Shown in pieces: positions 1 to 64,000 of a DNA stretch of 64,000 nt (the first letter of the stretch is position 1; each line of letters opens with the position of its first letter). The notes under the pieces are model-generated. The model ran no database searches. It had not been told where the DNA came from and was given only the letters and a program-made list of their open reading frames with translations. The position numbers and the translations under genes are program-made. The stretch is from contig OZ245040.1 of the NCBI GenBank assembly GCA_965224195.1, forward strand, positions 1,056,001 through 1,120,000, in the 5' to 3' direction. The DNA comes from Nitrosopumilus sp. (lineage in GTDB: Archaea > Thermoproteota > Nitrososphaeria > Nitrososphaerales > Nitrosopumilaceae).

Positions 1-1
1 G

Positions 2-694
2 ATGACAGAAAATGAGGTTTCAGATTCTTACAGAAGCAGATTCTCTAATTACAAACAAGTCAATCAGTACATCAATGATTCACTTGTGGATGTTAAAAAT
101 GATGAAATAACTCTCAACATACTTGTAATTCCATCTAACATTGAACATCGCATGATTGATGCATCAGATACTAACGAATTAGAAAAATTGAAATCAGTCA
201 GATTACCTACCTCTGGTGGAATTAGTGGTTTTCCAAATTGGTCTCTTGGACCATCTTCTCGCGGATTCAAATCAAAATCTACTGATAAACCACTTGAGGA
301 GTTAGAGATTCATAGGAATAGCTGTGTTCAGTTTGTCGGGCATTATAATCGGCTGCAAGACGGCCATGTGGCACTTCCATATACAAGAGTTGCAGACAGA
401 TTACTACAAGTGTTAGAATTTTCATATGGTGTTTTGTCTGATCACAATTATTATGGTGATGTAAAAATTGTTATGAGTGCCAGGTGTTTGTCTGGAGTTG
501 TGCTTCCTGAAAAATATTATGTATCCTCTGCATTAGACAAGCTTGATGCTAAGATTGAAAGAGAGTTTTCATTATCTTATGTTGGTGAGAAGTACGAGCA
601 GATTGCAGCATCTGTAATGGATGAGCTTTTTAATCATTTTGGAATTCTCAAATGTAATTTGTTTGATGAACAGGGAAATTATTTAGAGAAATAA
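2..694 (+). CDS. Hypothetical protein, probably the 3' part of a gene starting before the window
   Basis: 230-aa ORF at the window edge; no diagnostic motif recognised. Confidence 0.5.
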   Translation: MTENEVSDSYRSRFSNYKQVNQYINDSLVDVKNDEITLNILVIPSNIEHRMIDASDTNELEKLKSVRLPTSGGISGFPNWSLGPSSRGFKSKSTDKPLEELEIHRNSCVQFVGHYNRLQDGHVALPYTRVADRLLQVLEFSYGVLSDHNYYGDVKIVMSARCLSGVVLPEKYYVSSALDKLDAKIEREFSLSYVGEKYEQIAASVMDELFNHFGILKCNLFDEQGNYLEK

Positions 695-969
695 GACACA
701 AAAACTATATGTCATTTCACATTATGGAAATGAGAATAATCCTCAGCGACACTACATGCAATTAGTCTGGCACATTTTTGCAATACTGATTTTACAAAAT
801 GGTTGGGCTCTACTCAAGCCATTTGATATCAGAAAAGTGCCAAGACGTACAGCAGAGAAGCAATGTCAGTTATTCTGCCCCGCATTAGATGCTTTTGATT
901 GCATTAGACAATGGACCACTGTATCAATGGTTGTTATACAACTCCACTGTAAAACAACATTAATTAGGC

Positions 970-980
970 GGGGGGGGGGG
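970..980 (+). repeat. G11 homopolymer just upstream of the surface-protein start codon
   Basis: Eleven consecutive G, ending 11 nt before the GTG at 992. Confidence 0.95.
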
Positions 981-991
981 AGAACAAATTA

Positions 992-3541
992 GTGAAATTC
1001 GTTTTAATGCTAACCATTTTTGCAGTATCTGTCATGTCATTGCATGGCGTTGCAGTGGCAGATAATGATAATCGTGTCCAAAATATTTCCGTAGAGCGCA
1101 GCAGCACCAATGTCCCCAGTGCAGTATTAAGCTGGGACACACAAGAGGGCATCAAGCAGTACAACATAAAGTACAAGTGCAGCGGTGATGATAAAGAAAA
1201 CTTGAGGGTGCCAGGCAACCAGTCCTCATACACATTTGATGTATATGCTGACCAATCATGCAAAATTAACATCAGATCAATTAGTGATAATGGCGAGAAA
1301 TCAGACAATGTTAAGATAATCTTGGCAAGTGGAGAACCAACAGGTGAGATAGCAGAGGATGTCAAGAAATCCACTGGAGAGATAGCAGAGGATGTCAAGG
1401 ACTTTACCACTCGTAGTGGTAATGCACCTGCTGACAATACCCCGCCAACATTAGAGTCAGCAGCACTGGATGAGAAGACAGGAGTTTTGGCAATAACTTT
1501 TGATGAGACAATAGCAAACGAGGGCTTTGACTTGTCTACTGCTGACTATAAACGCAAATTCTCAGTACGTTCACAGGACGGCACTCCAGAAGGCGTGGCA
1601 TTTAACCCAGACGGAACAAAGATGTTTGTTGTAGGTTATGATACTGAAAAAATCTACGAATATGCATTAACTACTCCCTTTGACTTATCCTCCTCCTCCT
1701 ATGCAAATAGATCTTTCCCAGTAGGTTCACAGGACAACTCTCCAAAGGGTGTAGCATTTAACCCAGATGGAACAAAGATGTTTGTTATAGGTGGTGAATA
1801 TGAGGAGATCCACGAGTACGCATTAACTACTCCATTTGACGTATCCTCCTCCTCCTATACAAAGAGATCTTTCCCAGTAGGTTCAGAGGACAACACTCCA
1901 AGGGATGTAGCATTCAACCCTGCTGGAACAAAGATGTTTGTTGCAGGTTATGCCAGTGAGACGATCATCGAGTACACATTATCTACTGCCTTTAACGTAT
2001 CTACTGCCTCCTATACAGACACTTTTGACGTATCTTCACAGGACACGGAACCAGAAGGCGTGGCATTTAACCCAGACGGAACAAAGATGTTTGTTGTAGG
2101 TGATCAACGTGATCGTGTCTACGAGTACACATTAACCACTCCATTTGACTTATCCAATGTCTCCTATGCACACCATTTCTCAGTAGGTACAGATGACAAT
2201 TTTCCAACAGGCGTGGCATTCAACCCTGCTGGAACAAAGATGTTTGTTGTAGGTGCTGACAGTAATAATGTCTACGAGTATGCATTAACCACTCCAGTTG
2301 ACCTGTCCAAACTGCTCATCAGTGAGTCAGCAAGTGTTAATGGTACCGGCACGGCACTGACTGGTGCCAGCATTGAAACTGTCGGCAACAGCACTTCAAT
2401 AGAGATCAAGCTTACTGCACCTCAATTACAGTCAGTAATTGCATTGACTAACCCAGAATTGGACATCCTAGAAGCGGCAGTATCTGATGTTTCAGGTAAT
2501 GAAATTCTCGCAGCACCAAACAATGGCATTACAGTAACTAACATTGCAGTAACTAACAGTGTAGCACCACCACCACTTGCTGCGCCAACTGGCCTTTCAG
2601 TGTATGCAACTGAAACAACTGCCACATTATACTGGGATGCGCCTATAGTAGAGGCCAACACTGCCTACACATCTGACAAGATACGTTATACCGTCAGTGT
2701 TCATGATGGTACTAGTGGTACTCATTTGCCTAGATTTGATGATACAATATCTGATGGCATTACTGCATCATATACTGTATATGGTTTAATTCCTGGCAAA
2801 ACATACACTTTCTCGCTTGTTGCATATGTTAATGTAAATAATGTGAAATCTACTTCTACTACTGTACTTTATGACTTTAAGGCCACATCTCCATCTGTCC
2901 CCGCATCTAGTCTAATTATTCCAAGCCACCCAGTAATTACTTTAAAGGAAACAGTATCACCTACCCAGGTCAAATTCACAATTGAAAGGCCTGTAAACGT
3001 AAATCCTGACGATATAGCATATTATGTTTTACAGTATGCCTGCGGCTCTGGTGCTAAAGAATATAGCTATAGCACTATTGGCGCCAAGACACATTTCAAT
3101 CCTAATGCTGAGATACGTGTAATACCTGATAGATTAGGTGTTGGCCAGTATACGACTAGTGACGTAGGAGTAGCTGGAAATATCGACTCTTGTACCTTTG
3201 AGGTTGCCACTCAGCTTGACAATGGCATACGATCTAGTGGTTGGCATTCATTTACTGTAGATGATGTTACACCAAAGAATACGCAATTAGCTGCTACAAT
3301 GCATGGCAGTGATGCAATCAAGGTGTTATTTCCTCAGATAGACAGTGACTCATATCATTATGTTCTGTCTTGGGGCAATGGTTCAAAGACGTTTAAAAAT
3401 ATCAGTCCAGACTCATACATAATTAAAGACGTTATTCCTGGAAATACATATACTATTGTACTCACTCTATACAATTTTGATTACACGGTATATTCCACTA
3501 CTTCTATTGAATTTACAGTACCTGCTGATAACACCAACTAA
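992..3541 (+). CDS. Secreted/surface protein with fibronectin type III-like domains and beta-propeller repeats
   Basis: N-terminal signal peptide; five PxGVAFNPxGTKMFVVG...YEYxLTTPFD-type repeats; FN3-like segments (APTGLSV...LYW...GLIPGKTYTFSLVAY); TGEIAEDVK duplicated. Confidence 0.8.
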   Translation: MKFVLMLTIFAVSVMSLHGVAVADNDNRVQNISVERSSTNVPSAVLSWDTQEGIKQYNIKYKCSGDDKENLRVPGNQSSYTFDVYADQSCKINIRSISDNGEKSDNVKIILASGEPTGEIAEDVKKSTGEIAEDVKDFTTRSGNAPADNTPPTLESAALDEKTGVLAITFDETIANEGFDLSTADYKRKFSVRSQDGTPEGVAFNPDGTKMFVVGYDTEKIYEYALTTPFDLSSSSYANRSFPVGSQDNSPKGVAFNPDGTKMFVIGGEYEEIHEYALTTPFDVSSSSYTKRSFPVGSEDNTPRDVAFNPAGTKMFVAGYASETIIEYTLSTAFNVSTASYTDTFDVSSQDTEPEGVAFNPDGTKMFVVGDQRDRVYEYTLTTPFDLSNVSYAHHFSVGTDDNFPTGVAFNPAGTKMFVVGADSNNVYEYALTTPVDLSKLLISESASVNGTGTALTGASIETVGNSTSIEIKLTAPQLQSVIALTNPELDILEAAVSDVSGNEILAAPNNGITVTNIAVTNSVAPPPLAAPTGLSVYATETTATLYWDAPIVEANTAYTSDKIRYTVSVHDGTSGTHLPRFDDTISDGITASYTVYGLIPGKTYTFSLVAYVNVNNVKSTSTTVLYDFKATSPSVPASSLIIPSHPVITLKETVSPTQVKFTIERPVNVNPDDIAYYVLQYACGSGAKEYSYSTIGAKTHFNPNAEIRVIPDRLGVGQYTTSDVGVAGNIDSCTFEVATQLDNGIRSSGWHSFTVDDVTPKNTQLAATMHGSDAIKVLFPQIDSDSYHYVLSWGNGSKTFKNISPDSYIIKDVIPGNTYTIVLTLYNFDYTVYSTTSIEFTVPADNTN

Positions 3542-3756
3542 AATTAGAGTCAGCCACACTAGATGGACAATCTTATCAATGATCCCTGAAACTAAATGGA
3601 AACGTAATTTTTCTAGAAAATTTAAAAAGAATTTCCTATTCACATTACCTCTTGATCAGAAAATCATATGGAATGCAACAACTAAAATCTGTAATGGTGA
3701 TGAACCAATTAATGTTTATCCTCATGATGCACAATGTGTTGTTGGGGAGTTAGATC

Positions 3757-4544
3757 TTGAGCCTCAATACAGTCATTATTGTTGGCTGTGTTGTTGCCGT
3801 GATGATTCTGTCAACAGTCCCAGATGGTTTTGCTTTAAAGAATTTTTGTTATTTTACTATACTTGAAAAGACATCTAATAGCAACTTGATATGTGCCAAA
3901 GAAAATGCTACCATAAAACTAATTGAGCGGGGATGGGGTACATTATCTGAGAAACTGCAAGAAAAGCCCAAATATCCAGACAAAGAAGATATTATTACAA
4001 TTCCAAATAACTTGGAGATTGAAAAACTATATCATAAGATCTTAAAATACGAAGATGCAATCACCAATCTAAAGGACCAGCTTAATGATGATGATTTAAA
4101 AATAAGCAATTTTGATAGAATCATCTCCAATCAGGATGGAACTATTTCCTATCTAAAACAAGAGATAACACATCTAGAGTCTGAGATTATATTCCTAAAG
4201 GACCAGCTTGATGATGATTTAAAAATAAGCAATTTTGATAGAATCATCTCCAATCAGGATGGAACTATTTCCTATCTAAAACAAGAGATAACACATCTAG
4301 AGTCTGAGATTATATTCCTAAAGGACCAGCTTGATGCGGCCCTAGATTATACAACTACAAGTGGAACTATATCACACACAAGCCCAATTCACTAGTATGT
4401 AATGAATCATACCCTGACTTTTGTATCCCTTCATTACCACCAGACTTGGATTGTAAAGACATTACACAAAAACGATTCACAGTATTACAGTCTGATCCAC
4501 ATAGGTTTGATGGGGATAAAGATGGCATAGGCTGTGAACGATAA
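3757..4544 (+). pseudogene. Secreted coiled-coil protein with a frameshifted C-terminal Excalibur-like Ca-binding domain
   Basis: ORF 3757-4395 has a signal peptide and an internal duplication. Another frame continues KPNSLVCNESYPDFCIP...DLDCKDI...DPHRFDGDKDGIGCER to TAA at 4542-4544. Confidence 0.7.
4069..4332 (+). repeat. Near-perfect in-frame tandem duplication (126/123-bp period)
   Basis: ctaaaggaccagctt recurs at 4069, 4195 and 4318; the LKDQL...EIIF peptide is repeated. Confidence 0.9.
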
Positions 4545-4588
4545 TTTTTAGAAGGGTATTATCTGAAATACCTTTTAAAATTGCTTTG

Positions 4589-4879
4589 TTATTTGATTGG
4601 GTCGCCTTTACACAGTACTTCGCCCATAACTCTGCTTTGGAAATTTGGACATACGAAACACTGAACAAATTGAATATCTTCTTTGAAAACTGGACATTTT
4701 ACAAATTCTTGTTTCATTTTTTTGAGCATTTTTGGACTGACTCCTTTGAGTTTCAATTTTCCTTTATCATCCATTAAACCTACATCTTTTAGCTTTTCTT
4801 TGAGTTCGGCAGGGAATTTTACTTTATCTTCAGTCGATTCAATTTTTACATCATATTTGCGTTCTAACTCGTCTGCCAT
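4589..4879 (-). CDS. Hypothetical protein with Cys cluster
   Basis: 96-aa ATG ORF with CPV...CFVCPNF...LC. Confidence 0.75.
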   Translation of the reverse strand: MADELERKYDVKIESTEDKVKFPAELKEKLKDVGLMDDKGKLKLKGVSPKMLKKMKQEFVKCPVFKEDIQFVQCFVCPNFQSRVMGEVLCKGDPIK

Positions 4880-5743
4880 ACTTAGTATGATATACTCGGT
4901 GATTTATTACTAGCGTTTTTTAGATCTAAAAAAAGTTTAAACTTTAATATAATTAGGATCGCTGATTGGCGAACTTTAATGAAATACCTCTAAACTATGT
5001 TTAGCAATTTATACGTGATATTTAACAAAAATTCGAACTCTAACATGCTTATGTTTGATTTTGATCTATGTTTTTTAAAAAGTGATAATTAGGATGTGAT
5101 TTGTGCAAAAATCCAACCTATACAAATAATTACTTTATTTGAGTTAGTACATACACAGTACATCACTGTATTAGACTAAAAGGCAGGAGTAGAAGAGACC
5201 GGTAAATCCCAATATTGGATTGTTACGATTCGCCGTAAACTTCAACAAACCACCATGGTGCTTTTTATTATTTATTGGAATTCTAAACTCTTCTTACTTC
5301 CTGAATAGTGTTAGATGAATAAAGGTATAAACTATCTGTCCGTTTTTCTCAAAACTTCAGTTCAATAAAATTGACAACGGTACAATGTACATAGTAATGG
5401 TGTTGGATGTTGCCATGAATTTCATATTGGTTTAACCTTGTAACAGTTAACGATGATCGTAATGTCTGAAACTGATCAAAAAGTTTTCAAAAATGATCGG
5501 AACTAGTTTTTCATTTACGATATTCAGACAACATAAGGTGACTTGCACTTTGGACATTTGTCATCAAATGGTTTATCTTTGAAACATCATTCACCATGTT
5601 TCATGTTTTACTGATTGGTTCAAATGGATATTTTTGTTTAATTTGATATTTTTTCATTAAAATTCACCTGATCGTACCCATTAAAGTTCGCTAACAAACA
5701 AAAGTAAATATAATTAGCGATTTTTTTCCAAATCAGAAAACTA

Positions 5744-6394
5744 TTGTTAGCTATTTTTGATGTCGAGGGAGTTTTGTATGATGAAGAATATCTCCCTATT
5801 CTTGCAGAAAAACTCAACAAAGAAGCTGAAATTTGGGAAATTACAAAACAAGGAATTCAAGGAAAAATTAACTGGGAAGAAGGATTGCGAACTAGAGTTG
5901 CATCTTTAAAGGGTCTTGATGAAAAAACTTGTCAAGAAGTGTCTGATGCATTACCTATCATGACTGGTGCAAAAGAGGCATGTAGAGCATTAAAAGCAGC
6001 AGGATGGAAAATCATGGCAGTATCTGGTGGTTTTTCCTTGATGATGCACAGATTAAAAAAAGAATTGGATCTTGATTATGTTTTTTCAAATGAATTAATT
6101 TTCAAAGATGGTAAACTAGACGGTGTTACAATTAACGTTGATTCTGATAAATCAAAATCTGCAAAAATAAAAATTGAAGAATGGGGTGAGAAAAAAGAAG
6201 ACATAATTTGTGTCGTAGATGGTGCAAATGATATAAAATTATTTGATGTTTGTGGATTGGGAATTGCATATCGTGCTCAAGATATTGTAAAAGACTTGGC
6301 TACTACAACTTTGGAAGAAAAAGATCTCTCTAAAATTATTGATATTATCAACAAACACTATAAACTTGAATTAAAAGCTGCAACCCCTGCATAA
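5744..6394 (+). CDS. serB: Phosphoserine phosphatase (HAD family)
   Basis: FDVEGVL motif I, VSGGF, DGANDI. Confidence 0.85.
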   Translation: MLAIFDVEGVLYDEEYLPILAEKLNKEAEIWEITKQGIQGKINWEEGLRTRVASLKGLDEKTCQEVSDALPIMTGAKEACRALKAAGWKIMAVSGGFSLMMHRLKKELDLDYVFSNELIFKDGKLDGVTINVDSDKSKSAKIKIEEWGEKKEDIICVVDGANDIKLFDVCGLGIAYRAQDIVKDLATTTLEEKDLSKIIDIINKHYKLELKAATPA

Positions 6395-6428
6395 ACAATT
6401 TTTTAGTCCTCTACTTGAGATACACTAC

Positions 6429-7154
6429 TTGCAAATTATCCCTATTCATGTTGAAAAAGAGATCGAACCATCTGATGATATCTCTGATATTATTCTAAAA
6501 TCTGAAAAATTAAACGATGGAGACATTCTGGTAATCGCACAAAAAATAATCTCTAAACAAGAAGGTCGATTGATTGATTTGTCAACTGTGACTCCTTCTT
6601 TGTTGGCTGATGGTATTGGTTCTAAATATCAAAAGGATCCTAAAATAATTGAATTGATTTTATCTGAGTCAAAACAAATTGTAAGAATGAAAAATGGAAT
6701 TTTGATAGTTGAAACCAATCAAGGTTTTATTTGTGCAAATGCTGGAATTGACGAAAGTAACATCAAAGAGGGATATGCAACTTTATTACCTGTAAATTCT
6801 GATACTTCTGCACAAAGAATTAGAAAGAAAATATTAGAGCAATCAAACAAAAATGTGGCAGTAATAATTTCTGATACTTTTGGTCGACCTTTTAGAATGG
6901 GGCAAACTAATCATGCAATTGGAGTGTCTGGATTAAATCCAATTTTAGATTATCAGGGCACTTTGGATTCTTTTAATAAAATTTTACGAGTTACTGAAAT
7001 TGCTATTGCCGATGAACTTACATCTGCATCTGAATTAGTTATGGGCAAATCTTTGAAATGCCCATTTGCAATAATTCGTGACTATTCATTTAAGGTTGAA
7101 GACCATACAATTGATGAATTAATTCGTCCTGAACATGAAGACCTTTTTAGATAA
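6429..7154 (+). CDS. cofE: Coenzyme F420-0:L-glutamate ligase
   Basis: KIISKQEGR, CANAGIDESN, DTFGRPFRMG motifs. Confidence 0.92.
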   Translation: MQIIPIHVEKEIEPSDDISDIILKSEKLNDGDILVIAQKIISKQEGRLIDLSTVTPSLLADGIGSKYQKDPKIIELILSESKQIVRMKNGILIVETNQGFICANAGIDESNIKEGYATLLPVNSDTSAQRIRKKILEQSNKNVAVIISDTFGRPFRMGQTNHAIGVSGLNPILDYQGTLDSFNKILRVTEIAIADELTSASELVMGKSLKCPFAIIRDYSFKVEDHTIDELIRPEHEDLFR

Positions 7155-7270
7155 TATTTTTTAAAATTTCATTTTTTAGTAAAATAGGACAAGCTAAACT
7201 CGATGAGCTTGCTGTATAGCACAATCTATGTTGATACAGTTCATATAACGAATTAAATCTCTATTCTGTA

Positions 7271-8071
7271 TTGTCACGTGCACTAAATGAAATTATAATT
7301 AACAAACAAGGCGTTCATGATCACTTTTCAACTGTTGCCTCAAAGTACAAAAATATACGAACCCTTGACACAAAACCTATCGTACATATCAAAAATCAGA
7401 TAAATAAAAAATCCAAAATCAATATGGCTGATGTTGGTTGCGGTGATGGGCGATATTCAATAGAGTTTTTGAAACAATTTGAAGACCAATGCTACTTGCA
7501 TTGTATTGATTACAACGAAAACATGTTAAAATCATTACAGAATCACCTTACAGAGCAAAACATTACAAACTTTTGTACAAGGCAGGGTGATGCAAATAGA
7601 CTACCATTAGATAATGATTCGATGGACTGCATTGTCACTTTTAATGCAATACATCACTTTGATGTTCCAAAATTTCTCTCTGAATCGCTAAGAGTACTTA
7701 ACGAAAATGGACATCTATTCATCTATACCCGATTAAGGAGTCAAAATTCTAGAAATATCTGGGGAAAACACTTTCCATCATTTGCAGAAACTGAAACTCG
7801 TCTGTATGAAATAGAGGAATTAAAGCGACACATCTCAGAGGCAGATATGAAAATCCACTCTACCAAAGTGTTTGAGTATTCTAGAACATCCAATCTAGAT
7901 AGACTAGTCCACCAAGCAGAAAATAATCATTATTCTACATTTGCACTATATGATGAAAGTGCATTCGATAGATCTCTGATAATATTCAAACAAAACATCA
8001 AAAATACTTTTGATGATTTAGAGCAAATCAAATGGATTGATGAGAATATTTTGATAGAAATTCGAAAATAA
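7271..8071 (+). CDS. Class I SAM-dependent methyltransferase
   Basis: DVGCGDG motif I; GDANRLPL; AIHHF. Confidence 0.85.
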   Translation: MSRALNEIIINKQGVHDHFSTVASKYKNIRTLDTKPIVHIKNQINKKSKINMADVGCGDGRYSIEFLKQFEDQCYLHCIDYNENMLKSLQNHLTEQNITNFCTRQGDANRLPLDNDSMDCIVTFNAIHHFDVPKFLSESLRVLNENGHLFIYTRLRSQNSRNIWGKHFPSFAETETRLYEIEELKRHISEADMKIHSTKVFEYSRTSNLDRLVHQAENNHYSTFALYDESAFDRSLIIFKQNIKNTFDDLEQIKWIDENILIEIRK

Positions 8072-8158
8072 TTGCAAAATCCTTTGTTAGCTAATACTAA
8101 TCTTAAAGTTAAACTCGAATAGCTTTTAATATGACAATTTGGCCTTTAGGAATTATTA

Positions 8159-8395
8159 ATGTCTGAATCCGCTGAAAAAAAATTAGATGCAACAGGATTA
8201 TTTTGTCCTGAACCTGTGTTTAGAACAAAAATTGAAATTGAAAGAATGCAAGTAGGTGAAACCATTATTGTATCTGCTGATGATCCAGCAGCCGAAGATG
8301 ATATTTCAAGATGGGTTACAAGAAGTGGCCATGAACTATTAGACATGTCCAAAGACGGTGAAACTATAACATTCAAAATTAAAAAGGTGAAATAA
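8159..8395 (+). CDS. TusA/SirA-family sulfur carrier
   Basis: LDATGLFCPEP motif. Confidence 0.9.
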   Translation: MSESAEKKLDATGLFCPEPVFRTKIEIERMQVGETIIVSADDPAAEDDISRWVTRSGHELLDMSKDGETITFKIKKVK

Positions 8396-8403
8396 TCCTA
8401 ATT

Positions 8404-9396
8404 ATGACTATTGTTACTGATACAGATGTTTTGAATCGTGTAGGTAACACTCCTCTAGTAAATTTGGATTCTCTTTCTCATGATAATACAGAATATTTTG
8501 CAAAATTAGAAGGTCATAATCCATTTGGTTCTGTCAAAGATAGAGCCGCATATTACATGATTAAAGATGGTGAAGAAAAAGGAATTTTAAAAAAAGGAAA
8601 AAGTATTATCATTGAACCAACTTCAGGTAACACTGGAATTGCTTTAACTGGAATTGCAAATATCTTAGGTTACAAAGTAGAGATTGTTATTCCTGAAAAA
8701 GTAAGTAATGAAACTAAAGATATCATAAGAAAGCTAGGGGCTAAAGTGTTTGAAACTAGTGATGATTTGTGTCCCAAAGTAGGTGCTGGAACTGATCAAA
8801 GTATTGCACTTGCCACATCCATTGCATCATCTAGACCTGAAACATATTATTCTCCAAATCAATATGCAAATGAAGCCAATTTCAAAGGACATTATGTTGG
8901 AACTGGGCCTGAAATTTGGAAGCAAACTGAGGGTAAAGTAACTCATTTCTTTACTGGTGTTGGTACTGGAGGTACCATTACAGGAATAGGTGCATATCTT
9001 AAAGAAAAAAATCCTGATGTTAAAATAATTGGATGTCAACCACAACAAAATCACTTAATTCAAGGATGGAGAAATTTTGAAGAATCTGCAAAACCTGATT
9101 TATTTTTAAAACGCGAAAATGTTGTAGATGATTGGATATCTGTTGATAATGATGAAGCATTTTCAGTTGTAAAAGATGTGTTTGCTAAAGACAAACTCTT
9201 GATCAGTCCATCTTCTGCTGCAGTATATGCATGCATGAAAAAATACACTATTGAAGGAGATGCATGTGTTGTAGGAATTTTTGCTGATGATGGACGTAAA
9301 TTCAAAAGTGTTTATGCAACTCAAAATGTTATGACTGAAGAAGAGTTTGATAATTGCCTTAAAGATGCAAAACACATGTCTGAATTAGCATACTAG
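8404..9396 (+). CDS. PLP-dependent cysteine synthase family protein
   Basis: GNTPLV, NPFGSVKDR, EPTSGNTG, GVGTGGT. Confidence 0.9.
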   Translation: MTIVTDTDVLNRVGNTPLVNLDSLSHDNTEYFAKLEGHNPFGSVKDRAAYYMIKDGEEKGILKKGKSIIIEPTSGNTGIALTGIANILGYKVEIVIPEKVSNETKDIIRKLGAKVFETSDDLCPKVGAGTDQSIALATSIASSRPETYYSPNQYANEANFKGHYVGTGPEIWKQTEGKVTHFFTGVGTGGTITGIGAYLKEKNPDVKIIGCQPQQNHLIQGWRNFEESAKPDLFLKRENVVDDWISVDNDEAFSVVKDVFAKDKLLISPSSAAVYACMKKYTIEGDACVVGIFADDGRKFKSVYATQNVMTEEEFDNCLKDAKHMSELAY

Positions 9397-9870
9397 TTAT
9401 TCAAGAATACTTTTCAAATGTTTTTCATAAAATTCTCTAAATGATCCATTCATGTCCATTTCATGTCGTAAACATTCGTTACTTTGTTCTGTAATTTGAT
9501 TTTTAATTTCTCTACTCCATAGACTTTGCTGTCTATCTTTAGAATCAATTATTGTTGGGTTTTCTTTAATTTTCTCCATGGTCTCTGACAATGTGGTACT
9601 TAATTGTCTGAATTTACTAATACGTAAAAGAAATCTTTGTGCTTCTTCTTTGTTTACTAAATCTATCATGGCATGAACCTGATTATAATATCCCAAACCT
9701 TTTTCATTATATTTTTTAAAATCCTCCATTCTTTTGTTCCAATATTCTTTAGTTACTTTTTCTTCAATTTTATAACTGAATTGTATTTCCCCTAATTCCA
9801 TTCCTAATTTAGCTAGTTTATTGCTGTGTTCTTTAGCTGATTTTTTTAGATTTTCTGGATCTTGACTCAA
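9397..9870 (-). CDS. Hypothetical helical protein
   Basis: 157-aa ORF abutting the convergent gene. Confidence 0.7.
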   Translation of the reverse strand: MSQDPENLKKSAKEHSNKLAKLGMELGEIQFSYKIEEKVTKEYWNKRMEDFKKYNEKGLGYYNQVHAMIDLVNKEEAQRFLLRISKFRQLSTTLSETMEKIKENPTIIDSKDRQQSLWSREIKNQITEQSNECLRHEMDMNGSFREFYEKHLKSILE

Positions 9871-9903
9871 TACTTTTTGGTTCTCTCATACACAATAAAG
9901 AGT

Positions 9904-10119
9904 TTAGATTTTTGATTCATTCCATTTTTTCTCAAATTCTTTCGAATAATCTGACATACATGTCTCACAGAATGAATCCCACTCGGTAATTCCTAATTTT
10001 TCAAAATACTTTACAGACCAATTGTATGAAGGTAATTTTCTGTATTGAAATTGTTGAATAGTGTAGATGTCTTTTTGATGAAATTTATTCAGGCATTTTT
10101 TGCATTGAGCATTTTTCAT
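9904..10119 (-). CDS. Small hypothetical protein with two CxxC motifs
   Basis: CKKC and CETC; start overlaps the trxB stop. Confidence 0.7.
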   Translation of the reverse strand: MKNAQCKKCLNKFHQKDIYTIQQFQYRKLPSYNWSVKYFEKLGITEWDSFCETCMSDYSKEFEKKWNESKI

Positions 10120-11123
10120 TACTTCTTATCTGCAGTTTCAGTAAGATATTCATCTACATCAATTGCTGCCATGCATCCAAAGGAAGCAGCAGTAATTGCT
10201 TGTCGATAGGTTCTATCATGTACATCCCCTGCAGCAAAAATTCCTTCCATGTTGGTATGAGTTTTATTTTTTAATACAATATAGCCTTCATCATCTAAAT
10301 CAATTTGACTTTTGAACAATTGTGTATTTGGATCATGACCAATTGCAACAAACAATCCTCCTGCATCATGTGTTGTTTCTTCATTTGTTTTTAGATTTTT
10401 CAAAACTACTTGTTGTATTTTTTGATCACCCTTGATAGAAGTAACTGCAGAATCAAAATGGAATTTTATTTTTTCGTTGTTAAATGCTCTTTCTTGCATA
10501 ATTTTACTTGCACGTAATTCCCCTCGTCTATGAATTAGATGAACATTTGATGCAAATTTTGTAAGAAATGTTGCTTCTTCAATTGCAGAATCACCGCCAC
10601 CTACAACAACAATTTCTTGGTTTCTAAAGAAAGGACCATCACACGTTGCACAATATGATACGCCTTTTCCACTGAAGGTTTCTTCGCCTTCGACACCTAG
10701 TTTTCTTGGATTAGCTCCTGTCGCAATAATTACTGCACGACCTTCAAATTCTTCTGATGCTGTTAGAACTTTGAATGGTTTACGTCTAAAATCTACATCC
10801 ACTACTACATCATCAATAATGGTAGTCCCCATTTTTTGTGATTGTTTTCTCATATCAATCATCAAATCAGGCCCCATTATCCCATTTTCAAATCCAGGAT
10901 AGTTTTCAACTTCTGTGGTGTTGACTAGTTGTCCTCCTGGAAGTAATCCTGATAAAATTAAAGTGTCATAACCTGCTCTAGAACAATAAATTCCTGCAGT
11001 GTATCCGGATGGACCTGCACCAATAATAATTACATCATATTTTGTTTTTGTTTTATCTGATATTTTGATTTCATCATCTCTTGTTTCAAGAACTGCTGAA
11101 CCTGCATCTCCTGCCGACATCAT
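10119..11123 (-). CDS. trxB: Thioredoxin reductase
   Basis: GAGPSG, CATCD redox motif, GGGDSA, GIFAAGD. Confidence 0.95.
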   Translation of the reverse strand: MMSAGDAGSAVLETRDDEIKISDKTKTKYDVIIIGAGPSGYTAGIYCSRAGYDTLILSGLLPGGQLVNTTEVENYPGFENGIMGPDLMIDMRKQSQKMGTTIIDDVVVDVDFRRKPFKVLTASEEFEGRAVIIATGANPRKLGVEGEETFSGKGVSYCATCDGPFFRNQEIVVVGGGDSAIEEATFLTKFASNVHLIHRRGELRASKIMQERAFNNEKIKFHFDSAVTSIKGDQKIQQVVLKNLKTNEETTHDAGGLFVAIGHDPNTQLFKSQIDLDDEGYIVLKNKTHTNMEGIFAAGDVHDRTYRQAITAASFGCMAAIDVDEYLTETADKK

Positions 11124-11142
11124 AATGTTAATGGTCTTAATT

Positions 11143-11895
11143 TCAATAATTTAAGTGAATATCTTGATGTTTGGCACATAGTTTTTTGTTTTCAATTTGT
11201 GAGCAAAACAAATCTTTTTGCCAATGAGCATTGAATAACCTACATTCTTTATTTTCACAAAATGCATCTCCTGTAGTATAATACATGATGGCTTGTAACA
11301 CGTACCCTTCTGCAATGTCACTTAATCTTGAATCATGATATTCTAAAAATTCACCTTTGTATTTTTCTTTAATTTTTTCTATCTTTTCTTCTGAAAAATT
11401 TGTCATTAAATCTAAATAGTATTGTTTAGGTTTTGCTGGAGCTTCTATTATTCCAGTTGTTGAAATTATTGTGGGATTTGAACTAATTAATGCTCTAGCA
11501 TGATATCTAAAATCATCATTATCAAATGTCGCAGTAAGCTTGTTTGTAAAAATTATGTGTAATATGTTATCTATATCTGAAATATTTTCTGCAATAATGT
11601 TTTGTAATTCAAACCCATCATACAAAGTCATTATATCTTGGTCAGATGTATCTTTGTTTTCTTTTTCAATTTGAATTTCTTCTTGTGTTGGAATGTGTTT
11701 TTTAAATTGTTTTTTTAAATCAAAAATTCGGGTTGACGCTATTTCTTCAAATATTTTATCTTCTAAACTTTCAAAAAAATTACTTTTTACCTCAACTTTG
11801 ATTTGAAACGTATTTGTAATGAACTGTTTTATTTTTTCTATCTGAATCTCAGTAACTGCAGGTTCATTATATAGGATTATTTTAGAAATCTTCAC
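11143..11895 (-). CDS. Conserved archaeal putative metallopeptidase-like protein
   Basis: STTGIIEAPAKP and C-terminal FCENKECRLFNAHWQ...LC. Confidence 0.6.
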   Translation of the reverse strand: MKISKIILYNEPAVTEIQIEKIKQFITNTFQIKVEVKSNFFESLEDKIFEEIASTRIFDLKKQFKKHIPTQEEIQIEKENKDTSDQDIMTLYDGFELQNIIAENISDIDNILHIIFTNKLTATFDNDDFRYHARALISSNPTIISTTGIIEAPAKPKQYYLDLMTNFSEEKIEKIKEKYKGEFLEYHDSRLSDIAEGYVLQAIMYYTTGDAFCENKECRLFNAHWQKDLFCSQIENKKLCAKHQDIHLNY

Positions 11896-11918
11896 TAAAG
11901 AGAGATTATCTTAATTGC

Positions 11919-12737
11919 TTATCTTTCTAACTCTTTGATTTTTTGTGCTGTGATCTCTGCTGCTCTCTTTCCAGAGTATAACATGGAGCCAAAAGTTGGT
12001 CCCATTCTTGCTAATCCGTGAGTTTCAGTTACTGACATTCCAGCTGCAATTAATCCTGGGTATACTTCTCCTGTTTTGTGAACTACGTGTTCTTCACCAT
12101 CGTTGACATGCATTGGTTCCATTCCTTTCCATTTTACTAATCCTCTATCTACAAGTCTTTTTACAGCAATTGAATCATGACCTGATGCATCTATGATTAT
12201 TTTTGCTTCAAGTGCGATTGGATCAACACAAGTAATGTTGCGTGGTAATGCTGAAACTGGCATCCAGTTGACAACAATCCCTGCAACTCTTCCGTTTTTC
12301 AAAACCAAGTCATCAAACTTTGTTAATTGTAAGAATTTTACTCCTGCATCGCATGCTGCTGCAATTAATTTTGATACTGCATGAGGTCCTGGTGTTAAGT
12401 ATAATCCATCTGCAACTTTTTTGTATGGCACTCCAAGTTCATCCCATATTTTCTGTGCTGGCTCTCTAACTGTAACTGGATTCATCATGTATCCTCCTAA
12501 CCAATAACCGCCACCTAGGTAGTTGTTTTGTTCAATAACTAAAACTTTGTAACCCATGTTAGATAGTTCTCTACTAGCTGTTAATCCTGCAGGGCCTGCA
12601 CCAATAATGATGACATCTGATTCTGCTCTGTCAACTAATACATCATGAAATTCATTTGCTATTGCACGTGTAATTTCAACTTCACGTACATCTGTAAAAA
12701 TTTTCTCAGATTGTTCTGCAACTGTTGCTTCTTGCAT
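11919..12737 (-). CDS. thi4: Thiazole synthase THI4
   Basis: GAGPAG FAD motif, CVDP, RMGPTFGSM; likely start MQEAT. Confidence 0.92.
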   Translation of the reverse strand: MQEATVAEQSEKIFTDVREVEITRAIANEFHDVLVDRAESDVIIIGAGPAGLTASRELSNMGYKVLVIEQNNYLGGGYWLGGYMMNPVTVREPAQKIWDELGVPYKKVADGLYLTPGPHAVSKLIAAACDAGVKFLQLTKFDDLVLKNGRVAGIVVNWMPVSALPRNITCVDPIALEAKIIIDASGHDSIAVKRLVDRGLVKWKGMEPMHVNDGEEHVVHKTGEVYPGLIAAGMSVTETHGLARMGPTFGSMLYSGKRAAEITAQKIKELER

Positions 12738-12927
12738 GAAGACACCCAGTTTCCTGAACAATTAATACTTTCCCACATCTAATTTCTAAAAAATTAGGTG
12801 ATACTAATTTTTTCAAATATTTCCTTCTTCATAGATATAGGAAAATTTTGTACTTTGATGAAAATATCTCTCCTAAAACCTCCAAATTTCAAAAATTTAT
12901 ATCCAAACTAAAAGAAATTTCTTTGTA

Positions 12928-14739
12928 TTGACCGTATCAGATCTTAAACAATCTCCACCTGATTCTGTAAAATCCAAAATAAATTGGTCTAGAATTGAGG
13001 AGGCAGATGATTTTGCAAATACTGTAAAGTTATTCCGTCAAGGAAAATACGACGAAGCTAGTTTTAGACGATATAGACTTCAGCACGGCGCATATGGAAC
13101 TAGAATGACTAGTGACTATGCAATGGTTCGAATCAAGCTTCCAGCTGGTGAAATTTATCCTGATCAAATTGAAAAAATATCTCAACTAAGTGAACAATAC
13201 TCTATAGGAAGTGCACACTTTTCCACTAGAGAAAACATTCAACTGCATTGGGTAGTTCTTGAAGATGTTTCTGAAGTATTCCGAGGTTTAGCTGAAGTTG
13301 GATTGACATCTAGAGAAGCATGTGGAAATTCTGTAAGAAATGTAATGTGTAGTCCTTTGTCTGGTGTTTGTCCTGATGAAGAATTTGATGCAACTTCATA
13401 TGCACTTGCAACTGCAAGATTCTTTTTGAGAAATCCTATGGCTCAAAACCTTCCTCGTAAATTTAAATTCAATTTTACTTGTTGTGAAAAACATGGAATG
13501 GTAAGAATGGTTGATGTGGGATTGATTCCACAAATTAGAGAAATTGATGGAACTATTCAAAAAGGATTCAAAATTTTCCTCGGCGGTGGTTTGGGAAATA
13601 GATCTTTTGTTGGACATCAGTTAGAAGAATTTACTCCTGAAGAGGATTTACTTTACACATCAATTGCTGTTGTACGAATCTTTGATAGAATGGGTGATAG
13701 AAAAAATCTTGCTCGAAACAGAATGAGGTACTTGGTAAATGATATGGGTTGGGATAAATTCCAAAATCTTGTATTCAAAGAAAGAGCTGTAGTTCGAGCC
13801 ACACAGTCAGTTGTCACTCAACTAAAAGTTGATCATACTCCAGATGTTATCAAAAGACCAATTCAAATTTCTGATGAGAATGGTGGTGAAACAATTCCTG
13901 ATGGATATGCTAGATGGCTCAAAACCAACACGGTAAAGCAAACACAAGAAGAATATCGTTCAGTATTTCTTACACTTGAAGCAGGTGACATTGCTGCAAG
14001 CCAACTGCATGGATTGGCTGATATCATTCGCAACTTTTCATCTGAAGGTAAGGGCAGATCTGGATTTTCACAAAATATTGCTCTACGATACGTACATGAG
14101 GATGATTTACCACGTCTGTATTCTAAATTACTTGAGACCGGATTGGCAAAATCAGGCGCCTTAACTATGACTGCACCTATTGGTTGCTCTGGAACTACCT
14201 CTTGTAATCTGGCATTAACTAATTCACATAGATTGGCAAAAGAAATCCAAAGAAAATTCCTAGAACTAAAACTAGATGAAGATGATGACCTTAGTGATTC
14301 TTCAATTAAGATTAGTGGATGTCCTAATTCCTGTGGACAACATGGAATTGCAACTTTGGGATTTTTTGGTGGTGGTGGACGTGTTGGAAAAGACATGTAT
14401 GCAAATTACCAAATGTCCATTGGTGGACGTTCTGATGGTGATACGGTGTTGGGACAAACCCTAGTTAGAGTTCCTGCAAAAAGAGTAATTCCAGTAATTC
14501 TAAAGATAATTGAAATTTTCAAAGCAAATAAGGTATCTGATGACACATTGAAATCTTGGGTTCATAGAGTTGTAAATGGAAATGAAGATTCAGAAATTAA
14601 ATCAATTGTTGATATTAAAAAAATTCTGGAACCCTTAATTCTTCCACCAACAATAGATGAAGATCCAGACTTTTATCTGGATTATGGAGATGACTCTAGT
14701 TATCACACAAAGACTGGAAAGGGTGAATGTGCTGCTTGA
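12928..14739 (+). CDS. Ferredoxin-dependent sulfite/nitrite reductase (siroheme)
   Basis: TRENIQLH, NLPRKFK, CSGTTSC and SGCPNSCGQH cluster ligands. Confidence 0.9.
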   Translation: MTVSDLKQSPPDSVKSKINWSRIEEADDFANTVKLFRQGKYDEASFRRYRLQHGAYGTRMTSDYAMVRIKLPAGEIYPDQIEKISQLSEQYSIGSAHFSTRENIQLHWVVLEDVSEVFRGLAEVGLTSREACGNSVRNVMCSPLSGVCPDEEFDATSYALATARFFLRNPMAQNLPRKFKFNFTCCEKHGMVRMVDVGLIPQIREIDGTIQKGFKIFLGGGLGNRSFVGHQLEEFTPEEDLLYTSIAVVRIFDRMGDRKNLARNRMRYLVNDMGWDKFQNLVFKERAVVRATQSVVTQLKVDHTPDVIKRPIQISDENGGETIPDGYARWLKTNTVKQTQEEYRSVFLTLEAGDIAASQLHGLADIIRNFSSEGKGRSGFSQNIALRYVHEDDLPRLYSKLLETGLAKSGALTMTAPIGCSGTTSCNLALTNSHRLAKEIQRKFLELKLDEDDDLSDSSIKISGCPNSCGQHGIATLGFFGGGGRVGKDMYANYQMSIGGRSDGDTVLGQTLVRVPAKRVIPVILKIIEIFKANKVSDDTLKSWVHRVVNGNEDSEIKSIVDIKKILEPLILPPTIDEDPDFYLDYGDDSSYHTKTGKGECAA

Positions 14740-15533
14740 CAGACCCTGTCAAAATTACAACTGATGTAGACTCTTTACGTTCTGAAATCCGTGACAAAAG
14801 TGTTAGAGTAATTGATGTTAGACGAGAAGCTGATTACAAACAAGACCACATTCCAACTGCTGTAAATTTACCTCTTGCAAATTTATTGTCTGATGATAGT
14901 CCTGAACGTGTTTTGAAATTAGTAAATTCTATGGGAATTGATGATGAAACCCCTGTTGTAGTTTATGATGATACATTTGGTGCTTTGGCATCAAGAGTTG
15001 CATGGACTTTGGAATATTTGGGACATTCAGATGTAACTTTGTTAGAATCCACATACAGTCATTGGAAATCTCTTGGATTGGAAAATGATTCTACTACTCC
15101 TGAAATTCAAAGTAAGGAACACTCTATGAAATTAAAACCCGATATTTTAGCAACTTCAGATTATTTGGAAACTGCCAAAACCCGAGACGATGTGATTCTA
15201 ATCGATAACAGAGAGAGATTGAATTTTCTTGAACAGCATATTCCTGGAGCTATCAGCTTACCTTATCGTACTTTGGCTTCAAATGATAAAATTTTACGCT
15301 CAAAAGAGGATATGAAACGATTATTGGATAACCGGGGAGTTACCGGAGATTCTGAAATTATCACTTATTGTGGTAGTGTGGGTACACTTTCAGGTTTGGC
15401 ATATTATGCACTAAAATCTGCTGGGTTATCTAATGCAAAACTGTACGTTCGTTCTTTCAAAGAATGGAAAAATCTTCAAAAACCGACTGAAAAACAAGAA
15501 GATGCTAGTTACTGGGATTTATCTGCAGAATAA
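14736..15533 (+). CDS. Tandem-domain rhodanese/sulfurtransferase
   Basis: HIPTA and HIPGA motifs, YCGSVG active site; TTG start overlaps the upstream stop. Confidence 0.88.
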   Translation: MTDPVKITTDVDSLRSEIRDKSVRVIDVRREADYKQDHIPTAVNLPLANLLSDDSPERVLKLVNSMGIDDETPVVVYDDTFGALASRVAWTLEYLGHSDVTLLESTYSHWKSLGLENDSTTPEIQSKEHSMKLKPDILATSDYLETAKTRDDVILIDNRERLNFLEQHIPGAISLPYRTLASNDKILRSKEDMKRLLDNRGVTGDSEIITYCGSVGTLSGLAYYALKSAGLSNAKLYVRSFKEWKNLQKPTEKQEDASYWDLSAE

Positions 15534-16655
15534 TTAAGAAATCTGCTCTCTGAGTTTTTTCGTTACAGTCCCTTCGATGTTATCAAAGAGAACAATCATT
15601 TTTTCTTTGTTGTCAATTATGTAATCTACTCCTCTATCTTTTAGTCTAATTTTCCATAATCTAATTTCTCTATGTTGCTCAAAGAAAGTTTCAATCATTT
15701 GCTCACCTGATTTTGTTGGGTCGATGAATTCTTCAAAGAGCTCCATCGTTTTATCAATGTCTTCTTCTTCTATTGATTCTTTAACTGATTGAATAGCTTG
15801 ACTAAGTTCTTTCAAATTTTTAACTGGTCGTGGCAATGTTTTCTTTGTAATTCCAAAGAGTCCTTTCTTTTCTTTGCCTAGTTTTTCTGCAATGTTGTCT
15901 GCAAGATCATATATTGGAATTTTACTTAGGCCATCACGTTTTTCATTTTGAACAATTAGCCCTTTCTCTAATAATTTTCTCAAAGCAGTTTCTGCATCAA
16001 CTCTATCTAGAAATGTTGTCCATACAATTGCGCCTATCGTGTGATACCCTTGTCTGACTGATTCTAAAACTACAACCTCTTCGATTCTTTTGAACCCTTC
16101 TTCAATTTTGACATTTACAAAATCTTTATCTCTGATTGATCTTCTTGCATTTTTAACATCAATTTCTATAGAGCGCTTCAAAGCTTCAAGTGATTCTGGA
16201 ACTTGATTTAGTAATGATAAGAAACATGCTTGATTGTACCATGCCATTCCATATGTTGGGTCTGACTCAATTGCTTTCTGTGCTGCATCTAGAGCTTGAG
16301 CATACTTTTTCTGTTCATAGTGTACTAGTGCTTTAAGATTCCAGGCTTCTGGATTTGTAACATCAATTTCTAAAATTTTATCATAAACTTGCAATGCTTC
16401 TGGAAATTCTTCTAGGTGGAATCTAGCATATCCTAATTTCATCAATACTTCCACACTTTTTGGTTCTATTCGTAATGCCTGTTCAAACATCTCAATGGCG
16501 TCTTCTAGCTTTTCATCTGCCATCAAATTGATGCCTTTTTTGTATAATTTTTTTAAATTGTAATCTATGTCTACTAAACTTCTCTCTTGTGGGATTGTTT
16601 TTTCAATTTTTATTTCTTCTTTGTCCTTTGATTTTCTCCCGAATGGTTTCTTCAC
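15534..16655 (-). CDS. Tetratricopeptide repeat protein
   Basis: Several TPR consensus repeats (AWNLKA, AWYNQA). Confidence 0.85.
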   Translation of the reverse strand: MKKPFGRKSKDKEEIKIEKTIPQERSLVDIDYNLKKLYKKGINLMADEKLEDAIEMFEQALRIEPKSVEVLMKLGYARFHLEEFPEALQVYDKILEIDVTNPEAWNLKALVHYEQKKYAQALDAAQKAIESDPTYGMAWYNQACFLSLLNQVPESLEALKRSIEIDVKNARRSIRDKDFVNVKIEEGFKRIEEVVVLESVRQGYHTIGAIVWTTFLDRVDAETALRKLLEKGLIVQNEKRDGLSKIPIYDLADNIAEKLGKEKKGLFGITKKTLPRPVKNLKELSQAIQSVKESIEEEDIDKTMELFEEFIDPTKSGEQMIETFFEQHREIRLWKIRLKDRGVDYIIDNKEKMIVLFDNIEGTVTKKLREQIS

Positions 16656-16759
16656 AGCTCAAATAGGCATTTTATCTAGATAAATACCAATCTTAATTGA
16701 GCCTAATGCTGACCGTATTTGATTTGAAATAGAACTTTGCGATCTAAATATAGAAATAC

Positions 16760-18415
16760 TTGAAATACCCACAAACGTTTGTGTCATCTCAGCCACGTTT
16801 AGAGATTCAAGGGCAGGCACCATTCAAACAATCTGGTGTTTATGAAGCTCAAATTGCAGTCACTGATAGTAAACCATCAGATGATGATATTCGTTCAAAA
16901 CAATTTTCAACTTTATGGCGAGGTAACTTTCATCTTAGAGTAAAAGATGGATTATTTTCTGAAACTCTAGGCTCTCCTGCTAATCCACTTCCATCCTCAA
17001 TTACTAATCTTGATAGAGTTTGGATTGTTGTTACTGATTTATTTTCTTCATTGCACACTGTATTTTATGTTCCTTTATCTAATTCATCATCACAACCTGA
17101 AATAAAAACTGAAACAAAAATTGAAACAAAACCTCAAACAAAAACAAATGTTGATAATCAAAAACCTACGCGCTCTTCAAAAACAAATGTTGTTGGTGCC
17201 GCCGGTCCGTCTGGTGACAAAGGTCCATCTGGTCAACCTGGTTCTGCAGGTGACAAAGGACCAATCGGTTCACCTGGACAACAAGGACCAATGGGAGTTA
17301 AAGGTCCTGAAGGTCCTAAAGGTCAATCTGGTGACAAGGGAGCAACTGGTGACAAAGGTTCTGCAGGTGACAAAGGAATTTCTGGCCCTAAAGGATTAAC
17401 TGGGGATAAAGGAATTACTGGTGATAAAGGCGATAAGGGTGACAAAGGAATTACTGGCTCTCCTGGTGACAAAGGAGAAAAAGGTTCCACTGGATTAATT
17501 GGTGACAAAGGGCTATCTGGATTAAAAGGTCCACTTGGTGACAAAGGAGAAAAAGGTTCCACTGGATTAATTGGTGACAAAGGTTCTTCTGGATTGCGTG
17601 GTGTCCCTGGTGACAAAGGAGATGATGGTCCACAAGGTGTAGTAGGCGATAAAGGATTAACTGGTTCAACAGGAGTACCTGGAGAAAAAGGTCCAACTGG
17701 ATTGTCTGGTGTACAAGGAGAAAAAGGAATTCAAGGCGGTCCAGGTCCTATTGGAGAAAAAGGTCCACTCGGTTCCGGTGGTGACAAAGGTCCACTTGGT
17801 CCACCTGGTCCACATGGCGATAAAGGATTAACTGGTCCAACTGGTCCTATTGGAGAAAAAGGTCTTATCGGTCCGCCCGGACCAATGGGAGAAAAAGGAA
17901 ACAAAGGTCCTGAAGGTCCTATTGGAGAAAAAGGTCCACAAGGTCCACAAGGTCCTGCAGGGTCTAAAGGATTAACTGGAGTTCCTGGTCCGCAAGGAGA
18001 AAAAGGTGACAAAGGTTCTATTGGCCTTATTGGAGAAAAAGGTCAAACTGGTCCACTAGGAGTACCTGGAGAAAAAGGTCCACAAGGTCCACAAGGCTCT
18101 CAAGGTGAACGTGGAACAACTGGTCCATCAGGAGAAAAAGGTCCACAAGGTCCACAAGGAATTCAAGGTCCACAAGGTGAACGTGGTCCAACTGGTCCTA
18201 TTGGATCAATTGGTGAACAAGGTCCTGTAGGAGGGCAAGGTCCTGTAGGTCCAGCCGGTCCAAGAGGTCCACCAGGTTCGCCTGGAGAAAAAGGCCCTTC
18301 TGGTGGAATGTCAACAGAACAAAAAGCACTCTTCAAAGATTTACTAGAAATGTTAACAAACAAAAATGTAATCTCTACTGAAGATCAAATTAAATTGATG
18401 AGTTATCTTTATTGA
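16760..18415 (+). CDS. Collagen-like protein
   Basis: Long Gly-X-Y run (GDK/GEK/GPQ) covering most of the C-terminal two thirds. Confidence 0.92.
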
Positions 18416-18714
18416 GAAATTTAATTTTTAATTAATTATTTTAACAATTCATTTTTGGAATCAGGATTTGTAAATGATTTCTTTTTCTTTATTTTATTGT
18501 TAACTTCATTTAGAATATTTTCTTTCTCTTTTTTTAACATCTTTATCATTTTATCTATATTATTTACAGACATGTTGTGTAATGTTTTGAAAAAATAAAT
18601 ACAATATTGATCATGATTTTTTTAATTAAATGTTCTACAGTTAACACTGTTTTAAAATTTGAAAAATGAAAACAATTCGTCGTCTTTAAGACGATTGTTA
18701 ATTTATCAACGAGA

Positions 18715-18966
18715 TTATCGTCTTTTAGCTGCTTTTCTCTTTGGAGCTGCTTTGCGTTTAGTTGCTGCTTTTCTCTTTGGAGCTGCTTTTCTCTTTGGAG
18801 CTGCTTTTCTCTTTGGAGCTGCTTTTCTCTTTGGAGCTGCTTTTCTCTTTGGAGCTGCTTTTCTCTTTGGAGCTGCTTTTCTCTTTGGAGCTGCTTTTCT
18901 CTTTGGAGCTGCTTTTCTCTTTGGAGCTGCTTTTCTCTTTGGAGCTGCTTTTCGTTTAGCTGCCAT
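18715..18966 (-). CDS. Histone H1-like Lys/Ala/Pro-rich basic protein
   Basis: 83 aa with 12 (P/T)KRKAA hexamers encoded by an 18-bp tandem repeat. Confidence 0.8.
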   Translation of the reverse strand: MAAKRKAAPKRKAAPKRKAAPKRKAAPKRKAAPKRKAAPKRKAAPKRKAAPKRKAAPKRKAAPKRKAATKRKAAPKRKAAKRR

Positions 18967-19262
18967 TGATGAACCGACAATTTCATCGTTTTTCAGTGGT
19001 TAAACTAAAGAAATTTACACAATTTGATTACAAATTGTCAAGTAATTTTATTTGGATTTTTTTCATTTTGATCGTAAAATTTCTAATTATTTCTTTTTCA
19101 AACTATTTTTTCAGCCTCAAGATCAATTGTTTTTCTAAAATTTTTCATTTGCAAGGTATTTTGGTCGTAATATTACTTGTTTTTTTTAAAATTGTTTTTT
19201 GTAGTTTCTTTTTAATTTTTTTACAAAAATTTATGCTGCAATTTTTTCAGATCTATTTTTGA

Positions 19263-20372
19263 TTATGCACCATGTCTTTTGATGATTGTCAGCACATCTT
19301 CGTCAATCATTACATGATTCAAACCAACACGCTGTCCTCCAAACTTCACACTCTTTCCCCAAATCAATCCGTATCTGAATTCTCGTTTTAATCTTCGATG
19401 TAACTTATTACAAATGTCTTCTACGGTATCTCCTTCTCTTGCAATAAGTGGATCAACGAAATCTGCCTCACCTCCTTTTGGTTTCAAGTAAATTCTAATG
19501 AATTTTAATTTTTCATAGATTTTTTCTTTAAGAAGTTCAATATTGACATCAGAGTTTGCAGATACTTCAATTACATCTGCTTTAATTTTTGTTTTCAAAT
19601 TTTTTAGAAATACCTCGTCAACTAGATCAATTTTGTTTAGAATGGTTATTGCTTTAGAATAACTAATGTTCCCTGCAATGTGGTCTGCTAATTGTTCTGA
19701 TGTAATATCTTCTCTAACTACAACACGTGCACTAACCAAACCATAAAGATGTAAAATATCTTTGAGATGTTTTTCAGTGATTTTTGTCATCTTTACTTGT
19801 TGTGCAACTGCAATTCCGCCCATTGCTGCTTTTTCAATTGTAATGTTTGGCGGTAATTGATTTAGTCTAATTCCAATGTTTCCTAATTCCGTCGTTAGGA
19901 CATCTTCGTGGTATGGTTGGAATACATCCAACACTAGTAATACAAGATCTGCAGTTCTTGCAACTGATAAAATTCTCTTCCCTAATCCTTTACCTGAGGA
20001 TGCCCCTTTGATAATTCCTGGAAGGTCTAATACCTGGATATTGGCACCTCTATACTCCATCATTCCTGGAACTACTGTTAGTGTGGTAAACTGAAATGCT
20101 CCTACTGTAGATTTTGCACTAGTCATTTTGTTCAACAATGTGGATTTTCCTACACTTGGCAATCCGATGAAAACAACTGTGGCATCTCCACTCCGCCTGA
20201 CATCAAACCCATCTTGTTTCATACCCGATTTTTTGGCAACTTCTGACTCTTGCTCTCTTTTGAGTTTGGCAATTTTTGCTTTGAGTAATCCTATGTGATG
20301 TTCTGTAGCTTTGTTGATCTGAGTCTTTGCCATTTCATCTTGAATGGATTTGATTTTTTCAGGAATTCCCAA
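19263..20372 (-). CDS. DRG/OBG-family GTPase with TGS domain
   Basis: GLPSVGKS, FTT, DLPG, NKID. Confidence 0.93.
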   Translation of the reverse strand: MGIPEKIKSIQDEMAKTQINKATEHHIGLLKAKIAKLKREQESEVAKKSGMKQDGFDVRRSGDATVVFIGLPSVGKSTLLNKMTSAKSTVGAFQFTTLTVVPGMMEYRGANIQVLDLPGIIKGASSGKGLGKRILSVARTADLVLLVLDVFQPYHEDVLTTELGNIGIRLNQLPPNITIEKAAMGGIAVAQQVKMTKITEKHLKDILHLYGLVSARVVVREDITSEQLADHIAGNISYSKAITILNKIDLVDEVFLKNLKTKIKADVIEVSANSDVNIELLKEKIYEKLKFIRIYLKPKGGEADFVDPLIAREGDTVEDICNKLHRRLKREFRYGLIWGKSVKFGGQRVGLNHVMIDEDVLTIIKRHGA

Positions 20373-20462
20373 TAGTGTTCACTCCTTTTCACTTTCTTTT
20401 CAAATAAAACCGTATAACTTGCACTTAGTAGCAAATATTATTCGGTTCAAAAAACGATTCTT

Positions 20463-21158
20463 ATGAAAAAGAGAACATTTGCAGTAGATATTGATGGAAC
20501 TATCACCGAAAATGGTGGGGGTAGAATTCATCTTGATGCTCTTGATGCATTACGTCGATTAACTAACATGGGACACGATGTGATTTTTGTAACTGGGAGG
20601 TCTTCAGTTGAAGGATATTTGCTATCTGTTTTTGGCGGGACCACAAAAATTGCAGTTGGTGAGAATGGTGGTTGCATTACAACTGATTCTGATGAACATG
20701 TCTTACTTGGAAATATGGCTGAATGCAAAAAAGCATTTGAAATAATTAAAGACAATATTGCCAATGTTAAAGAAAAACATGTTTTTCCTAGAATGACTGA
20801 AGTTGTTTTGGAGAGAACATTTGATTTAGAATTGGCAAGAAAATTACTAAAAGAAAAAAATATTTCAGTTGAGATATCTGATAGTCAATATGCATACCAC
20901 ATTAATTCCCCTGGAATTGACAAGGGAACAGGATTTACTAAAATTATGGAAAAATTATCTATTTCTACTGATGATGTAATTGCAATTGGGGATAGTGCGA
21001 CTGATACTCCATTGTTCAGAGTTGCAAAAACAAGTATAGCCTTAGGTAATGCATCCGATCAAGTAAAGTCTGAGGCAACTATGGTTGTAACAGCTCATGC
21101 CGGAGATGGGGTTCTTGAGGCATTAGATAAATTAGCGCCTACTATATCTGAGAAATAG
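20463..21158 (+). CDS. HAD hydrolase, archaeal phosphoglycolate phosphatase type
   Basis: DIDGT, TGR, ENGG, GDSATD. Confidence 0.85.
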   Translation: MKKRTFAVDIDGTITENGGGRIHLDALDALRRLTNMGHDVIFVTGRSSVEGYLLSVFGGTTKIAVGENGGCITTDSDEHVLLGNMAECKKAFEIIKDNIANVKEKHVFPRMTEVVLERTFDLELARKLLKEKNISVEISDSQYAYHINSPGIDKGTGFTKIMEKLSISTDDVIAIGDSATDTPLFRVAKTSIALGNASDQVKSEATMVVTAHAGDGVLEALDKLAPTISEK

Positions 21159-21160
21159 AT

Positions 21161-23047
21161 ATGACTTTCAAATCCATTCTTGATGAAATTGAAAATAACT
21201 TGAATAAAATATTGTCTGATCTATCTATATCTGATGTAGAGTTCTCTGTAGAACCTGCAAAACCTGGATTTGGTGATGTCAGTTCTAATGTTTCATTTTT
21301 ACTTGCCAAATCTCTAAAAAAAAGCCCAAAAGAAATTGCGGAAATACTTTCTGAAAAATATTCTTCATGTACTAGTACACTTGTTTTAAAATCAGAACCA
21401 CATCCATCTGGATATCTTAATTTTATTGCAAACTGGAATAAACTTAATCAATTGATTCTATCTGAATCATACCTTGATACATGCGGTGATGTTGAACTTG
21501 GTAATGGTTCTAGCATTGTAGTGGAGCACACTAGTGTTAATCCAAACAAGGCACTACACATTGGGCATATTAGAAATATTATAGTTGGTGATACTGTATC
21601 GAGAATTTTGGAGAAAGCAGGTTACAAAGTAAATGTGCTAAATTATATTGATGATTCAGGATTACAGGTAGCCGATATCATAGTTGGATTCAAACACTTT
21701 GGATATGCAGAAGAGCCCCCAGATGGAAAAAAGTTTGATCATTACTGTGGTGATGATGTTTATGTTAAAACTACTGAAAAATATGAGGCCGATTCTAGTT
21801 TAGAGGAAATTAGAAAAAATGTTCTCAAGGAACTTGAAGATGGGACTTCTGAAACTGCACAGTTTGGTGATAAAATAACTCGACGAGTATTGGCAGGACA
21901 ACTAGAAACTTGTTGGAATTTTGGAGTAACTTACGATTGTCTAAACTTTGAATCACAAATTATTCGCTCAGGGTTGTGGCGTGGAATATTTGAAAAACTC
22001 AAAGAAATGAAATTAGTTGAATTTGAAAATGATGGAAAGAATGCTGGGTGCTGGGTTATTCGTGGTGATGGTAAAGAAGAAGACAAAGTGATAGTTCGTA
22101 GTAATGAGACTGCCACATACATTGCAAAAGACATTCCGTATGCTGCTTGGAAACTTGGGTTACTAGAGGATCCCTTTAACTATGAAAAATATGAAAAAGA
22201 ACAAACATCCTCTCGAGTTTTGTGGCAAACTACTTTAAAAGAAACTGATAAAATTTCTAAAGATTTTACAGGTGAAAAAGTTGTTACTGTAATTGACTCA
22301 CGTCAGGCTAATTTACAAAAAATTATCACAACTCTGATGGATAAATTCAAGTCTGTACCAGATGCATATAATCATCTGGGATATGAGTCTGTGACTCTGA
22401 GTTCTGACACTGCAAAAACTTTGGGACTTGAAACTGATGGCAAACAAGCTCAAATGTCTGGTAGAAAAGGACTGTATGTTTCAGCTGATTCAGTATATGG
22501 TATTCTTAAAGATAAAACAAAAGAAGAAACTAAAAAAAGGCATCCTGAAATGGATGATTCTGAAATTGAAACAATTGCACATTCAGTATCTGTTGGTACC
22601 ATTCGATATGAGATGATTAAACAAGATTTGGATAAAATAATTACATTTGATTTAACAAAGTCTCTTAGCTTGGAAGGGGATACATCACCATACATCCAAT
22701 ACACTCATGCAAGGGCATCAAGAATCTTGGAAAAATCTGGTCGCATTCCAACTATTGATGTTGATTTCACTTTATTGAAGGAAAAATCTGAACTTGATTT
22801 AATTAAAAATATTGGTCTCTTCAATCTACACGTTCGAGATGCTGCAAATAACCTATCTCCCAAAGTAATTGCAAGATATTGTTACGATTTGGCAGTTTCA
22901 TTCAATTCATTTTATGAAAAATCCAAAGTCCTTGAATTGGGAAATGTGGAATTGGAGAATTCTCGTCTATGTTTGGTAAATTCATTTAAAATTGTTTTAG
23001 AAAAGGCTCTGGATCTTTTAGGAATTCAATCTCCTGATAGAATGTAA
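21161..23047 (+). CDS. argS: Arginine-tRNA ligase
   Basis: EHTSVNPNKALHIGH, MSGRKG, YIQYTHAR. Confidence 0.95.
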   Translation: MTFKSILDEIENNLNKILSDLSISDVEFSVEPAKPGFGDVSSNVSFLLAKSLKKSPKEIAEILSEKYSSCTSTLVLKSEPHPSGYLNFIANWNKLNQLILSESYLDTCGDVELGNGSSIVVEHTSVNPNKALHIGHIRNIIVGDTVSRILEKAGYKVNVLNYIDDSGLQVADIIVGFKHFGYAEEPPDGKKFDHYCGDDVYVKTTEKYEADSSLEEIRKNVLKELEDGTSETAQFGDKITRRVLAGQLETCWNFGVTYDCLNFESQIIRSGLWRGIFEKLKEMKLVEFENDGKNAGCWVIRGDGKEEDKVIVRSNETATYIAKDIPYAAWKLGLLEDPFNYEKYEKEQTSSRVLWQTTLKETDKISKDFTGEKVVTVIDSRQANLQKIITTLMDKFKSVPDAYNHLGYESVTLSSDTAKTLGLETDGKQAQMSGRKGLYVSADSVYGILKDKTKEETKKRHPEMDDSEIETIAHSVSVGTIRYEMIKQDLDKIITFDLTKSLSLEGDTSPYIQYTHARASRILEKSGRIPTIDVDFTLLKEKSELDLIKNIGLFNLHVRDAANNLSPKVIARYCYDLAVSFNSFYEKSKVLELGNVELENSRLCLVNSFKIVLEKALDLLGIQSPDRM

Positions 23048-23107
23048 TGTCCTAGGAAGAAAACTAGTCTCTCCCTAGGGACATCCTACTGAGCCGAAGC
23101 CCTATAG
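23047..23107 (-). ncRNA. Candidate structured RNA or terminator (two hairpins)
   Basis: Minus strand ctatagggc-TTCG-gctcagtag has a C(UUCG)G tetraloop; adjacent ATGTCC/TAGG hairpin. Confidence 0.35.
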
Positions 23108-23277
23108 AATATCTTGGCGTGCAAACCAATTATTGACTGTGATTTGTTTTAAATCAATAAACTTTACTTTACAAAAATTATTTGAGAATTGAATTGTTAT
23201 GTAAAATATCTGTTAATACACAAATTTTATTATTTTAAAAAAATCATTTAGTTTTTACAATACTGTATTGGTTGGTT

Positions 23278-23398
23278 GTTGCGTGATTCCAAAAATCGCG
23301 ATTACCAAATCGGGTAGTCGAAACGCAATTATGAAGAATGGATTCTCTCCAATCTTCATGAGATTGGAAGAGCCTCTTCAGTTCTTTCAATCTCGCTT
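23278..23398 (+). ncRNA. Candidate structured RNA (three-way junction plus long hairpin)
   Basis: gttgcgt/acgcaat encloses gtgatt/aatcgc and cgattacc/ggtagtcg; then ccaatct-tcatg-agattgg. G-U pairs favour the + strand. Confidence 0.35.
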
Positions 23399-23566
23399 TT
23401 GATAAATTTAAAAATATTTTGAATTCTTGAACAAATTTCTTACTTTCATAAAATATATGATTTTAAATACGTATACTTGATTTATTATCATCTTGTTATT
23501 TCTTTATCAAACAGACACTTGTTAATTTCATAATCTATAAAAATTAGAGATGGGCATGGGAACAAA

Positions 23567-24160
23567 ATGACATCTCTGATTGTAGTTGATGATAATGAAG
23601 ATATTGTATATTCAATGTCTGAACTTTTAAAAATTTATGGAATTAATGTAGTTGGCAAAGGTTACAATGGATTGGAAGGTGTAGAACTATACAACGATCT
23701 TCATCCTGATGTAGTTTTACTTGATTTGATGATGCCAGAACATGATGGATTATACGCATTAAAAGAAATTAGAAAAATTAATCCAAAAAGTATCATACTA
23801 ATTGTCACTGGAGGGGGATCCCCATCAATGAATGATGAGGTAGAAACTTTGCAGCCTAACAAAATCATCTACAAACCAATTGATGTAAATACTTTGATTG
23901 AAACAATTATGGAGGAAACAAACACCACAATGCCATTTAAAATCCAATATTCATTCAAAGATGATCCAAAATCATACACTTGTGTAATGACTCATGATCA
24001 ATACAAAAATCTCAAAGAATTACCTATACTGCAAGAATGTAAAATTGTAAAAAATGATGCGGAAAACATTGAAGCATACAAACAAGAAATGCAAAAGGCG
24101 TTAAACTTGGCAGCCAAAAATGACCTGACTCATATTCAAAAATTATCTCGACTAGCTTGA
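23567..24160 (+). CDS. Response regulator receiver protein
   Basis: VVDD, PDVVLLDLMMP, DG, KP motifs. Confidence 0.9.
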   Translation: MTSLIVVDDNEDIVYSMSELLKIYGINVVGKGYNGLEGVELYNDLHPDVVLLDLMMPEHDGLYALKEIRKINPKSIILIVTGGGSPSMNDEVETLQPNKIIYKPIDVNTLIETIMEETNTTMPFKIQYSFKDDPKSYTCVMTHDQYKNLKELPILQECKIVKNDAENIEAYKQEMQKALNLAAKNDLTHIQKLSRLA

Positions 24161-24161
24161 T

Positions 24162-24461
24162 CTATTTTCTTGGTCTTCGTTTAGGGTTCTTTTCATAGTA
24201 TTTCTCAACATTGTCATTCCATTCTTTGGTTTCTGCAAGACGAGAACTGGCATGTGGTCTTTTACCGTTGTTTGAGAGTACTGTGCTGTTGTTTTCATAG
24301 AATTTATCTGTCTCATTAATCAGAATATCTAGAAATTCTGATGCCCCTTTGGCTTCTTCACTTTTGGGGTCTCTGTGAGTTAGAATGGACTTTGCAAGTG
24401 TCTCAATTTTTGCTATTTTGATTCTGTATTCACTTAATACTCTGTGATCAAAGGAAATCAT
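24162..24461 (-). CDS. Hypothetical protein
   Basis: 99-aa ATG ORF. Confidence 0.7.
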   Translation of the reverse strand: MISFDHRVLSEYRIKIAKIETLAKSILTHRDPKSEEAKGASEFLDILINETDKFYENNSTVLSNNGKRPHASSRLAETKEWNDNVEKYYEKNPKRRPRK

Positions 24462-24506
24462 TTCATTTTTGCTCCATTTTACTAGTGTATGTTCATTTCG
24501 GTCTTC

Positions 24507-25040
24507 TTATCCGTACATTGATTTGTCAATTGTTGCATCTGCAGTGTTGTTTTGAGCTGAAAATCCACTAAAATTAGAGCGAAGTATTTTTTGAACATGT
24601 CCTGACACTCTTGCTACATTGTCCCATGTATTGTGAAATGAAATTCTATCTAATGACTGCTCATCTACATGGGAAAAAATTGCCAATCCTGCGATATTTT
24701 CTCCATCTTTAATCCATTGATGACCTACTCCACATGTCGTACAGATCTCACTAATCTCCATTATTGCTTTAGAGAATGATTGATTTTTCATTACTAATAA
24801 TTTTGAATCTTGGGGTGGGAATCGCATATTCACATTAACATGAACTCTATCTTCACGATTTGTATTTTTACTAACAATGACATTACTCCCTACATGAAAC
24901 TGCCAATCAATTATTTTGCTTTTTTCTTTAATTTTTTCAGTTTGATCTTCATATTTGATATTTGTAACTTTGATGAATTCTTCAACTAACTCTTTCATTT
25001 CTTGAGGTGTTTTTGCCATGAGTCTGTTTATTCCTTGCAT
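24507..25040 (-). CDS. Hypothetical protein
   Basis: 177-aa ORF; start may be MAKTP. Confidence 0.7.
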   Translation of the reverse strand: MQGINRLMAKTPQEMKELVEEFIKVTNIKYEDQTEKIKEKSKIIDWQFHVGSNVIVSKNTNREDRVHVNVNMRFPPQDSKLLVMKNQSFSKAIMEISEICTTCGVGHQWIKDGENIAGLAIFSHVDEQSLDRISFHNTWDNVARVSGHVQKILRSNFSGFSAQNNTADATIDKSMYG

Positions 25041-25068
25041 GATATATCCATGTTATAGAAAAAAAGAA

Positions 25069-25206
25069 TTAATGGCTGTGTCCACAACCACAAGAGTCAT
25101 GTCCGCCATGACCTTCTGATTCTTTACCTGCACATTTGGAACATTTCTCTGCTCCTGTTGGGGAGAAGAAACCAATTCCACATGATATACATTTTTGATT
25201 TGACAT
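25069..25206 (-). CDS. 45-aa Cys/His-rich microprotein (absent from the ORF track)
   Basis: MSNQKCISCGIGFFSPTGAEKCSKCAGKESEGHGGHDSCGCGHSH; two CxxC plus His/Cys tail. Confidence 0.75.
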   Translation of the reverse strand: MSNQKCISCGIGFFSPTGAEKCSKCAGKESEGHGGHDSCGCGHSH

Positions 25207-25295
25207 AATGAGAGTAAAAAATTGCCGTATTTAATTAATACGCATTATTTAGGCTGGGGATGAAAATAATAAAGTTCAGAATAATTTAGTAATTA

Positions 25296-25613
25296 TTAGG
25301 TTTTTTGAAATACTCTGTATTCTCCGATAATAGAGTTACACTTGTGACAAGTATATTGCCCTCTTTCTATCAAAGTTAATCCATCTGTAACTGCTTCGTT
25401 TGGCTGTTCTTCAATTTGTATTTGAGTAGGACCCTCAAACTCTGAATTACATTGTTTGCAAAAATATTTTGACATTTTTGCAGTATCTAGTTTTTCAAGT
25501 GATGCCAAAAAATGCTTATCTATATTTGGAACAAGTTTTGATTTTGTTACTTGCTCATCAGTAAGATCTGCATTAATCCATCCACCTGATCCGGCTAGTT
25601 GAATTTCTGTCAA
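25296..25613 (-). CDS. Zinc-ribbon hypothetical protein
   Basis: CKQC and CHKC. Confidence 0.75.
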   Translation of the reverse strand: MTEIQLAGSGGWINADLTDEQVTKSKLVPNIDKHFLASLEKLDTAKMSKYFCKQCNSEFEGPTQIQIEEQPNEAVTDGLTLIERGQYTCHKCNSIIGEYRVFQKT

Positions 25614-26054
25614 TATAATATCATACCTTGGTTGGTTTTAAAATACTGTTTGAACTAGAGATGTTTTATTCCTACCCTGGAAAAAAAGTCAGTTTCCTTT
25701 ACTATGGAGATTCTGAAATGTATTAACTAGTTTATGTGAGCAATGGGCTCTTCCAGCTAACACCGCGAGATGTCTCTGACTCATTGAATCTCTTACGTCT
25801 ATGTTTTTGTTAAAAAACCAGAATCAAAAATAATTACTTTTAGGTTAAATTTCTAAACGTCCGATCAAAAAAACCATGCGTAGTTGTTTTAGAATTTCTT
25901 TATTCTCATTATACAAAAAATATCTTCATTATTCGGCAATATTCATCAAATTTGAGGAAATCAGATAGAACCCGTTGTAATAATCATCAGCACTTGACTC
26001 TAATTTTTGAGGTAAATAACACTTTGAATTATGCTGTTATGATACTTTTTTCAT

Positions 26055-26282
26055 CTAGTTCATTACTCCATTATTATCTTTAGAGTCTGATTCTACTATT
26101 GCTTTGATTTGAGATGTATCCTCACAGTTTTTTCTAAATCCAATATTATGTTGTAAAATTTTGACCATACCGTATCGTTTGTAACTGCTAGTTGATTCAT
26201 CATATTCTTTGTCATGTTTTGTTAAAATCACCGCCTTTACTTTTTTCTTGCATGTTTTACAATAAACAGAAATCTCATTCAT
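26055..26282 (-). CDS. Small hypothetical protein
   Basis: 75-aa ATG ORF with CKTC. Confidence 0.65.
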   Translation of the reverse strand: MNEISVYCKTCKKKVKAVILTKHDKEYDESTSSYKRYGMVKILQHNIGFRKNCEDTSQIKAIVESDSKDNNGVMN

Positions 26283-26325
26283 AACTTTTCTGAATTATTT
26301 GTAAACTTAAGGTTATTGGAATGGT

Positions 26326-26523
26326 TTACTCTATACCCTTCTCTAACTTTATTTTCCTAATAACTTCTTGAACCAATTCTTCATCTTTTATAACTAATTC
26401 TTGCAGTTTCTCCTTGTATTCTTTATCGCCCCATTTATCTTGACTAAACATTTCTTTGACTAAATTCACAATTTTAGATTTATTTCTCTGATGATCACGT
26501 TTGGTAATTTCGGCATCTTCCAT
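26326..26523 (-). CDS. Small hypothetical protein
   Basis: Likely start MEDAEI; charged helical sequence. Confidence 0.55.
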   Translation of the reverse strand: MEDAEITKRDHQRNKSKIVNLVKEMFSQDKWGDKEYKEKLQELVIKDEELVQEVIRKIKLEKGIE

Positions 26524-26582
26524 GACTTGTATCAAATAATTATGAATTTTAAGCGTATTGATTTTTTTAGTAGAACTGTAAA

Positions 26583-26783
26583 ATGACATCATTGAATTTC
26601 AACTGTATCTTTGTCTCTTGTAATTTCAAACGAAATAATATTGATGAGGCAGAATTTTTAAAACATTTGAGTGAGGAACATCATGATGAAATTCTGGAAA
26701 TTTCAAAAAAAGAGAATATTCCAATCAAAATGACAGAAATGATTGTGGTAACAAACTCTACAGTGTTCATTAATTCTGGATAA
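26583..26783 (+). CDS. Small hypothetical protein, C2H2-like
   Basis: CIFVSC...HLSEEH. Confidence 0.6.
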   Translation: MTSLNFNCIFVSCNFKRNNIDEAEFLKHLSEEHHDEILEISKKENIPIKMTEMIVVTNSTVFINSG

Positions 26784-27029
26784 TTGATACCAGGCTGAGT
26801 TTAGAATCTAATTACCTGCCTGTAACATAGACAATATACAATATTGACGAGGCAATAACTGAAATTCCAATAATTATTGCTAGTTCTTTTGTTGAAAACA
26901 CACTTGTTCTAACACTCACAAATTCTCTATGAGAATTCTAAACTTAAGCTTATTGATAGTGTATTCACTATGGGTAAAAAAATCAAGATCGACCAGTAGA
27001 TTCTTATCTAAAATTTTGAGGAAAAATAT

Positions 27030-27953
27030 ATGGTTATAATTAAGAATAATTCTCCTGTGTTATTCTTCTATAACAATTCAAAAAAATGGTTAACTAAAAT
27101 TTCAAAAAAAGAATCCTTTCACACTCACATTGGTGTAATCAAACACTCTGATGCAATTGGCAAAGAATATGGTTCTAGATTGATGACAAACAAGGAAAAA
27201 TACGTCTATCTTTTGGAGCCGACAATGTATGATTATGTGATGAAAATCCAACATGGAACTCAAATCGTGTATCCTAAAGATATTGGATACATTATTGCAA
27301 GAGCTGGAATTGGCGATGGACAAAAAATCTTAGAGATTGGAACTGGTAGTGGTTCATTGACATCATTTGTAGCCAGTGTTGTAAAACCACGTGGACATGT
27401 GTATACATTTGATGTAGATGAAAACTTTATGAAAATTGCTGAGAAAAATATCAAAAAAGCCGGAGTTTCAAAGTATGTCACTCAACATAATTTTGATTTA
27501 AAAACTGCTAAAAAAATGCCTTTGGAGGAAATGGATATGGCAATAATTGATTTAGGTGATCCTTGGGTTGTAATTCCTCAAGTTAGAAAGATGTTGAAGG
27601 GCAGTGGAACTATGTTTGCGATTTGTCCTACAATGAACCAATTAGAAAAATTGACCATGGCTCTAGTTGAAAATGAATTTACTGATATTGAATCCACTGA
27701 ACATATTATCCGAACCATTGAAGCTAGAGAGGGAAAAACAAGACATTCCTTCCAAGGAATTGGTCATACTACCTATCTTTGCTTTGCAAGAAAGGCCTTT
27801 TTTGGTAAAAAAACTCGAAAATCTGGAGTAACTCTAAAAGTTTCAGAAACTTCAAAGAAAACCCCTTCAAAAACAGTTAAAAAAACTAGCACAAAAACCG
27901 CAAAAAAAGATAGTACAAAAACAACAAAAAAGACAACCAAAAAAACTGCCTAG
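27030..27953 (+). CDS. trmI: tRNA (adenine-N1)-methyltransferase with Lys/Thr-rich tail
   Basis: TQIVYPKD, EIGTGSG, DLGDPW, GHTTYL. Confidence 0.9.
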   Translation: MVIIKNNSPVLFFYNNSKKWLTKISKKESFHTHIGVIKHSDAIGKEYGSRLMTNKEKYVYLLEPTMYDYVMKIQHGTQIVYPKDIGYIIARAGIGDGQKILEIGTGSGSLTSFVASVVKPRGHVYTFDVDENFMKIAEKNIKKAGVSKYVTQHNFDLKTAKKMPLEEMDMAIIDLGDPWVVIPQVRKMLKGSGTMFAICPTMNQLEKLTMALVENEFTDIESTEHIIRTIEAREGKTRHSFQGIGHTTYLCFARKAFFGKKTRKSGVTLKVSETSKKTPSKTVKKTSTKTAKKDSTKTTKKTTKKTA

Positions 27954-28010
27954 TCGTTCCTTGATACTTTAAAACAAGATTTATTCATCTATTTTTTTAG
28001 AGTATGTGAT

Positions 28011-28874
28011 ATGGTAAGAAAGAATCTAACTACAGCAATGGTTAGGAAATTCATTCCCCCCCGAAAATCAAAATCTCGAAAAGGTGAGAATGGGATTGTT
28101 CTAGTTGTTGGTGGAAGTTACATTTACCATGGTGCACCAATCCTATCTTCACTTGCTGCATTGAAATGCGGTACTGATCTAGTTTACACATCTGTTCCAA
28201 AAGTCAACGTTACTCCAACTCGTGCAGTTTCTCCAAATTTGATTGTAATTCCTCTAGTTGATCAAAAACTGACATTAGGTGCAGCAAACAAATTGATTGG
28301 CGCTTTACCACGTAATTTATATTCAGCAACAATTGGAATGGGTCTTGCAATTCAAGAAAAAAACTCATTGTTACATTTTGTAAAATCTTTACTTGATAGA
28401 GATGTTAGATTATCCTTAGATGCCAGTGCGTTAATTCCTGATGTTTTACCATTATTAGCAAACAAGAATGTTGTAGTAACTCCACATGTAGGGGAATTCA
28501 AAAGATTGTTTGGGGATGTACCGCCAAACACAAAAAATGAACGAATTCGTCTTGTAGAGTCTAAAGCAAAAGAGTTTGGAATCACTGTCCTACTAAAAGG
28601 TGCAACTGATATTGTATCAAATGGTACTACTACCTATCTTAATGAGAAAAAAACTCCTGCGATGACAGTTGGTGGAACTGGTGACGTTTTATCGGGATTA
28701 GTAGCCGGATTATTATCAAATAATAGAAATTCTTTGGAATCTGCCGCCGCCGCAACATTCATCAACGGATTGGCAGGGAAAGCCGCCCAAAAACGATTAG
28801 GATTACACATGACCTCAATGGATCTTTTAGATGAAATTCCATCTGCAATGAAGCCTTTTGACAAAATAGTGTGA
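28011..28874 (+). CDS. nnrD: NAD(P)H-hydrate dehydratase
   Basis: VGGSYIYHGAP, TPHVGEF, GGTGDVLSG. Confidence 0.9.
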   Translation: MVRKNLTTAMVRKFIPPRKSKSRKGENGIVLVVGGSYIYHGAPILSSLAALKCGTDLVYTSVPKVNVTPTRAVSPNLIVIPLVDQKLTLGAANKLIGALPRNLYSATIGMGLAIQEKNSLLHFVKSLLDRDVRLSLDASALIPDVLPLLANKNVVVTPHVGEFKRLFGDVPPNTKNERIRLVESKAKEFGITVLLKGATDIVSNGTTTYLNEKKTPAMTVGGTGDVLSGLVAGLLSNNRNSLESAAAATFINGLAGKAAQKRLGLHMTSMDLLDEIPSAMKPFDKIV

Positions 28875-30232
28875 GTAAAATGATTCCAACAAAACATGTA
28901 GATTCTCACATGGATGAACTTGTTTCAGATTTACAAATGCTAATTCGTCAACCTAGTGTTTCTGCAAAAAATGAAGGAATTGAAAAATGTGCAACCTTGG
29001 TTAAAAAATTACTAAAAAAATCTGGAGTCAAATCCGAAATTTTACGGTTAAAGAAAGACGTTGCACCAATTGTATTTGGTGAGATAAAATCAAAACAAAA
29101 TCCTAAAAAAACTCTAATGTTTTACAACCATTATGATGTTCAACCTGCCGAACCCTTTGATTTGTGGGATGATCCTCCATTTAGTGGTACAAAGAAAGGA
29201 AACAAAATCTTTGGACGTGGTGCAACTGATGACAAAGGTGAATTAATCACTCGAATCAAAGCAGTCGATGCTTGTTTGAAAACAACAGGTGATGTACCTT
29301 GTAACATAAAATTTGTAATTGAAGGTGAAGAGGAAACTGGTAGTGCTCACATTGAAGAATATCTAAAAAAATACAAAAAGAAATTTTCATGCGATGGAGT
29401 GATATGGGAATTTGGATACGTTGATGCAAAAAATAGACCAATCATTGGATTGGGAATGAAAGGACTGCTCTTTGTTGAATTATCCGTAAAAGAATCAATT
29501 CGAGATGCACATTCAAGCTTGGCAGTATTAATTAAAAATCCTGCATGGCGATTAATTGAGGCTGTAAACACATTGAGAAACTCTAATGGTAAGGTCCTCA
29601 TCAAAGACTGGTACAAGGAAGTATCATCTTTTTCAAAAAATGATTTAAAACTGATTCAAAATGAACCATTTGATGAAAATGTATTCAAAAAAGAATTTGG
29701 AATAAATTCATTTGTAGGTAACAAGAAAGGAATGGATGCAAAAAAAGCTCTAGTTGGAGGGGCTACCTGTAACATTGCAGGGTTTGTTTCAGGATACACT
29801 GGAGATGGTGCAAAAACTGTTCTTCCTGGCAGTGCTCTTGTGAAAATAGATTTTAGATTAATTCCTAAAATGGATCCTAAAAAACAAGTTTTACGATTAA
29901 AAAACCACTTAAAATCAAAAGGATTCTCTGATGTTGGCATCAAAGTTTACCATGGCGAGGCAGCTGCTAGAACTGATTCTTCTCATCCTTTTGTATCCCA
30001 AGTAAAAAATGCTGCAGACAAGTCATTTGGTAAATCCATTCTCAATGTTTCAAATGCTGGTACTGGTCCAATGTATCCCTTTGTTGAAATTCTAAATGCT
30101 CCTTGCATATCTGTTGGAAGTACATACATGTTTTCACGAATTCATTCACCAAATGAATTTGCAAGAATTGATTTGTTAAAGAAAACTACAAAGTGCATGT
30201 GTGAGATAATGGGTAATTTTGGAAATTCTTAG
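28871..30232 (+). CDS. M20/M25/M40 metallo-hydrolase
   Basis: HYDVQP, GRGATDDKG, EGEEE, HSPNE. Confidence 0.92.
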   Translation: MSKMIPTKHVDSHMDELVSDLQMLIRQPSVSAKNEGIEKCATLVKKLLKKSGVKSEILRLKKDVAPIVFGEIKSKQNPKKTLMFYNHYDVQPAEPFDLWDDPPFSGTKKGNKIFGRGATDDKGELITRIKAVDACLKTTGDVPCNIKFVIEGEEETGSAHIEEYLKKYKKKFSCDGVIWEFGYVDAKNRPIIGLGMKGLLFVELSVKESIRDAHSSLAVLIKNPAWRLIEAVNTLRNSNGKVLIKDWYKEVSSFSKNDLKLIQNEPFDENVFKKEFGINSFVGNKKGMDAKKALVGGATCNIAGFVSGYTGDGAKTVLPGSALVKIDFRLIPKMDPKKQVLRLKNHLKSKGFSDVGIKVYHGEAAARTDSSHPFVSQVKNAADKSFGKSILNVSNAGTGPMYPFVEILNAPCISVGSTYMFSRIHSPNEFARIDLLKKTTKCMCEIMGNFGNS

Positions 30233-30234
30233 TA

Positions 30235-31300
30235 GATGAGTTGTGCAACTAGTCCAATTTGAGCATAATCTCAACATTTTCTAATCATAAGATCCAAAGC
30301 TAAGGCTGAATTATTTTCAATTCATGTTTAATTGCACAAAACTGGCAAAAAAACCAAAGCAATTCCTGTCAATAGCAGGACTAACCGTTCCACAGTTTGA
30401 TTCCCCATACAAAGAAACAAAGAAAAATTGCAAAACTGCAGAACAAAAGGGACTGTCCAAAAACAGAGAAAGAGACATTGGTGCAGGACACAAGTTTGAC
30501 TTGTCCTTCAAAGACAGAATTCTAATGTTTTTCATGTACTACAGAATGTACACAACATATGACATGCCAGGGATGACATTTGATTTGGACAGACCAAACG
30601 TAATGAGAAACATCGGATGTTTGGAGCCTGCAGTGAAGCAGTCCATATAATTGCTGCCAAAAAATATGCAGACTCAAAAAAGATTAACGGCATGCAGGAA
30701 CTGCAGGAATTCTTTCCGGAATTAGTTGCAATCACTGATGGCACAGAACAGCCCATCCCAAGACCAAAAAACAAAAAGAAAAGAAAGGCACGCCATTCAG
30801 GCAAAAAGAAAAAGCATGCAGTACAAAATCAAGTCGCCATAAATCCTGATGGGATAACAGTCCACAAATCTGCACATTCGCCTGGCAGCCATCATGATTA
30901 CGGAATTTACAAATCAAGGCATCCAACATTGTCTGAAGGGTTGCTGCAGTCTTATGATCCTGGATATTTGGGGATGGAAAAGGACTTTCCAGAACAGGCA
31001 AGTGTTTTGCCATGCAAAAAAAAGAAAGGAAAAAAATTGACTGTTGCTCAAAAGGAGTGGAACAAGATGCAGTCAAAAATTAGAATAAAAGTTGGACGTG
31101 TCATTGCACAAATCAGGCAATTTCGGATAAATCGCGATGTGTTTAGAAACAAATTATGCAGATATGATGTGATAAGTGAAGTTGTTTGCGGGACTGTCAG
31201 TTTCAAGATTAAATGGAAAGAAGAATTCATTGCAATTCCATAAAATTAAGAATTAAATGACAGAAAAGTTAGATTTTTGCTTGTAATTGCGCAACTCATC
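30235..31300 (+). mobile_element. IS5-family (ISL2-like) insertion sequence with frameshifted transposase
   Basis: TIRs gatgagttgtgcaa / ttgcgcaactcatc flanked by TA on both sides; split ORFs 30324-30650 and 30617-31243 with DGTEQPIPRP and HD motifs. Confidence 0.85.
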
Positions 31301-31716
31301 TAGTGTAGGCATCTAGGTATTTTTTTGATAACTTGAGCAAGTGATATTCTACCTGGTCCCACTATCATGATTACAAGTGCTACTGCAAGTAAAATCAAAT
31401 CCAATTCTATTCCTTCTTTTCCTGTGATGCTTGATGCTCCTTTGACCATGAAAATTGCGCCAAGCATAATAATGGAAATCAATGCTGCAGATAATCTGCT
31501 TAGAACTCCAATAATTAGTAAAATTCCTGGAACTAGTTCTGCTAATGCAATTGGAATTTGTAATTCTGCAGGCAATCCCATGTTTGGCAAATTCTCTGCA
31601 AATCCTGAACTGAATTTTGAGATTCCATGAAGAATAAAGATCACACCAATTGCAGATCTTAAACCCATGAACACTACATCATTTAGAATCTTCTCTCGAA
31701 TTTCAGCAGAGGTCAT
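31300..31716 (-). CDS. DoxX-family membrane protein
   Basis: Start MTSAEIREK; FILHGISKF, AELVPG, GPGRISL. Confidence 0.85.
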   Translation of the reverse strand: MTSAEIREKILNDVVFMGLRSAIGVIFILHGISKFSSGFAENLPNMGLPAELQIPIALAELVPGILLIIGVLSRLSAALISIIMLGAIFMVKGASSITGKEGIELDLILLAVALVIMIVGPGRISLAQVIKKIPRCLH

Positions 31717-31810
31717 GAGATTACCTTGAATTTTCAGTATAATTATTTTGCCCACAAATTGTACGTCAAATGTAGAAAGCCCTTTATTATGCGGCAAAAT
31801 TATTTGAAAT

Positions 31811-32407
31811 ATGTCAATGTATATGCCAGGAGCAACTGCTGTTGGAATTACTTTTGATGGTGGTATAGTTCTCGCAAGTGAGAAAAGGATCGCATTTGGA
31901 AACTTTTTGGTAAGTAAATCTACAAAGAAAACATTCCCTATCACTAACAAAGTCGGTGCAACTTGTGCTGGTCTAGTAGCTGACATGCAAATTCTATCTT
32001 TACAAATTTCTGCTTTAGCTAAAATTAGAAAAATGGAACTCAAAAGAGATGTTCCGCCAAACACCGTAGCCAAAATGATGTCCAACATGATGTATGAACG
32101 AAGATACTTCCCATTGCTGACTCAGGTAATTGTTGGTGGTGTAGTTGACAAACCAATCATGTACACATTAGACCCATTAGGTTCAGTACTTCCTGATGAT
32201 TATGCAGCAGTAGGAACTGGTGCAGAAATGGCATTGGGTGTTTTGGATCCTCAGTTCAAACCAAACATGAGTAGAGAAGAAGCAGTAGAGTTAGCAAAAC
32301 ATGCAGTTCGTTCAGCAGCACTTAGAGATTCTGCCAGTGGTGATGGATTAGATGTACTTGTAATCACTAAAGATGGTACTGAAGAATTTACAGAAGACAT
32401 TAAATAA
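31811..32407 (+). CDS. psmB: Proteasome subunit beta
   Basis: GATAVG propeptide junction, GLVADMQ, RDSASGDG. Confidence 0.93.
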   Translation: MSMYMPGATAVGITFDGGIVLASEKRIAFGNFLVSKSTKKTFPITNKVGATCAGLVADMQILSLQISALAKIRKMELKRDVPPNTVAKMMSNMMYERRYFPLLTQVIVGGVVDKPIMYTLDPLGSVLPDDYAAVGTGAEMALGVLDPQFKPNMSREEAVELAKHAVRSAALRDSASGDGLDVLVITKDGTEEFTEDIK

Positions 32408-32431
32408 AAAAATTCTTTTAAAAAAATAGTT

Positions 32432-32908
32432 TTAATCGTAAATCGTTTTACCTGTTTCCCAGAATCTGTCTGAGATATAATGCATGTTTCTTATGATCTC
32501 GCCTTTTTTCATAGTTTCTAGTTCTGAGCTACTTACCAATGATTTTCCAACTGCCAAAAACTTGTGTTGAGATTCCTCAACGATACATACTATCTTGTCT
32601 TTTTCAAACTCTGTAAATTTTTTAATTCCAGGTCTCATCAAGTTTGCCCCCTTACACATGAATTTCACTGCACCCATGTCTACTGTAACTGTTGGAAATT
32701 TCTCCAACATTTCAATTTCAGATAAAAATGGTAAATAATCTTCATCAACTTTTAGAATTTTTAATCCATCACCTGTGATTATTTGTGCATCATCTAAAAT
32801 TTGATGGACTTTGACATTTTTTATTTTAGGAAATTCCATTCCCCATTTTTCTGAAACTGTTTTTAGCAGTGTGCTAGTTTCACTTTTAGAAATTAAATTA
32901 GACTTCAA
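32432..32908 (-). CDS. PUA-domain RNA-binding protein
   Basis: VDMGAVKFMCKGANLMRPGI. Confidence 0.88.
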   Translation of the reverse strand: MKSNLISKSETSTLLKTVSEKWGMEFPKIKNVKVHQILDDAQIITGDGLKILKVDEDYLPFLSEIEMLEKFPTVTVDMGAVKFMCKGANLMRPGIKKFTEFEKDKIVCIVEESQHKFLAVGKSLVSSSELETMKKGEIIRNMHYISDRFWETGKTIYD

Positions 32909-33915
32909 TCTCTGGCAATCTCTTGTCTGATATCTAACAAGTCTCTGAGAATTGAACTAGCTGTTTCCATGCCTCCTGCACCTTTACCGATAATTGTCTG
33001 AGTGCCTGAATGCTCAGATGTAAAAGCAATTGCATTTAATGTTCCATTTACACATAATGGATCGTCATTTGGTACTTCTTTTGGTCCCACAACAAGTTCT
33101 TTGTTACAAGACGAGATTAATTTTATTGCACAATTGTTCTTAGCTGCCTTTTTGATATCATTAACTGTAACTTTTCTAATTCCTGTACAATTGATGTCAG
33201 GTAAGGTTACTTTCATTCCCATAACCCAGTTTGCAAGAATGACTAGTTTTGCTGCAGCATCTAGTCCGTCTAAATCCAATGCCTCGTCAGCTTCGACATA
33301 TCCTTTGTCTTTTGCATCTTTGAGTGCCCCTTCGTAGGTTTCACCTGTTCCCATATTTGTTAAAATGTAATTTGTGGTTCCATTTAGAATTCCTGCAAAT
33401 GATGTAATTCTTTCACCACTAAGGCTATTTTTAGCATAATCTAGAATTGGAGTTCCGCCACCTACTGTCCCGCTAAATTTGAACATTACCTGGTTGTATA
33501 TTGCAAGTTCTAGAAGCGATGGGAATGCCAAGGCCAGTGGTCCTTTATTTACTGATATAACGTGCATACCTTTTTTCATGGCAGTAGTTATGTGAGTCAT
33601 TCCAGGCTCTGCATCTTTGTAATTACTTGCAGTGGTCTCAATGAGAACATCTGCTTCTACATTTTTTAACATGTCGATTCCTGACATTGAATTTTTGGAA
33701 TCTGCATAATTTTTTACAGTTCCAAACTTTTTCTTTGTCTCGATTAGTTTATTGAAATTTAATCCTGATGGGTTTACTGCACTTCCTTTACTATCAAAGA
33801 CTCCTACAACTCTAGGTTTTAACCCATATTTTGCATATAGATCATCTGCTCTTGATTCAAATAATTTTACCAAGCTTTGACCTACAACCCCAAAACCGCA
33901 TAACATGATTCTCAA
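32905..33915 (-). CDS. hom: Homoserine dehydrogenase
   Basis: GFGVVG, NKGP, GILNGTTNYIL, GAGGMETAS. Confidence 0.93.
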   Translation of the reverse strand: MRIMLCGFGVVGQSLVKLFESRADDLYAKYGLKPRVVGVFDSKGSAVNPSGLNFNKLIETKKKFGTVKNYADSKNSMSGIDMLKNVEADVLIETTASNYKDAEPGMTHITTAMKKGMHVISVNKGPLALAFPSLLELAIYNQVMFKFSGTVGGGTPILDYAKNSLSGERITSFAGILNGTTNYILTNMGTGETYEGALKDAKDKGYVEADEALDLDGLDAAAKLVILANWVMGMKVTLPDINCTGIRKVTVNDIKKAAKNNCAIKLISSCNKELVVGPKEVPNDDPLCVNGTLNAIAFTSEHSGTQTIIGKGAGGMETASSILRDLLDIRQEIARD

Positions 33916-34240
33916 ATCATTTTTTTCCTTTTTGTTTGGTTTTTGCAGTTCATAATATTCTTCTTGATTTTATTATCCTTAATTGTGTATAATACACCAT
34001 GTTTCGTCCTATTTTCTAACGGTGTTTGTATCATAGGATGATTCACCTTTTTGGTTTCATAAATATTCCTAGTCAAAATTCCTGTGTTTTTGATCAATTC
34101 TGAGGTTGAAATAGAGTTTAGAATCTAATTTCTGATAAAAACCAATGACGGGATTTAGTCAAAAAGTTTCAAGCCTATTCTGAAACGATTGATTTTAGTT
34201 TATTCACAAAATCAAAATTATTTCTGTAGATGGTCTTTTT

Positions 34241-35330
34241 TTATTCTTTCACATAACTCTCTGTTTTTAGCTCTTTTCCTGATTCTAACCTAATCGTATA
34301 TGCACTTAGTTTACTTTCAAAAATTGCCAGTACTGGCTCTTTAGTCTGCTTGATAGTTATCACTATGCATTCTTTTTGATCCTTTTTCTCATTCTCTAAG
34401 GAAATTTGTTGAAGAATAACATAACTGGGATCATATTCTGTAAATTTGTTAATCATAGTTCTTAACGATTGCATTCTATCCTCTAAATCTTCAACACCTA
34501 CAATTTCTCTAGTTCTATCGGTAATGCCTATGATGATAATACCATCATTTGAATTGGCATAACTGACAATATGCTGTGCAAATTCAAATTGTTTGATGTT
34601 TTTTGCCCCTGCTCCTTTTATACTCCAAAAATCTAATGTTTTTTTAAAATCCCACAAATTGTTTTCTACTATGCTTTGTTTTCTAACATAATTGATCACT
34701 TTTTTAAAAATTATATGTCTAAAAATTTATTCTGCTCTTGAATTTTTTTAATATCCAAAATTATTAGATTTACCGAGTCTCTAATTTTATGACAATATTC
34801 TTCAAAATCATGCATGATTTCATTTTCAGCTCTTGTAAACAGATACTTTTTACCTATTACTGGATGGCCAAGAAACGTCTCAGTAATCGTGCAGCTGTTC
34901 CCAGCTGCATACAAAGCAGGTGTAGAAGAAGCAATCGCCAACAAGAAACGTCTCAGTAATCGTGCATCTGTTCCCAGCTTGTAAACAGATACTTTTTACT
35001 TATTACTGGATGGCTTTCAGGATCTAATGGATCAAAAGCATCTAAATGCAATTCATGATAAATTCTACCTACTTGGTAACCTCCATACATTACAAAACCT
35101 AATGCAATTTCAGCGTAATGCTTGATTGAAGATTCACTGTCCGCTATTATTCTGGCAGTGGTTGATGGAAATCTTTCAGAACGTCTACTTGTACCCCATC
35201 CTTTATATGAAAATAAAATTGTAGGCACATCTTCATCTTTTTGTTTTAACTATTCGGTATATTCTAATAATTCAGTAATTTCTTTGTCATTCTTATCTGC
35301 AAATTTTTTTATTTTTTGAATGATCTATCC
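34241..35330 (-). pseudogene. Schlafen/AlbA_2-domain protein, disrupted
   Basis: C-terminal WDFK...SYANSNDGIIIIGITD; ORF pieces 34241-34699, 34711-34944 and 34953-35228; in-frame stop near 35250; 5' end abuts an IS1595 remnant. Confidence 0.7.
34832..35014. repeat. A-B-X-B-A nested direct-repeat insertion (37/36/37/36/37 bp)
   Basis: A at 34832-34868 and 34978-35014 (1 mismatch); B at 34869-34904 and 34942-34977 (1 mismatch); X at 34905-34941. Confidence 0.92.
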
Positions 35331-35332
35331 AT

Positions 35333-35532
35333 TGATCACAGCAAAATGTTTGGAAAAGGAGATGTGTACATTAATGGGATTGAAGGTTTTTAGAGTTTTG
35401 TCAAACAGAACATGGCAAAGCATCATGGGGTGAATCCGGGAAAGTTCTTGTTGTACATCAAGGAGATGGAATGCAGATACAACAGTAGAGATGTAGATAC
35501 TTTCTCATTATTGCTTGATTATTGCCTTGGTG
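35333..35532 (+). mobile_element. IS1595-family transposase C-terminal remnant
   Basis: Translates as DHSK..GDVYINGIEGF.SFVK..HHGV....LYIKEMECRYN. Confidence 0.7.
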
Positions 35533-35552
35533 ATGAATAATTGAGTCACCCA

Positions 35553-35780
35553 TTATTTTTTGTCGCATTGTTTGTAAATTGGCTCAAAGAATGGTAACGG
35601 CAAATGTATGACATTAAGATATTTAATTATTTGATCATGTCTCAAGATATTTTGTTTTTTGATTGTGACTTTATTCATTATAGAATGATCAAAATACAAA
35701 AAACCAGAAGATGTCGTTATAATTTGCACATATCCTAAAACTCTCAACACTCTGACAAAATGATGCCAGCCTATTTTCAG
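35553..35780 (-). CDS. Possible divergent HicA-like toxin
   Basis: WHHFVRVLRVLGY...YFDH...VTI pattern, directly downstream of a HicB-like ORF. Confidence 0.35.
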   Translation of the reverse strand: MKIGWHHFVRVLRVLGYVQIITTSSGFLYFDHSIMNKVTIKKQNILRHDQIIKYLNVIHLPLPFFEPIYKQCDKK

Positions 35781-35980
35781 ATAAACACCACCTTGTGCAT
35801 AATATCTTTTGTAAAAAATTCGGATTTGGATTCTGGAAAGGCCTCTACATATCCGGCAATAATTTTATCCAATTCTGATTTTATCTCCTGTTTGTTTTTT
35901 CCAACAACAATTATCTCTGGTTTGTCGTAGCATTGAGCTAGCAATCCCTGCTCACTTTTTACCAGTTTTACTTGCAAATT
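35777..35980 (-). CDS. HicB-like antitoxin domain (start uncertain)
   Basis: VKSEQGLLAQCYDKPEIIVVGKNKQEIKSEL resembles the HicB fold pattern. Confidence 0.45.
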   Translation of the reverse strand, partial: NLQVKLVKSEQGLLAQCYDKPEIIVVGKNKQEIKSELDKIIAGYVEAFPESKSEFFTKDIMHKVVFI

Positions 35981-36449
35981 ACCCAAGATATAGGTATAAT
36001 AAATATGATATATATAAAATGTTATTATCCGGATTGATGCTGTCCTGCATACCACACTCCTTGTATCTGAGGATTTTGGAATGTGCAAGCATTACTTTTA
36101 CTTCTTTTGTAGTATATGCTCGCAAGCTAGGTGTCTTTTGCCTCTGTGGTAACATCTTGTAGATTATTTCCCAATTAAGATGAACTCGATTCATCACAAA
36201 GAAGTGTTTTATTCCTCCAAGCTTTGACGGTATGGAGTTAGGGTTTGCAGTCTGCCTCAAATACAGAACATAGTTTTCAAGCATTATCTGTAGATCATTG
36301 ATGAAAATTTCCAATAACTTCTTTTCATTAAATAATCCTGTGAATTTTCTGAATTGAGTAAGGTTTGATGTATAATTCTTTTTGGTATGCTTTGACTTGA
36401 TTGATTCTTCAAACAAGATCATGCTTCTTTGTTTTGTAAGCAATGTCAA
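35979..36449 (-). pseudogene. Truncated tyrosine recombinase (N-terminal half), paralog of 46288-47217
   Basis: LLTKQRS..LFEESIKSK.TKKNYT...NPNSIPSK...SLRAYTTKEVK shared; catalytic domain missing. Confidence 0.85.
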
Positions 36450-36677
36450 ACATTACATTCTTGTAATCCTTGGCAAAATTTTCTTTGCTTATGTTTGCAT
36501 ATAGCAATATAGAATATGGAGTTTTAATCCTCAATCTCTTGTTTTCTGCTGGTACCACCGTAACGATATTTTCATTTCTTAGTGTCAGATGATTCCTTTC
36601 TTTTAAGTCATGGTGAATCTTTGTTTTTGCAGGTATCTTATCATCTGGTTGCCTGATATTCTTGGAAACTTTGACAT
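36450..36677 (-). pseudogene. HicA toxin pseudogene, paralog of 47310-47546
   Basis: MSKFPRISGNQMIRYL then stop/frameshift, continuing HLTL...VVPA. Confidence 0.8.
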
Positions 36678-36889
36678 TATTGTTTGATAATAAGCATGTT
36701 AAATTCAGTTAAATTTCCACTCTCTTCGGCTGCAAGCTCTACTGCTTCCTTTATATTTTCCATCATATCTCCGAATGTATCGCTTTCTGATACTGCATGT
36801 AGTTCGTCACATCTGCCAACAAATCCGCCATCTTCAAGATCCTTGGTTATTACTACTGTGTAGGTCTTTTTTTGTAGGGTTGTACTCGT
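36677..36889 (-). pseudogene. HicB antitoxin paralog with ACG in place of the start codon
   Basis: TSTTLQKKTYTVVITKDLEDGGFVGRCDELHA...ENIKEAVELA matches the HicB at 47546-47752. Confidence 0.8.
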
Positions 36890-38175
36890 AACGTAGATAG
36901 TCTCAAAAGCGTTAAAAATATTGCTAGTCTTATGCGTATTTTTGTAAGTAAAAAGAGATTATTGATTGCATCAACTCCTGACAGGATTGACGCAATCTTT
37001 TGCTGTTCCTTAATGTTTTTTGTATATGGTAGTTTTGTATTGGCAATTTCATCTTGATTTATTGCATCATAAGTAGTTCCTTGTGAATAAACTAAAAATC
37101 TTTTTTTACTGTGATTGACAAGGTAGTAACAATATAATAGATCGCATTCTATTGGATTTAACGCTGCTACTCCTCTACCTAAGCAACATTTCTTTCTTGT
37201 TAAGTTAATTTCTCCAACAGGAGCCCTTACAGAAAATAGAATCGAATTATCATTTGTAGTTTTTTTAGGATCAGTACACCAAATCATTGGATTTGGATAT
37301 GTTGCTCCAAAATCTGTTACTCCTTGATAGAATGGCAATCCTTTTTCTTCTTTATTATAACTTTCAGATGGTGGAGATTGACCCATTGTAATTTGTAGTA
37401 TCTTTGCAGTAGGTTTGATCTCCCATTCTTCTGGAATCTCATCATATTTTCCAAATAATCCCCTTACCCTCTTGAATTTTTTATGCCCTATCCCCCTGGT
37501 CAGAAGCTCCTGCATTAGACCTTTCTTCAATAGCTCAGCTTTGTTTACAACTTCTTGTGTACATTCAATTAATGCGTCAACTCTAGAGAGGATTGACGCA
37601 ATCTTTTGCTGTTCATGAATTAGAGGCAAGAGAATCAAAATTTGTTTTAGGTTTTTTTTGGATAGTCCATAAACTGAAACTCCTGTAACTCTTGCAATAA
37701 TTTGTTTCGTGACAAAATTCATTGATGTCAGATATGCTCGAAAATCAACCGAAGTATTCCCTTTTACATCTCGGATTGCAATCGTATGTAACCCTGAGAC
37801 TAGTTTCTTTCCATCAACATTTTTCAACAATATGCTTGTGCCAGAACCTTCATGATCCTCTGATGCATCTGCTATGACAAGGTCTCCTTCTTTTAACAAC
37901 GAGATATTTTTTACTTTAATTTTATCAATGAAGGGAATTTCTTCATTTTTGCAATCAAGAAAAATTTTCCATTTTGTATGCATGTCTCCATAATGGATAT
38001 AGTTCACATCACCTTTGTCTTCAAGATCGTTACGTGAGTTTGTAGCTGTGGAAAGGAATTCAAACACTTCCTCAAATGTTTTGGTCTTCCAATCTTCAGG
38101 AATCTCTATCTCTTTTCCAAACAACCATTTAACAAGCTTGTATCCTTTTTGCGGTGGCGTGCAACCATCCTTCAA
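36853..38175 (-). CDS. hsdS: Type I RM specificity subunit, two TRDs but lacking the C-terminal conserved helix (silent allele)
   Basis: EIPEDW/EIPEEW and two EQQKIASILS; HsdS homology ends at ...SGVDA (36967). Confidence 0.88.
   Translation of the reverse strand: MKDGCTPPQKGYKLVKWLFGKEIEIPEDWKTKTFEEVFEFLSTATNSRNDLEDKGDVNYIHYGDMHTKWKIFLDCKNEEIPFIDKIKVKNISLLKEGDLVIADASEDHEGSGTSILLKNVDGKKLVSGLHTIAIRDVKGNTSVDFRAYLTSMNFVTKQIIARVTGVSVYGLSKKNLKQILILLPLIHEQQKIASILSRVDALIECTQEVVNKAELLKKGLMQELLTRGIGHKKFKRVRGLFGKYDEIPEEWEIKPTAKILQITMGQSPPSESYNKEEKGLPFYQGVTDFGATYPNPMIWCTDPKKTTNDNSILFSVRAPVGEINLTRKKCCLGRGVAALNPIECDLLYCYYLVNHSKKRFLVYSQGTTYDAINQDEIANTKLPYTKNIKEQQKIASILSGVDAINNLFLLTKIRIRLAIFLTLLRLSTLRVQPYKKRPTQ
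36967..37008 (-). repeat. 42-bp terminal hsdS repeat (inverted to 45870-45911, direct to 47827-47869)
   Basis: gaacagcaaaagattgcgtcaatcctgtcaggagttgaYgca. Confidence 0.92.
37448..37614 (-). repeat. 167-bp inverted repeat identical to 45234-45400
   Basis: Base-by-base comparison of the two hsdS central regions. Confidence 0.93.
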
Positions 38176-38278
38176 TGTCTGATTTCAAATGTTATTCCAT
38201 ATTAAGGCATAAACCATCATTTACAAACCCCGATAAATACAATACATTAAAAAACTCTGAAACACATATCAGTCTAAA

Positions 38279-41200
38279 ATGAATTTTGATGTAGGCAAAG
38301 GTCCTGAAGCAACAGAATCAGAACTTCCAGCACTAGAGCAGCTAGTTGCAATGGGATACCAATACATCACACAGTCAGAACTCAACAAAACACGTACAGA
38401 TTATCGTGATGTATTACTCTATGATAGACTTGAGCAAGCAATTAGACGCTTAAATCCTGATTTTGATGATGATGGGATTCATGATGCAGTAGCTCAAATC
38501 GGTGAGGATAGATTCCCTTACAATTTAGATCCTGTTGAAACAAATGAGAAAATCAGGGCAAAACTAATCGGACTATCAAAGTCTGGTGGATTAGAACCCG
38601 TTGTTGTAACTCAAAATTTTGGTGAAGGGCCAGTTCAAAAGGTGGCAAAAATATTTGATCTTGATAATCCACAAAACAATGACTTTGTAGTAACAAACCA
38701 ATTCCAACTAGAAGGATTAAAGAATCCAATCTTTCCCGATGTAACAATTTTTGTAAATGGCATCCCTCTAGTTCAAATTGAATGCAAATCCCCTGCAATA
38801 CCTGACCCAATTGGTGAGGCAGTGGATAGAAAAAATTTCTACAAGTATCAGCAAAGAGGTAACGGGTATGAAAAACTATTTTTCTACAATCACTGTCTAA
38901 TTGCAGCTTGTGGAACTTTGGCTAGAGTTGGAACACTAAATTCTAATTTAAACTATTATTCTAGATGGGCAAAGCCATATCCGTTATCTGTAGATGATGT
39001 AAAACAACTATGCAATGGCAAGGCAAGAGAGCAAGAAATTCTCATTGCAGGATTACTTGCAAAAGAAAATCTGCTAAACCACATGCAAAATTTTGTACTC
39101 TATGATACAATTAACCACAATCGTGTCAAAATGATTGCAAAACATCAGCAATACAAAGCAGTATCTGAATGTGTGAATCGTTTAAAATTAGGCGAGGACA
39201 TCAAAGACAAGGGCGGAATCATTTGGCACACACAAGGTTCAGGTAAATCATTTTCCATGTTATGGTTTGCATCGCAGCTAATGTACAAGTTTGGCAATCC
39301 TCCAATAATGATAGTTACAGACAGAAAACAACTAGACAAACAAATTCATGACACTTTTAAAAAATGTGGATTTCCCAGTCCAATTAGAGCAAAAAATGGG
39401 AAGCACTTGGCAGAACTATTGAAAAACCCTAAAGGCAAAACCATCATGGCAATTATTGACAAGTTTGCAACAGAGCATGGGGCACATACTGATGAGAAGG
39501 TAATATGCCTAGTTGATGAGGCACACAGAAGTCAGTACAAGATAAATGCCGAACAAATGCGAGTATCCATGCCTAATGCCGTGTTTTATGGCTTTACAGG
39601 CACGCCAATTGACAAAAATGACAAGAGTACACCTCGTGTCTTTGGACCAATCATTGACAAGTATGGATTCCGAGAATCCCAAGAAGATGGTGCAACATTG
39701 CCAATCAGGTATCATGGAAGACTATCTGAATTGTTTGTTGAAGGCGGAGAAACAATTGATGAACTCTTTGAGCGAATTATTGGCAGTGATCCTACAGTAA
39801 ATGAAGAACTCAAAGACAAACTCAAAAAACAATGTGCCACAAAGGGAAAGATTGCAGAAGCTCCATCAAGAATCAAACGAATATCCTTGGATTTAGTCAA
39901 ACATTACACTACTCACATTGAACCAAACGGATACAAGGCAATGCTTGTTGCACCATCAAGGGAAGCCGCTGTACTTTACAAAAAAAATTTAGATGAACTA
40001 AACGCGCCACCATCAAAAATTATCATGACTTCTGATTTGGGTGAGAAAGGAAAAGATGAGCAAAGTTGGGATGAATATCGCCTCTCCTCTGAACAAAGAG
40101 AACAAGAAGCAGAACTATTCAAGAGTGCAGATAATCCGACCAAGATCCTAATTGTAGTTGACATGTTGCTTGTAGGATATGATGCACCAATTTGTCAGGT
40201 ATTATATCTTGATAAGGGAATTAGAGAACACAGCTTACTTCAAGCAATTGCCAGAGTAAACAGACCGCATGATGAACCAAAGACACATGGATTAATTGTA
40301 GATTATTCAGGTGTCACCAAAGAATTACAAACAGCACTTGAAATGTTTGAGAAAGATGACATTGAAGGGGCATTGGATCCACTAAATGAATTTCTACAGT
40401 TACTAAAAGATAGACATGCTGATGCAATTGTCTTTTTCAAAGGTATTGACAGAGAAGACAATGATGCAATCATAGAATACTTTGAACCATTAGATCTACG
40501 TGATGAGTTTGAGCAAGCATTCAAGCTGTTTTCAAGGGCATTGGATTCTGTAATGCCTGATAAAGAAGCAGACCCATACATTGAGGATTTCAAGTTCCTA
40601 AGTAAGGCAAGGCAGATAATTCGCACCTATTATGAGGGTGTCAAGCCCAGTACACGCCCATATGCCAAAAAAATCCAGAAATTAATCGATGATCATATTC
40701 GTTCACTATGTATTTCTGAATTAATTAATCCAATGGAGATTACATATGAGAATTTCTTGGCCTTTGTCAAAAAGAAGGTAAAAAGTGAGAAAGCACAAGC
40801 TGCCTTGATCAAAAACAAGGCAATCCAGGTAATTGAAGAACTAAGGGGGAACAATCCTGCATATTATGAGAAACTCTGGGAGAGACTACAAAAAATTATT
40901 GAAGAGGAAGAAAAAAGACGCAGAGAAAATGCACAATACTTTATACATCAAGAAGTATATGCAGAAGTCTATGACAAAGCACTAGCAGAAGAAAAAGAAA
41001 GGCAAAAAGTATTCGGTGATTATGAAGCAACCCAATTTGAATTTGCATTGTATGGAGAATTTAATGAAATAAAAGGCAGTCGTGAGGAATCAATTGAATT
41101 AACAAAAAAGATTCACTCTCAATTGGTTAAAGAAACTGAAATTGTCGGATGGAGAACAAAAAACAGTGTTGAGAAAAACATGAAGACTATACTATATGAT

Positions 41201-41284
41201 ACACTTAGTGTTGCAGGATTTGAAGATGAAAAACTCTCCAAACTTTCAGAGAAGATACTAACATTGGCAAAGAACAGATTATGA
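38279..41284 (+). CDS. hsdR: Type I restriction endonuclease subunit R
   Basis: PD..IFVNGIPL..IECK nuclease motif, HTQGSGKS, DEAH, FTGTP, QAIARVNR. Confidence 0.95.
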   Translation: MNFDVGKGPEATESELPALEQLVAMGYQYITQSELNKTRTDYRDVLLYDRLEQAIRRLNPDFDDDGIHDAVAQIGEDRFPYNLDPVETNEKIRAKLIGLSKSGGLEPVVVTQNFGEGPVQKVAKIFDLDNPQNNDFVVTNQFQLEGLKNPIFPDVTIFVNGIPLVQIECKSPAIPDPIGEAVDRKNFYKYQQRGNGYEKLFFYNHCLIAACGTLARVGTLNSNLNYYSRWAKPYPLSVDDVKQLCNGKAREQEILIAGLLAKENLLNHMQNFVLYDTINHNRVKMIAKHQQYKAVSECVNRLKLGEDIKDKGGIIWHTQGSGKSFSMLWFASQLMYKFGNPPIMIVTDRKQLDKQIHDTFKKCGFPSPIRAKNGKHLAELLKNPKGKTIMAIIDKFATEHGAHTDEKVICLVDEAHRSQYKINAEQMRVSMPNAVFYGFTGTPIDKNDKSTPRVFGPIIDKYGFRESQEDGATLPIRYHGRLSELFVEGGETIDELFERIIGSDPTVNEELKDKLKKQCATKGKIAEAPSRIKRISLDLVKHYTTHIEPNGYKAMLVAPSREAAVLYKKNLDELNAPPSKIIMTSDLGEKGKDEQSWDEYRLSSEQREQEAELFKSADNPTKILIVVDMLLVGYDAPICQVLYLDKGIREHSLLQAIARVNRPHDEPKTHGLIVDYSGVTKELQTALEMFEKDDIEGALDPLNEFLQLLKDRHADAIVFFKGIDREDNDAIIEYFEPLDLRDEFEQAFKLFSRALDSVMPDKEADPYIEDFKFLSKARQIIRTYYEGVKPSTRPYAKKIQKLIDDHIRSLCISELINPMEITYENFLAFVKKKVKSEKAQAALIKNKAIQVIEELRGNNPAYYEKLWERLQKIIEEEEKRRRENAQYFIHQEVYAEVYDKALAEEKERQKVFGDYEATQFEFALYGEFNEIKGSREESIELTKKIHSQLVKETEIVGWRTKNSVEKNMKTILYDTLSVAGFEDEKLSKLSEKILTLAKNRL

Positions 41285-41823
41285 TCAGTAAACTTCGCTA
41301 TGGCAATAGTGTCATAGAATACCAAATTATTAAAAGTAAGAGAAGAAAGACTTCGGAAATTAGAGTGGATGAAAACGGAGTAGAGATTCATACTCCAATT
41401 ACAAAAAAAGATTCAGAGATTCAAGAGATTGTTAACACCAAAAAACAATGGATATTCAAAAAACAATTAGAGTTTACAGACAGAAATAAAAGACAATTCA
41501 AAACTACAACAAAAACTCTTGAATATCTTGAGAAAAGATCTTGGAAGCTGGCAGAGAAGATTGGTGTTAAACCAAAGAAGATAGTAGTAAAAAATCTCAA
41601 ATCAAGATGGGGAAGTGCTGGAAAAACAGGAACAATTACGCTTAATCAGGCGTTAACCAGAATGCCTCCGAGAATAATCGACTATGTGATAATTCATGAA
41701 TTATGTCATTTGAAAATTAAAGGACATTCAAGTAGATTTTGGAGTATTCTTTACTCATACAACAAAGACTATCAAAAAAACATTCTCTGGTTAGAAAATA
41801 ATTTCAAGGATTTGTTGGGATGA
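41281..41823 (+). CDS. M48/YgjP-like zinc metalloprotein
   Basis: KSRWGS, YVIIHELCHL, HSSRFW; typical hsdR neighbour. Confidence 0.88.
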   Translation: MISKLRYGNSVIEYQIIKSKRRKTSEIRVDENGVEIHTPITKKDSEIQEIVNTKKQWIFKKQLEFTDRNKRQFKTTTKTLEYLEKRSWKLAEKIGVKPKKIVVKNLKSRWGSAGKTGTITLNQALTRMPPRIIDYVIIHELCHLKIKGHSSRFWSILYSYNKDYQKNILWLENNFKDLLG

Positions 41824-41969
41824 CAAATGACTTGCAATTACTCAAAATAGGAATAAAAATGGGAGCCCACATTTGACATAACCAAAAATAAAAACAGAAT
41901 ATTTTATAAATTAATTATGGTGTTATAGAAGTATGTTGGAATTAAAACGTGTTCAGCATATCTTTATTG

Positions 41970-42696
41970 AATGCTATTCTGAACCTATTGATACCATTGA
42001 AACATGGAACAGAGCTTGTCATACAATTGCAATTAAGAATGATTCCGCATTTTACAACACTACAAAAGGTAGTAGCTCGAATCAGTCAAGAAATATTACA
42101 CACTGCAATTGGCAGATTCATTGGAATGGTATCACCTGGAAAAATATTTGCAGGAATCGATGGTACATGATTTGAGAGAAGACACGCCATACTGCAGATG
42201 TAATCTCAGGCATGCATTTACAAAATGCTCAACAGGATCTGGTATGAAATTGCAGTTGATTTGTGCAGTTGTAATCCAACATAATCCCATATCTCATGAC
42301 ACAAAGCATTTCCCAAAACTGTTTTCTAAAATGCTTGATGTTGTTGCAATGTGGATTATAGTGCTGGACAAGTAATACGATGCAGAACCAATACGCAAGA
42401 TGATCAAAGATGAGAATGGCTTATCTTTGATTCCTGTAAGAAACAAAGATTGTCTGATTAGCAGAACAAAAGGAAGATTACAGAAAACAGATGAGAAGAG
42501 AATTTGATTATTCATATACCATGAGAGAAATAAAACTGGAACGATATTTTCTGTAATTAAGAGAAGGTTTGATTCTGAAATCAAATCGTACAATGATGCC
42601 ATGAAAACAAAAGAGCTGTTGTATCGTGTCTTGGCTTGCAATTGTCATAGGATGCGTTTGATTTCTCTAGTTTGTATGATGATTTCTAGGAAGTCT
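41970..42696 (+). mobile_element. Degraded archaeal IS5-family element
   Basis: IPHFTTLQK, IDGT, HD, DK*YDAE, HERNK..TIFSVIKRRF; right end gatttctaggaagtc resembles the TIR at 50616. Confidence 0.8.
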
Positions 42697-42772
42697 TTTA
42701 TCTTAAATACAACTGACTCATCTAGCATCATCAGAATCCATATAACCCTGAATAATAGGTATCATTACAGAT

Positions 42773-44257
42773 TTGTCTGAAAAAGTTACACTTGAGATGC
42801 TAAAATCACACCTGTGGAAGGCATCAGACATTCTCAGAGGCAGTCTTGATGCATCAGAGTATCGAGAACCAGTAATGACCATTCTATTCCTAAAGCGACT
42901 AAATGATAGATTCGAGGAAAATGTTGAGAAACTGATTGCAGATGGAAAATCCGAAAAGGAAGCAAATCAAGACTTTAGACATGACTTTTTTGTTCCAAAA
43001 GAAGCAAGATGGGATAAACTATCTGCAGTAAGAAGCAGAGTTGGAGAAAAAATTGACAAGATTTGCAAACTAATTGAAAAATCAAATGAGAAGCTAGAAG
43101 GTGTTCTGACTAATACAAAGTATTCTGATCCTAGAAAGTATCCTGATGACAATTTAGCAAACTTGATTTCCCACTTTAATTCCCCACGATTAAGAAATTC
43201 CGATTTGGAGAAAGAAGATATTTTCGGGGATGCATATGAGTATCTCTTAGAGCAGTTTGCAGACGCAACAAAGAAGAAAGGTGGAGAGTTTTTTACACCA
43301 CGTGAAGTTGTAAATTTGCTTGTCAATTTGGTAGACCCCAAAGAAGGAATGAGAGTTTCAGACCCCACATGTGGCTCTGGTGGTATGTTGATTGTATCAC
43401 GTCATTACGTGGAGCAAAACAAGGGAAATCCACGTGACTTGGTACTAGATGGTCAGGAATCAAACTATGGAAACTTGGCAATGTGCAAAATGAACATGGT
43501 ATTGCATGGAATTTCAGACTTTACAATAGAGTATGGCGATACACTATCCAATCCTAGACAAGTAGATGGTGGAAAACTCAAAACATATGACAAGGTACTT
43601 GCAAATTTCCCATTCTCAATGGATTGGGATAACAACGGTGCAGAAAAAGATCCTTACAATCGATTCAGATTTGGCATTCCTCCTGCAAAAGGCAAGGCAG
43701 ATTTTGCATTTATTCAGCACATGTATTCGCAATTAAATGAAAAAGGTCAAGCTGCAATCGTCTGTTCTCAAGGCGTTTTGTTTAGGAGTTCAGTTGAGAG
43801 TAAAATTCGTGAAGGACTAATTGCAGAGGATGTAATTGAGGCAATAATTGCGATTCCTTCAAATTTATTCTTTGGAACAGGTATTCCTGCATGTGTTTTG
43901 ATATTAAACAAAAACAAACCAGCAAAAAGAAAGGAAAAAATAATTTTCATTTATGGTGCTAAAGATTACTTGGATGGTAAAAATAGAAACAAGCTTCGTG
44001 ATGAAGACATTACAAAAATAGTCAAGGCATTTTCTAATTTCAAAGATGTTGATAGATATTGCCATGTTGCAGATATTGATGAACTAAAAGAAAATGAGTT
44101 TAACCTTAATGTTCCAAGATATGTAGACATATCAGAACCTGAGGAAGAGATTGATATTCAGAATGCTTGGGATGAACTCAAAGAGACCAATACAGAACAA
44201 GAAAAACTAGAAAAGCAAGTAAAATCAGATTTGATGGAATTGGGAATAAATCTCTGA
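42773..44257 (+). CDS. hsdM: Type I RM DNA methyltransferase subunit M
   Basis: GDAYEYLL, GEFFTP, DPTCGSGG, ANFPF, FNLNVPRYV. Confidence 0.95.
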   Translation: MSEKVTLEMLKSHLWKASDILRGSLDASEYREPVMTILFLKRLNDRFEENVEKLIADGKSEKEANQDFRHDFFVPKEARWDKLSAVRSRVGEKIDKICKLIEKSNEKLEGVLTNTKYSDPRKYPDDNLANLISHFNSPRLRNSDLEKEDIFGDAYEYLLEQFADATKKKGGEFFTPREVVNLLVNLVDPKEGMRVSDPTCGSGGMLIVSRHYVEQNKGNPRDLVLDGQESNYGNLAMCKMNMVLHGISDFTIEYGDTLSNPRQVDGGKLKTYDKVLANFPFSMDWDNNGAEKDPYNRFRFGIPPAKGKADFAFIQHMYSQLNEKGQAAIVCSQGVLFRSSVESKIREGLIAEDVIEAIIAIPSNLFFGTGIPACVLILNKNKPAKRKEKIIFIYGAKDYLDGKNRNKLRDEDITKIVKAFSNFKDVDRYCHVADIDELKENEFNLNVPRYVDISEPEEEIDIQNAWDELKETNTEQEKLEKQVKSDLMELGINL

Positions 44258-44317
44258 TTTGTAATATTTGTTCTACAAATTAGAAAATGTTTTGTGCAGT
44301 TATGTGTATACTATCAC

Positions 44318-44704
44318 ATGGAGATGATTATTCTAGTAGGCATTGCAGGAAGTGGAAAAACTACATGGTGTACAAAGTATTTGCCACACCATACAAGAAT
44401 ATCACTGGATGACATAAAAAATCATAACAGAAAACTGGAAGATAAGATGATAATATCTGAACTGGAAAAAGAAAATAATATTGTTATAGATGACACAAAT
44501 CTTACACGAGACATACGTGAAAGACACATTACAATTGCTAGAGAGTATTGTACTTTAGTAAATGCAATTTATTTTTGCATTGACATACAAAAAACATATG
44601 TGCAAAATTTCAAGCGTGAAAAAAAGATACCATGCTATGTTTTAGATCGCCAGAAAAAACAGCTTGAGATACCTCGTGAAGAAGAAGGTTTTGGGTTTGT
44701 CTAG
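44318..44704 (+). CDS. P-loop kinase (AAA_33 / polynucleotide kinase-like)
   Basis: LVGIAGSGKTT, RISLD, VIDDTN. Confidence 0.8.
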   Translation: MEMIILVGIAGSGKTTWCTKYLPHHTRISLDDIKNHNRKLEDKMIISELEKENNIVIDDTNLTRDIRERHITIAREYCTLVNAIYFCIDIQKTYVQNFKREKKIPCYVLDRQKKQLEIPREEEGFGFV

Positions 44705-44765
44705 TTTTTAAATACATGAAAACTTGTAATCAGAATAGCCCGTTTGACCAGTCTTAAAATATGAT

Positions 44766-46013
44766 GTGAGATGTCGCTTGATAATGAAAAAACCAAAAAA
44801 AGGTTGCAAACTAGTCAAGGGATTATTTGGAAAGGAGATCGAGATTCCAGAAGAATGGAAAGTTGAAAAATTCAATGATAGAATTAAACTAGAATATGGC
44901 TCAAGTTTAACAGCAGAACAACGAGATAATGCAGGTAATCCAGTATATGATTCAGGTGGAATTATTGGATTTCATTCTAAACCTATTGTGAATAATATAG
45001 GAATTGTTGTAGCAAGAAAAGGTTCTATTGGAAATATTTTCTATGAAAAACAAGATTTCTTTCCAATAGATACTGTATATTATATTACAAAAAATGAAAC
45101 GACATTCAATTTACTTTTTCTTTTTTATTACCTAACAAATATGAAATTAGAAAATCTTGCAATAGTTACCTCTAAACCTGGAATTAGCAGAAATGAAATT
45201 TACTCACTTAAAATAATATTTCCTCTACTTCCCGAACAGCAAAAGATTGCGTCAATCCTCTCTAGAGTTGACGCATTAATTGAATGTACACAAGAAGTTG
45301 TAAACAAAGCTGAGCTATTGAAGAAAGGTCTAATGCAGGAGCTTCTGACCAGGGGGATAGGGCATAAAAAATTCAAGAGGGTAAGGGGATTATTTGGAAA
45401 GGAGATCGAGATTCCAGAAGAATGGGAGATTAGAAAGTTAGATGGAATAGGAGAGTTAATTGGTGGTGGCACACCTGATTCTACAAATCTAGAGTATTGG
45501 AATGGAGAAATATTATGGGCAGTTCCCACAGATATTACAAAATTACAAACTAATCTGATTGAAAATACTGAAAGAAAGATTACAAAAAAAGGATTGGATA
45601 ACAGTTCTGCTAAATTATTACCTATCGGTACAGTTTTGATTACTTCTAGAGCTACCATTGGTAAATGTGCAATAACTACAAAATCCATTACAACCAATCA
45701 GGGATTTCAGAATATTATCTGTAATAAAGATCAGAGTAATTTATTCATATTTTATGTAATGAAACATAATCAAAATGTATTAGTGAGATTATCTTATGGA
45801 ACAACATTTTTAGAAATCAGCAAAAAAGATATGCGGAAAATGCTAGTATGTTTGCCGTATTCTAGTTACGAACAGCAAAAGATTGCGTCAATCCTGTCAG
45901 GAGTTGACGCATACATACAGAAGAACCAAGAATACAAGGAAAAGTTGGAGAGGCTTAAAAAAGGCCTTATGCAAAAACTGCTTACAGGTCAGATCCGTGT
46001 AAAAATCAAATAA
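44766..46013 (+). CDS. hsdS: Type I RM specificity subunit, complete allele
   Basis: Two TRDs, both conserved helices, ends LKKGLMQKLLTGQIRV. Confidence 0.93.
   Translation: MRCRLIMKKPKKGCKLVKGLFGKEIEIPEEWKVEKFNDRIKLEYGSSLTAEQRDNAGNPVYDSGGIIGFHSKPIVNNIGIVVARKGSIGNIFYEKQDFFPIDTVYYITKNETTFNLLFLFYYLTNMKLENLAIVTSKPGISRNEIYSLKIIFPLLPEQQKIASILSRVDALIECTQEVVNKAELLKKGLMQELLTRGIGHKKFKRVRGLFGKEIEIPEEWEIRKLDGIGELIGGGTPDSTNLEYWNGEILWAVPTDITKLQTNLIENTERKITKKGLDNSSAKLLPIGTVLITSRATIGKCAITTKSITTNQGFQNIICNKDQSNLFIFYVMKHNQNVLVRLSYGTTFLEISKKDMRKMLVCLPYSSYEQQKIASILSGVDAYIQKNQEYKEKLERLKKGLMQKLLTGQIRVKIK
44819..45425 (+). repeat. 40-bp direct repeat in front of each TRD (44819-44858 and 45386-45425)
   Basis: gggattatttggaaaggagatcgagattccagaagaatgg occurs twice. 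Confidence 0.9.
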
Positions 46014-46041
46014 TTTCTGAGTTATAACATATTAAAAATTA

Positions 46042-46248
46042 TTATTGTCTATCTTTATTATCGGATTTTTTCCAGATTTGTATTTGTCCACCATATACAT
46101 CATTGTCATATGCCATTGAAGGAATTTGAGCATAAAATCCTGTACGGCCAGTGCTAAAAGTTTTAGCTGGCAATAATACCTCATGTTCTTTGCCATCAGG
46201 CATTGTTAGTTTGGCTGAGACAAAATTTGGTTTCTCATTAGACATCAT
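46042..46248 (-). CDS. Small hypothetical protein
   Basis: 68-aa ORF with KTFSTGRTGFY, downstream of the recombinase. Confidence 0.65.
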   Translation of the reverse strand: MMSNEKPNFVSAKLTMPDGKEHEVLLPAKTFSTGRTGFYAQIPSMAYDNDVYGGQIQIWKKSDNKDRQ

Positions 46249-46287
46249 TTGTTTTTGTTGTCTGTGGCTTGTTAATTAATTGAAAGT

Positions 46288-47217
46288 TTATCTGATCTCT
46301 ATTTTATACATTATTTTCTTAAATTCGGTAAATAACTCCTTCAATGTTGGTGTAAAGTAAATTCCATCAAGGCCATTTTTGTGACCCATTAGTTTCTCTG
46401 CAATGTTATAGTTTATGCTATTGTCCAGTTTTAGTATGGTATTATATCGCTTTCTAAATCCATGATCCGCTTGTACATCAAAACGATTGTCATACTTTAG
46501 TCTTGTAATGTTGCTTTTTTGTATTGTTCTGTATATTACAGAGCGAACTCCACTCCATCCTATCTGCTTAGGGCGAAATTTGCATGTAGCAAATATGGGT
46601 GTGTCTTTGTAAAATATCTCACCCTTACTTTTTCGATAGTCATGATATGCATTTACTGCTTTTGTTGCTTGTGGTGTGAGAAATGCCCAATATTCTTCTA
46701 TATCTCCAGCATAGAGCAGTACTGCTGTACAGCCATAAGGCATTTTCATCATATGTCTTATTGACAAATCATGATCAAAGATGCCTATCCTGGCACCAGT
46801 AACTGCAAAGAAATGAATTAACGCCTTGTTTCTAGGATTTGTTGCGCTATGTATTAGTTCTTTTACTTCTTTTGTCGTATATGCTCGCAAGCTTTGTGTC
46901 TTTTGTTTTTGTGGGAACATCTTTGTGATTATATTCCAATTGAGGCTGATCTCATTCATAACGCAAAAATGCTTTATGCCATGAAATTTTGACGGTATTG
47001 AGTTAGGATTTGTGGCGCGTTTTAGTTCAATCAAGTAATTTTCTAGCTTGTATTGTAATTCCAAATTAGGCATAGTAACTAATTGATTTTGATGTGAAAG
47101 ATCTGCAAATTTTAGAAATGAATCAAGATGTGCGGTATAATTCTTTTTTGTATATTTTGATTTGATTGATTCTTCAAATAATAGAGAACTACGTTGTTTA
47201 GTTAGTAAAATACTCAT
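46288..47217 (-). CDS. Tyrosine recombinase/integrase, apparently intact
   Basis: TGAR, HGFR, LMGH...Y catalytic residues. Confidence 0.92.
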   Translation of the reverse strand: MSILLTKQRSSLLFEESIKSKYTKKNYTAHLDSFLKFADLSHQNQLVTMPNLELQYKLENYLIELKRATNPNSIPSKFHGIKHFCVMNEISLNWNIITKMFPQKQKTQSLRAYTTKEVKELIHSATNPRNKALIHFFAVTGARIGIFDHDLSIRHMMKMPYGCTAVLLYAGDIEEYWAFLTPQATKAVNAYHDYRKSKGEIFYKDTPIFATCKFRPKQIGWSGVRSVIYRTIQKSNITRLKYDNRFDVQADHGFRKRYNTILKLDNSINYNIAEKLMGHKNGLDGIYFTPTLKELFTEFKKIMYKIEIR

Positions 47218-47309
47218 GTATTACTTTATGGCAAAATGTTTATTTCTGCACGTATGTTTATGAAACTAGATTGTTTTGATTTTTATAATCATATTATTTT
47301 TACAGCATA

Positions 47310-47546
47310 TTATTTTACATTTCCTTTGTTGTGATCACCTACAAATTCATCCCTGGTTATTTCTACAGCTTTTAATATTTGTAAAAACAAACCTGGTTTT
47401 ATCATATTTTGGCCTGCAGGAATAGTTACACGTATACTGATATTTGCTAATGTAACATGACTGCCTTTTCTATTTTTTACAAAGAATCCCTTTTTAATTA
47501 AATATTTTATCATCTGGTTGCCTGATACTTTTGGAAGTTTTGTCAT
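47310..47546 (-). CDS. hicA: HicA-family toxin
   Basis: KLPKVSG...GF....KGSHVTL...VTIP. Confidence 0.88.
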   Translation of the reverse strand: MTKLPKVSGNQMIKYLIKKGFFVKNRKGSHVTLANISIRVTIPAGQNMIKPGLFLQILKAVEITRDEFVGDHNKGNVK

Positions 47547-47752
47547 TACTTTAGTACAATAAGCATATTAAATTCATCTTGGCTGCTTTCAGATGCAAGC
47601 TCTACAGCTTCTTTGATATTTTCCATTATCTCGCCATACGTTTCGCCTTGAGAATAGGCATGTAATTCCTCACATGTGCCAACAAACCCGCCATCTTCTA
47701 CGTCTGCTGTAACTATAATGGTGTAAGTTTTTTTTTCCAGTGTAGTACTCAT
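47546..47752 (-). CDS. hicB: HicB-family antitoxin
   Basis: EDGGFVGTCEEL..SQGET..E...NIKEAVEL; likely start MSTTLEK. Confidence 0.88.
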   Translation of the reverse strand: MSTTLEKKTYTIIVTADVEDGGFVGTCEELHAYSQGETYGEIMENIKEAVELASESSQDEFNMLIVLK

Positions 47753-47826
47753 TGTATACACATTGTGCACATATGCAAATATATTAAATATACTGTTGAT
47801 TTTATGCATAATTTCAAATATGTTAT

Positions 47827-47977
47827 TGCATCAACTCCTGTCAAGGATTGACGCAATCTTTTGCTGTTCATAGATTAGAGGCAAGAGAATCAAAATTTGT
47901 TTTAGGTTTTTTTTGGATAGTCCATAAACTGAAACTCCTGTAACTCTTGCAACAATTTGTTTCGTGACAAAATTCAT
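47827..47977 (-). pseudogene. Third hsdS fragment: end of a TRD plus terminal repeat
   Basis: 47870-47977 nearly identical to 37615-37722; 47827-47869 is a variant terminal repeat. Confidence 0.9.
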
Positions 47978-48195
47978 AGACGTGATGGAAAACATTTCAG
48001 ATTCTCTTGATGATAGTATGATGGAGGAAACTACATCAGTTTATACAGACAAGGGATTGACAGTGTAGCCATCAGAGATCATCTGAAAAACAAAAGCATT
48101 GTTCCATGCATTCCAAAAAGAGCTTTCAAGAAAAACAACAGTAAAAAATACAGTCACAAAAACTACAACAGGGCGAGATTTGTAGCGGAGCGGAT
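47968..48195 (+). mobile_element. IS5-family (IS427-like) transposase internal fragment
   Basis: KFIDVMENISD...YTDKG.D...IRDHLKNK...PCIP...RFVAER, homologous to 49965-50190. Confidence 0.75.
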
Positions 48196-48990
48196 GATGT
48201 TGAATGCGTCTTTGAATGTCTCAGAGAGAGGCTCAGCTGAAATCTTTCTGTCCCTGTATGATTTTTGGCCTTCTTTAGAACCATAAAACTCTGCAAGTTT
48301 GATGCTTTCTGGCAGCGTATGTGGATACTGTTTGGCTGGAATGATCAATCGGGAATGTTTCTTGTTGGCTGAATCATACAGTGAATCATCATCATATGTA
48401 GGATCTGCCAGAATGTTTTGGAATAATCCTGCAAGCGGTTCTGTTATTGCATTGAATTTTTGAGAATCATGAATATTTGCAGTGCTAACATCAGAGAACA
48501 GCGGAACTACCAGTTTTCCAGTAGAGCCATCAGTATCAGTTCCTGCAACTGGAAGACGGTTGCTTCTGATGCCTGGTTTGTGCCAGGCAGGGCCTGCAGT
48601 TTTCAGCACGGAGATGTCAACTGGTGCAGATGTGTAATCGGCTAGTCTCTCTGAGACAGACAGACTGCCCATGGTGCTGATAATTTCAGATGTTGGAAGA
48701 TTCTGAAGTCTTCTGCCGACTGTTCTTCTGTTTGGGATCTGTTGCACCCTGCAAGCCTTGAGCAGTATGTAATCATTGCACTTGATTGAAAAAAATAACG
48801 AGACGTGTCGTTACTTGGAACTCTCATCCTAGACCTTGTGATGAACAATTGTATCACAAGAACAGTTGAACAGGCATACGGCCTGCCAGGCCTAACCATA
48901 TCCCCAACAAATACAATACTCCAGCCGGTTCTTTTGCGTCTTCGATAAAATAGATGAGTAGGCATGATTTTGATGGTGTTGCGTGGCGGT
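48196..48990 (-). mobile_element. Degraded DDE transposase, family uncertain
   Basis: GRPY, IPNRRTVGRRL, TANIHDS, ADPTYD motifs over frameshifted ORFs; higher GC. Confidence 0.7.
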
Positions 48991-48994
48991 GAAT

Positions 48995-49351
48995 TTAGAA
49001 CATCTTGTGTTTTTTGGCTAGTTTGACTAATTTCTCAAAATCTTTTGGAGGAATAAAAGTAGCAAACTGAGCAAAAGTCCATTTACCTCTCATTCTTGGT
49101 TTGTCACCAATGATATTGTATCTTAATCTAAGCTCCTTTTTTCTATTAATTTGAATCTCATCTAGAATTATTATTTTTCCTTGTTCTGCTGAATCTTGTT
49201 GAATCCATACACATCTTAGGATTTGACAATTCTTGAGTGTCTTTTTGTTGTAATGTGTATGAAAGATAAACGGTGGTAGTTTTGGTAATTGTATTGTTCT
49301 ATCTTCTTCGGATAAACTGTAAACGTTTTCCAAGTATCCTGACTTTGTCAT
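48995..49351 (-). CDS. Hypothetical protein
   Basis: 118-aa ATG ORF. Confidence 0.6.
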   Translation of the reverse strand: MTKSGYLENVYSLSEEDRTIQLPKLPPFIFHTHYNKKTLKNCQILRCVWIQQDSAEQGKIIILDEIQINRKKELRLRYNIIGDKPRMRGKWTFAQFATFIPPKDFEKLVKLAKKHKMF

Positions 49352-49439
49352 TTTGATTTATTCGTCTGTTGGTTTGTCAATCAATCTTTTTTGGATTTTC
49401 CAATAAGCCCACTGATAATGACTTTCTTCACATACAATG

Positions 49440-50319
49440 AACTCGTCTCAAAACAGATCATTTAGTAAATAATTGATGATCATTTAGATCTATGAACAGC
49501 AAAATCTCAAATCAATTCATGAAATTCAAAGAATTGACAGGCAAACAGTGGGAAATGATTGAATCATGTGCTCCTCCACCTGCAAAAACTGGCAGGCCAA
49601 GAGATACGGACAGAAAAATCATCAACGGAATCATTTATGTTCTGACAACTGGATGCAGATGGGATGACATGCCAAAAAAATACGGCGATGACTCCACTGC
49701 AAACAGAAGATTAAACTCTTGGCAGCAGAAAGGAATCTGGAAAAAGATTTTTCCTTCAATGATAAAATCAGCACATAAACAAAGCAAGGTTAATCTGCAA
49801 AGGATATCAGTTGACTCATCAAGTGTTGCTGCAAAAAAAGGGGCAACTGCATAGGAAGAGATGGTTTCAAGAAGGTTACAGGCACAAGGATTCATGCTGC
49901 CGTAGTAGATGGCAATGGATTGCCAGTATCCATACTATCGAGTCCTGCAAATACTCATGACAGTACGAAATTCATTGATGTGATGGAAAACATTTCGGAT
50001 TTTCCTGGTGATGAATCAGCTAAACAGATCACATCAGCATATGCAGACAGGGGATACGATTCAAAATCAATTCGAGATTATTTGAAAAATAGAAATATCA
50101 ATCCATGCATTCCATTTGGAAAAAATAACAATAAAGCAACAAAAAACAAGTCATACAAAAAATACAATAAAATTCGTTATGTTGTGGAGGGATTCTTTGC
50201 TTGGTTCAAAAATGGATTCAGAAGGACAGCAATCAGATATGAAAGAGCAGGCAGAAAATTATCTGGCATTTGTCAATATTGCATCATTTTTGATGTATTG
50301 TAGGGTTTTGAGATGAGTT
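49440..50319 (+). mobile_element. IS5-family (IS427 subgroup) element, 880 bp
   Basis: 15-bp TIRs aactcRtctcaaaac; ORFA TGRPR..GCRWDDMP..YG, A7G4 slippery site, ORFB HD/ADRGYD; extra frameshift near 50247. Confidence 0.88.
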
Positions 50320-50572
50320 GGACATAATCTTTGTCATTGTATTGAAACGCATATGGTTCGTTTTCTTCCAATAAGTATTCTTTAACTTTGATAGTATCGT
50401 TAACAACTTTAACAGGTTGAAGATTTTTAGAATAAAACTCAAACAATTCTCCCAACAAGGAAGTGACAATACCTGAAGTAGTTGAGTCACTTCCAACAGT
50501 ATAAAACGCTGATCTGTCGTTTGCTATTTGTTGAGATTTTCTTGGATTATCAAAACTTGTTAATTGACTCAT
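50320..50572 (-). pseudogene. Hypothetical gene interrupted by the IS at 49440-50319
   Basis: MSQLTSFDNP... runs into the IS right end. Confidence 0.45.
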
Positions 50573-50615
50573 ACCACAATATCTCCATAATTCATTATTA
50601 ACTTTTTCCAAATCG

Positions 50616-51203
50616 GGGCTTCCTAGAAATCATAATCCAAACCAAAGAAATGATACACATCCTGTGACAACAAGCCAACACACGGTACAGCAGCTCTTTT
50701 GTCTTCATGGTATTATCATACGATTTTATTTCAGAATCAAACCTTCTTTTTACTACAGAAAACATCGTCTCAGTCTTGTTTCGCTCATGGTACAATGAAT
50801 AATCAACTCTTCTCATCAATTTTCTGTATCCTCCTTTTGTTCTGTTAATCAGACAGTCTTTGTTTCTTGTAGGAATCATGGAAATAGTATTTTTACCTCG
50901 AATTCTCTTGTGAACTGGTTCTGCATCACGCCCATCCAGCCATTCAACAAATGACTCGTAGCTTTCTGACTCGTACTGTCCAAGGACTGGTAAAATGATG
51001 TGCTGGTGTATTGAAAATGTATGCTTTGATTTTGGATATACAAACAACGGAGCATTCATTTTCTTTAGAATCTGGCGCATGAGGGAGATCATCATGCGTT
51101 GGTGTTTGTTTTTCATGAAATGAGAAATGTGTAATTATTGATGGATCTTGATAATTAGTTTGATCTACAATTAGGTAAAATCTTGGTGATTTCCAGGAAG
51201 CCC
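50616..51203 (-). mobile_element. Internally deleted IS5-family element (588 bp)
   Basis: TIRs gggcttcctRgaaatca; transposase N-terminus fused directly to DAEP...ETMFSVVKRRF C-terminus. Confidence 0.85.
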
Positions 51204-51250
51204 AGTAAACGCAGTTCTATCTTTTTATCCTGCACATAATATTTTGAATC

Positions 51251-51994
51251 ATGTATTATCTGTACATTGATGAAAGTGGGGATTCAGGAGATTATTTGGA
51301 TGAATTTAATAAGGTCATAGAAGGGAGTTCCAAATTTTTTACTCTGGCTGGAATCATCGTAGATGATACTCTAAAAACAAATCTGGATAATGAAATTAAT
51401 TCCATAAGTGACAGATATTTTTCAACGATTTCACTTCCAGAAAATTTCAAGATTCACTATCATCCATTAAGAAACAAACGCCCTCCATATGACAAATTAT
51501 TAGATAGTCAGAGGTTTCAATTGGCAAATGACATGTTTAAACTCATCAAAAAATCAAACTGTCATCTTTTGTCAGTTACAATAAATCTAGAACGTCATTG
51601 TAGAAAATATGGCATACCTGCCAATCCCAAAGCATATGCCATGTTGATAATACTTGAGAGGTTTCAAGATTTTCTTGAGGAAAATGGCGCAGAAGGTAGG
51701 GCAATTTATGAAAAATTCAATAAAAAAGCAAGAAAAAAAGTGGAGCGTACAATAAGAGGATTGAAGGAAATTTTACGTTTTAGACATTATAGGGAATTAA
51801 ACAACATCCGAGGTCATGTGGAAAATGGAGATCCTAAGACATCTCCAATATTACAACTTGCAGATTTTTTTGCATATGCTGTATGGATAAAACTAACTAC
51901 TTCTGATGCTTCCAAAAACAGATGGCTTTCAATCAAAGACAAGTATTATCGATTAGATTACGGTCGGTATAAAGCAGGAAATGTTGAAATCTAA
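51251..51994 (+). CDS. DUF3800-family protein
   Basis: YIDESGD N-terminal and LQLADFFAY C-terminal motifs. Confidence 0.88.
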   Translation: MYYLYIDESGDSGDYLDEFNKVIEGSSKFFTLAGIIVDDTLKTNLDNEINSISDRYFSTISLPENFKIHYHPLRNKRPPYDKLLDSQRFQLANDMFKLIKKSNCHLLSVTINLERHCRKYGIPANPKAYAMLIILERFQDFLEENGAEGRAIYEKFNKKARKKVERTIRGLKEILRFRHYRELNNIRGHVENGDPKTSPILQLADFFAYAVWIKLTTSDASKNRWLSIKDKYYRLDYGRYKAGNVEI

Positions 51995-51995
51995 A

Positions 51996-52054
51996 GGCGA
52001 TTCCTGAGCTCTCTTGCGAGTCTCATAGTTAGCATTACACCAACGGAACCGTAC
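51996..52054 (-). ncRNA. Candidate DUF3800-associated structured RNA
   Basis: Minus strand: cggttcc/ggaatcg encloses gttggt/gctaac and tgag..ctc-GCAA-gag..ctca. Confidence 0.6.
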
Positions 52055-52465
52055 TAATAATACCAATCTCTATTTTTTAAAGGTTGGGAATTTTCAAACC
52101 ATTTTAAAAAATAAAGACCCATAATCATCAAAAATTTAATTTACGCACAAAAGATAACCCCCTTTCTCACAGCAGAATTTTAGTCACAACACAATTTGGT
52201 CAAACTAGGGCTTTAGCTTTTACTCACAACACAAAAAGATCATACAACTCTAGCTGAGATAGAATTGTGATGGTATTGCGTTTTGTAATTAGGTGTGATC
52301 GTTGCACACACACCTTTTTGGCATCATTCTGAGAAAATTGTAATATGCCTGTTATTCATGTTGAATTTTTGGGATTTAGCTGAACATGCATAAGAGCTAA
52401 ACCCCCTATTTTAATAATTTTGTGTTTTCTGATGTTGAATTAATCATTTCAGATTTGTCAAATGG

Positions 52466-53628
52466 TAACTTTGTTTCCTAATTATACAGTCTAGGCTCAA
52501 AATACAACCAAAAAAGATTTGGATCATAGATTGTACAATCATTTTCATGCCTGAGAAAAGATATGCTGTTCTAACGTATCATCAATCATCAGATTGTAAA
52601 TCATCACCTTGAATTTTATCACCCTTGTCACATTGCACCACACTCTGGCTGAAATATTCTCACCTAAAATTCCCTTGAATGTGGGAACTGCAATCCCTGC
52701 TGCCCAGCGTCTTCGATAACAAATGTCTTTCCTCCGCTGTCTTTGATTCTCTTTCTTTTGCACTTTTGTTAAACCATAAAATATTTTGAAATTCTCAGGA
52801 TTCATCTAGCAATTGCCAAGCTGCAACAACCCTTGCTCTTTTCTTGACTTGCTGCCCTTTGTTTTTATTGAGAAATTTTTTCTTACTGAAATTATTGGTG
52901 TGGCATTTTGCTTGTCGCATTCTTTAAAATTGTCATCAGGACCATATGCTCCATCAGCACCAACTGACAATTCTTCAGATGATACGACATTGGGAGAATT
53001 CTCAATATTTTGTAACGCTTCATCAAGTAACTTTTTGAATTCTGGTGCATCACCACAAGAATCATCAGCTGCTGATACTGCGCAAGTCTTTTTTGTTTTT
53101 GAGTCAACCATGATGTGCAGCTTTATGAATCCACGCTTTACGTTCCATTTTTCATCCGTCCAGTCCACTCTGTCTGTTGGTTCAAGTCCAGTAGAGCCGC
53201 CTGCCAAAAATACAATCCCTGTTTTTACTTTGCCATCTGAAAACCAACTCCTGCCATTGTCATCTTCCAAGTTTATTTTGTTGATTCTTTTCCAAATGGC
53301 TGAAAAGTTTGGTGAATTTTCTTTTCCCAACATGTCCTCAGCTATTCCCTGTAGTTGTCCGTATCCAGTATCAACAGTATTTCGAAACAGTGCCATTATC
53401 ATAAAGTATCTGAATAAAAAAACGGTGCTCCAACTCTGCCGTCATTTAGTTGTTCAATACACTCAGACATTATAGTATCATCAAGATGCAGAACATGGAA
53501 CTTGCCACGTGAGATGTGCCTTCTATCATCATATTTTTTTCAGACATGAAAATGATTGTACAATCTATGATCCAAATCTTTTTTGGTTGTATTTTGAGCC
53601 TAGACTGTATAATTAGGAAACAAAGTTA
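52466..53628 (-). mobile_element. Degraded IS5-family (IS903-like) element with perfect 84-bp inverted ends
   Basis: 52466-52549 is the exact reverse complement of 53545-53628; transposase remnants GSTGL, GFIKLHIMVD, ADGAY, Y.RRW. Confidence 0.85.
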
Positions 53629-53882
53629 TCTGGTGGGAACATTGTATTTATATGAGGATATGATTAGACCTACAGACCGTCCGTTGCAGACAATACAAAT
53701 GGCCTAACTTGTCACAGCATGTATTTTTCTACACTACTGCTAGCAGTCCAATTCTGATGATTTGTATTTTTCCCGGACATTGGATTGTGTCCGGTTCTCA
53801 GACGGTATCTGCAGCTCTCAACAATTGGTCGGTTTTCCTTATTTTTTACTAAAACTTGCAATGTGTTGCTGCCAATCAAACT

Positions 53883-54908
53883 CTAGGACTGTTTTTTTTC
53901 CTTCATTGTTTCAAAATAATAAACAATGGCAGCAAACACAACGACAAAAAATATTATGGAAGTTATTAGCAGATCACCAATAGATAGTTTGAGCTCGACA
54001 GGTTCGGGTGTTGGCTCTGGTGTTGGCTCTGGTGTTGGCTCTGGTGTTGGCTCTGGTGTTGGCTCTGGTGTTGGCTCTGGTGTTGGCTCTGGTGTTGGCT
54101 CTGGTGTTGGCTCTGGTGTTGGCTCTGGTGTTGGCTCTGGTGTTGGCTCTGGTGTTGGCTCTGGTGTTGGCTCTGGTGTTGGCTCTGGTGTTGGCTCTGG
54201 TGTTGGCTCTGGTGTTGGCTCTGGTGTTGGCTCTGGTGTTGGCTCTGGTGTTGGCTCTGGTGTTGGCTCTGGTGTTGGCTCTGGTGTTGGCTCTGGTGTT
54301 GGCTCTGGTGTTGGCTCTGGTGTTGGCTCTGGTGTTGGCTCTGGTGTTGGCTCTGGTGTTGGCTCTGGTGTTGGCTCTGGTGTTGGCTCTGGTGTTGGCT
54401 CTGGTGTTGGCTCTGGTGTTGGCTCTGGTGTTGGCTCTGGTGTTGGCTCTGGTGTTGGCTCTGGTGTTGGCTCTGGTGTTGGCTCTGGTGTTGGCTCTGG
54501 TGTTGGCTCTGGTGTTGGCTCTGGTGTTGGCTCTGGTGTTGGCTCTGGTGTTGGCTCTGGTGTTGGCTCTGGTGTTGGCTCTGGTGTTGGCTCTGGTGTT
54601 GGCTCTGGTGTTGGCTCTGGTGTTGGCTCTGGTGTTGGCTCTGGTGTTGGCTCTGGTGTTGGCTCTGGTGTTGGCTCTGGTGTTGGCTCTGGTGTTGGCT
54701 CTGGTGTTGGCTCTGGTGTTGGCTCTGGTGTTGGCTCTGGTGTTGGCTCTGGTGTTGGCTCTGGTGTTGGCTCTGGTGTTGGCTCTGGTGTTGGCTCTGG
54801 TGTTGGCTCTGGTGTTGGCTCTGGTGTTGGCTCTGGTGTTGGCTCTGGTGTTGGCTCTGGTGTTGGCTCTGTGAATCTATGTCGGATTACTTGATACAGA
54901 ATATGCAA
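53883..54908 (-). CDS. (TPEP)n stalk protein with C-terminal membrane anchor, probably 5'-truncated
   Basis: About 72 EPTP units, then a hydrophobic helix and KEKK tail; no signal peptide. Confidence 0.6.
54007..54870. repeat. Perfect 12-bp tandem repeat (ggtgttggctct) x72
   Basis: 864 bp with no variant unit seen. Confidence 0.95.
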
Positions 54909-54968
54909 TTTGATTGATATATTTAATATTTCAAATTAATTTTTTCTATCATAGTATTTTGAATTCTT

Positions 54969-55247
54969 CTAAGCATGAACATCACTTCTTAAAAGAAACA
55001 GAAATAGTAAAAGAATTGCAGGGGAAAAAATAATGTACTTGAAAGGAGTCTTGTTTATCACATAAAGAGGAATGCCAATAATTCCGATTATCACTCCAAC
55101 ATACATTATCTCAAAGGGAACCATCTGACCAAGTACATAGGTTTTGTTGGACGTAAGCAAAAGTAATGCAAACATAACCGCCCCCATTCCAGTAATTATC
55201 AAAGTATTCTGCATAATTTTCTGTTTGTTCATATTTGACAGTTTCAT
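54969..55247 (-). CDS. Small membrane protein
   Basis: Three hydrophobic segments. Confidence 0.6.
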   Translation of the reverse strand: MKLSNMNKQKIMQNTLIITGMGAVMFALLLLTSNKTYVLGQMVPFEIMYVGVIIGIIGIPLYVINKTPFKYIIFSPAILLLFLFLLRSDVHA

Positions 55248-56277
55248 GTGTATGATAAAAAAGAGATCTCTAAGGAACTGTAACCTTAGAGAGAGAAGAG
55301 TTTGTGTCTGATGTGTCCATCATATGATTCCAAGTATTGGAAACATAGACATTTCCATCTGACCACGTTTTTGTTGTAGTGTCGTGACAACCTGCAATCA
55401 CCCAGCACGTATCATTAAAGTCATGACCATTACTCCAAGTGTTATCAAACTCTATTGTAGAGTTGTTCTTGATAGTAAAGGACTCGATATCGTGGATTCT
55501 ATTATACCATGCTTGTCTTAATCCATCATAGAATGCATCAAGAGTTGGTACCTCTCTTGTTATGATTCATGACCTCTAATTCTTTATGCCAGTTATCAAT
55601 AGCATCAAATGACATTATGATCTCGCCTCTTCTGACTAGTTTTTCATTGTATTGGTTCCAGTTAACCATGAGAATGGTCAGAATGTGAGATCCAAAGATA
55701 TTGTTATGAAATAAAGTTGATCAGATTGTTATTTGTTCGACAAAGTAGAGGCAATACATTTGCAGGTGATAACGATCTTTATATCGTAACTACTTCAGAC
55801 AATAGTTCCATATGTGAAAGAACTTACACATTGTATTTCTATGATGAAGATCTAGAAAGTCTGACTATCCTGATAGTCCGTTTGGATTTTAAACTGGTAT
55901 GTGATCCTATAATATAATGACTATGAAAAAATATCTATGGCATTTTTGTTTGCAGATATATTGCTAATACCGGCAAACGCTCTTACAAATGGTGCCAACG
56001 ATCTAGAAGACGATATAATGACTTCATATGATAATACCAACAAGCTAGAGCCTGTAGACAGCACGGTGGATCCCCCCATCCATTGTGATAAATTTCCACC
56101 AATCTTCTTCCACAGAGGGGACAGTTGCTATTTTCAAACAGGATTTCTTTCTCCAGTTTGCCATATGACAAGTCACCAAACCACAATGTGTGGCACACAT
56201 TTGGAATCCTAAATCAAATCCTGTCGAAATATCTATGAGTAAACTTGAAGGAAATACCAGCGCTGTAATTAAAAAAA

Positions 56278-57612
56278 TTATTTTCCAACATACTTTTTCC
56301 AGCTTTCTTTATTACTAGAATCCAATAGATTATGCAGGTTTGAAAGATGGGAATTCTTTTTTCTGAATGACAAAGTATCTCTATATTTTTGTTCAGCATC
56401 ATGAAAAATTTTTACATCCTCAACTGATTTCCACCATTTAGTAAAACAAGAAAGTCCAATCAGTTGTGGTTCTGCAGTAAGCTTGAACTGGCTTCCGTAT
56501 CCCTTCCTGCCTTTGGAAATTGTTTGAGATATGGCAATTCCAGAGTTTACTAGCTCAACTAGCATTTCTGAGAATCTCCTGTAGGAAATTCTCCTATATT
56601 CTTTTGAAAGGATTTTTTGGTACTGATTATACAACTCAGAAGTACTATGCCATTCACCACCACTAAGAAAAGTGAGACTGGATAATGCAGCACACGCCAT
56701 TCTAAAATGATGGGAACCGCCATTTATGATGGTAGTTAGTTGGTTTTTCTGTAGTTGCTTTATGGCTTCATCAATATGTTGTTTTGAAAGTTTTTTATTT
56801 TCAGTGCCAGCTAGTTCCCCGCTTGTTCTTAGCAGATCAATTGCACGTCTTACATCACCATGTTCTTCAGAACTAATTTTTGCGCAATATTTCAAGACAC
56901 CATCATCAATGAATTTAGAAAATGATTTTTTTGCTCTATTGCGGACTATTTTAAGAACATTGCTTTCTGAATATGAATTAAAATAGATTTCAGATGATCC
57001 AATTCTTGAAACAACTCTGTCATCAAGATCAAATTCTGAAAGGATTTTGTTGGATATGGTAATCACGCACATGTGATTTCGCAATGCGCGCAGGCTTTCA
57101 ACTAAAACAAGAAGATTGTAAATAAAATCAGAAGGCTTTCCTCTTTTATCAGAAAACAAAGTATCAAATTCATCAAGACACAATACAAAAAGAGATTTTT
57201 TTGACTGTGCAAGCCTGTCTTTGATTAGTTTCCCTAAAATTGAAAATGTAGAATTGATGCCTTGAGCATTTTTTAGGTTTGGGTGGCCAAGTTCAGATAA
57301 AATCAAATTTGCACATCCAAAAATGGTTTTTGATTTACGTAAATCAACATAGCAAAAATCAAGATCAAGATTCTCACATACAAACTGGATAATTGTAGAT
57401 TTTCCTGAGCCGCTTCGCCCATAAACTGAAATCAATGGAACCACAAGGCCTCTCTCATAAGACAGTAAATAATTCACCAATTGTTTTGATTCATCTTTTC
57501 TACCGATAATAGATTTTGGAACAGTTAGATTATCAAGATAAGATTTGTTAGAAAATACAGAATTTTGTTTTCTAACATCAATAACTATTTTTTGTAATTT
57601 TTGCTTATTCAA
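56278..57612 (-). CDS. Orc1/Cdc6-family AAA+ ATPase with winged-helix domain
   Basis: IIGRKDE, YGRSGSGKS, LDEFD, LDDRVVSR, HGDVRRAIDLLR, ISYRRFSEML, GRKG. Confidence 0.88.
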   Translation of the reverse strand: MNKQKLQKIVIDVRKQNSVFSNKSYLDNLTVPKSIIGRKDESKQLVNYLLSYERGLVVPLISVYGRSGSGKSTIIQFVCENLDLDFCYVDLRKSKTIFGCANLILSELGHPNLKNAQGINSTFSILGKLIKDRLAQSKKSLFVLCLDEFDTLFSDKRGKPSDFIYNLLVLVESLRALRNHMCVITISNKILSEFDLDDRVVSRIGSSEIYFNSYSESNVLKIVRNRAKKSFSKFIDDGVLKYCAKISSEEHGDVRRAIDLLRTSGELAGTENKKLSKQHIDEAIKQLQKNQLTTIINGGSHHFRMACAALSSLTFLSGGEWHSTSELYNQYQKILSKEYRRISYRRFSEMLVELVNSGIAISQTISKGRKGYGSQFKLTAEPQLIGLSCFTKWWKSVEDVKIFHDAEQKYRDTLSFRKKNSHLSNLHNLLDSSNKESWKKYVGK

Positions 57613-57625
57613 GATATCACATTAT

Positions 57626-57639
57626 GTTCCACTAGAAAC
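57626..57639. promoter_or_regulatory. ORB-like box upstream of the cdc6-like gene
   Basis: GTTCCACTAGAAAC resembles the archaeal ORB core GTTCCAGTGGAAA. Confidence 0.45.
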
Positions 57640-57702
57640 TCATATATATTTATAAAAGTACTTTCTAGGCGTAAAAATTTGGAAAATTCTGATTAGTTTA
57701 GT

Positions 57703-59064
57703 CTATGTAAAAGAAAAAGTCTCACGTTTGGTACCAAGTAGAATTATGCCAATCATGCCAATTGCAAGAATAATCATAGCAATGCTGCCAAATTCAGGTA
57801 CAACTATTAAAACAAATTCAGTTTCTTGTCCTGTATTTCTAATATTTTCAAATTTTATTACTGTCGGACCTGTCTGATCTTCAGTAAATGTAAATTTTTC
57901 AAATTCGCCACCAACTTGTGCCATTCCAGAGGCCCGATGAATTTCCTCTCCATTTTGAATTATTACAAATGTATAATCAGAACTTCTTAAAGGTTCATTT
58001 GTTCTTCCATCCCTAATTGTAAAAATAAAATTAGTATCAACACCAGGTTCTATATTTAAGGGATCCCATGAAAGATTTACTTTAAAATCCTCACTTTTTG
58101 TATATGCTTCTAATGGAAAAGCCGTAGCTTCACTTGTAGATAATGTAAATAAAATATTATCAGGTAATGGTTCATCTAATTTTTTCATTTCATTTTTCAA
58201 ATATCGTAAATGATCTTGTAACAAAACAAAATGAATTATTCTTTCATCATCTTCAGTATAGTCATCAACAGAAACTGAAGATTTGAATAATTCGATTCCG
58301 TTAACATATCCTGAATAACTAGGTGCGATAAACTCGACAAATTCTTTTGGAAGGTGTGTTTCTACGTGAACCACATTAACATGTGACATTTGTTTTTCAC
58401 TCCAGTCAAATGGCATTTCAAACGTGACTTGGTTAGCCTCATAATCATAATTGAAATTAGAAATTGTGTCAAAATATGACTTTGAACGAAAATCTACATC
58501 ATTATTTTCAGAGTCTTTTTGAGTAAATGATACAGTCTCAATTACGCTCAAATCAGCATTATAGATTCCCGATTCTATGATATTTGTAGGCTCATCAATT
58601 GTTCGTATCTCAATTTCAAAGTTGTATAATCCACTGGAATCAAACAAAGGTCCTATAATTTTAAGAGGATTAGATTCAGTTCCGTGCCATGCTCCAAGCA
58701 AAGAGTCTTGTTCACCATGAATTGTAATTTCATTTTCTTGGGTAGGCTTGACTTGGATTTGTAAAATGCCATCTTCTGCAAAGAAATAGTTTCTAAATAT
58801 CATTTCATTTTCATGAAATAGACCAATTAAAAAGGTGACATTTTTTGCATTTTCTTTTGTTGCATCTTCAGTAGCAGTAATTGTAATTTGTTCTTGATCA
58901 TTTTCAAAAGTCATTGGCATCTCTACAGAAATTGAGAGTTTTTTTCCTTGAATGTCTATTGAAGAAATAGTATCAAGACCAAATCCATGTCCATAAACAC
59001 TACTTGCAGGAAACAATAAACATGAAATTAATCCAAATATTACAAATTTTTTTAAAAAAATCAT
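57703..59064 (-). CDS. PEFG-CTERM sorting-domain surface protein
   Basis: Signal peptide; C-terminal VPEFG, transmembrane helix, basic residues. Confidence 0.88.
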   Translation of the reverse strand: MIFLKKFVIFGLISCLLFPASSVYGHGFGLDTISSIDIQGKKLSISVEMPMTFENDQEQITITATEDATKENAKNVTFLIGLFHENEMIFRNYFFAEDGILQIQVKPTQENEITIHGEQDSLLGAWHGTESNPLKIIGPLFDSSGLYNFEIEIRTIDEPTNIIESGIYNADLSVIETVSFTQKDSENNDVDFRSKSYFDTISNFNYDYEANQVTFEMPFDWSEKQMSHVNVVHVETHLPKEFVEFIAPSYSGYVNGIELFKSSVSVDDYTEDDERIIHFVLLQDHLRYLKNEMKKLDEPLPDNILFTLSTSEATAFPLEAYTKSEDFKVNLSWDPLNIEPGVDTNFIFTIRDGRTNEPLRSSDYTFVIIQNGEEIHRASGMAQVGGEFEKFTFTEDQTGPTVIKFENIRNTGQETEFVLIVVPEFGSIAMIILAIGMIGIILLGTKRETFSFT

Positions 59065-59066
59065 AT

Positions 59067-59774
59067 CTATATTGCCAATAATTCCTCAACTCGCTTAATT
59101 AGTTCATCCATAGTAGTTGCTTCTAAAATTGGTTGTAATTCATTTGGATCCTTAGCCCCTATTGCAGATAATGAGTATATGTAATCAACTGTAGGTGTGT
59201 CAGTGTTTAGATAGTATTGCTCCAAAACATGATCTAACGAATGTGAATCAACAACTTGAGGTAAAGCTTGTTTGATGGTTTTCTTTTTCCATAATTCAAC
59301 TAGTGCGTCCCATTTTTCAAGAGAAATGTTCTCATCAATTTCAGGAATCATTTCAACTTCTGCTTGTATGTACATTTTTTCTCCTGTTCCAATTTTTTCA
59401 TGTATTTCAGAAATTTCTTGATGTCCTTCTACAGAAAGAGGATCATAATTTGCAGGTTGTGTAATAGATGGTGGAATGATTCTTTTAATTTTAAATGAAT
59501 TTCGTCCTAGAGTTTCTATGTGTAATTGTAATCCATCAATCTCTACATCTTCACATTTAGAAATTTTAGCAATAGTACCTACTAATTTTGGAGAATTCCA
59601 GCCATTAACAGAATTATTTTCATCAATCAAACATACACCAAATTGACCATCACCAATCATGCAATCGTCAACTAATTGCTTGTATCGAGGCTCAAAAATT
59701 CGAAGTGGAAGTTCTTGTCTAGGAAATAATACCAAGTCTAAAGGAAATATTGGAATAATTTTTGTTTCAGCCAA
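59067..59774 (-). CDS. Lon protease substrate-binding (N-terminal) domain protein
   Basis: IPIFPL..VLFP...LPLRIFEPRY. Confidence 0.88.
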   Translation of the reverse strand: MAETKIIPIFPLDLVLFPRQELPLRIFEPRYKQLVDDCMIGDGQFGVCLIDENNSVNGWNSPKLVGTIAKISKCEDVEIDGLQLHIETLGRNSFKIKRIIPPSITQPANYDPLSVEGHQEISEIHEKIGTGEKMYIQAEVEMIPEIDENISLEKWDALVELWKKKTIKQALPQVVDSHSLDHVLEQYYLNTDTPTVDYIYSLSAIGAKDPNELQPILEATTMDELIKRVEELLAI

Positions 59775-59826
59775 CTAATCATATTGAAATGTCTCTAGAT
59801 ATATGGAATACGGATTTTCCTAAAAT

Positions 59827-60756
59827 TTAAAATCCATTCTCATTTAGAATCATACCTAATAGAGCTGCACGAGTGTGTTTTCCGTATTCTGCTTGCTCAA
59901 AGTACTTGGCATTTTTTGTTTTATCAACATCTGCAGCAATTTCATCTATTCTTGGTAATGGATGTAAAATTATGGAATCATCTTTCATTCGCTTTAACAT
60001 ATCTAATCCCACAACATAACTTCCCTTTACTTTGAGATATTCTTCATCATCAGGAAATCTCTCTTTTTGAATTCTTGTTACATAAAGGACATCAAGTTCA
60101 TCTAAATGATCTTCAATGTCACTAGATTCAGTAAAGTCTAATTTCTTTTTGATTTCATAAGTAGAGTCAGATCTTATTCTTAGTGATTCAGGGGAAATTA
60201 ATCTAACATCAACATCATAATTTCCTAGTCCATGTAATAGAGAGTAAACAGTTCGTCCATACTTTAGATCACCTACAATTCCAATTTTTAGACCATCAAT
60301 TTTTTTCTTTTCTTTTTTTATTGTATACAAATCTTGAATTGCTTGGGTTGGATGTTCTTCTGTACCACTGCCTGCATTAATTATAGGTTTATCAGAAATT
60401 TCAGCTGCAAATCTACTAGAGCCATCAAGAGTATGACGCAAAACTAAAACATCTGAATAAATGGACATTATTCTAACAGTATCAGCAAGACTTTCACCTT
60501 TTTGAGTTGATGAAGATGTTATATCAGATATTCCTAAAGAATTTCCACCAATGGATGCTATAGCAGAATCAAAGCTAAGACGAGTTCTAGTGCTTGGCTC
60601 ATAAAACAAATATCCCAAAGTATTGCCTTTACAAATCTCCCTTCTATCTGAAGGGCTTAATTTCATAATTTTATCAGTTGATGCAAAGATTGTTTCTAAT
60701 TGTTCTTTGGTATAGTCCTTAATTGAGATGATGTCTTTTTGGTAGAACTCGTTCAT
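59827..60756 (-). CDS. pyrB: Aspartate carbamoyltransferase catalytic subunit
   Basis: FYEPSTRTR, HPTQ, HPLPR. Confidence 0.96.
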   Translation of the reverse strand: MNEFYQKDIISIKDYTKEQLETIFASTDKIMKLSPSDRREICKGNTLGYLFYEPSTRTRLSFDSAIASIGGNSLGISDITSSSTQKGESLADTVRIMSIYSDVLVLRHTLDGSSRFAAEISDKPIINAGSGTEEHPTQAIQDLYTIKKEKKKIDGLKIGIVGDLKYGRTVYSLLHGLGNYDVDVRLISPESLRIRSDSTYEIKKKLDFTESSDIEDHLDELDVLYVTRIQKERFPDDEEYLKVKGSYVVGLDMLKRMKDDSIILHPLPRIDEIAADVDKTKNAKYFEQAEYGKHTRAALLGMILNENGF

Positions 60757-60797
60757 TCTTTCAATAATATATACAGGTGACTATACAAAGTATTCTG

Positions 60798-61259
60798 ATG
60801 GAACAGTCCGACCTTATGGTTCGACGAATTAAGGAAGGTACAGTAATTGACCACATAGATGAAGGCAAGGGTCTTCAGGTACTAAACGCATTAAGGATTG
60901 ATGGTGGGGATGGGAGTCTAATTACCATAGCCTTGAATGTTCCAAGTGGTAAATTTAAGAAAAAAGATATTATCAAAGTAGAAAACAAGTTTCTAAAAGA
61001 TGATGACACAAACAAACTAGCAGTCATTGCACCAACTGCAACAATCAACATGATTAGAGAATACAAACTTGTTGAGAAGAGAAGAGTCTCATTGCCAAAT
61101 GAGATTGATAGAATTTTCAGATGTTCAAACCCTGATTGTATTACAAATAGTACAGAGCATATTGAATCTGTAATGGATGTGATTAACAAAGATGGAAGAG
61201 TTCTCAAATGCAGATATTGTGCACGAGTTTTGGATGTTAATCAGCTAAAATATAATTAA
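60798..61259 (+). CDS. pyrI: Aspartate carbamoyltransferase regulatory subunit
   Basis: GTVIDHI, KKDIIKVE, CSNPDCIT, CRYC. Confidence 0.95.
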   Translation: MEQSDLMVRRIKEGTVIDHIDEGKGLQVLNALRIDGGDGSLITIALNVPSGKFKKKDIIKVENKFLKDDDTNKLAVIAPTATINMIREYKLVEKRRVSLPNEIDRIFRCSNPDCITNSTEHIESVMDVINKDGRVLKCRYCARVLDVNQLKYN

Positions 61260-61296
61260 ATAAAAAATCTAAAAATTGAAAAATATGCTGTTTGGA

Positions 61297-61602
61297 CTAT
61301 TGTCCTAAGATGATAAACATCATAACTATACCGTAGATTGCGATTGATTCGACCATACCTACAAAGATGAATACCTTAGATTGTAAAGCTGGGTTTTCAC
61401 TAATGACTGCAAGACCTGCTGCACCTACTTGACCAAGACCTATTCCTGCTCCACCGGCTGCAATACCAAATGCTAAACCAGCACCTAGGAGTTTCATAGA
61501 GTCGCCACTAGATGCACCATCTTCTTGAGCAAATGCAACTCCAGTTGAACCTAGAATTGAAATTGCTGATGCTGCCAAAAGTAACATGACGATAGATTTC
61601 AT
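61297..61602 (-). CDS. atpK: A-type ATP synthase proteolipid subunit K/c
   Basis: GAGIGLG..GAA, ESIAIYG. Confidence 0.92.
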   Translation of the reverse strand: MKSIVMLLLAASAISILGSTGVAFAQEDGASSGDSMKLLGAGLAFGIAAGGAGIGLGQVGAAGLAVISENPALQSKVFIFVGMVESIAIYGIVMMFIILGQ

Positions 61603-61654
61603 TTACGATCAGGCTCCATGATATCCATATTTAAATCATGATAAGATAAAAAGA

Positions 61655-61786
61655 TCAAATTCGATCTAAAGTTTTCTTTTTGAATGATGTTAGATCGTCT
61701 TTAATGGATTTTACGAAATTATCATAATCTCCATTTAATTCCTTCTTAGAATTTTCAAGCATTTTTTTTATTTCTTCTTTTGCCAT
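61655..61786 (-). CDS. 43-aa hypothetical protein within the ATPase cluster
   Basis: MAKEEIKKMLENSKKELNGDYDNFVKSIKDDLTSFKKKTLDRI begins right after the atpD stop. Confidence 0.55.
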   Translation of the reverse strand: MAKEEIKKMLENSKKELNGDYDNFVKSIKDDLTSFKKKTLDRI

Positions 61787-61788
61787 TA

Positions 61789-62418
61789 TTATCTACTTTC
61801 CATCTTTGCCTTCACTTTTTTTAACTTTGCGAATTCTTCTCTTTCTCTCTCTTCAAGAGTAGAGAGAATAAATCGAATATTTTCTTTGTATTGAGGAATA
61901 ATTACATTTTCAAGTGCATTTAGTAACTTTTGTGTCTTTTCTAATGCTTTTGCAAGACTAAAAATAGAATTTTCATATTCTGCTACTTTACAAATTTTTG
62001 GCATCAATTCTTTGATTTGTTTTGCTGCTCTATCAATTGAAGAATTTGTATCTGCAAATCCATAAGGCATTGATTTTGTATCTTTTTCAGTTACAGCAAG
62101 TGCAGGAATTTTTACATCAACAACTCTTCTAACATGAACTTCTACTTCCATAACAGGAGGAGTAGATTCTGCAACAGAGTCGACAGTATTAGTGCCAAGT
62201 GCTAGATATGCTTCGTTAACTGATTTGTAAATATCTTGTAAAGGATCCCAAATTCCACCTCTTGCTTTAGATGCTTCCTGGATCATTTCTTCAATATTTT
62301 TTAAGAGAACTTTACGTTTATCATCTAAAATTTGTTGAACCATAACAGCGATTTGTGTTGATTTTTTATATTTGAAAAGTTCAATCTTTGTTGCTGCAAC
62401 GTTTTGTCCAAATGACAT
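61789..62418 (-). CDS. atpD: A-type ATP synthase subunit D
   Basis: NALENVIIP, LEEREREEF. Confidence 0.93.
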   Translation of the reverse strand: MSFGQNVAATKIELFKYKKSTQIAVMVQQILDDKRKVLLKNIEEMIQEASKARGGIWDPLQDIYKSVNEAYLALGTNTVDSVAESTPPVMEVEVHVRRVVDVKIPALAVTEKDTKSMPYGFADTNSSIDRAAKQIKELMPKICKVAEYENSIFSLAKALEKTQKLLNALENVIIPQYKENIRFILSTLEEREREEFAKLKKVKAKMESR

Positions 62419-62422
62419 TCAG

Positions 62423-63808
62423 TTACTCTTCCTTGTAATATTTTTCTACGTGCTTGTCTTTGATTTTAGTAATCTCATTCTTTGGTAATTTTGATATAAT
62501 CTTCCACATAAGAGCAAGTGTTTCTTCAATTGTTCTGTTCTCATCAGTTGCTTGTGTAAGAAATTCTTTTTCAAAAGTATCACCAACATCCATGTATTTG
62601 AGGTCAATTTCAGTAAGTCCTGCTTTACCTACAATACCTGCAAGTGCTCTTACTTCTTGTGCCCTAGAATATGCATCATAAACTTGGTTAGAAACTTCAC
62701 TGTGATCTTCTCTAGTACTTCCTTCACCAATTCCGTCTTTCATTAGTCTACTAAGACTAGACAAAATATTGATTGGTGGATAAACTCCTTGTCTGAACAA
62801 ATCTCTACCAACTACCATTTGTCCCTCAGTAATGTATCCAGTAAGGTCAGGAATTGGGTGAGTAATATCATCAGATGGCATTGATAAAATTGGAACTTGT
62901 GTAACACTTCCTTTTCTTCCATTAAGTTTTCCTGCTCTTTCATAAAGTGTTGAAAGATCAGTGTAAAGATAACCAGGATATCCCTTTCTTCCAGGAACTT
63001 CTTCTCTTGCTGCACTAATCTCTCTTAGTGCCTCTGCATAGTTTGTCATATCAGTAATTACAACTAGAACGTGCATTCCTAAATCAAATGCCAAATATTC
63101 TGCTACAGTTAATGCTACACGAGGTGTGATGATTCTTTCGATTGCAGGATCATCTGCTGTATTTAGAAATAGAACACTTCTTTTGAGTGCACCAGATTCT
63201 TCAAGACTTCTTCTGAAATATTCTGCTTCACTGTATTGCACACCGATTGCTGCAAATACTACAGCAAAGTCATCTTGTTTTCCAACAACACTTGCTTGTC
63301 TTGCAATTTGTGCTGCCAAAAGATTGTGAGACATACCAGAACCAGAAAAGATTGGAAGTTTTTGTCCTCTAACTAGAGTCATCAATCCATCAATTACAGA
63401 TACACCGGTTTGAATGAAATCTTTTGGATATTCACGTTGTTCTGGATTCATTGGTTCTCCGTTAATATCTACAAATTTATCAGCAATTGGATCTGGGAGT
63501 CCATCTTTTGGTCTTCCTAATCCATCAAATACTCTACCAAGTACCTCTTTTGATACGGGCATTTCCATAACTTTACCTACAAATTTTGCTTTAGTTCCAG
63601 AGATTGATAATCCAGTTGTTCCTTCAAAGACTTGTACAACTGCTTTACCATTTCCTACTTCGAGAACTTTACCTAATCTTCTTTCTCCTTCAATAGTTTC
63701 AATTTCAACTAGTTCATCAAATGCTGCACTTTCAACATCATCTACAACAACCAGAGGACCTTTGATTTCTGCAATCTTACTGTATTGAACTCCTCCTTCT
63801 GCTGTCAA
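62423..63808 (-). CDS. atpB: A-type ATP synthase subunit B
   Basis: [41 protein letters not shown]. Confidence 0.96.
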
Positions 63809-64000
63809 TTTGATACCTTCACTCCTGAAATTGCTTTGAATTGTTCTTGCATATCTTTATCTAATTGATCAAGTTTTGGCATCTCATCATCTTTGACATC
63901 CATTCTTGCTTTGAGTAAACTGGTTATTACAGATAATTCACGTATGTCAGATAGTGCTGCACCTTCTTTGAGTGCTTGTTGTCCTTTTTTGTAAAAGTCA
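63805..64000 (-). CDS. atpA: A-type ATP synthase subunit A, C-terminal end (partial)
   Basis: Open frame to the window edge ending at a TGA that overlaps the atpB start; operon position. Confidence 0.8.

Follow-up and report, generated by a model that had tools for sequence, protein, structure and literature searches.

The 146 bp that interrupt a Schlafen/AlbA_2 gene in this Nitrosopumilus genome were very probably left by two off-target spacer integrations in succession, the work of the CRISPR adaptation machinery of the organism itself. Within the window, by which we mean the whole 64,000-nt stretch analysed, the structure reads A-B-X-B-A with segments of 37/36/37/36/37 bp. This is what the original prediction had described, and the sequence together with a repeat search of the window confirms both the arrangement and the single mismatch in each repeat pair. 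The first copy of A (34832..34868, + strand), a 37-bp segment of the host gene duplicated by the outer and probably earlier integration, is followed by the first copy of B (34869..34904, +), which the outer event inserted as 36 bp (36-38) and which would later have served as the target duplicated by the inner one. Then come X (34905..34941, +), the unique 37-bp (35-37) insert of the inner and probably second integration, the second copy of B (34942..34977, +), with a single G/T mismatch against the first, and the second copy of A (34978..35014, +), with a single C/T mismatch against its partner. In the repeat search the A pair measures 37 nt with a spacing of 146, the B pair 38 nt with a spacing of 73, and both are 97% identical. 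The border between B and X is ambiguous by 2 nt (36/37 or 38/35) because X and A both begin with CT, and the first bases of the second A, (CT)TGTAAAC, lie just past the far border of the inner duplication. Each layer of the nested structure, the A pair as well as the B pair, adds 73 bp, and both have a period of 73. When up to 3 mismatches are permitted B matches twice in the window and not once in 100 shuffles, and no extra copy of A, B or X is present in the 2.07-Mb genome with up to 8 substitutions allowed. Direct counting gives a GC content of 18/36 for B and 17/37 for X against 0.26-0.31 in the flanks, in agreement with the predicted values of about 50% and 46%, above the local level. The repeat search of the window found no inverted repeats at the borders of the unit, and no Rfam family reached its gathering score within the window.

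The host gene is a decaying defence gene, a pseudogene on the minus strand (34178..35324) for a protein of ~440 aa with a C-terminal Schlafen/AlbA_2 domain. Its predicted identity is supported by Pfam, which finds AlbA_2 on ORF 34241-34699, by an exhaustive phmmer search, whose homologues P0003-P0007 have AlbA_2 at their C-termini (a first protein-homology search gave the fragment alone), and by tblastn, in which the homologue maps onto the pseudogene in three frames. Removal of the 146 bp puts ORFs 34953-35228 and 34711-34944 into one frame, as had been claimed, and the full-length homologue P0003 (444 aa) is then continuous over the junction at the protein level. The insertion does interrupt the gene; to say that it knocked it out is too strong, because the same gene bears four other lesions: it is truncated at its 5' end (35324), stops in frame at 35250-35252 and again prematurely at 34241-34243, and shifts frame near 34720-34726. 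The proposed check for an uninterrupted ortholog was answered by P0003 at the protein level; at the DNA level the AlbA_2 locus is found in no relative, and consequently there is no orthologous empty site for this gene. The truncated 5' end adjoins a repeated element (35323..35600) that is 97% identical to C1:1973481-1973758 and has at least 7 further genomic matches with 80-84% identity.

The A-B-X-B-A structure is not an assembly artefact. It is covered by contigs of four public runs belonging to three studies: contig X1, whose run is possibly the source sample, spans 34300-35323 with 0 differences, contig X2 spans 34640-35290 with 2 SNPs and no gaps, contig X3 from the second study spans 34946-35130 and contig X4 from the third spans 34793-34943. 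The mismatch in each pair also speaks against an artefact, as the original prediction had argued, and the junctions are present in contigs from three studies. Joints, an empty allele or an A-B-A intermediate were not seen in the contigs of these four runs, contigs being prone to lose rare variants. Replication template switching, tandem duplication or an artefact as the origin of the unit is hardly credible. Slippage can make direct repeats, and a + frame is open through X and the second B (ORF 34814-34984), but no template for B or X is present in the genome. Furthermore, those long-period repeats of this genome that slippage could explain all have periods that are multiples of 3 and lie within protein repeats. 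X and B as one contiguous sequence, which the original prediction had associated with template switching, was found nowhere by exact-match or BLAST searches. B and X as exact patterns had no match in viral, metagenome and genome contig collections, scans that overlook diverged protospacers, and B-X-B searched by BLAST gave chance-level matches of 16-28 nt in 62 genomes of the genus and nothing in a phage collection.

The same footprint is found at 36 places in this genome. A scan for other 36-37-bp duplications around short inserts had been suggested, and we searched for clean, isolated two-copy direct repeats with periods of 40-110. The 58 repeats obtained include 36 at a period of 70-76, while elsewhere the count is about zero except for a protein repeat at period 60. 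In thirty-four footprints the duplication measures 34-39 bp and the insert 33-40 bp, with means of 36.85 bp (SD 1.17) for the duplication, 35.91 bp (SD 1.48) for the insert and 72.76 bp (SD 1.42) for the period. Two more units carry duplications of exactly 30 bp around inserts of 36 and 39 bp, a length that fits with the 30-nt-repeat array of the genome. Each unit has its own duplicated target and a unique insert, and no two inserts are alike. Units of period 64-78 with a duplication above 39 bp or an insert below 33 bp were set aside before counting. Two of them, at C1:798295 (43/32, with a contiguous paralogue at window positions 805-918) and C1:1619794 (42/33), may be of the same kind with ambiguous borders; those at C1:1129506 (53/25), 1219689 (45/24) and 1911472 (37/29) look like low-complexity or protein repeats.

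The units are insertions, and in the empty sites the duplicated segment is single. For ten of the 34, taking out one period restores a sequence that runs uninterrupted in paralogues, with identities of up to 98.7-99.6%. One such paralogue lies in the window, on the minus strand at 35748..36091 (C1:1091748-1092091); it is 96.5% identical to the locus of the off-target event C1:1973078-1973186 and runs uninterrupted across the junction of that event. Among 30 relatives, 21 at the SDR locus and 25 at the MFS locus align in two segments that leave out the insert and share an overlap of ~32-37 bp. Finally, removal of one unit restores a 48-nt tandem periodicity.

The machinery that matches this geometry is present in the genome of this amoA-bearing archaeon. 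As had been stated, the window is devoid of cas genes; the recommended search elsewhere in the genome revealed three cas1 open frames, free of stops, each in a module that also has cas2 and cas4. The modules are a type I-G Cas4/Cas1 with Cas2, a Cas4-Cas1b-Cas2 and an I-B-like Cas1-Cas2-Cas4. The numbers of identical repeats in the three large CRISPR arrays are 90, 69 and 132. Repeat lengths of 36, 37 and 30 nt occur among them, with spacers of ~36 nt (length modes 35-37), and arrays 1 and 3, with the 36- and the 37-nt repeat respectively, both show modal periods of 72-73. The A (37 bp) and B (36-38 bp) segments of the nested unit match the resident repeat lengths of 36/37 nt.

At one of their edges the targets share a sequence motif, [AG][CG]T|G[TC]T[GAC][AC]AA, recovered by an OOPS search with shifts (an orientation-only EM mixed the signals of both borders). 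Its log-likelihood ratio is 71.8 against 32.6 (SD 5.3, max 44.9) in 40 random sets, and a fixed 7-mer test of the target edge gave P=0.006. The core G-Y-T-N-[AC]-A-A is similar to the sequences in which the 36- and 37-nt repeats end, GCTTCAA and GTTTCAA. Segment A fits the motif at its left edge (gct|CTTGTAA, 7.5 bits, matched by a 0.0016 fraction of genome positions) and B fits moderately in the same orientation (ggc|CAAGAAA, 5.6 bits, a 0.0054 fraction of positions); 14 registers were tried for B, so that a fit of this kind is expected in ~7% of cases by chance, and the training set of the weight matrix included both A and B. The motif trained on this genome scores the 19 events of relatives above random (p=8.6e-5). 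At the far border, 35 sites give a weak consensus G|nGTAA with A at column +5 in 21 of them; the information content of this column is 0.32 against a 99th percentile of 0.24, and it is one column of 24. The consensus agrees with TGTAAC, the leader-proximal flank of array 3, and the far flank of B reads TGTAAAC.

In composition the inserts resemble array spacers. Their GC content of 40.4% is comparable to the 40.4-42.3% of the spacers (Mann-Whitney p=0.71) and differs from the 33.7% of random genomic 36-mers (p=6e-5). The similarity in end composition is weak, with a T-rich first base in both. Eight of the 34 inserts are copies of other chromosomal places, with homology that stops exactly at the edges of the insert, while none of 288 array spacers has a full-length self match. 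One of these sources lies in the window at 37513..37550 on the minus strand, an exact 38/38 self protospacer for the insert of the off-target event C1:911485; it sits in hsdS, the specificity gene of a type I restriction system (Methylase_S on ORF 36853-38175), and has a second identical copy at 45298-45335 (+). Inspection by eye of the triplets flanking the eight self protospacers, oriented by the motif, revealed no common PAM, and all three modules have Cas4.

These properties may be set against a CRISPR-independent process that adds ~72 nt, in which a short copy of self DNA, often a hairpin, comes with a compensating duplication of the target. The self-derived fraction speaks for it, as do the negative correlation between duplication and insert length (r=-0.45) and a clean unit in a relative that lacks cas1. 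Nevertheless the inserts are not hairpins (mean z -0.02, with z below -2 in 2 of 34), and the other 26 have no source in the genome and a GC content of 41.5%, like that of array spacers. We attribute the correlation to border ambiguity, although a compensating process would give the same value; where self protospacers fix the exact borders, duplications measure 34-37 bp and inserts 34-39 bp and compensation is not seen. The target motif matches the ends of resident repeats, 30-bp duplications occur alongside a 30-nt-repeat array, and density falls in samples without cas1. On this evidence we consider a CRISPR-independent origin very unlikely.

The distribution of footprints among relatives follows that of cas1. 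In three cas1-bearing relatives, sampled in part at 396 kb each, we counted 10, 6 and 3 units, that is 19 in 1.19 Mb. The two cas1-less relatives, also sampled in part, gave one dubious unit in 792 kb (G010) and one in 396 kb (G007), a density ~10-fold lower. The G007 unit is clean (38/34) despite the absence of cas1; 12 of 13 "isolated" repeats in that genome are one 75-nt protein tandem repeat and were left uncounted. Within the genus, G017 and G052 have the Cas1b/30-nt system alone.

The original prediction had offered two models, and the one we retain, two nested off-target integrations of Cas1 type, is strongly supported by the CRISPR-Cas loci, the 36 footprints, the motif and the spacer-like inserts. 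The other took B as the repeat of a CRISPR array, from which an excised two-unit circle with spacers A and X recombined into protospacer A. Formally, such a circle would leave the segments in the order A-B-X-B-A, and the sizes are CRISPR-like. However, B is found in no array of the genome and is unlike all three resident repeats, and the searches of contig collections (exact), of the 62 genus genomes and of phages (BLAST) returned no match for it beyond chance level. The proposal that B is a circularly permuted repeat likewise finds no support. Furthermore, a circle cannot produce the simple A-B-A structures at at least 34 other loci, each with a different host duplication, and recombination over the 37 bp of a self-targeting spacer is a needless assumption. 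This origin is highly improbable. A mini-array with B as its repeat was rejected on the same grounds: the genome has B in these two copies only, and the collections yielded no match. A transposon, IS or MITE was rejected as well: the inserts are single-copy and all different, inverted repeats are absent from their borders and the duplications match them in length. Casposons span kilobases, end in inverted repeats and make duplications of ~14-15 bp, and with inserts and duplications both of 36-37 bp in the nested unit a casposon was rejected too.

For the favoured origin by off-target integration we propose the following course. Cas1-Cas2 would first insert B, a prespacer of 36 bp, in the AlbA_2 gene, the actor being either the type I-G Cas4/Cas1-Cas2 that belongs with the 36-nt-repeat array or the I-B-like Cas1-Cas2-Cas4 that belongs with the 37-nt-repeat array, at a site with an edge similar to the native repeat at its leader-distal end. 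Two attacks staggered by 37 bp, with the gaps then repaired, would duplicate A and give A-B-A, with a gain of 73 bp. In a second event X would be integrated with B as a pseudo-repeat, and duplication of B would yield A-B-X-B-A and another 73 bp. The segment duplicated in the inner event is B over its full length. By a rough estimate, exact nesting of this kind through independent hits would arise in about 1 per thousand such genomes (chance of in-register nesting ~1e-3), which makes simple independence doubtful.

The same enzymes may instead have acted in one coupled process, a possibility that we put forward tentatively and think less likely than not. In one version, a second Cas1-Cas2-prespacer complex would attack the borders of B in the still-gapped first intermediate, where B is double-stranded and spacer-sized between the single-stranded gaps of A. 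In another, the integrase would dock either on the motif of the second A or at the B|A2 junction, where TGTAA looks like a leader, and lay its 36-37 bp ruler to the wrong side, so that B rather than A is duplicated. Coupling is consistent with an inner duplication that begins exactly at the A1|B border and ends at or 2 nt beyond B|A2, with the equal length of spacer (36 bp) and ruler (36-37 bp) and with the weak far-border consensus shared with the array 3 flank and the flank of B. Equal mismatch counts (1 and 1) fit similar ages of the two layers. The period of 146 is unique in the genome, no A-X-A-B-A form occurs, and no other nested or multi-spacer stray unit was found there, the other long-period or multi-copy repeats all being protein repeats whose periods are divisible by 3. 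Against coupling, there is a single example, the far-border signal is that one column of 24, and B itself carries a moderately fitting motif in the correct register, which would permit an ordinary second hit.

Off-target integration of this kind is known from experiments. Nivala, Shipman and Church (Nat Microbiol 2018) reportedly worked with the type I-E system of E. coli, which has a 28-bp repeat. The units share with the "neo-CRISPR" units of E. coli a spacer-sized insert, a repeat-length duplication of non-CRISPR DNA, repeat-like targets and chromosomal sites outside arrays. Unlike those, the events in this archaeon are natural, involve I-G and I-B-like modules, number 36 in one genome and recur in species of the genus that have cas1; self DNA supplied 8 of 34 inserts, and one unit is nested. 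According to reports that cite this work (PMC6698737, bioRxiv 10.1101/148544, PMC7054753), the E. coli units arose with over-expressed Cas1-Cas2 and supplied oligonucleotides, and natural evidence, limited to two other species, is termed "circumstantial". Work on Pyrococcus furiosus Cas1-Cas2 describes off-target integration in vitro and on plasmids, with 30-nt repeats, and argues that the sites reveal context-independent recognition elements (PMC6698737). An archaeal integrase and non-CRISPR sites with repeat-like sequence features are common to both systems; here the scars are chromosomal, and the motif corresponds to the leader-distal end of the repeat, the opposite border giving only a weak signal. 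With canonical Cas4-type I-G and I-B adaptation (PMC10274657; compare PMC6547450) the units share the predicted enzymes, the repeat-length ruler, the spacer length and duplication by gap repair. Canonical adaptation is leader-directed, polarised and PAM-selected, whereas the stray units are leaderless, show no consistent PAM in the 8 protospacers and disrupt genes. The mini-arrays and solitary repeat units of viruses and mobile elements (compare PMC6858448) are also short repeat-spacer-repeat units away from cas genes, but the repeat of a mini-array matches a host array, while the "repeat" of a stray unit is the interrupted host sequence itself. Casposons, with their Cas1-family casposases, are known in this archaeal group (PMC8464041, PMC6563490); they have in common with the units a target-site duplication and, if Cas1-Cas2 is the agent here, an integrase of the Cas1 family, and they differ from inserts of 33-40 bp that are all different and from duplications of 34-39 bp.

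Off-target integration, known mainly from over-expression in E. coli and from in vitro work, is represented in this genome and in at least three related species by dozens of natural events with borders known to the base. The CRISPR memory enzyme of this ammonia-oxidising archaeon, most probably Cas1-Cas2, thus appears to miss its array often in nature. The kind of event is known from the E. coli experiments; what is new is the natural scale and the nesting. The events reveal the intrinsic, leader-free target preference of I-G/I-B-type integrases, and the stray inserts would constitute a prespacer sample unfiltered by interference, with 8 of 34 being self against 0 of 288 in arrays. They also list the genes that the memory enzyme of the immune system itself would have broken. 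For annotation, an insertion of 73 bp with a duplication of 36-37 bp in an archaeon that has CRISPR should be read as an integrase scar and not as a mini-array or an unexplained frameshift.

As a wider and speculative proposal, which we think possible though less likely than its contrary, the Cas4-containing modules of the genus (I-G and/or I-B-like) may be largely leader-independent integrases that leave ~8-25 scars per Mb and are guided only by a 7-10 nt motif resembling a repeat end. They would then be a real source of mutation, one that disrupts SDR, MFS, transposase and defence genes, as well as an unselected record of what Cas1-Cas2 samples, and a fresh spacer or a gapped intermediate would be a preferred target through the length of the ruler. 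Self DNA makes up about a quarter of the stray inserts and none of the 288 array spacers. If the proposal were true, the nested unit would be a coupled "integration into the integration", a possible first step of an array arising from nothing. In this data set the nested unit is the first hint of a stray unit that was hit again, a step needed by any model of de novo array birth, and the second hit would have used the spacer as its "repeat" and not the duplicated host segment, which current models do not predict.

The structure at 34832-35014 is formed, in this order, by A1 (37 bp), B1 (36 bp), X (37 bp), B2 (36 bp) and A2 (37 bp), A being the segment of the host gene duplicated outermost, B an outer insert that is itself duplicated, and X an inner insert. 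In a direct-repeat search of the window the two copies of A, 37 nt long, are spaced by 146 and those of B, 38 nt long, by 73, with 97% identity in each pair; the B/X border may be set at 36/37 or at 38/35 because X and A share the initial CT. Once 146 bp are deleted, ORFs 34953-35228 and 34711-34944 share a frame. Neither gaps nor joints interrupt the structure or its junctions in contigs of four public sequencing runs (three studies), which cover 34300-35323 (this one may be the source sample), 34640-35290 (with 2 SNPs), 34946-35130 and 34793-34943. The originally described A-B-X-B-A arrangement is thus confirmed with its geometry measured anew, and these contigs exclude an assembly artefact. 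Slippage is also excluded, since a template for the inserts is absent genome-wide: no extra copies of A, B or X were found in the genome at up to 8 substitutions, and with 3 mismatches allowed the window gave no further match to B (0 expected).

The Schlafen/AlbA_2 domain is located on the minus-strand ORF 34241-34699, immediately downstream of the two ORFs split by the insertion, neither of which has a Pfam match. With the 91-aa fragment as query, an exhaustive phmmer search retrieved proteins of 391-445 aa, AlbA_2 being C-terminal in four of the five homologues. P0003, a full-length homologue of 444 aa, maps to the window by tblastn as three pieces in three different frames (residues 106-223 at 35324-34971, 213-258 at 34857-34720 and 258-440 at 34726-34178). 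Its '...KEYLLTRAENEI...' corresponds in the window to '...KKYLFT' in A2 and to 'KKYLFTRAENEI' from A1 onward; A is therefore native and single-copy in the intact gene, and B and X are foreign. The gene is a decayed pseudogene with four lesions besides the insertion: its 5' end is truncated at 35324 against a repeated element, a stop codon lies in frame at 35250-35252, the frame shifts near 34720-34726, and a further stop at 34241-34243 is premature. The repeated element adjoining the truncated 5' end (~280 bp, 35323-35600) has a 97% identical copy at C1:1973481-1973758 on the main contig, at least seven more in this genome at 80-84% and further copies in the relatives G015 and G009, and it is adjoined by weak phage-integrase SAM-like ORF fragments at 35979-36449. 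At the DNA level the AlbA_2 locus (C1:1090200-1091600) is absent from the 40 relatives searched, whose matches comprise only the flanking repeat element and ~240 bp of the 3' side (in G014); the locus is accessory DNA. Two hsdS genes for type I restriction specificity (36853-38175 and ~45298) share an identical 38-nt segment. Containing both of them as well as the integrase fragments and the AlbA_2 pseudogene, the region resembles a defence or mobile island.

The genome (2,067,682 bp in two contigs, 33.6% GC), of which the window occupies C1:1056001-1120000, contains archaeal amoA and therefore belongs to an ammonia-oxidising archaeon. The window holds no cas genes; the genome has three cas1 genes, located beside three large CRISPR arrays with modules assigned by NCBIfam. 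Array 1 (C1:707204-713740; 90 repeats of 36 nt, spacer mode 36-37, modal period 72-73) has a type I-G module with a Cas4g/Cas1g fusion, Cas2, Csb2, Cas3g and Csb1; array 2 (C1:941989-946529; 69 repeats of 30 nt, spacer mode 36-37, modal period 66-67) has Cas4, Cas1b and Cas2; and array 3 (C1:1457180-1466783; 132 repeats of 37 nt, spacer mode 35-36, modal period 72-73) has an I-B-like module with Cas7, Cas5, Cas3, Cas1, Cas2 and Cas4. The period of 73 in both layers of A-B-X-B-A is the native period of arrays 1 and 3. One 'spacer' of array 1 (C1:710968-711004) is a related I-G CRISPR repeat in inverted orientation, with 88% identity over 34 nt to the repeat of an array in the relative G055, and is either a spacer from another, possibly element-borne, CRISPR array or a flipped repeat. 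The small second contig (7,434 bp, 31.2% GC) may be plasmid or viral DNA or an unplaced piece.

The chromosome was scanned for isolated direct repeats with two copies of 28 nt or more that differ at no more than 2 positions, lack internal periodicity and have periods of 40-110. This gave 58 pairs, 36 of them at periods 70-76, 11 at period 60 corresponding to a protein repeat, and the remaining 11 in ones or twos across nine other periods (66-108). Many large genes contain tandem repeats of 153/156 nt (51-52 aa; for example C1:530417-530767, 801404-810971, 1413746-1418156, 1607780-1611118 and 2056673-2058576) and others have 60-, 75- or 141-nt units, such genes accounting for most long-period direct repeats of the genome. 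Thirty-four stray units have duplications of 34-39 bp (mean 36.85, SD 1.17) around inserts of 33-40 bp (35.91, SD 1.48), with a mean period of 72.76 bp (SD 1.42); their copies are identical in 23 cases, with one difference in 8 and two in 3. Two further units, with duplications of exactly 30 bp and inserts of 36 and 39 bp (C1:912673 and 1228750), agree with array 2 in ruler length. By the criteria applied uniformly to this genome and to relatives, it holds 36 units, or 17.5 per Mb, and 37 inferred events when the outer A duplication is counted. Both the duplicated host sequence and the insert differ in every unit. Among the genes hit, that of an MFS transporter is cut into two parts and that of an IS4/5 transposase is divided between its domains, while the genes of a DsbA-like protein and of a cupredoxin protein each took an in-frame insertion; an SDR gene, an MCM-like helicase gene and numerous ORFans were hit as well. 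Periods modulo 3 are distributed 15/11/10 over residues 1/0/2, so in-frame events are not favoured. The units are clustered, with 11 of 35 neighbour gaps below 10 kb against 5.6 expected (P=0.008), and 10 of the 36 have a CRISPR array no more than 50 kb away, as do five units at C1:898236-912768, upstream of array 2; the pattern could come from islands of dispensable DNA or from an integrase acting locally. The first model of the original prediction, a circle excised from a CRISPR array with B as its repeat, is not supported: B finds no support as a CRISPR repeat in the genome, in viral, metagenome and genome collections, in the genus genomes or in a phage collection, and such a circle cannot produce the 34 simple units.

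The stray units are insertions, since the uninterrupted sequence is found in paralogues, in relatives and in a tandem repeat. Removal of one period from 10 of the 34 yields a sequence contiguous in paralogues elsewhere in the genome, such as those of C1:1363425 (98.7% identity over 317 bp), C1:1892823 (99.6%), C1:1692970 (96%) and C1:1973078 (96.5%, the paralogue lying in the window at 35748-36091). The alignment of the SDR gene (C1:173581) is broken in two (query 1-~637 and ~675-1201) in 21 of 30 genomes from the genus, omitting exactly the 37-nt insert with a subject overlap of 32-36 bp; the MFS gene (C1:682088) behaves likewise in 25 of 30, and neither insert was found in any of these 30 genomes. 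One unit lies inside a tandem repeat of 48 nt that regains its periodicity once 72 nt are taken out.

The GC content of the inserts (40.4%) is indistinguishable from that of the spacers of arrays 1 and 3 (p=0.71) and differs from that of random genomic 36-mers (33.7%, p=6e-5). Eight of the 34 are copies of other sites on the same chromosome (28-39 nt, 92-100% identity), the homology ending exactly at the insert borders; one such source lies inside the window, in the two hsdS copies (37513-37550 and 45298-45335), the stray spacer being at C1:911485. No full-length match beyond the arrays was obtained for any of 288 array spacers (the best is partial, 18 nt), a contrast to be expected if self spacers are lethal in an expressed array and harmless at a silent stray site. 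A CRISPR-independent process adding ~72 nt with hairpin inserts would leave features that are absent here. The inserts are not hairpins (mean z -0.02, with z below -2 in 2 of 34), as is also the case in a sample of 60 of the 220 spacers from arrays 1 and 3. Duplication and insert lengths correlate negatively (r=-0.45), which is attributed to border ambiguity; where protospacers fix the borders exactly, the duplications measure 34-37 bp and the two lengths do not compensate each other.

The target sites share the motif [AG][CG]T|G[TC]T[GAC][AC]AA, where the bar marks the duplication edge. It was searched in 35 sites, A and B included, allowing one occurrence per site, either orientation and an offset of -3 to +3 from the edge, and its log-likelihood ratio is 71.8 versus 32.6 (SD 5.3, maximum 44.9) in 40 sets of random sites. 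The part within the duplication resembles GCTTCAA of array 1 and GTTTCAA of the array 3 reverse complement, the leader-distal repeat ends (in crRNA sense, ATTGAAGC and ATTGAAAC), except that position 4 is T in both repeats and almost never T at stray sites. The fit of A is 7.5 bits, and a 0.0016 fraction of positions in the genome do at least as well; that of B is 5.6 bits (0.0054) in the same orientation. The median fraction over events is 0.0035, and all these fractions are optimistic because the matrix was trained on the very sites it scores. As an independent check with the same matrix, 19 units of three other species gave a median of 2.99 bits versus 1.28 at random (p=8.6e-5). The opposite border shows a weak G|nGTAA tendency (1 of 24 columns above the 99th percentile), resembling the leader-proximal flank of array 3. 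In the relative G009, two paralogous targets (GCTGCAAAAGG...) at positions 144491 and 200775 of the stitched stretch C1:1600001-1996200 carry different inserts in opposite orientation, an independent recurrence at the same motif-bearing sequence.

Cas1 was found in 14 of 46 sampled relatives. Five relatives were scanned as partial genomes, counting units with duplications of 28-40 and inserts of 30-42. Among those bearing cas1, G009 has 10 units, G014 has 6 and G055 has 3, one of which may be a two-repeat piece with a true I-G repeat (396 kb each); where no cas1 was found, G010 has one dubious unit (31/39, AT-rich, palindromic) in 792 kb and G007 one clean unit (38/34) in 396 kb. This amounts to 19 versus 2 units in 1.19 Mb each, and at most 2 of 21 units in one half, if both are equally likely, has p ~1e-4 for these five related and partly sampled genomes. 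G055 contains units although its cas1 matches are of the I-G fusion only. The G007 unit (position 260163 of the stitched C1:400001-796200, 1 mismatch) could be left over from a lost CRISPR-Cas system or made by an element-borne integrase, or it could speak against the link with cas1.

Integration by Cas1-Cas2 proceeds through two transesterifications on opposite strands, one repeat length apart, and gap filling then duplicates the intervening segment. This established reaction would explain a single unit. For the nested one, a prespacer B would be inserted in the AlbA_2 gene, the edge of the site being similar to a repeat end, giving A-B-A, and a second integration would place X with B serving as the duplicated segment, giving A-B-X-B-A. 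Two nested off-target Cas1-type integrations, the second model of the original prediction, are supported by 36 like footprints, the spacer-like inserts and the repeat-end-like motif. The inner duplication is the whole of B and starts exactly at the A1|B junction, and ~22,000 strand-positions of the genome score as well as the site of B; on a rough estimate from ~36 events and ~36 earlier inserts, roughly 1e-3 nestings in register are expected by chance. Since chance nesting is so rare and no other nested or expanded unit was found in the genome, a rather unlikely course to be considered is that the two events were coupled. The integrase would then have acted on B, a duplex as long as a spacer, while gaps still flanked it in the first intermediate, or have docked at B|A2 and measured to the wrong side; the start of A2 is motif-like and similar to the array 3 leader flank TGTAAC.

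As described in excerpts of citing papers, the stray units are of the same kind as the 'neo-CRISPR' off-target integration of Nivala et al. (2018). In those excerpts (PMC6698737, bioRxiv 10.1101/148544, PMC7054753) such integration was observed in E. coli over-producing Cas1-Cas2, and the natural evidence is circumstantial and comes from two other species only; PMC6698737 adds that it may generate CRISPR loci and that, in vitro, the Cas1-Cas2 of P. furiosus integrates outside CRISPR at sites sharing repeat features. In the literature searched we found no publication that describes such scars for type I-G or in ammonia-oxidising archaea, and the available portion of a paper on thaumarchaeal mobile elements (PMC6563490) mentions arrays and no stray units. 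Relative to the known kind, the units of Nitrosopumilus are new in being natural and archaeal, pervasive across the genome and the genus, rich in self-derived inserts, and in including one nested unit.

What the first reader, a model, noticed from the sequence alone, without database searches (positions are those of the whole stretch)
36853..47977. Archaeal Type I RM shufflon: invertible hsdS alleles with their own tyrosine recombinase and HicAB
Seen: a complete hsdS (+, 44766-46013) and an oppositely oriented hsdS (-, 36853-38175) have different TRDs. They share a perfect 167-bp central repeat (37448-37614 / 45234-45400) and a 42-bp terminal repeat (36967-37008 / 45870-45911). The minus copy loses HsdS homology exactly at the terminal repeat, so only one copy carries the C-terminal helix. 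An intact tyrosine recombinase and hicA-hicB lie next to the complete allele. Known: the pneumococcal ivr locus shuffles TRDs by recombinase-driven inversion, and the tvr locus couples hsdS shuffling to a recombinase plus a TA pair. Inference: inversions at the two repeat pairs flip a 7.6-8.9 kb segment carrying hsdR and hsdM and give four full-length TRD combinations, i.e. a switchable methylome and antiviral specificity. I am not aware of such a system being characterised in Thaumarchaeota.
Basis: partly seen in the sequence, partly recalled or inferred. Interest (0 to 1): 0.9.

Follow-up and report, generated by a model that had tools for sequence, protein, structure and literature searches.

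The report
Switchable restriction-specificity locus in Nitrosopumilus

Summary
hsdS (+, 44766-46013) and hsdS' (-, 36853-38175) have unrelated TRDs. They share a perfect 167-bp inverted repeat and a 42-bp one with one mismatch, and hsdS' loses homology exactly after the 42-bp repeat.

The organism is a Nitrosopumilus. The recombinase belongs to a Nitrosopumilaceae clade that holds all 17 hsdS-linked recombinases in a 74-row tree; 0 of 47 rows outside it are hsdS-linked. Relatives show a recurring module: truncated hsdS', hicB, hicA, rec, then a convergent complete hsdS.

The window holds an intact copy of this module on the right and a decayed one on the left. A second such locus lies elsewhere in the genome.

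The repeats contain a lox/dif-like palindromic core. The central repeat is 96-100% identical within the genome but 76% to the nearest species, so the two copies still exchange sequence.

No read evidence for inversion was obtained, because the contigs break at the repeats.

Verdict: a probable phase-variable Type I RM locus, a new member of a known kind in a phylum absent from the one bacterial survey's phylum tables I read. Confidence about 0.6, interest about 0.5.

The parts
35979..36449 (-). Truncated recombinase pseudogene (left, decayed copy of the module)
   Evidence: Residues 4-124 match the intact recombinase at 63%. 72% nt identity to 46860-47181. 90% nt identity over 986 nt to a further decayed copy at C1:1972147-1973113.
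36603..36677 (-). hicA remnant, stop after 24 codons
   Evidence: Read from the sequence. It lies within the 71% direct repeat 36634-37008 / 47503-47869.
36683..36937 (-). hicB-like remnant, open frame but no ATG at the homologous start
   Evidence: Translation. 60% identical to the intact HicB-like protein by tblastn.
36853..38175 (-). hsdS' : N-terminal region, TRD1', central conserved region, TRD2', then truncated after the terminal repeat (no C-terminal helix)
   Evidence: Pfam Methylase_S, 2 stretches. Alignment with hsdS.
36967..37008 (-). Terminal repeat L with palindromic core (core 36967-36996)
37418..37629 (-). Central repeat L (perfect 37448-37614), with core site at 37573-37602
38279..41284 (+). 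hsdR (1001 aa)
   Evidence: Pfam HSDR_N, SWI2_SNF2 and T1R_D3-like. PADLOC REase_I E 2e-137.
41281..41823 (+). YgjP-like metallopeptidase gene downstream of hsdR
   Evidence: Pfam PF01863 E 1.1e-36. Also follows hsdR in relatives.
42005..42696 (.). Repeated-element (IS-like) remnant between the YgjP-like gene and hsdM
   Evidence: 76-82% nt matches to four other genome places and to 50619-50927. No family search was run on it.
42773..44257 (+). hsdM (494 aa)
   Evidence: Pfam N6_Mtase E 6.5e-106 and HsdM_N.
44294..44704 (+). Small AAA_33 / polynucleotide-kinase-like gene between hsdM and hsdS
   Evidence: Pfam AAA_33 E 6.1e-14. NCBIfam Pnkp-type hits far below their cut-offs. Conserved at this place in G009 at 76%.
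44766..46013 (+). Complete hsdS: N-terminal region, TRD1, central region, TRD2, terminal repeat, C-terminal helix
   Evidence: The 409-aa form from ATG 44784 is in the protein collection.
45219..45430 (+). Central repeat R (perfect 45234-45400), core site 45246-45275
45870..45911 (+). Terminal repeat R, core site 45882-45911
46288..47217 (-). Intact tyrosine recombinase (309 aa) of the hsdS-linked Nitrosopumilaceae clade
   Evidence: NCBIfam XerA E 4.7e-13 but 49 bits against a cut-off of 220. PDB XerA 5hxy E 4.8e-6 with the clade profile. R143, H252, R255, H279 and Y287 invariant in 13 of 13 sequences. Tree.
47310..47546 (-). hicA (78 aa)
   Evidence: Pfam HicA_toxin 38.6 bits, cut-off 27.
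47546..47809 (-). hicB-like gene (87 aa), start overlapping the hicA end
   Evidence: No Pfam hit. PDB 2yzt E 2.9e-5 and HicB 6u0i E 0.047.
47823..47983 (-). Third hsdS fragment (end of a TRD1'-like domain) with terminal-type repeat R2 (47827-47872). Its core has one extra base in the centre.
   Evidence: 93% to 37569-37728. Inverted against 45867-45911 at 91%. Core read. Weak PF01420 match with one TGA.

Best explanation

The intact tyrosine recombinase (46288-47217) is inferred to act on two classes of palindromic core sites. These lie in the conserved hsdS motif coding for ...IASILS(G/R)VDA. One class sits at the start of the central conserved region (37573-37602 and 45246-45275). The other sits at the end of TRD2 (36967-36996 and 45882-45911).

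Inversion at the central pair would swap the TRD2 halves between the two genes. Inversion at the terminal pair would move the only C-terminal helix from one gene to the other. Together they give four full-length HsdS proteins. In every state the second gene is left helix-less and presumably inactive.

In this genome each inversion would flip 7.6 or 8.9 kb that carry hsdR and hsdM.

HicAB is inferred to stabilise the module or to restrain the recombinase, by analogy with TvrAT.

Shown here: the anatomy, the clade-level linkage of recombinase and hsdS, homogenisation of the repeats, and the same TRD1 joined to another downstream half in another public assembly.

Inferred only: that inversion happens, which protein catalyses it, at what rate, and the methylome consequence.
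For: (1) Exact anatomy.

(2) Recombinase clade. In a 74-row tree, all 17 hsdS-linked rows (15 fetched loci plus the window's and L001's) fall in one clade of 27 rows with SH-aLRT 96; 0 of 47 rows outside are hsdS-linked. By identity class, 17 of 31 loci at >=52% identity have hsdS in the fetched flanks, against 0 of 49 at lower identity. With >=5 kb on both sides the figures are 12 of 19 against 0 of 15. hsdS occurs in both orientations in 9 of those 19.

(3) Recurring module in relatives (L051, L053, L059, L062): truncated hsdS', hicB, hicA, rec, then a convergent complete hsdS, with inverted repeats up to 189 nt at 99.5%.

(4) A second Type I system of another family in the same genome (L001) has the same design. 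Its rec paralogue is 67% identical and its inverted repeat is 504 nt at 96%.

(5) Concerted evolution. The central repeat is 96-100% identical between the two copies but 76% to the nearest species, where hsdM is 77% and hsdR 80%. The adjacent rec-hicAB copies are only 71-72% alike. Homogenisation is therefore confined to the hsdS repeats.

(6) Core site. It has 13-nt arms around a 7-nt centre. The strict form occurs 3 times in 2.07 Mb, all in this locus. In relatives the paired sites share their centre while the two classes differ. An equivalent palindrome sits at the same codons in locus B.

(7) P0019, from another public assembly, has the same TRD1 (one residue different). It diverges right after ...VDALIE, 8-9 nt past the core. 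P0010 carries that TRD1 allele with the window's central region.
Against: No direct sign of inversion. One search listed no strand-changing joint in any of 4 runs. Three runs are k-mer contigs that break at the repeats. The one raw-read run is Hi-C, with only about 1-9 reads deep per direction and 151-nt reads that cannot span 167 bp.

The canonical partner site R2 has an altered centre, and the hsdS copy next to the intact recombinase is only a 160-nt stump.

The full hsdS' lies 8.9 kb away beside a dead recombinase copy, so the present arrangement may be a product of decay.

hsdS' has only a TTG start and no in-frame ATG.

7 of 19 clade loci with good flanks show no hsdS.

The recombinase scores below Pfam's and NCBIfam's cut-offs, and no catalytic lysine was identified.

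The conserved DNA motif may be explained by the conserved protein motif and by AT-rich codon choice.
Confidence: 0.6

Rival explanations
1. Mobile cassette and relic. The rec-hicAB unit, with an hsdS piece attached, is chiefly a selfish integrating module that inserts at the conserved hsdS motif. The two inverted hsdS genes are debris of such insertions and of later IS-linked rearrangement. The repeats are kept alike by occasional homologous recombination or gene conversion, not by programmed high-frequency switching.
For: Several decayed copies exist: the left copy in the window, L002 with a stop in rec, and L003 without hsdS. The left and right modules are direct repeats flanking the whole RM system. 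An IS-like remnant separates the YgjP-like gene from hsdM, and gene order differs from every relative examined. An AU test rejects one clade for recombinases linked to family-A RM loci (p-AU 0.0017), so the module has changed RM family; the groups were named after a first tree had been seen. More distant relatives (34-37%) lie on viral contigs.
Against: A 167-nt perfect repeat beside modules that have diverged to 71% needs recent and repeated exchange between the two genes. Both TRDs of hsdS' are intact open frames (440 aa). The design in which only one C-terminal helix is shared by two genes recurs in several species. That is hard to explain as debris.
Confidence: 0.27
2. Two fixed specificity subunits. 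hsdS' is expressed as it stands and serves as a second, helix-less or otherwise altered, S subunit or as a regulator, with no rearrangement.
For: hsdS' has its own N-terminal region and a 104-bp divergent spacer towards hsdR that could hold a promoter.
Against: The C-terminal conserved helix is replaced by 37 residues read from the hicB remnant in another frame. The start codon is TTG. This reading does not explain the perfect repeat or the recombinase linkage.
Confidence: 0.06
3. Assembly artefact. The order or orientation of the pieces between the repeats was mis-joined by the assembler.
For: Repeats of 167-212 nt can mislead assemblers. Contigs of public runs break at every repeat, so they cannot confirm the order.
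Against: The chromosome is one 2.06-Mb contig without N in a genome scored 99.85% complete. All unique pieces are present without differences in two runs (table 8). Relatives assembled independently show the same kinds of inverted hsdS pairs.
Confidence: 0.03

Closest known systems
Streptococcus pneumoniae SpnIII / ivr (cod) locus and other bacterial 'epigenetic invertons' (PMC4948785 passages; PMC7672463 section 13)
   Same: A complete Type I RM system. Extra hsdS copies in inverted orientation with other TRDs. Inverted repeats inside conserved hsdS regions. A locus-encoded tyrosine recombinase. A predicted small set of alternative HsdS proteins.
   Different: The host is an archaeon of the Nitrososphaerota. 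The recombinase is nearest archaeal XerA, and only weakly; its relation to PsrA/CreX was not tested. Both copies keep their own 5' ends, and what is shared is the single 3' helix. In this window the flipped segment is 7.6-8.9 kb and carries hsdR and hsdM. A HicAB pair is part of the module. Inversion has not been demonstrated.
Streptococcus pneumoniae SpnIV / tvr locus (PMC6265443, passages)
   Same: A toxin-antitoxin pair directly followed by a tyrosine recombinase (tvrA-tvrT-tvrR) sits between TRD-encoding hsdS segments. Four arrangements are expected from four TRD segments. TvrT restrains recombinase expression, which offers a model for HicAB here.
   Different: tvr uses direct repeats and excision-reintegration of a circle. 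Here the matched sites are inverted. The only direct pair of terminal-type sites (L and R2) differs in its centre. Homology of Rec to TvrR and of HicAB to TvrAT was not tested.
Mycoplasma pulmonis hsd loci with the HvsR recombinase
   Same: hsdS genes undergo recombinase-driven inversions that give variant specificities, and some states lose activity (passage of PMC4948785). From recall only: there the two hsdS genes flank hsdR and hsdM inside the invertible element, as in this window.
   Different: HvsR is not encoded in its target locus (PMC7672463 section 13). It is a bacterial system with no toxin-antitoxin pair. The original paper (PMC24968) was not held, so the architecture is recalled, not checked.
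Predicted invertons of Euryarchaeota in the survey of Huang et al. 2020 (PMC7672463, Tables 1 and 2)
   Same: Archaeal Type I loci with several hsdS genes and an invertase homologue (4 REBASE loci and 11 NCBI loci, mostly the TvrR clade).
   Different: A different phylum; no Thaumarchaeota or Nitrososphaerota row appears in either table. Those loci are listed only in supplements that I could not open.

Membership tests
Phase-variable Type I RM with invertible hsdS (epigenetic inverton) | Complete Type I system: hsdR, hsdM, hsdS | tested here: met
   Full-length Pfam and PADLOC matches.
Phase-variable Type I RM with invertible hsdS (epigenetic inverton) | At least two hsdS genes or fragments in opposite orientation with different TRDs | tested here: met
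   There is also a third fragment.
Phase-variable Type I RM with invertible hsdS (epigenetic inverton) | Inverted repeats within conserved hsdS regions flanking TRD-coding sequence | tested here: met
   167 nt perfect, and 42 nt with one mismatch.
Phase-variable Type I RM with invertible hsdS (epigenetic inverton) | Site-specific recombinase encoded at the locus | tested here: met
   46288-47217. Catalytic-type residues are invariant in the clade. The clade is linked to hsdS.
Phase-variable Type I RM with invertible hsdS (epigenetic inverton) | Alternative orientations coexisting in one population | tested here: inconclusive
   no strand-changing joint was listed. However, the contigs break at the repeats and the raw reads are shallow and too short.
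Phase-variable Type I RM with invertible hsdS (epigenetic inverton) | Several alternative m6A motifs in the methylome | not testable with these tools
   No kinetic or signal-level data were available.
tvr-type excision-reintegration locus | TA pair plus tyrosine recombinase between TRD-coding segments | tested here: met
   hicB-hicA-rec lies between the hsdS stump (47823-47983) and hsdS. The same arrangement is seen in relatives.
tvr-type excision-reintegration locus | Direct repeats that allow excision of a circle carrying the recombinase and TRDs | tested here: not met
   The matched sites are inverted. The direct pair L/R2 differs in the core centre by one extra base plus substitutions. No circle junction appears.
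Tyrosine recombinase superfamily | R..HxxR..H/W..Y catalytic residues and profile match | tested here: met
   R143, H252, R255, H279 and Y287 are invariant in 13 of 13 sequences; their catalytic roles are assigned from recall. PDB XerA E 4.8e-6. Pfam Phage_integrase scores only 19.6 bits, below its cut-off of 27.1.
Archaeal XerA (chromosome dimer resolution) | Score above the NCBIfam equivalog cut-off | tested here: not met
   49.3 bits against a cut-off of 220.
HicAB toxin-antitoxin | HicA toxin domain | tested here: met
   PF07927, 38.6 bits, cut-off 27.
HicAB toxin-antitoxin | HicB antitoxin encoded next to it | tested here: inconclusive
   The adjacent overlapping 87-aa gene has no Pfam hit. 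PDB 2yzt E 2.9e-5 and HicB 6u0i E 0.047. No DNA-binding domain is evident.

The most novel reading that the evidence does not exclude
The hicB-hicA-rec unit is a mobile 'specificity-switch cassette' of Nitrosopumilaceae. It targets a palindrome written into the conserved HsdS helix motif and brings an extra hsdS body with it. In doing so it converts ordinary Type I systems of at least two unrelated families into four-way switches in which two genes compete for one C-terminal helix. If so, abundant marine nitrifying archaea would run population-level methylome and antiviral bet-hedging driven by a lineage-specific recombinase.
Probability: 0.3. Interest if true: 0.75.

Novelty: new member of a known kind. 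Interest (0 to 1): 0.52.

Why it matters
Phase-variable Type I systems are known as drivers of epigenetic heterogeneity and phage bet-hedging. They are known almost only in host-associated bacteria: 91.9% of species in the survey of PMC7672463 (section 13).

A well-formed example with its own recombinase clade in Nitrosopumilus would extend the mechanism to ammonia-oxidising archaea. It recurs across species and sits in two RM families of one genome. No such system appears for these archaea in two archaeal RM reviews, where term finds gave no inversion or recombinase hit (PMC11033074 and PMC10609329).

It also gives a concrete locus and candidate sites to test with long reads that already exist for such assemblies.

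Tried and rejected
Reads. One search for runs and one laying were allowed. Three of the four runs are k-mer contigs that end at every repeat, so orientation cannot be read. The Hi-C raw-read run is shallow. No strand-changing joint was listed, and I take this as no information.

The joints 37008>37564 and 45284>45870 are one junction seen on both strands. With 44861>45870 they are most simply contigs of other hsdS alleles, not inversion products.

I considered whether the A>G variant at 36970 marks an inverted form. I rejected this because the mismatch lies outside the presumed crossover.

Metagenome scans: a 48-nt stretch of the central repeat gave 0 hits. The degenerate core gave one 1-kb contig of no use.

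Near-identical chimeric HsdS proteins (TRD1'+TRD2 or TRD1+TRD2') were sought with two protein searches. None was among the 120 best of each. hsdS' has no relative above 81% partial identity.

The recombinase tree labelled by RM family is poorly resolved: starred branches force only one change. Only the AU test speaks, and its groups were chosen after a tree had been seen.

The second contig C2 (7.4 kb) was checked as a possible alternative form of the locus. It shares nothing with C1.

tRNA search and base composition gave no island boundary.

Literature searches found no paper on hsdS inversion in Nitrosopumilus or Thaumarchaeota.

The relation of this recombinase to PsrA, TvrR or HvsR was not tested, because I held no such sequence from a tool.

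Full report
WHAT IS THERE

The window is G000:C1:1056001-1120000, from a 2.07-Mb genome in two contigs.

Between 35.9 and 48.0 kb lie, in this order:
- a truncated recombinase gene (35979-36449, -)
- a hicA remnant that stops after 24 codons (36603-36677, -)
- a hicB-like remnant without its ATG (36683-36937, -)
- hsdS' (36853-38175, -)
- hsdR (38279-41284, +)
- a YgjP-like peptidase gene (41281-41823, +)
- an IS-like remnant (about 42005-42696)
- hsdM (42773-44257, +)
- a small AAA_33 kinase-like gene (44294-44704, +)
- hsdS (44766-46013, +)
- an intact tyrosine recombinase (46288-47217, -)
- hicA (47310-47546, -)
- a hicB-like gene (47546-47809, -)
- a 160-nt hsdS stump (47823-47983, -)

The central inverted repeat is 212 nt at 95-96%. 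The 42-nt terminal repeat has one mismatch, at 36970. Twenty shuffles of the region gave perfect inverted repeats of at most 20 nt.

The two HsdS proteins share an identical central region and only weakly similar TRDs. hsdS' departs from hsdS directly after ...SILSGVDA and ends in 37 residues read from the hicB remnant in another frame. Only hsdS therefore has the C-terminal helix.

The left flank of hsdS' is a decayed direct copy of the right-hand hicB-hicA-rec unit, at 71-72% nt identity.

The right-hand unit is itself followed by an hsdS stump that carries a third terminal-type repeat (47827-47872), inverted against 45867-45911 at 91%. The locus therefore holds five copies of one about 42-nt motif: three on the minus strand and two on the plus strand.

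THE RECOMBINASE FAMILY

A scan of one genome per species with a 13-sequence alignment of the recombinase found 98 relatives, of which the best 80 were kept.

Of 31 loci at 52% identity or more, 17 have hsdS in the fetched flanks and 16 have HicA or HicB. Of 49 loci at lower identity, none has hsdS. With at least 5 kb on both sides the figures are 12 of 19 against 0 of 15. hsdS occurs in both orientations in 9 of those 19.

For a tree I left out 7 of the 80 loci whose recombinase match was split or shorter than 270 residues, and the program dropped L077. In the remaining 74 rows, all 17 hsdS-linked rows sit in one clade of 27 rows (SH-aLRT 96), and none of the 47 other rows is hsdS-linked. Ten rows of that clade show no hsdS in the flanks held.

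In the first draw of relatives, matches at 52% or more occur in 6 of 36 other genomes of the genus and in none of 24 genomes of other genera of the order. Only 34-37% relatives were found on viral contigs (4 loci).

The protein is not XerA: 49 bits against a cut-off of 220. It does keep R143, H252, R255, H279 and Y287 in 13 of 13 aligned sequences; I assign their catalytic roles from recall.

THE RECURRING MODULE

In L051, L053, L059 and L062 the order is: hsdS' (ending at the terminal motif and abutting or overlapping hicB), hicB, hicA, rec, then a convergent complete hsdS whose last about 100 nt follow the inverted copy of the motif. Their inverted repeats reach 189 nt at 99.5% (L051) and 208 nt at 92% (L062).

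Flipping the segment between the terminal motifs would hand the single C-terminal helix from one gene to the other. Flipping between the central motifs would swap the TRD2 halves.

The window's right side is this module with its hsdS' reduced to a stump. The full hsdS' now sits 8.9 kb away on the far side of hsdR.

Gene order differs among the relatives of this RM system. G009 has hicB-, S-, kinase-, M-, then a half S+, R+, Y+. The present order is therefore derived, and the IS-like remnant between the YgjP-like gene and hsdM fits that.

A SECOND LOCUS IN THE SAME GENOME

At C1:503-521 kb (L001) a Type I system of another family has this order: hsdR (with an EcoEI-type C-terminal domain), hsdS, a NucS-like gene, rec, hicA, hicB, hsdS', hsdM. 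Its hsdM is 25% identical to the window's. It carries a 504-nt inverted repeat at 96%.

There one TRD is present in both genes, at position 2 in one and position 1 in the other.

An AU test rejects a single clade for the recombinases attached to family-A systems (p-AU 0.0017). So the module has changed RM family at least once. The groups were named after I had seen a tree, and the backbone of that tree is unresolved.

SIGNS OF ONGOING EXCHANGE

The central repeat is 96-100% identical between hsdS and hsdS'. To the nearest species it is 76% identical, no more than hsdM (77%) or hsdR (80%). The rec-hicAB copies beside the two genes are only 71-72% alike. Homogenisation is thus confined to the hsdS repeats.

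In the protein collection, P0019 (317 aa, from another assembly) carries the same TRD1 with one residue changed. It diverges from the window's protein immediately after ...VDALIE into another central region and TRD that this genome lacks. P0010 carries the same TRD1 allele with the window's central region. That break lies 8-9 nt beyond the palindromic core.

THE CANDIDATE SITE

Each motif copy holds two 13-nt inverted arms around a 7-nt centre. The terminal class reads GATTGCGTCAATCC TGTCAGG AGTTGAYGCA. The central class has TCTCTAG in the middle.

The strict palindrome occurs three times in the genome, all in this locus.

In the window and in L053, L058 and L059 both copies of each class have the same centre, and in L062 both central copies do (only one terminal copy was found there). 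In all of these, and in L036, the centres of the two classes differ. Tyrosine recombinases need matching centres (established knowledge of Cre/FLP/Xer, from recall). This would keep the two inversions in register.

Site R2 has one extra base in its centre and may be dead. Locus B has an equivalent palindrome at the same codons, and its truncated copy loses homology within 10 nt of it.

A caution applies. The motif also encodes a conserved HsdS helix start, and the codons used are the AT-rich ones, so conservation of the DNA as such is not proven.

READS

Four runs were laid on 35500-48500. X1 and X2 hold 97% of the sampled words, but as short contigs that stop at each repeat. No listed piece spans a repeat, and no strand-changing joint was listed. 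The Hi-C raw reads of X4 give about 1-9 reads per direction per bin, and 151-nt reads cannot cross 167 bp. The test is therefore inconclusive.

What the depths do show is a second form at hsdS'. The TRD1' contig has depth 78.5 against 109.6 for the hsdR contig in X1, and 273.8 against 344-388 in X2. A contig joining the hsdS N-terminal words to a motif copy has 31.5 and 104.8 in the two runs. The sums (110.0 and 378.6) match the hsdR depth.

A>G at 36970 has 30.8 of 115.7 in X1.

The joints 37008>37564 and 45284>45870 are the same junction on the two strands, and their break equals that of P0019.

I read this as a coexisting allele of hsdS' in about a quarter of the genomes, not as an inversion product. 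The tool itself warns that contig depth is no share of cells.

COMPARISON WITH THE LITERATURE

From passages and one section read:
- Inverting hsdS loci with a locus-encoded tyrosine recombinase are well known in bacteria (PMC4948785, PMC7394358, PMC7672463).
- The tvr locus places a toxin-antitoxin pair and a recombinase between TRD segments, and its toxin restrains the recombinase. It works by excision and reintegration at direct repeats (PMC6265443).
- Huang et al. tabulate 4 (REBASE) and 11 (NCBI) loci in Euryarchaeota and none in Thaumarchaeota. They find 91.9% of inverton-bearing species host-associated.
- Milman et al. did not scan archaea (PMC9881135).
- Chanin et al. had 42 archaeal long-read sets, all Euryarchaeota or Crenarchaeota, and call archaeal invertons minimally investigated (PMC10028968).
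- In two reviews of archaeal RM systems, term finds gave no hit for inversion or recombinase. The only mentions of recombining S subunits and phase variability that I saw refer to the largely bacterial surveys (PMC11033074 and PMC10609329).
- Searches for Nitrosopumilus or Thaumarchaeota together with hsdS returned 5 and 3 papers, none on this subject.
- Supplements that may list archaeal loci were closed.

VERDICT

The anatomy, the clade-level linkage, the second locus and the homogenised repeats make a recombinase-driven hsdS switch the best reading (about 0.6). The main rival is a mobile cassette plus relic arrangement with only occasional recombination (about 0.27).

It is a new member of a known kind: the same mechanism as bacterial epigenetic invertons, in a phylum where I found none reported. 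Its own traits are a separate recombinase clade, a HicAB pair and a shared-helix design. Interest is moderate.

Noticed in passing
L001 (G000:C1:503000-521000), 4744-15463: A second Type I RM locus of another family with the same design: hsdR, hsdS, NucS-like gene, rec, hicA, hicB, hsdS', hsdM. It has a 504-nt inverted repeat at 96%. One TRD is present in both hsdS genes, at different positions.
   Followed up: partly
L002 (G000:C1:1939000-1953000), 6119-8190: A half-size hsdS (one TRD plus C-terminal helix) convergent with a recombinase copy that is 84% identical but holds a stop, plus a hicA fragment. This is a further decayed module.
   Followed up: partly
L003 (G000:C1:1966000-1979000), 6149-6933 and 2859-3019/5725-5885: hicB and recombinase remnants 90% identical in DNA to the window's left decayed copy, with no hsdS nearby. 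A 161-nt inverted repeat at 99% lies beside them.
   Followed up: no
window 36853-38188 in runs X1 and X2: The contigs of TRD1' and TRD2' have about 0.7-0.8 of the depth of the neighbouring genes. Contigs of other hsdS sequence make up the difference. This suggests a coexisting hsdS' allele in roughly a quarter of the genomes in two runs.
   Followed up: partly
proteins P0019 and P0010: The same TRD1 allele (one residue different from the window's) occurs in public assemblies with two different downstream halves. The break lies right after ...VDALIE.
   Followed up: partly
window 44294-44704: A 136-aa AAA_33 / polynucleotide-kinase-like gene sits between hsdM and hsdS. It is conserved at that place in the nearest species (76% identity). 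Its role in a Type I operon is unexplained.
   Followed up: no
window 42005-42696 and 50619-50927: IS-like remnant between the YgjP-like gene and hsdM. It has 76-82% copies at four other genome places, and an inverted copy (81%) inside the ORF 50598-51116.
   Followed up: no
window 47967-50303: Direct repeats 47967-48115 / 49965-50114 (71-85%), with further copies of their first 50-130 nt at eight other genome places. ORFs 49492-49854 and 49920-50303 look to me like a split transposase, judged by eye with no family search. The locus seems to lie in a patch of mobile-element debris.
   Followed up: no
G000:C1:911519-911556: A perfect 38-nt piece of the central hsdS repeat stands alone elsewhere in the chromosome. 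Loose ends in the reads at 37513/37550 and 45298/45335 come from it.
   Followed up: no
G000:C2 (7434 nt): The second contig of the assembly shares no sequence with the chromosome. Its nature was not examined.
   Followed up: no
window 34832-35014: Two pairs of 37-38-nt direct repeats at 97% (34832/34978 and 34869/34942) inside small overlapping ORFs.
   Followed up: no

Follow-up and report, generated by a model that had tools for sequence, protein, structure and literature searches.

A dif-like dyad inside the inverted hsdS genes of a Nitrosopumilus Type I restriction locus as a probable core site of the adjacent XerA-like recombinase

Introduction

Programmed inversions of hsdS are well studied in bacterial pathogens, but little is settled about the core site that the recombinase uses within the repeats. 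In Mycoplasma pulmonis, two full-length inverted hsdS genes flank hsdM and hsdR, and the recombinase HvsR inverts the locus at vip and hrs sites; each hsdS gene has two classes of site, and the enzyme genes are carried along in the inversion. The same recombinase also inverts surface-antigen genes. That bacteria have hsdS loci which invert and which are linked to a tyrosine recombinase is established, according to the accessible parts of four reports (PMC7096588, PMC7672463, PMC7394358, PMC9881135). Both the Streptococcus pneumoniae cod/ivr locus (PsrA/CreX) and the bacterial 'epigenetic invertons' are described there as several hsdS genes with intragenic inverted repeats and a recombinase in the locus, and in the cod/ivr type distinct repeats serve distinct exchange points (PMC7096588, PMC7672463, PMC7394358). 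Footprints obtained with PsrA in vitro covered a 15-bp repeat and its flanks; the accessible text of that work makes no mention of a palindrome, core or spacer.

The other related system is Xer/dif, represented by bacterial XerCD and archaeal XerA. The dif site measures 28 bp, in which a 6-bp spacer separates imperfect inverted arms of 11 bp each, and Thaumarchaea are given as lacking xerA in the accessible sections of the same source (PMC2958812). As for hsdS inversion in archaea, one systematic survey was restricted to bacterial species, the accessible text of a second leaves archaea unmentioned, and that of a third refers once, in passing, to archaeal species with multiple hsdS genes. Restriction is likewise unmentioned in the accessible part of a review of archaeal tyrosine recombinases. 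A search for Nitrosopumilus together with restriction-modification, inversion and recombinase, made in a limited literature, gave no paper naming Nitrosopumilus among the matches listed.

Here we describe a Type I restriction locus from a 64,000-nt stretch of a Nitrosopumilus genome (the window), which appears, judging by its sequence, to be a new archaeal version of the known bacterial kind of hsdS inversion switch. Multiple hsdS genes with intragenic inverted repeats, a recombinase in the locus and different repeats at the presumed exchange points are what it has in common with the cod/ivr type. It differs from that type in its host, an archaeon of the ammonia-oxidising family rather than a host-associated bacterium; in its recombinase, which belongs to a separate XerA-like clade and is accompanied by a HicAB pair; in its repeats, which hold a clear dif-like dyad; and in its silent gene, which lacks the 3' helix rather than the 5' end. 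The gene layout is like that of the Mycoplasma pulmonis hsd locus, a likeness of layout and not of site sequences, and surface-antigen inversion was not seen here. With Xer/dif the locus shares a putative 11-6-11 site layout and a recombinase whose closest solved relatives are XerA structures.

Organization of the locus

The host genome (2.07 Mb, 33.6% G+C) carries in the window a complete Type I set, in which hsdR, hsdM and hsdS all matched their Pfam models above the cut-off. Two hsdS genes, inverted to each other, flank hsdR and hsdM. The following genes and remnants make up the locus:

35979..36934, minus strand: decayed second cassette, with the N-terminal 122 residues of a recombinase (62% identity) and remnants of hicA and hicB
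36853..38175, minus strand: hsdS #2, domains C and D; N-terminus and central region present, C-terminal helix absent
38279..41284, plus strand: hsdR (Pfam above cut-off)
41281..41823, plus strand: gene for a YgjP-like metallopeptidase (Pfam-type domain search)
42773..44257, plus strand: hsdM (Pfam above cut-off)
44294..44704, plus strand: small AAA_33 / polynucleotide-kinase-like gene between hsdM and hsdS (domain matches)
44766..46013, plus strand: complete hsdS, domains A and B; PF01420 in two stretches
45912-46013, plus strand: C-terminal helix of the complete hsdS
46288..47217, minus strand: tyrosine recombinase of 309 aa, two-domain Xer/Cre type, family-specific clade
47310..47546, minus strand: HicA-type toxin gene (domain match)
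47546..47809, minus strand: putative HicB partner, no Pfam match; named by position and by the conserved pairing with hicA in relatives
47844..47983, minus strand: hsdS fragment of 140 nt, end of domain C (repeat comparison)

The recombinase gene is located 275 bp downstream of the complete hsdS and forms a minus-strand group with hicA, the hicB-like gene and the 140-nt hsdS fragment, after which an insertion sequence follows. The decayed recombinase-hicAB copy is situated left of the minus-strand hsdS, and past the codons for ...GVDA the unrelated sequence of this cassette replaces the C-terminal helix. Two inverted repeats are shared between the hsdS genes. The central one, I1, comprises 212 nt at 95% identity (37418-37629 / 45219-45430), and the terminal one, I2, only 42 nt at 98%.

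Dyad sites within the hsdS genes

The sequence-only reading of this DNA had described an inverted pair of arms 12 letters apart (13 in the copy at 47827) in all five copies of an hsdS repeat. A pattern search allowing a spacer of N(10-15), TGCGTCAA-N(10-15)-TTGAYGCA, recovered all of them: the dyad TGCGTCAA-N12-TTGAYGCA was present at five sites of the window (eight strand-matches), while the mean expectation from 100 dinucleotide shuffles was 0.00, and no copy was found elsewhere in the whole 2.07 Mb genome. The dyad occupies the codons for IASIL..VDA in both inverted hsdS genes. The sites are:

36967..36994, minus strand: S0, terminal site of the left hsdS and inverted partner of S3; spacer TCCTGTCAGGAG, right arm TTGATGCA
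37573..37600, minus strand: S1, central site of the left hsdS and inverted partner of S2; spacer TCCTCTCTAGAG
45248..45275, plus strand: S2, central site of the complete hsdS, codons IASILSRVDA; spacer TCCTCTCTAGAG
45884..45911, plus strand: S3, terminal site of the complete hsdS, codons IASILSGVDA followed by the C-terminal helix; spacer TCCTGTCAGGAG
47827..47855, minus strand: S4, aberrant site with an N13 middle, TCCTTGACAGGAG, out of frame

The two spacer classes that had been reported were found as well, one in both central copies (S1 and S2, in I1) and the other in the terminal copies at 36967 and 45884 (S0 and S3, in I2). The terminal spacer carries an additional inner repeat, TCCTG/CAGGA. 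In S4 the 13-nt middle throws the reading frame off, and a stop codon is met; on the left S4 matches the last part of target-recognition domain C (96% to 37589-37728), on the right it abuts the hicB-like gene, and it is probably a dead or mis-joined site.

Read in coding-strand orientation, all five copies share 26 identical nucleotides from GAACAG... across the left arm and TCCT, and the central copies continue through their spacer into the central conserved region. At the two silent copies the downstream homology stops with the final base of the right arm, as had been claimed. The homology of the terminal partners is limited to the 42 nt of I2 and stops at this base too, which counts in favor of a core site. 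The further claim that the dyad extends outward at the silent copies was correct only in part, the extended arms ATTGCGTCAA/TTGATGCAAT being complementary at 9 of 10 positions and not perfectly, and as a general feature it failed: AT continues in only 5 of 11 terminal sites of relatives that have a non-helix flank.

Reading of the codons showed that the peptide alone fixes 5 of the 8 arm pairs when Ser is encoded by a TCN codon. The dyad is therefore less improbable than the shuffle test implies, which makes a comparison among hsdS genes the meaningful test. It also gives ground to an explanation in which the dyad is a mere by-product: the HsdS helix peptide would happen to encode a near-palindrome, and its copies would be kept identical by gene conversion or homologous recombination, no recombinase site being involved. 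The 212-nt central repeat, at 95% identity, is long enough for homologous recombination and counts against a core-site reading. We consider the by-product explanation unlikely in view of the comparisons given below.

Comparison of recombinase-linked and unlinked hsdS genes

Sites were scored by the number of complementary arm pairs out of 8. A survey of 401 genomes of the same archaeal family gave recombinase matches in 63 (E <= 1e-60, a tally that also takes in more distant paralogues) and HsdS matches in 55, after which the flanks were retrieved. In the recombinase-linked loci of the family (38 sites of this hsdS family in 15 loci) the score was 8/8 in 19 sites, 7/8 in 13, 6/8 in five and 5/8 in one, which places 32 of the 38 at 7-8/8; all of these loci derive from one lineage, so the site counts represent non-independent events, and this common ancestry also suits the by-product explanation. 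Control loci of the same family without the recombinase (28 sites in 14 loci) scored from 1 to 6, while two same-family loci with cassette remnants scored 7-8.

The broad control was drawn from 78 bacterial and archaeal loci with relatives of this HsdS, 76 of which were counted as unlinked. Their 149 sites included none at 8/8 and five at 7/8, and 132 scored 4 or less; the customary motif in these loci was KIAEILSTVDE. The only loci among the 78 in which a recombinase of this clade was detected, by an iterative profile built from the clade, applied to the same-family controls as well, that could miss very distant tyrosine recombinases and serine invertases, were L037 and L038; their recombinases are of 65-68% identity, and both loci have the dyad. 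Halanaerobium hsdS genes with the same peptide reached 7/8 without inverted copies, in favor of the by-product explanation; these loci were treated as unlinked controls, having an integrase-like ORF of 182-195 aa 5-9 kb off and no inverted hsdS copy. Equal frequency of the dyad in unlinked hsdS, which the sequence-only reading had named as refuting its proposal, was not found: none of the 149 broad sites attained 8/8 and none of the 28 same-family sites exceeded 6.

The peptide itself proved to be special to the linked genes, which argues against the dyad as its by-product. Ala at residue 10 was present in 38 of 38 linked sites, in none of the 28 unlinked sites of the same family and in five of the 149 broad-control sites. 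Two observations count against the core-site reading. Locus L146 has dyads of 8/8 and 7/8 with no recombinase of the clade within the 20 kb retrieved. Conversely, among 38 stretches with a clade recombinase, 23 had an adjoining hsdS, two a dyad remnant and 13 neither, several of these 13 being short contigs or pseudogenes. Over the loci compared, the dyad is a property of recombinase-linked hsdS genes and not of hsdS in general.

In a metagenome scan, a 46-nt stretch running from the tail of domain B through the left half of S3 gave no exact matches. The degenerate 30-nt dyad gave four, two of them in other contexts and two in hsdS on contigs of 1.0-1.4 kb, a length too short to reveal a recombinase.

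Codon constraint and the middle of the site

Conservation was computed position by position over 35 distinct linked sites. Third or otherwise free positions of the arms were close to fixation: position 3 was T in 34 sites, position 9 A in all 35 and position 24 T in 34, position 6 was a purine in all 35, position 30 A in 32, and position 13, the first base of the Leu codon, C in all 35. The codons concerned are not those favored by the genome, in which GCG makes up 3.4% of Ala codons, TCA 35.5%, GTT 39.8% and the Leu codons TTR (TTA plus TTG) 53.6%. GCG encoded Ala at residue 2 in 18 of the 36 linked sites having that Ala, and Leu TTR was absent from linked sites altogether, a retention of rare codons which does not agree with a by-product of the peptide. 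Unlinked genes with the same residues freely use GCT, GCC, TCC, TCT, GTA and TTA. The third codon positions that fall in mid-site, 15 and 18, varied among linked loci, as did those of the flanking codons, position 18 (0.22 bits) being the most variable. In these counts, uncorrected for shared ancestry, synonymous positions of the dyad are more conserved in linked than in unlinked hsdS, a comparison that had been proposed as a check, and those in the arms are held fixed in spite of codon bias.

The middle of the site behaved differently from the arms. Positions 14-19 were identical in 23 of 24 inverted partner pairs from two hsdS families; the pairs showed 23 differences in total, 15 of which fell on the arm wobble positions 3, 6, 27 and 30 and one within 14-19. 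Gene conversion would homogenise arms and middle alike, whereas here the arm wobble positions are where partners differ and the middle is where they agree; moreover, the terminal repeat is only 42 nt long. Both points speak against the by-product explanation. The L126 terminal pair, which differs within the proposed overlap, counts against the core-site reading.

The distinctness of central and terminal spacers, another claim of the earlier reading, extended to the relatives: the middle 6 bp of the two classes differed in all ten loci having both, including at synonymous positions under the same peptide, while inverted partners shared their middle. Among 24 sites encoding the identical peptide IASILSGVDA, Leu was CTT in five of five central sites and CTG (18) or CTA (1) in the 19 terminal ones. 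A second hsdS family, with the motif KIESIF..IDA, occurred at a second locus of the same genome, adjoining a recombinase of 67% identity with hicAB, and at nine other loci. It had the same site geometry with the arms TGAATCAATCT and TGCATCAATCT, and the third base of residue 5 followed the class without exception, being C in all 15 central sites and T in all 15 terminal ones. The outer arm positions of this family were only 5-8/8 complementary, mostly 6-7, which counts against the core-site reading.

Conservation falls into two blocks, positions 3-13 and 20-30, separated by six positions that are free but matched, and this pattern appears to be fitted better by 11-bp arms with a 6-bp overlap than by 8-bp arms with a 12-bp spacer. 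The proposal that coding DNA doubles as a recombinase site holds, on the comparative data, as far as a conserved element specific to recombinase-linked genes is concerned, with a probable 11-6-11 geometry taking the place of 8-12-8.

The recombinase and its cassette

XerA proteins were the only solved relatives of the recombinase found by sequence (profile of 16 homologues, E 5e-6). The predicted structure (pLDDT 85.9) had as top Foldseek matches XerA, Cre, XerH and an integron integrase-DNA complex (PDB 2a3v), with a probability of 1.00. Residues R143, H252, R255, H279 and Y287 were invariant across the 16 homologues (36-100% identity); we take them to be the catalytic Arg, His-x-x-Arg, His/Trp and Tyr of the family motif. 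The single-sequence Pfam match was below the cut-off (19.6 vs 27.1 bits). An arm-binding domain is absent, as in recombinases using simple symmetric core sites, and according to the structural model the enzyme is a simple two-domain tyrosine recombinase of that kind.

An identity as the XerA orthologue, a chromosome-dimer resolvase acting at a single terminus site, was rejected: the protein scored 49 bits with the NCBIfam XerA model against a cut-off of 220 bits, its five putative sites are inside hsdS genes, and its matches are limited to a minority of the family genomes (63 of 401). Also rejected was TGAACCAA-N12-TTGATGAA, a conserved candidate site downstream of the recombinase in four loci, which is only 5/8 self-complementary and lies at the start of a hicA-like gene.

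In a further explanation, recombinase and hicAB would form a mobile cassette that inserts into hsdS with the dyad as its attachment site, and the breaks in homology at the silent copies would be insertion junctions instead of inversion sites. The window has two cassette copies, one of them decayed, each abutting a terminal dyad; hicB-hicA-recombinase modules exist without nearby hsdS in L115 and L133; and in L035 the hicB flank joins the C-terminal helix through the dyad. The dyads flanking the cassettes are, however, inverted and belong to two different hsdS genes, instead of being direct repeats that split one gene, the same dyad is found at central sites with no cassette adjoining, and the hsdS-free modules of L115 and L133 contain no dyad within 2 mismatches. 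Taken as the whole explanation, attachment seems very doubtful. It is compatible with inversion, and the same enzyme and site could be doing both.

Proposed mechanism of inversion

Each arm of the site holds the consensus TGCRTCAA independently, and the only varying arm pair, positions 6 and 27, did not covary over the 38 sites (G-C 12, G-T 6, A-C 11, A-T 9; Fisher p 0.52), which indicates half-sites of a protein-binding site and not a hairpin. Despite the 7-8/8 self-complementarity of the sites and the inner repeat of the terminal spacer, a DNA cruciform or mRNA hairpin acting on transcription, translation or RNA stability is extremely improbable, both for this lack of covariation and because most central classes are devoid of inner complementarity. 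An apparently compensatory GCG-to-GCA / GAC-to-GAT change at locus 3 of the same genome (1.946 Mb) was dropped from consideration in view of the absence of covariation over the 38 sites. The alignments favor reading the dyad as a DNA element that a protein binds and that is conserved specifically in recombinase-linked hsdS genes.

We regard it as probable that the adjacent XerA-like tyrosine recombinase uses the dyad element as its core recombination site. The core would comprise 28-30 bp, ATTGCRTCAATYCT-N7-GTTGAYGCA, within the codons I-A-S-I-L-x-x-V-D-A that close each HsdS target-recognition domain. It would be a dif-like site with 11-bp inverted arms, TGCRTCAATYC and, on the other strand, TGCRTCAACTC, around a 6-bp overlap. 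Two recombinase monomers would occupy the arms, with strand exchange taking place in the overlap. The data show directly where the sites and genes lie, the fold of the recombinase and the comparative conservation; the binding, the cleavage positions, the 11-6-11 partition and the actual inversion are inferred.

The overlap is TCTCTA at the central sites of this locus and TGTCAG at the terminal ones, and this difference would restrict productive exchange to central x central and terminal x terminal. Exchange between S1 and S2 would invert 7.6 kb with hsdR, hsdM and both first domains, swapping the first domains of the two genes, and exchange between S0 and S3 would invert 8.9 kb and determine which gene receives the sole C-terminal helix. 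Up to four complete specificity genes could arise in this way: A-B, C-B, C-D and A-D. The commoner layout in relatives is an hsdS without helix followed by a dyad, hicB, hicA and the recombinase, and then, on the other strand, a helix, a dyad and a complete hsdS (L124, L126 and L128, and for the second hsdS family L034 and L122); in such a layout the cassette itself would be the invertible segment that donates the helix. The central and terminal sites of one gene are direct repeats 606-636 bp apart, and the distinct overlaps would block a central x terminal exchange, that is, the deletion of the target-recognition domain between them, or the formation of mis-built genes. Preservation of the reading frame, the role assigned to the spacers in the sequence-only reading, does not depend on them: all sites are in the same codon phase, and for this reason any exchange is frame-neutral.

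Three sequencing runs were found to contain most of the stretch in one run search. The assembled contigs of four runs end exactly where repeats of 42 nt and longer begin, probably as a consequence of a 31-mer graph, which leaves the orientation unreadable. Contig joints were present at 37008>37564, 45284>45870 and 44861>45870, with sides of 25-37 letters and unknown letters between, too short for inference.

What the locus has to offer is a compact 30-bp site that is conserved and testable and whose overlap can be identified, together with a small two-domain enzyme, and natural 'spacer-swap' variants are available across genera. If the proposed mechanism is true, it would mean that ammonia oxidisers abundant in sea and soil have phase variation of an epigenetic or defence kind, and it would clearly exemplify a protein whose synonymous and non-synonymous positions alike are constrained by a DNA recombination signal; a new orthogonal recombinase/site pair is a possible yield.

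A wider scheme can be put forward only tentatively, with the odds slightly against it. A clade of XerA-like invertases in ammonia-oxidising archaea may have reshaped HsdS through its dif-like 11-6-11 site, in the sense that the needs of the DNA arms are the reason for Ser3, Gly7 and Ala10. The recombinase, the HicAB addiction pair and the only HsdS C-terminal helix would then make up an invertible 'tail-donor' cassette, with one level of inversion picking the recognition domains and a second picking the gene that is completed, and this cassette would have spread into two unrelated hsdS families by forcing one site geometry on both.

Other restriction-modification loci of the same genome

The arrangement of a tyrosine recombinase next to hsdS genes with an inverted pair of arms (dyad) in their codons recurred in the source genome at two places outside the window, both on contig C1:

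507719-518459, second Type I restriction-modification locus (L034), with an hsdS family different from that of the window
1945282-1947207, third remnant (L033), a recombinase pseudogene and a half-size hsdS

The gene order in L034 was hsdR, hsdS, an unknown 383-aa gene, recombinase, hicA, hicB, inverted hsdS and hsdM; its recombinase had 67% identity to that of the window, and its hsdS codons KIESIF..IDA carried the same site geometry. The L033 pseudogene (84% identity, one stop codon) adjoined the half-size hsdS, which contained a perfect dyad, TGCATCAA...TTGATGCA, with both wobble positions altered.

The hicA/hicB-like pair

In the window, the recombinase was separated from the silent terminal dyad by:

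47310-47809 and 36594-36934, hicA/hicB-like pair

The order recombinase, hicA/hicB-like pair, terminal dyad was found again in many relatives. A toxin-antitoxin pair within the putative invertible cassette might stabilize the latter.

Unusual junctions and dyads in relatives

At L035:61-2048, a degenerate dyad, TGTATCAA...TTGACGCA, directly joined a hicB flank and a C-terminal helix (AYMQ...), after which a recombinase followed on the same strand. Such a right-arm-to-right-arm junction is what recombination of two sites in opposite alignment would produce. The hsdS gene at L146:6002-7297 had dyads with 8/8 and 7/8 complementary arm pairs, while no recombinase of the window's clade was present within the 20 kb fetched and a distant tyrosine recombinase of 443 aa was located 7 kb off; this locus may have lost its cassette. 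Four loci (L025:11086, L120:10671, L123:10649 and L127:9283) shared a conserved TGAACCAA-N12-TTGATGAA immediately downstream of the recombinase, where a distant hicA-like gene begins; this sequence was self-complementary at only 5/8 arm pairs.

The N13 site and the neighboring hsdS fragment

The aberrant dyad copy with a 13-bp spacer (47827-47855) had a left flank of the central type (end of target-recognition domain C) and a right flank of the terminal type, and its middle contained one additional base and TGACA, which is the reverse complement of the TGTCA of the regular terminal spacer. This copy may represent a scar of a failed or illegitimate exchange between a central and a terminal site. 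The truncated hsdS fragment was directly followed by:

48163-48965, DDE transposase fragments

The rest of a third hsdS gene may have been cut away by an insertion sequence.

Contig depth at the left hsdS gene

Within 36979-38188, the depth of assembled contigs, a weak measure, over domains D and C was 94 and 78.5 in sequencing run X1 vs about 110-125 elsewhere in the locus, and 259 and 274 in run X2 vs about 345-425. A variant contig with six letters changed over 38125-38151 was present at approximately one-quarter to one-third of the depth. The left hsdS gene may be heterogeneous among strains.

The gene between hsdM and hsdS

A further gene was located between hsdM and hsdS:

44294-44704, AAA_33/polynucleotide-kinase-like gene, 136 aa

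It was conserved at this position in locus L143, with 76% identity.
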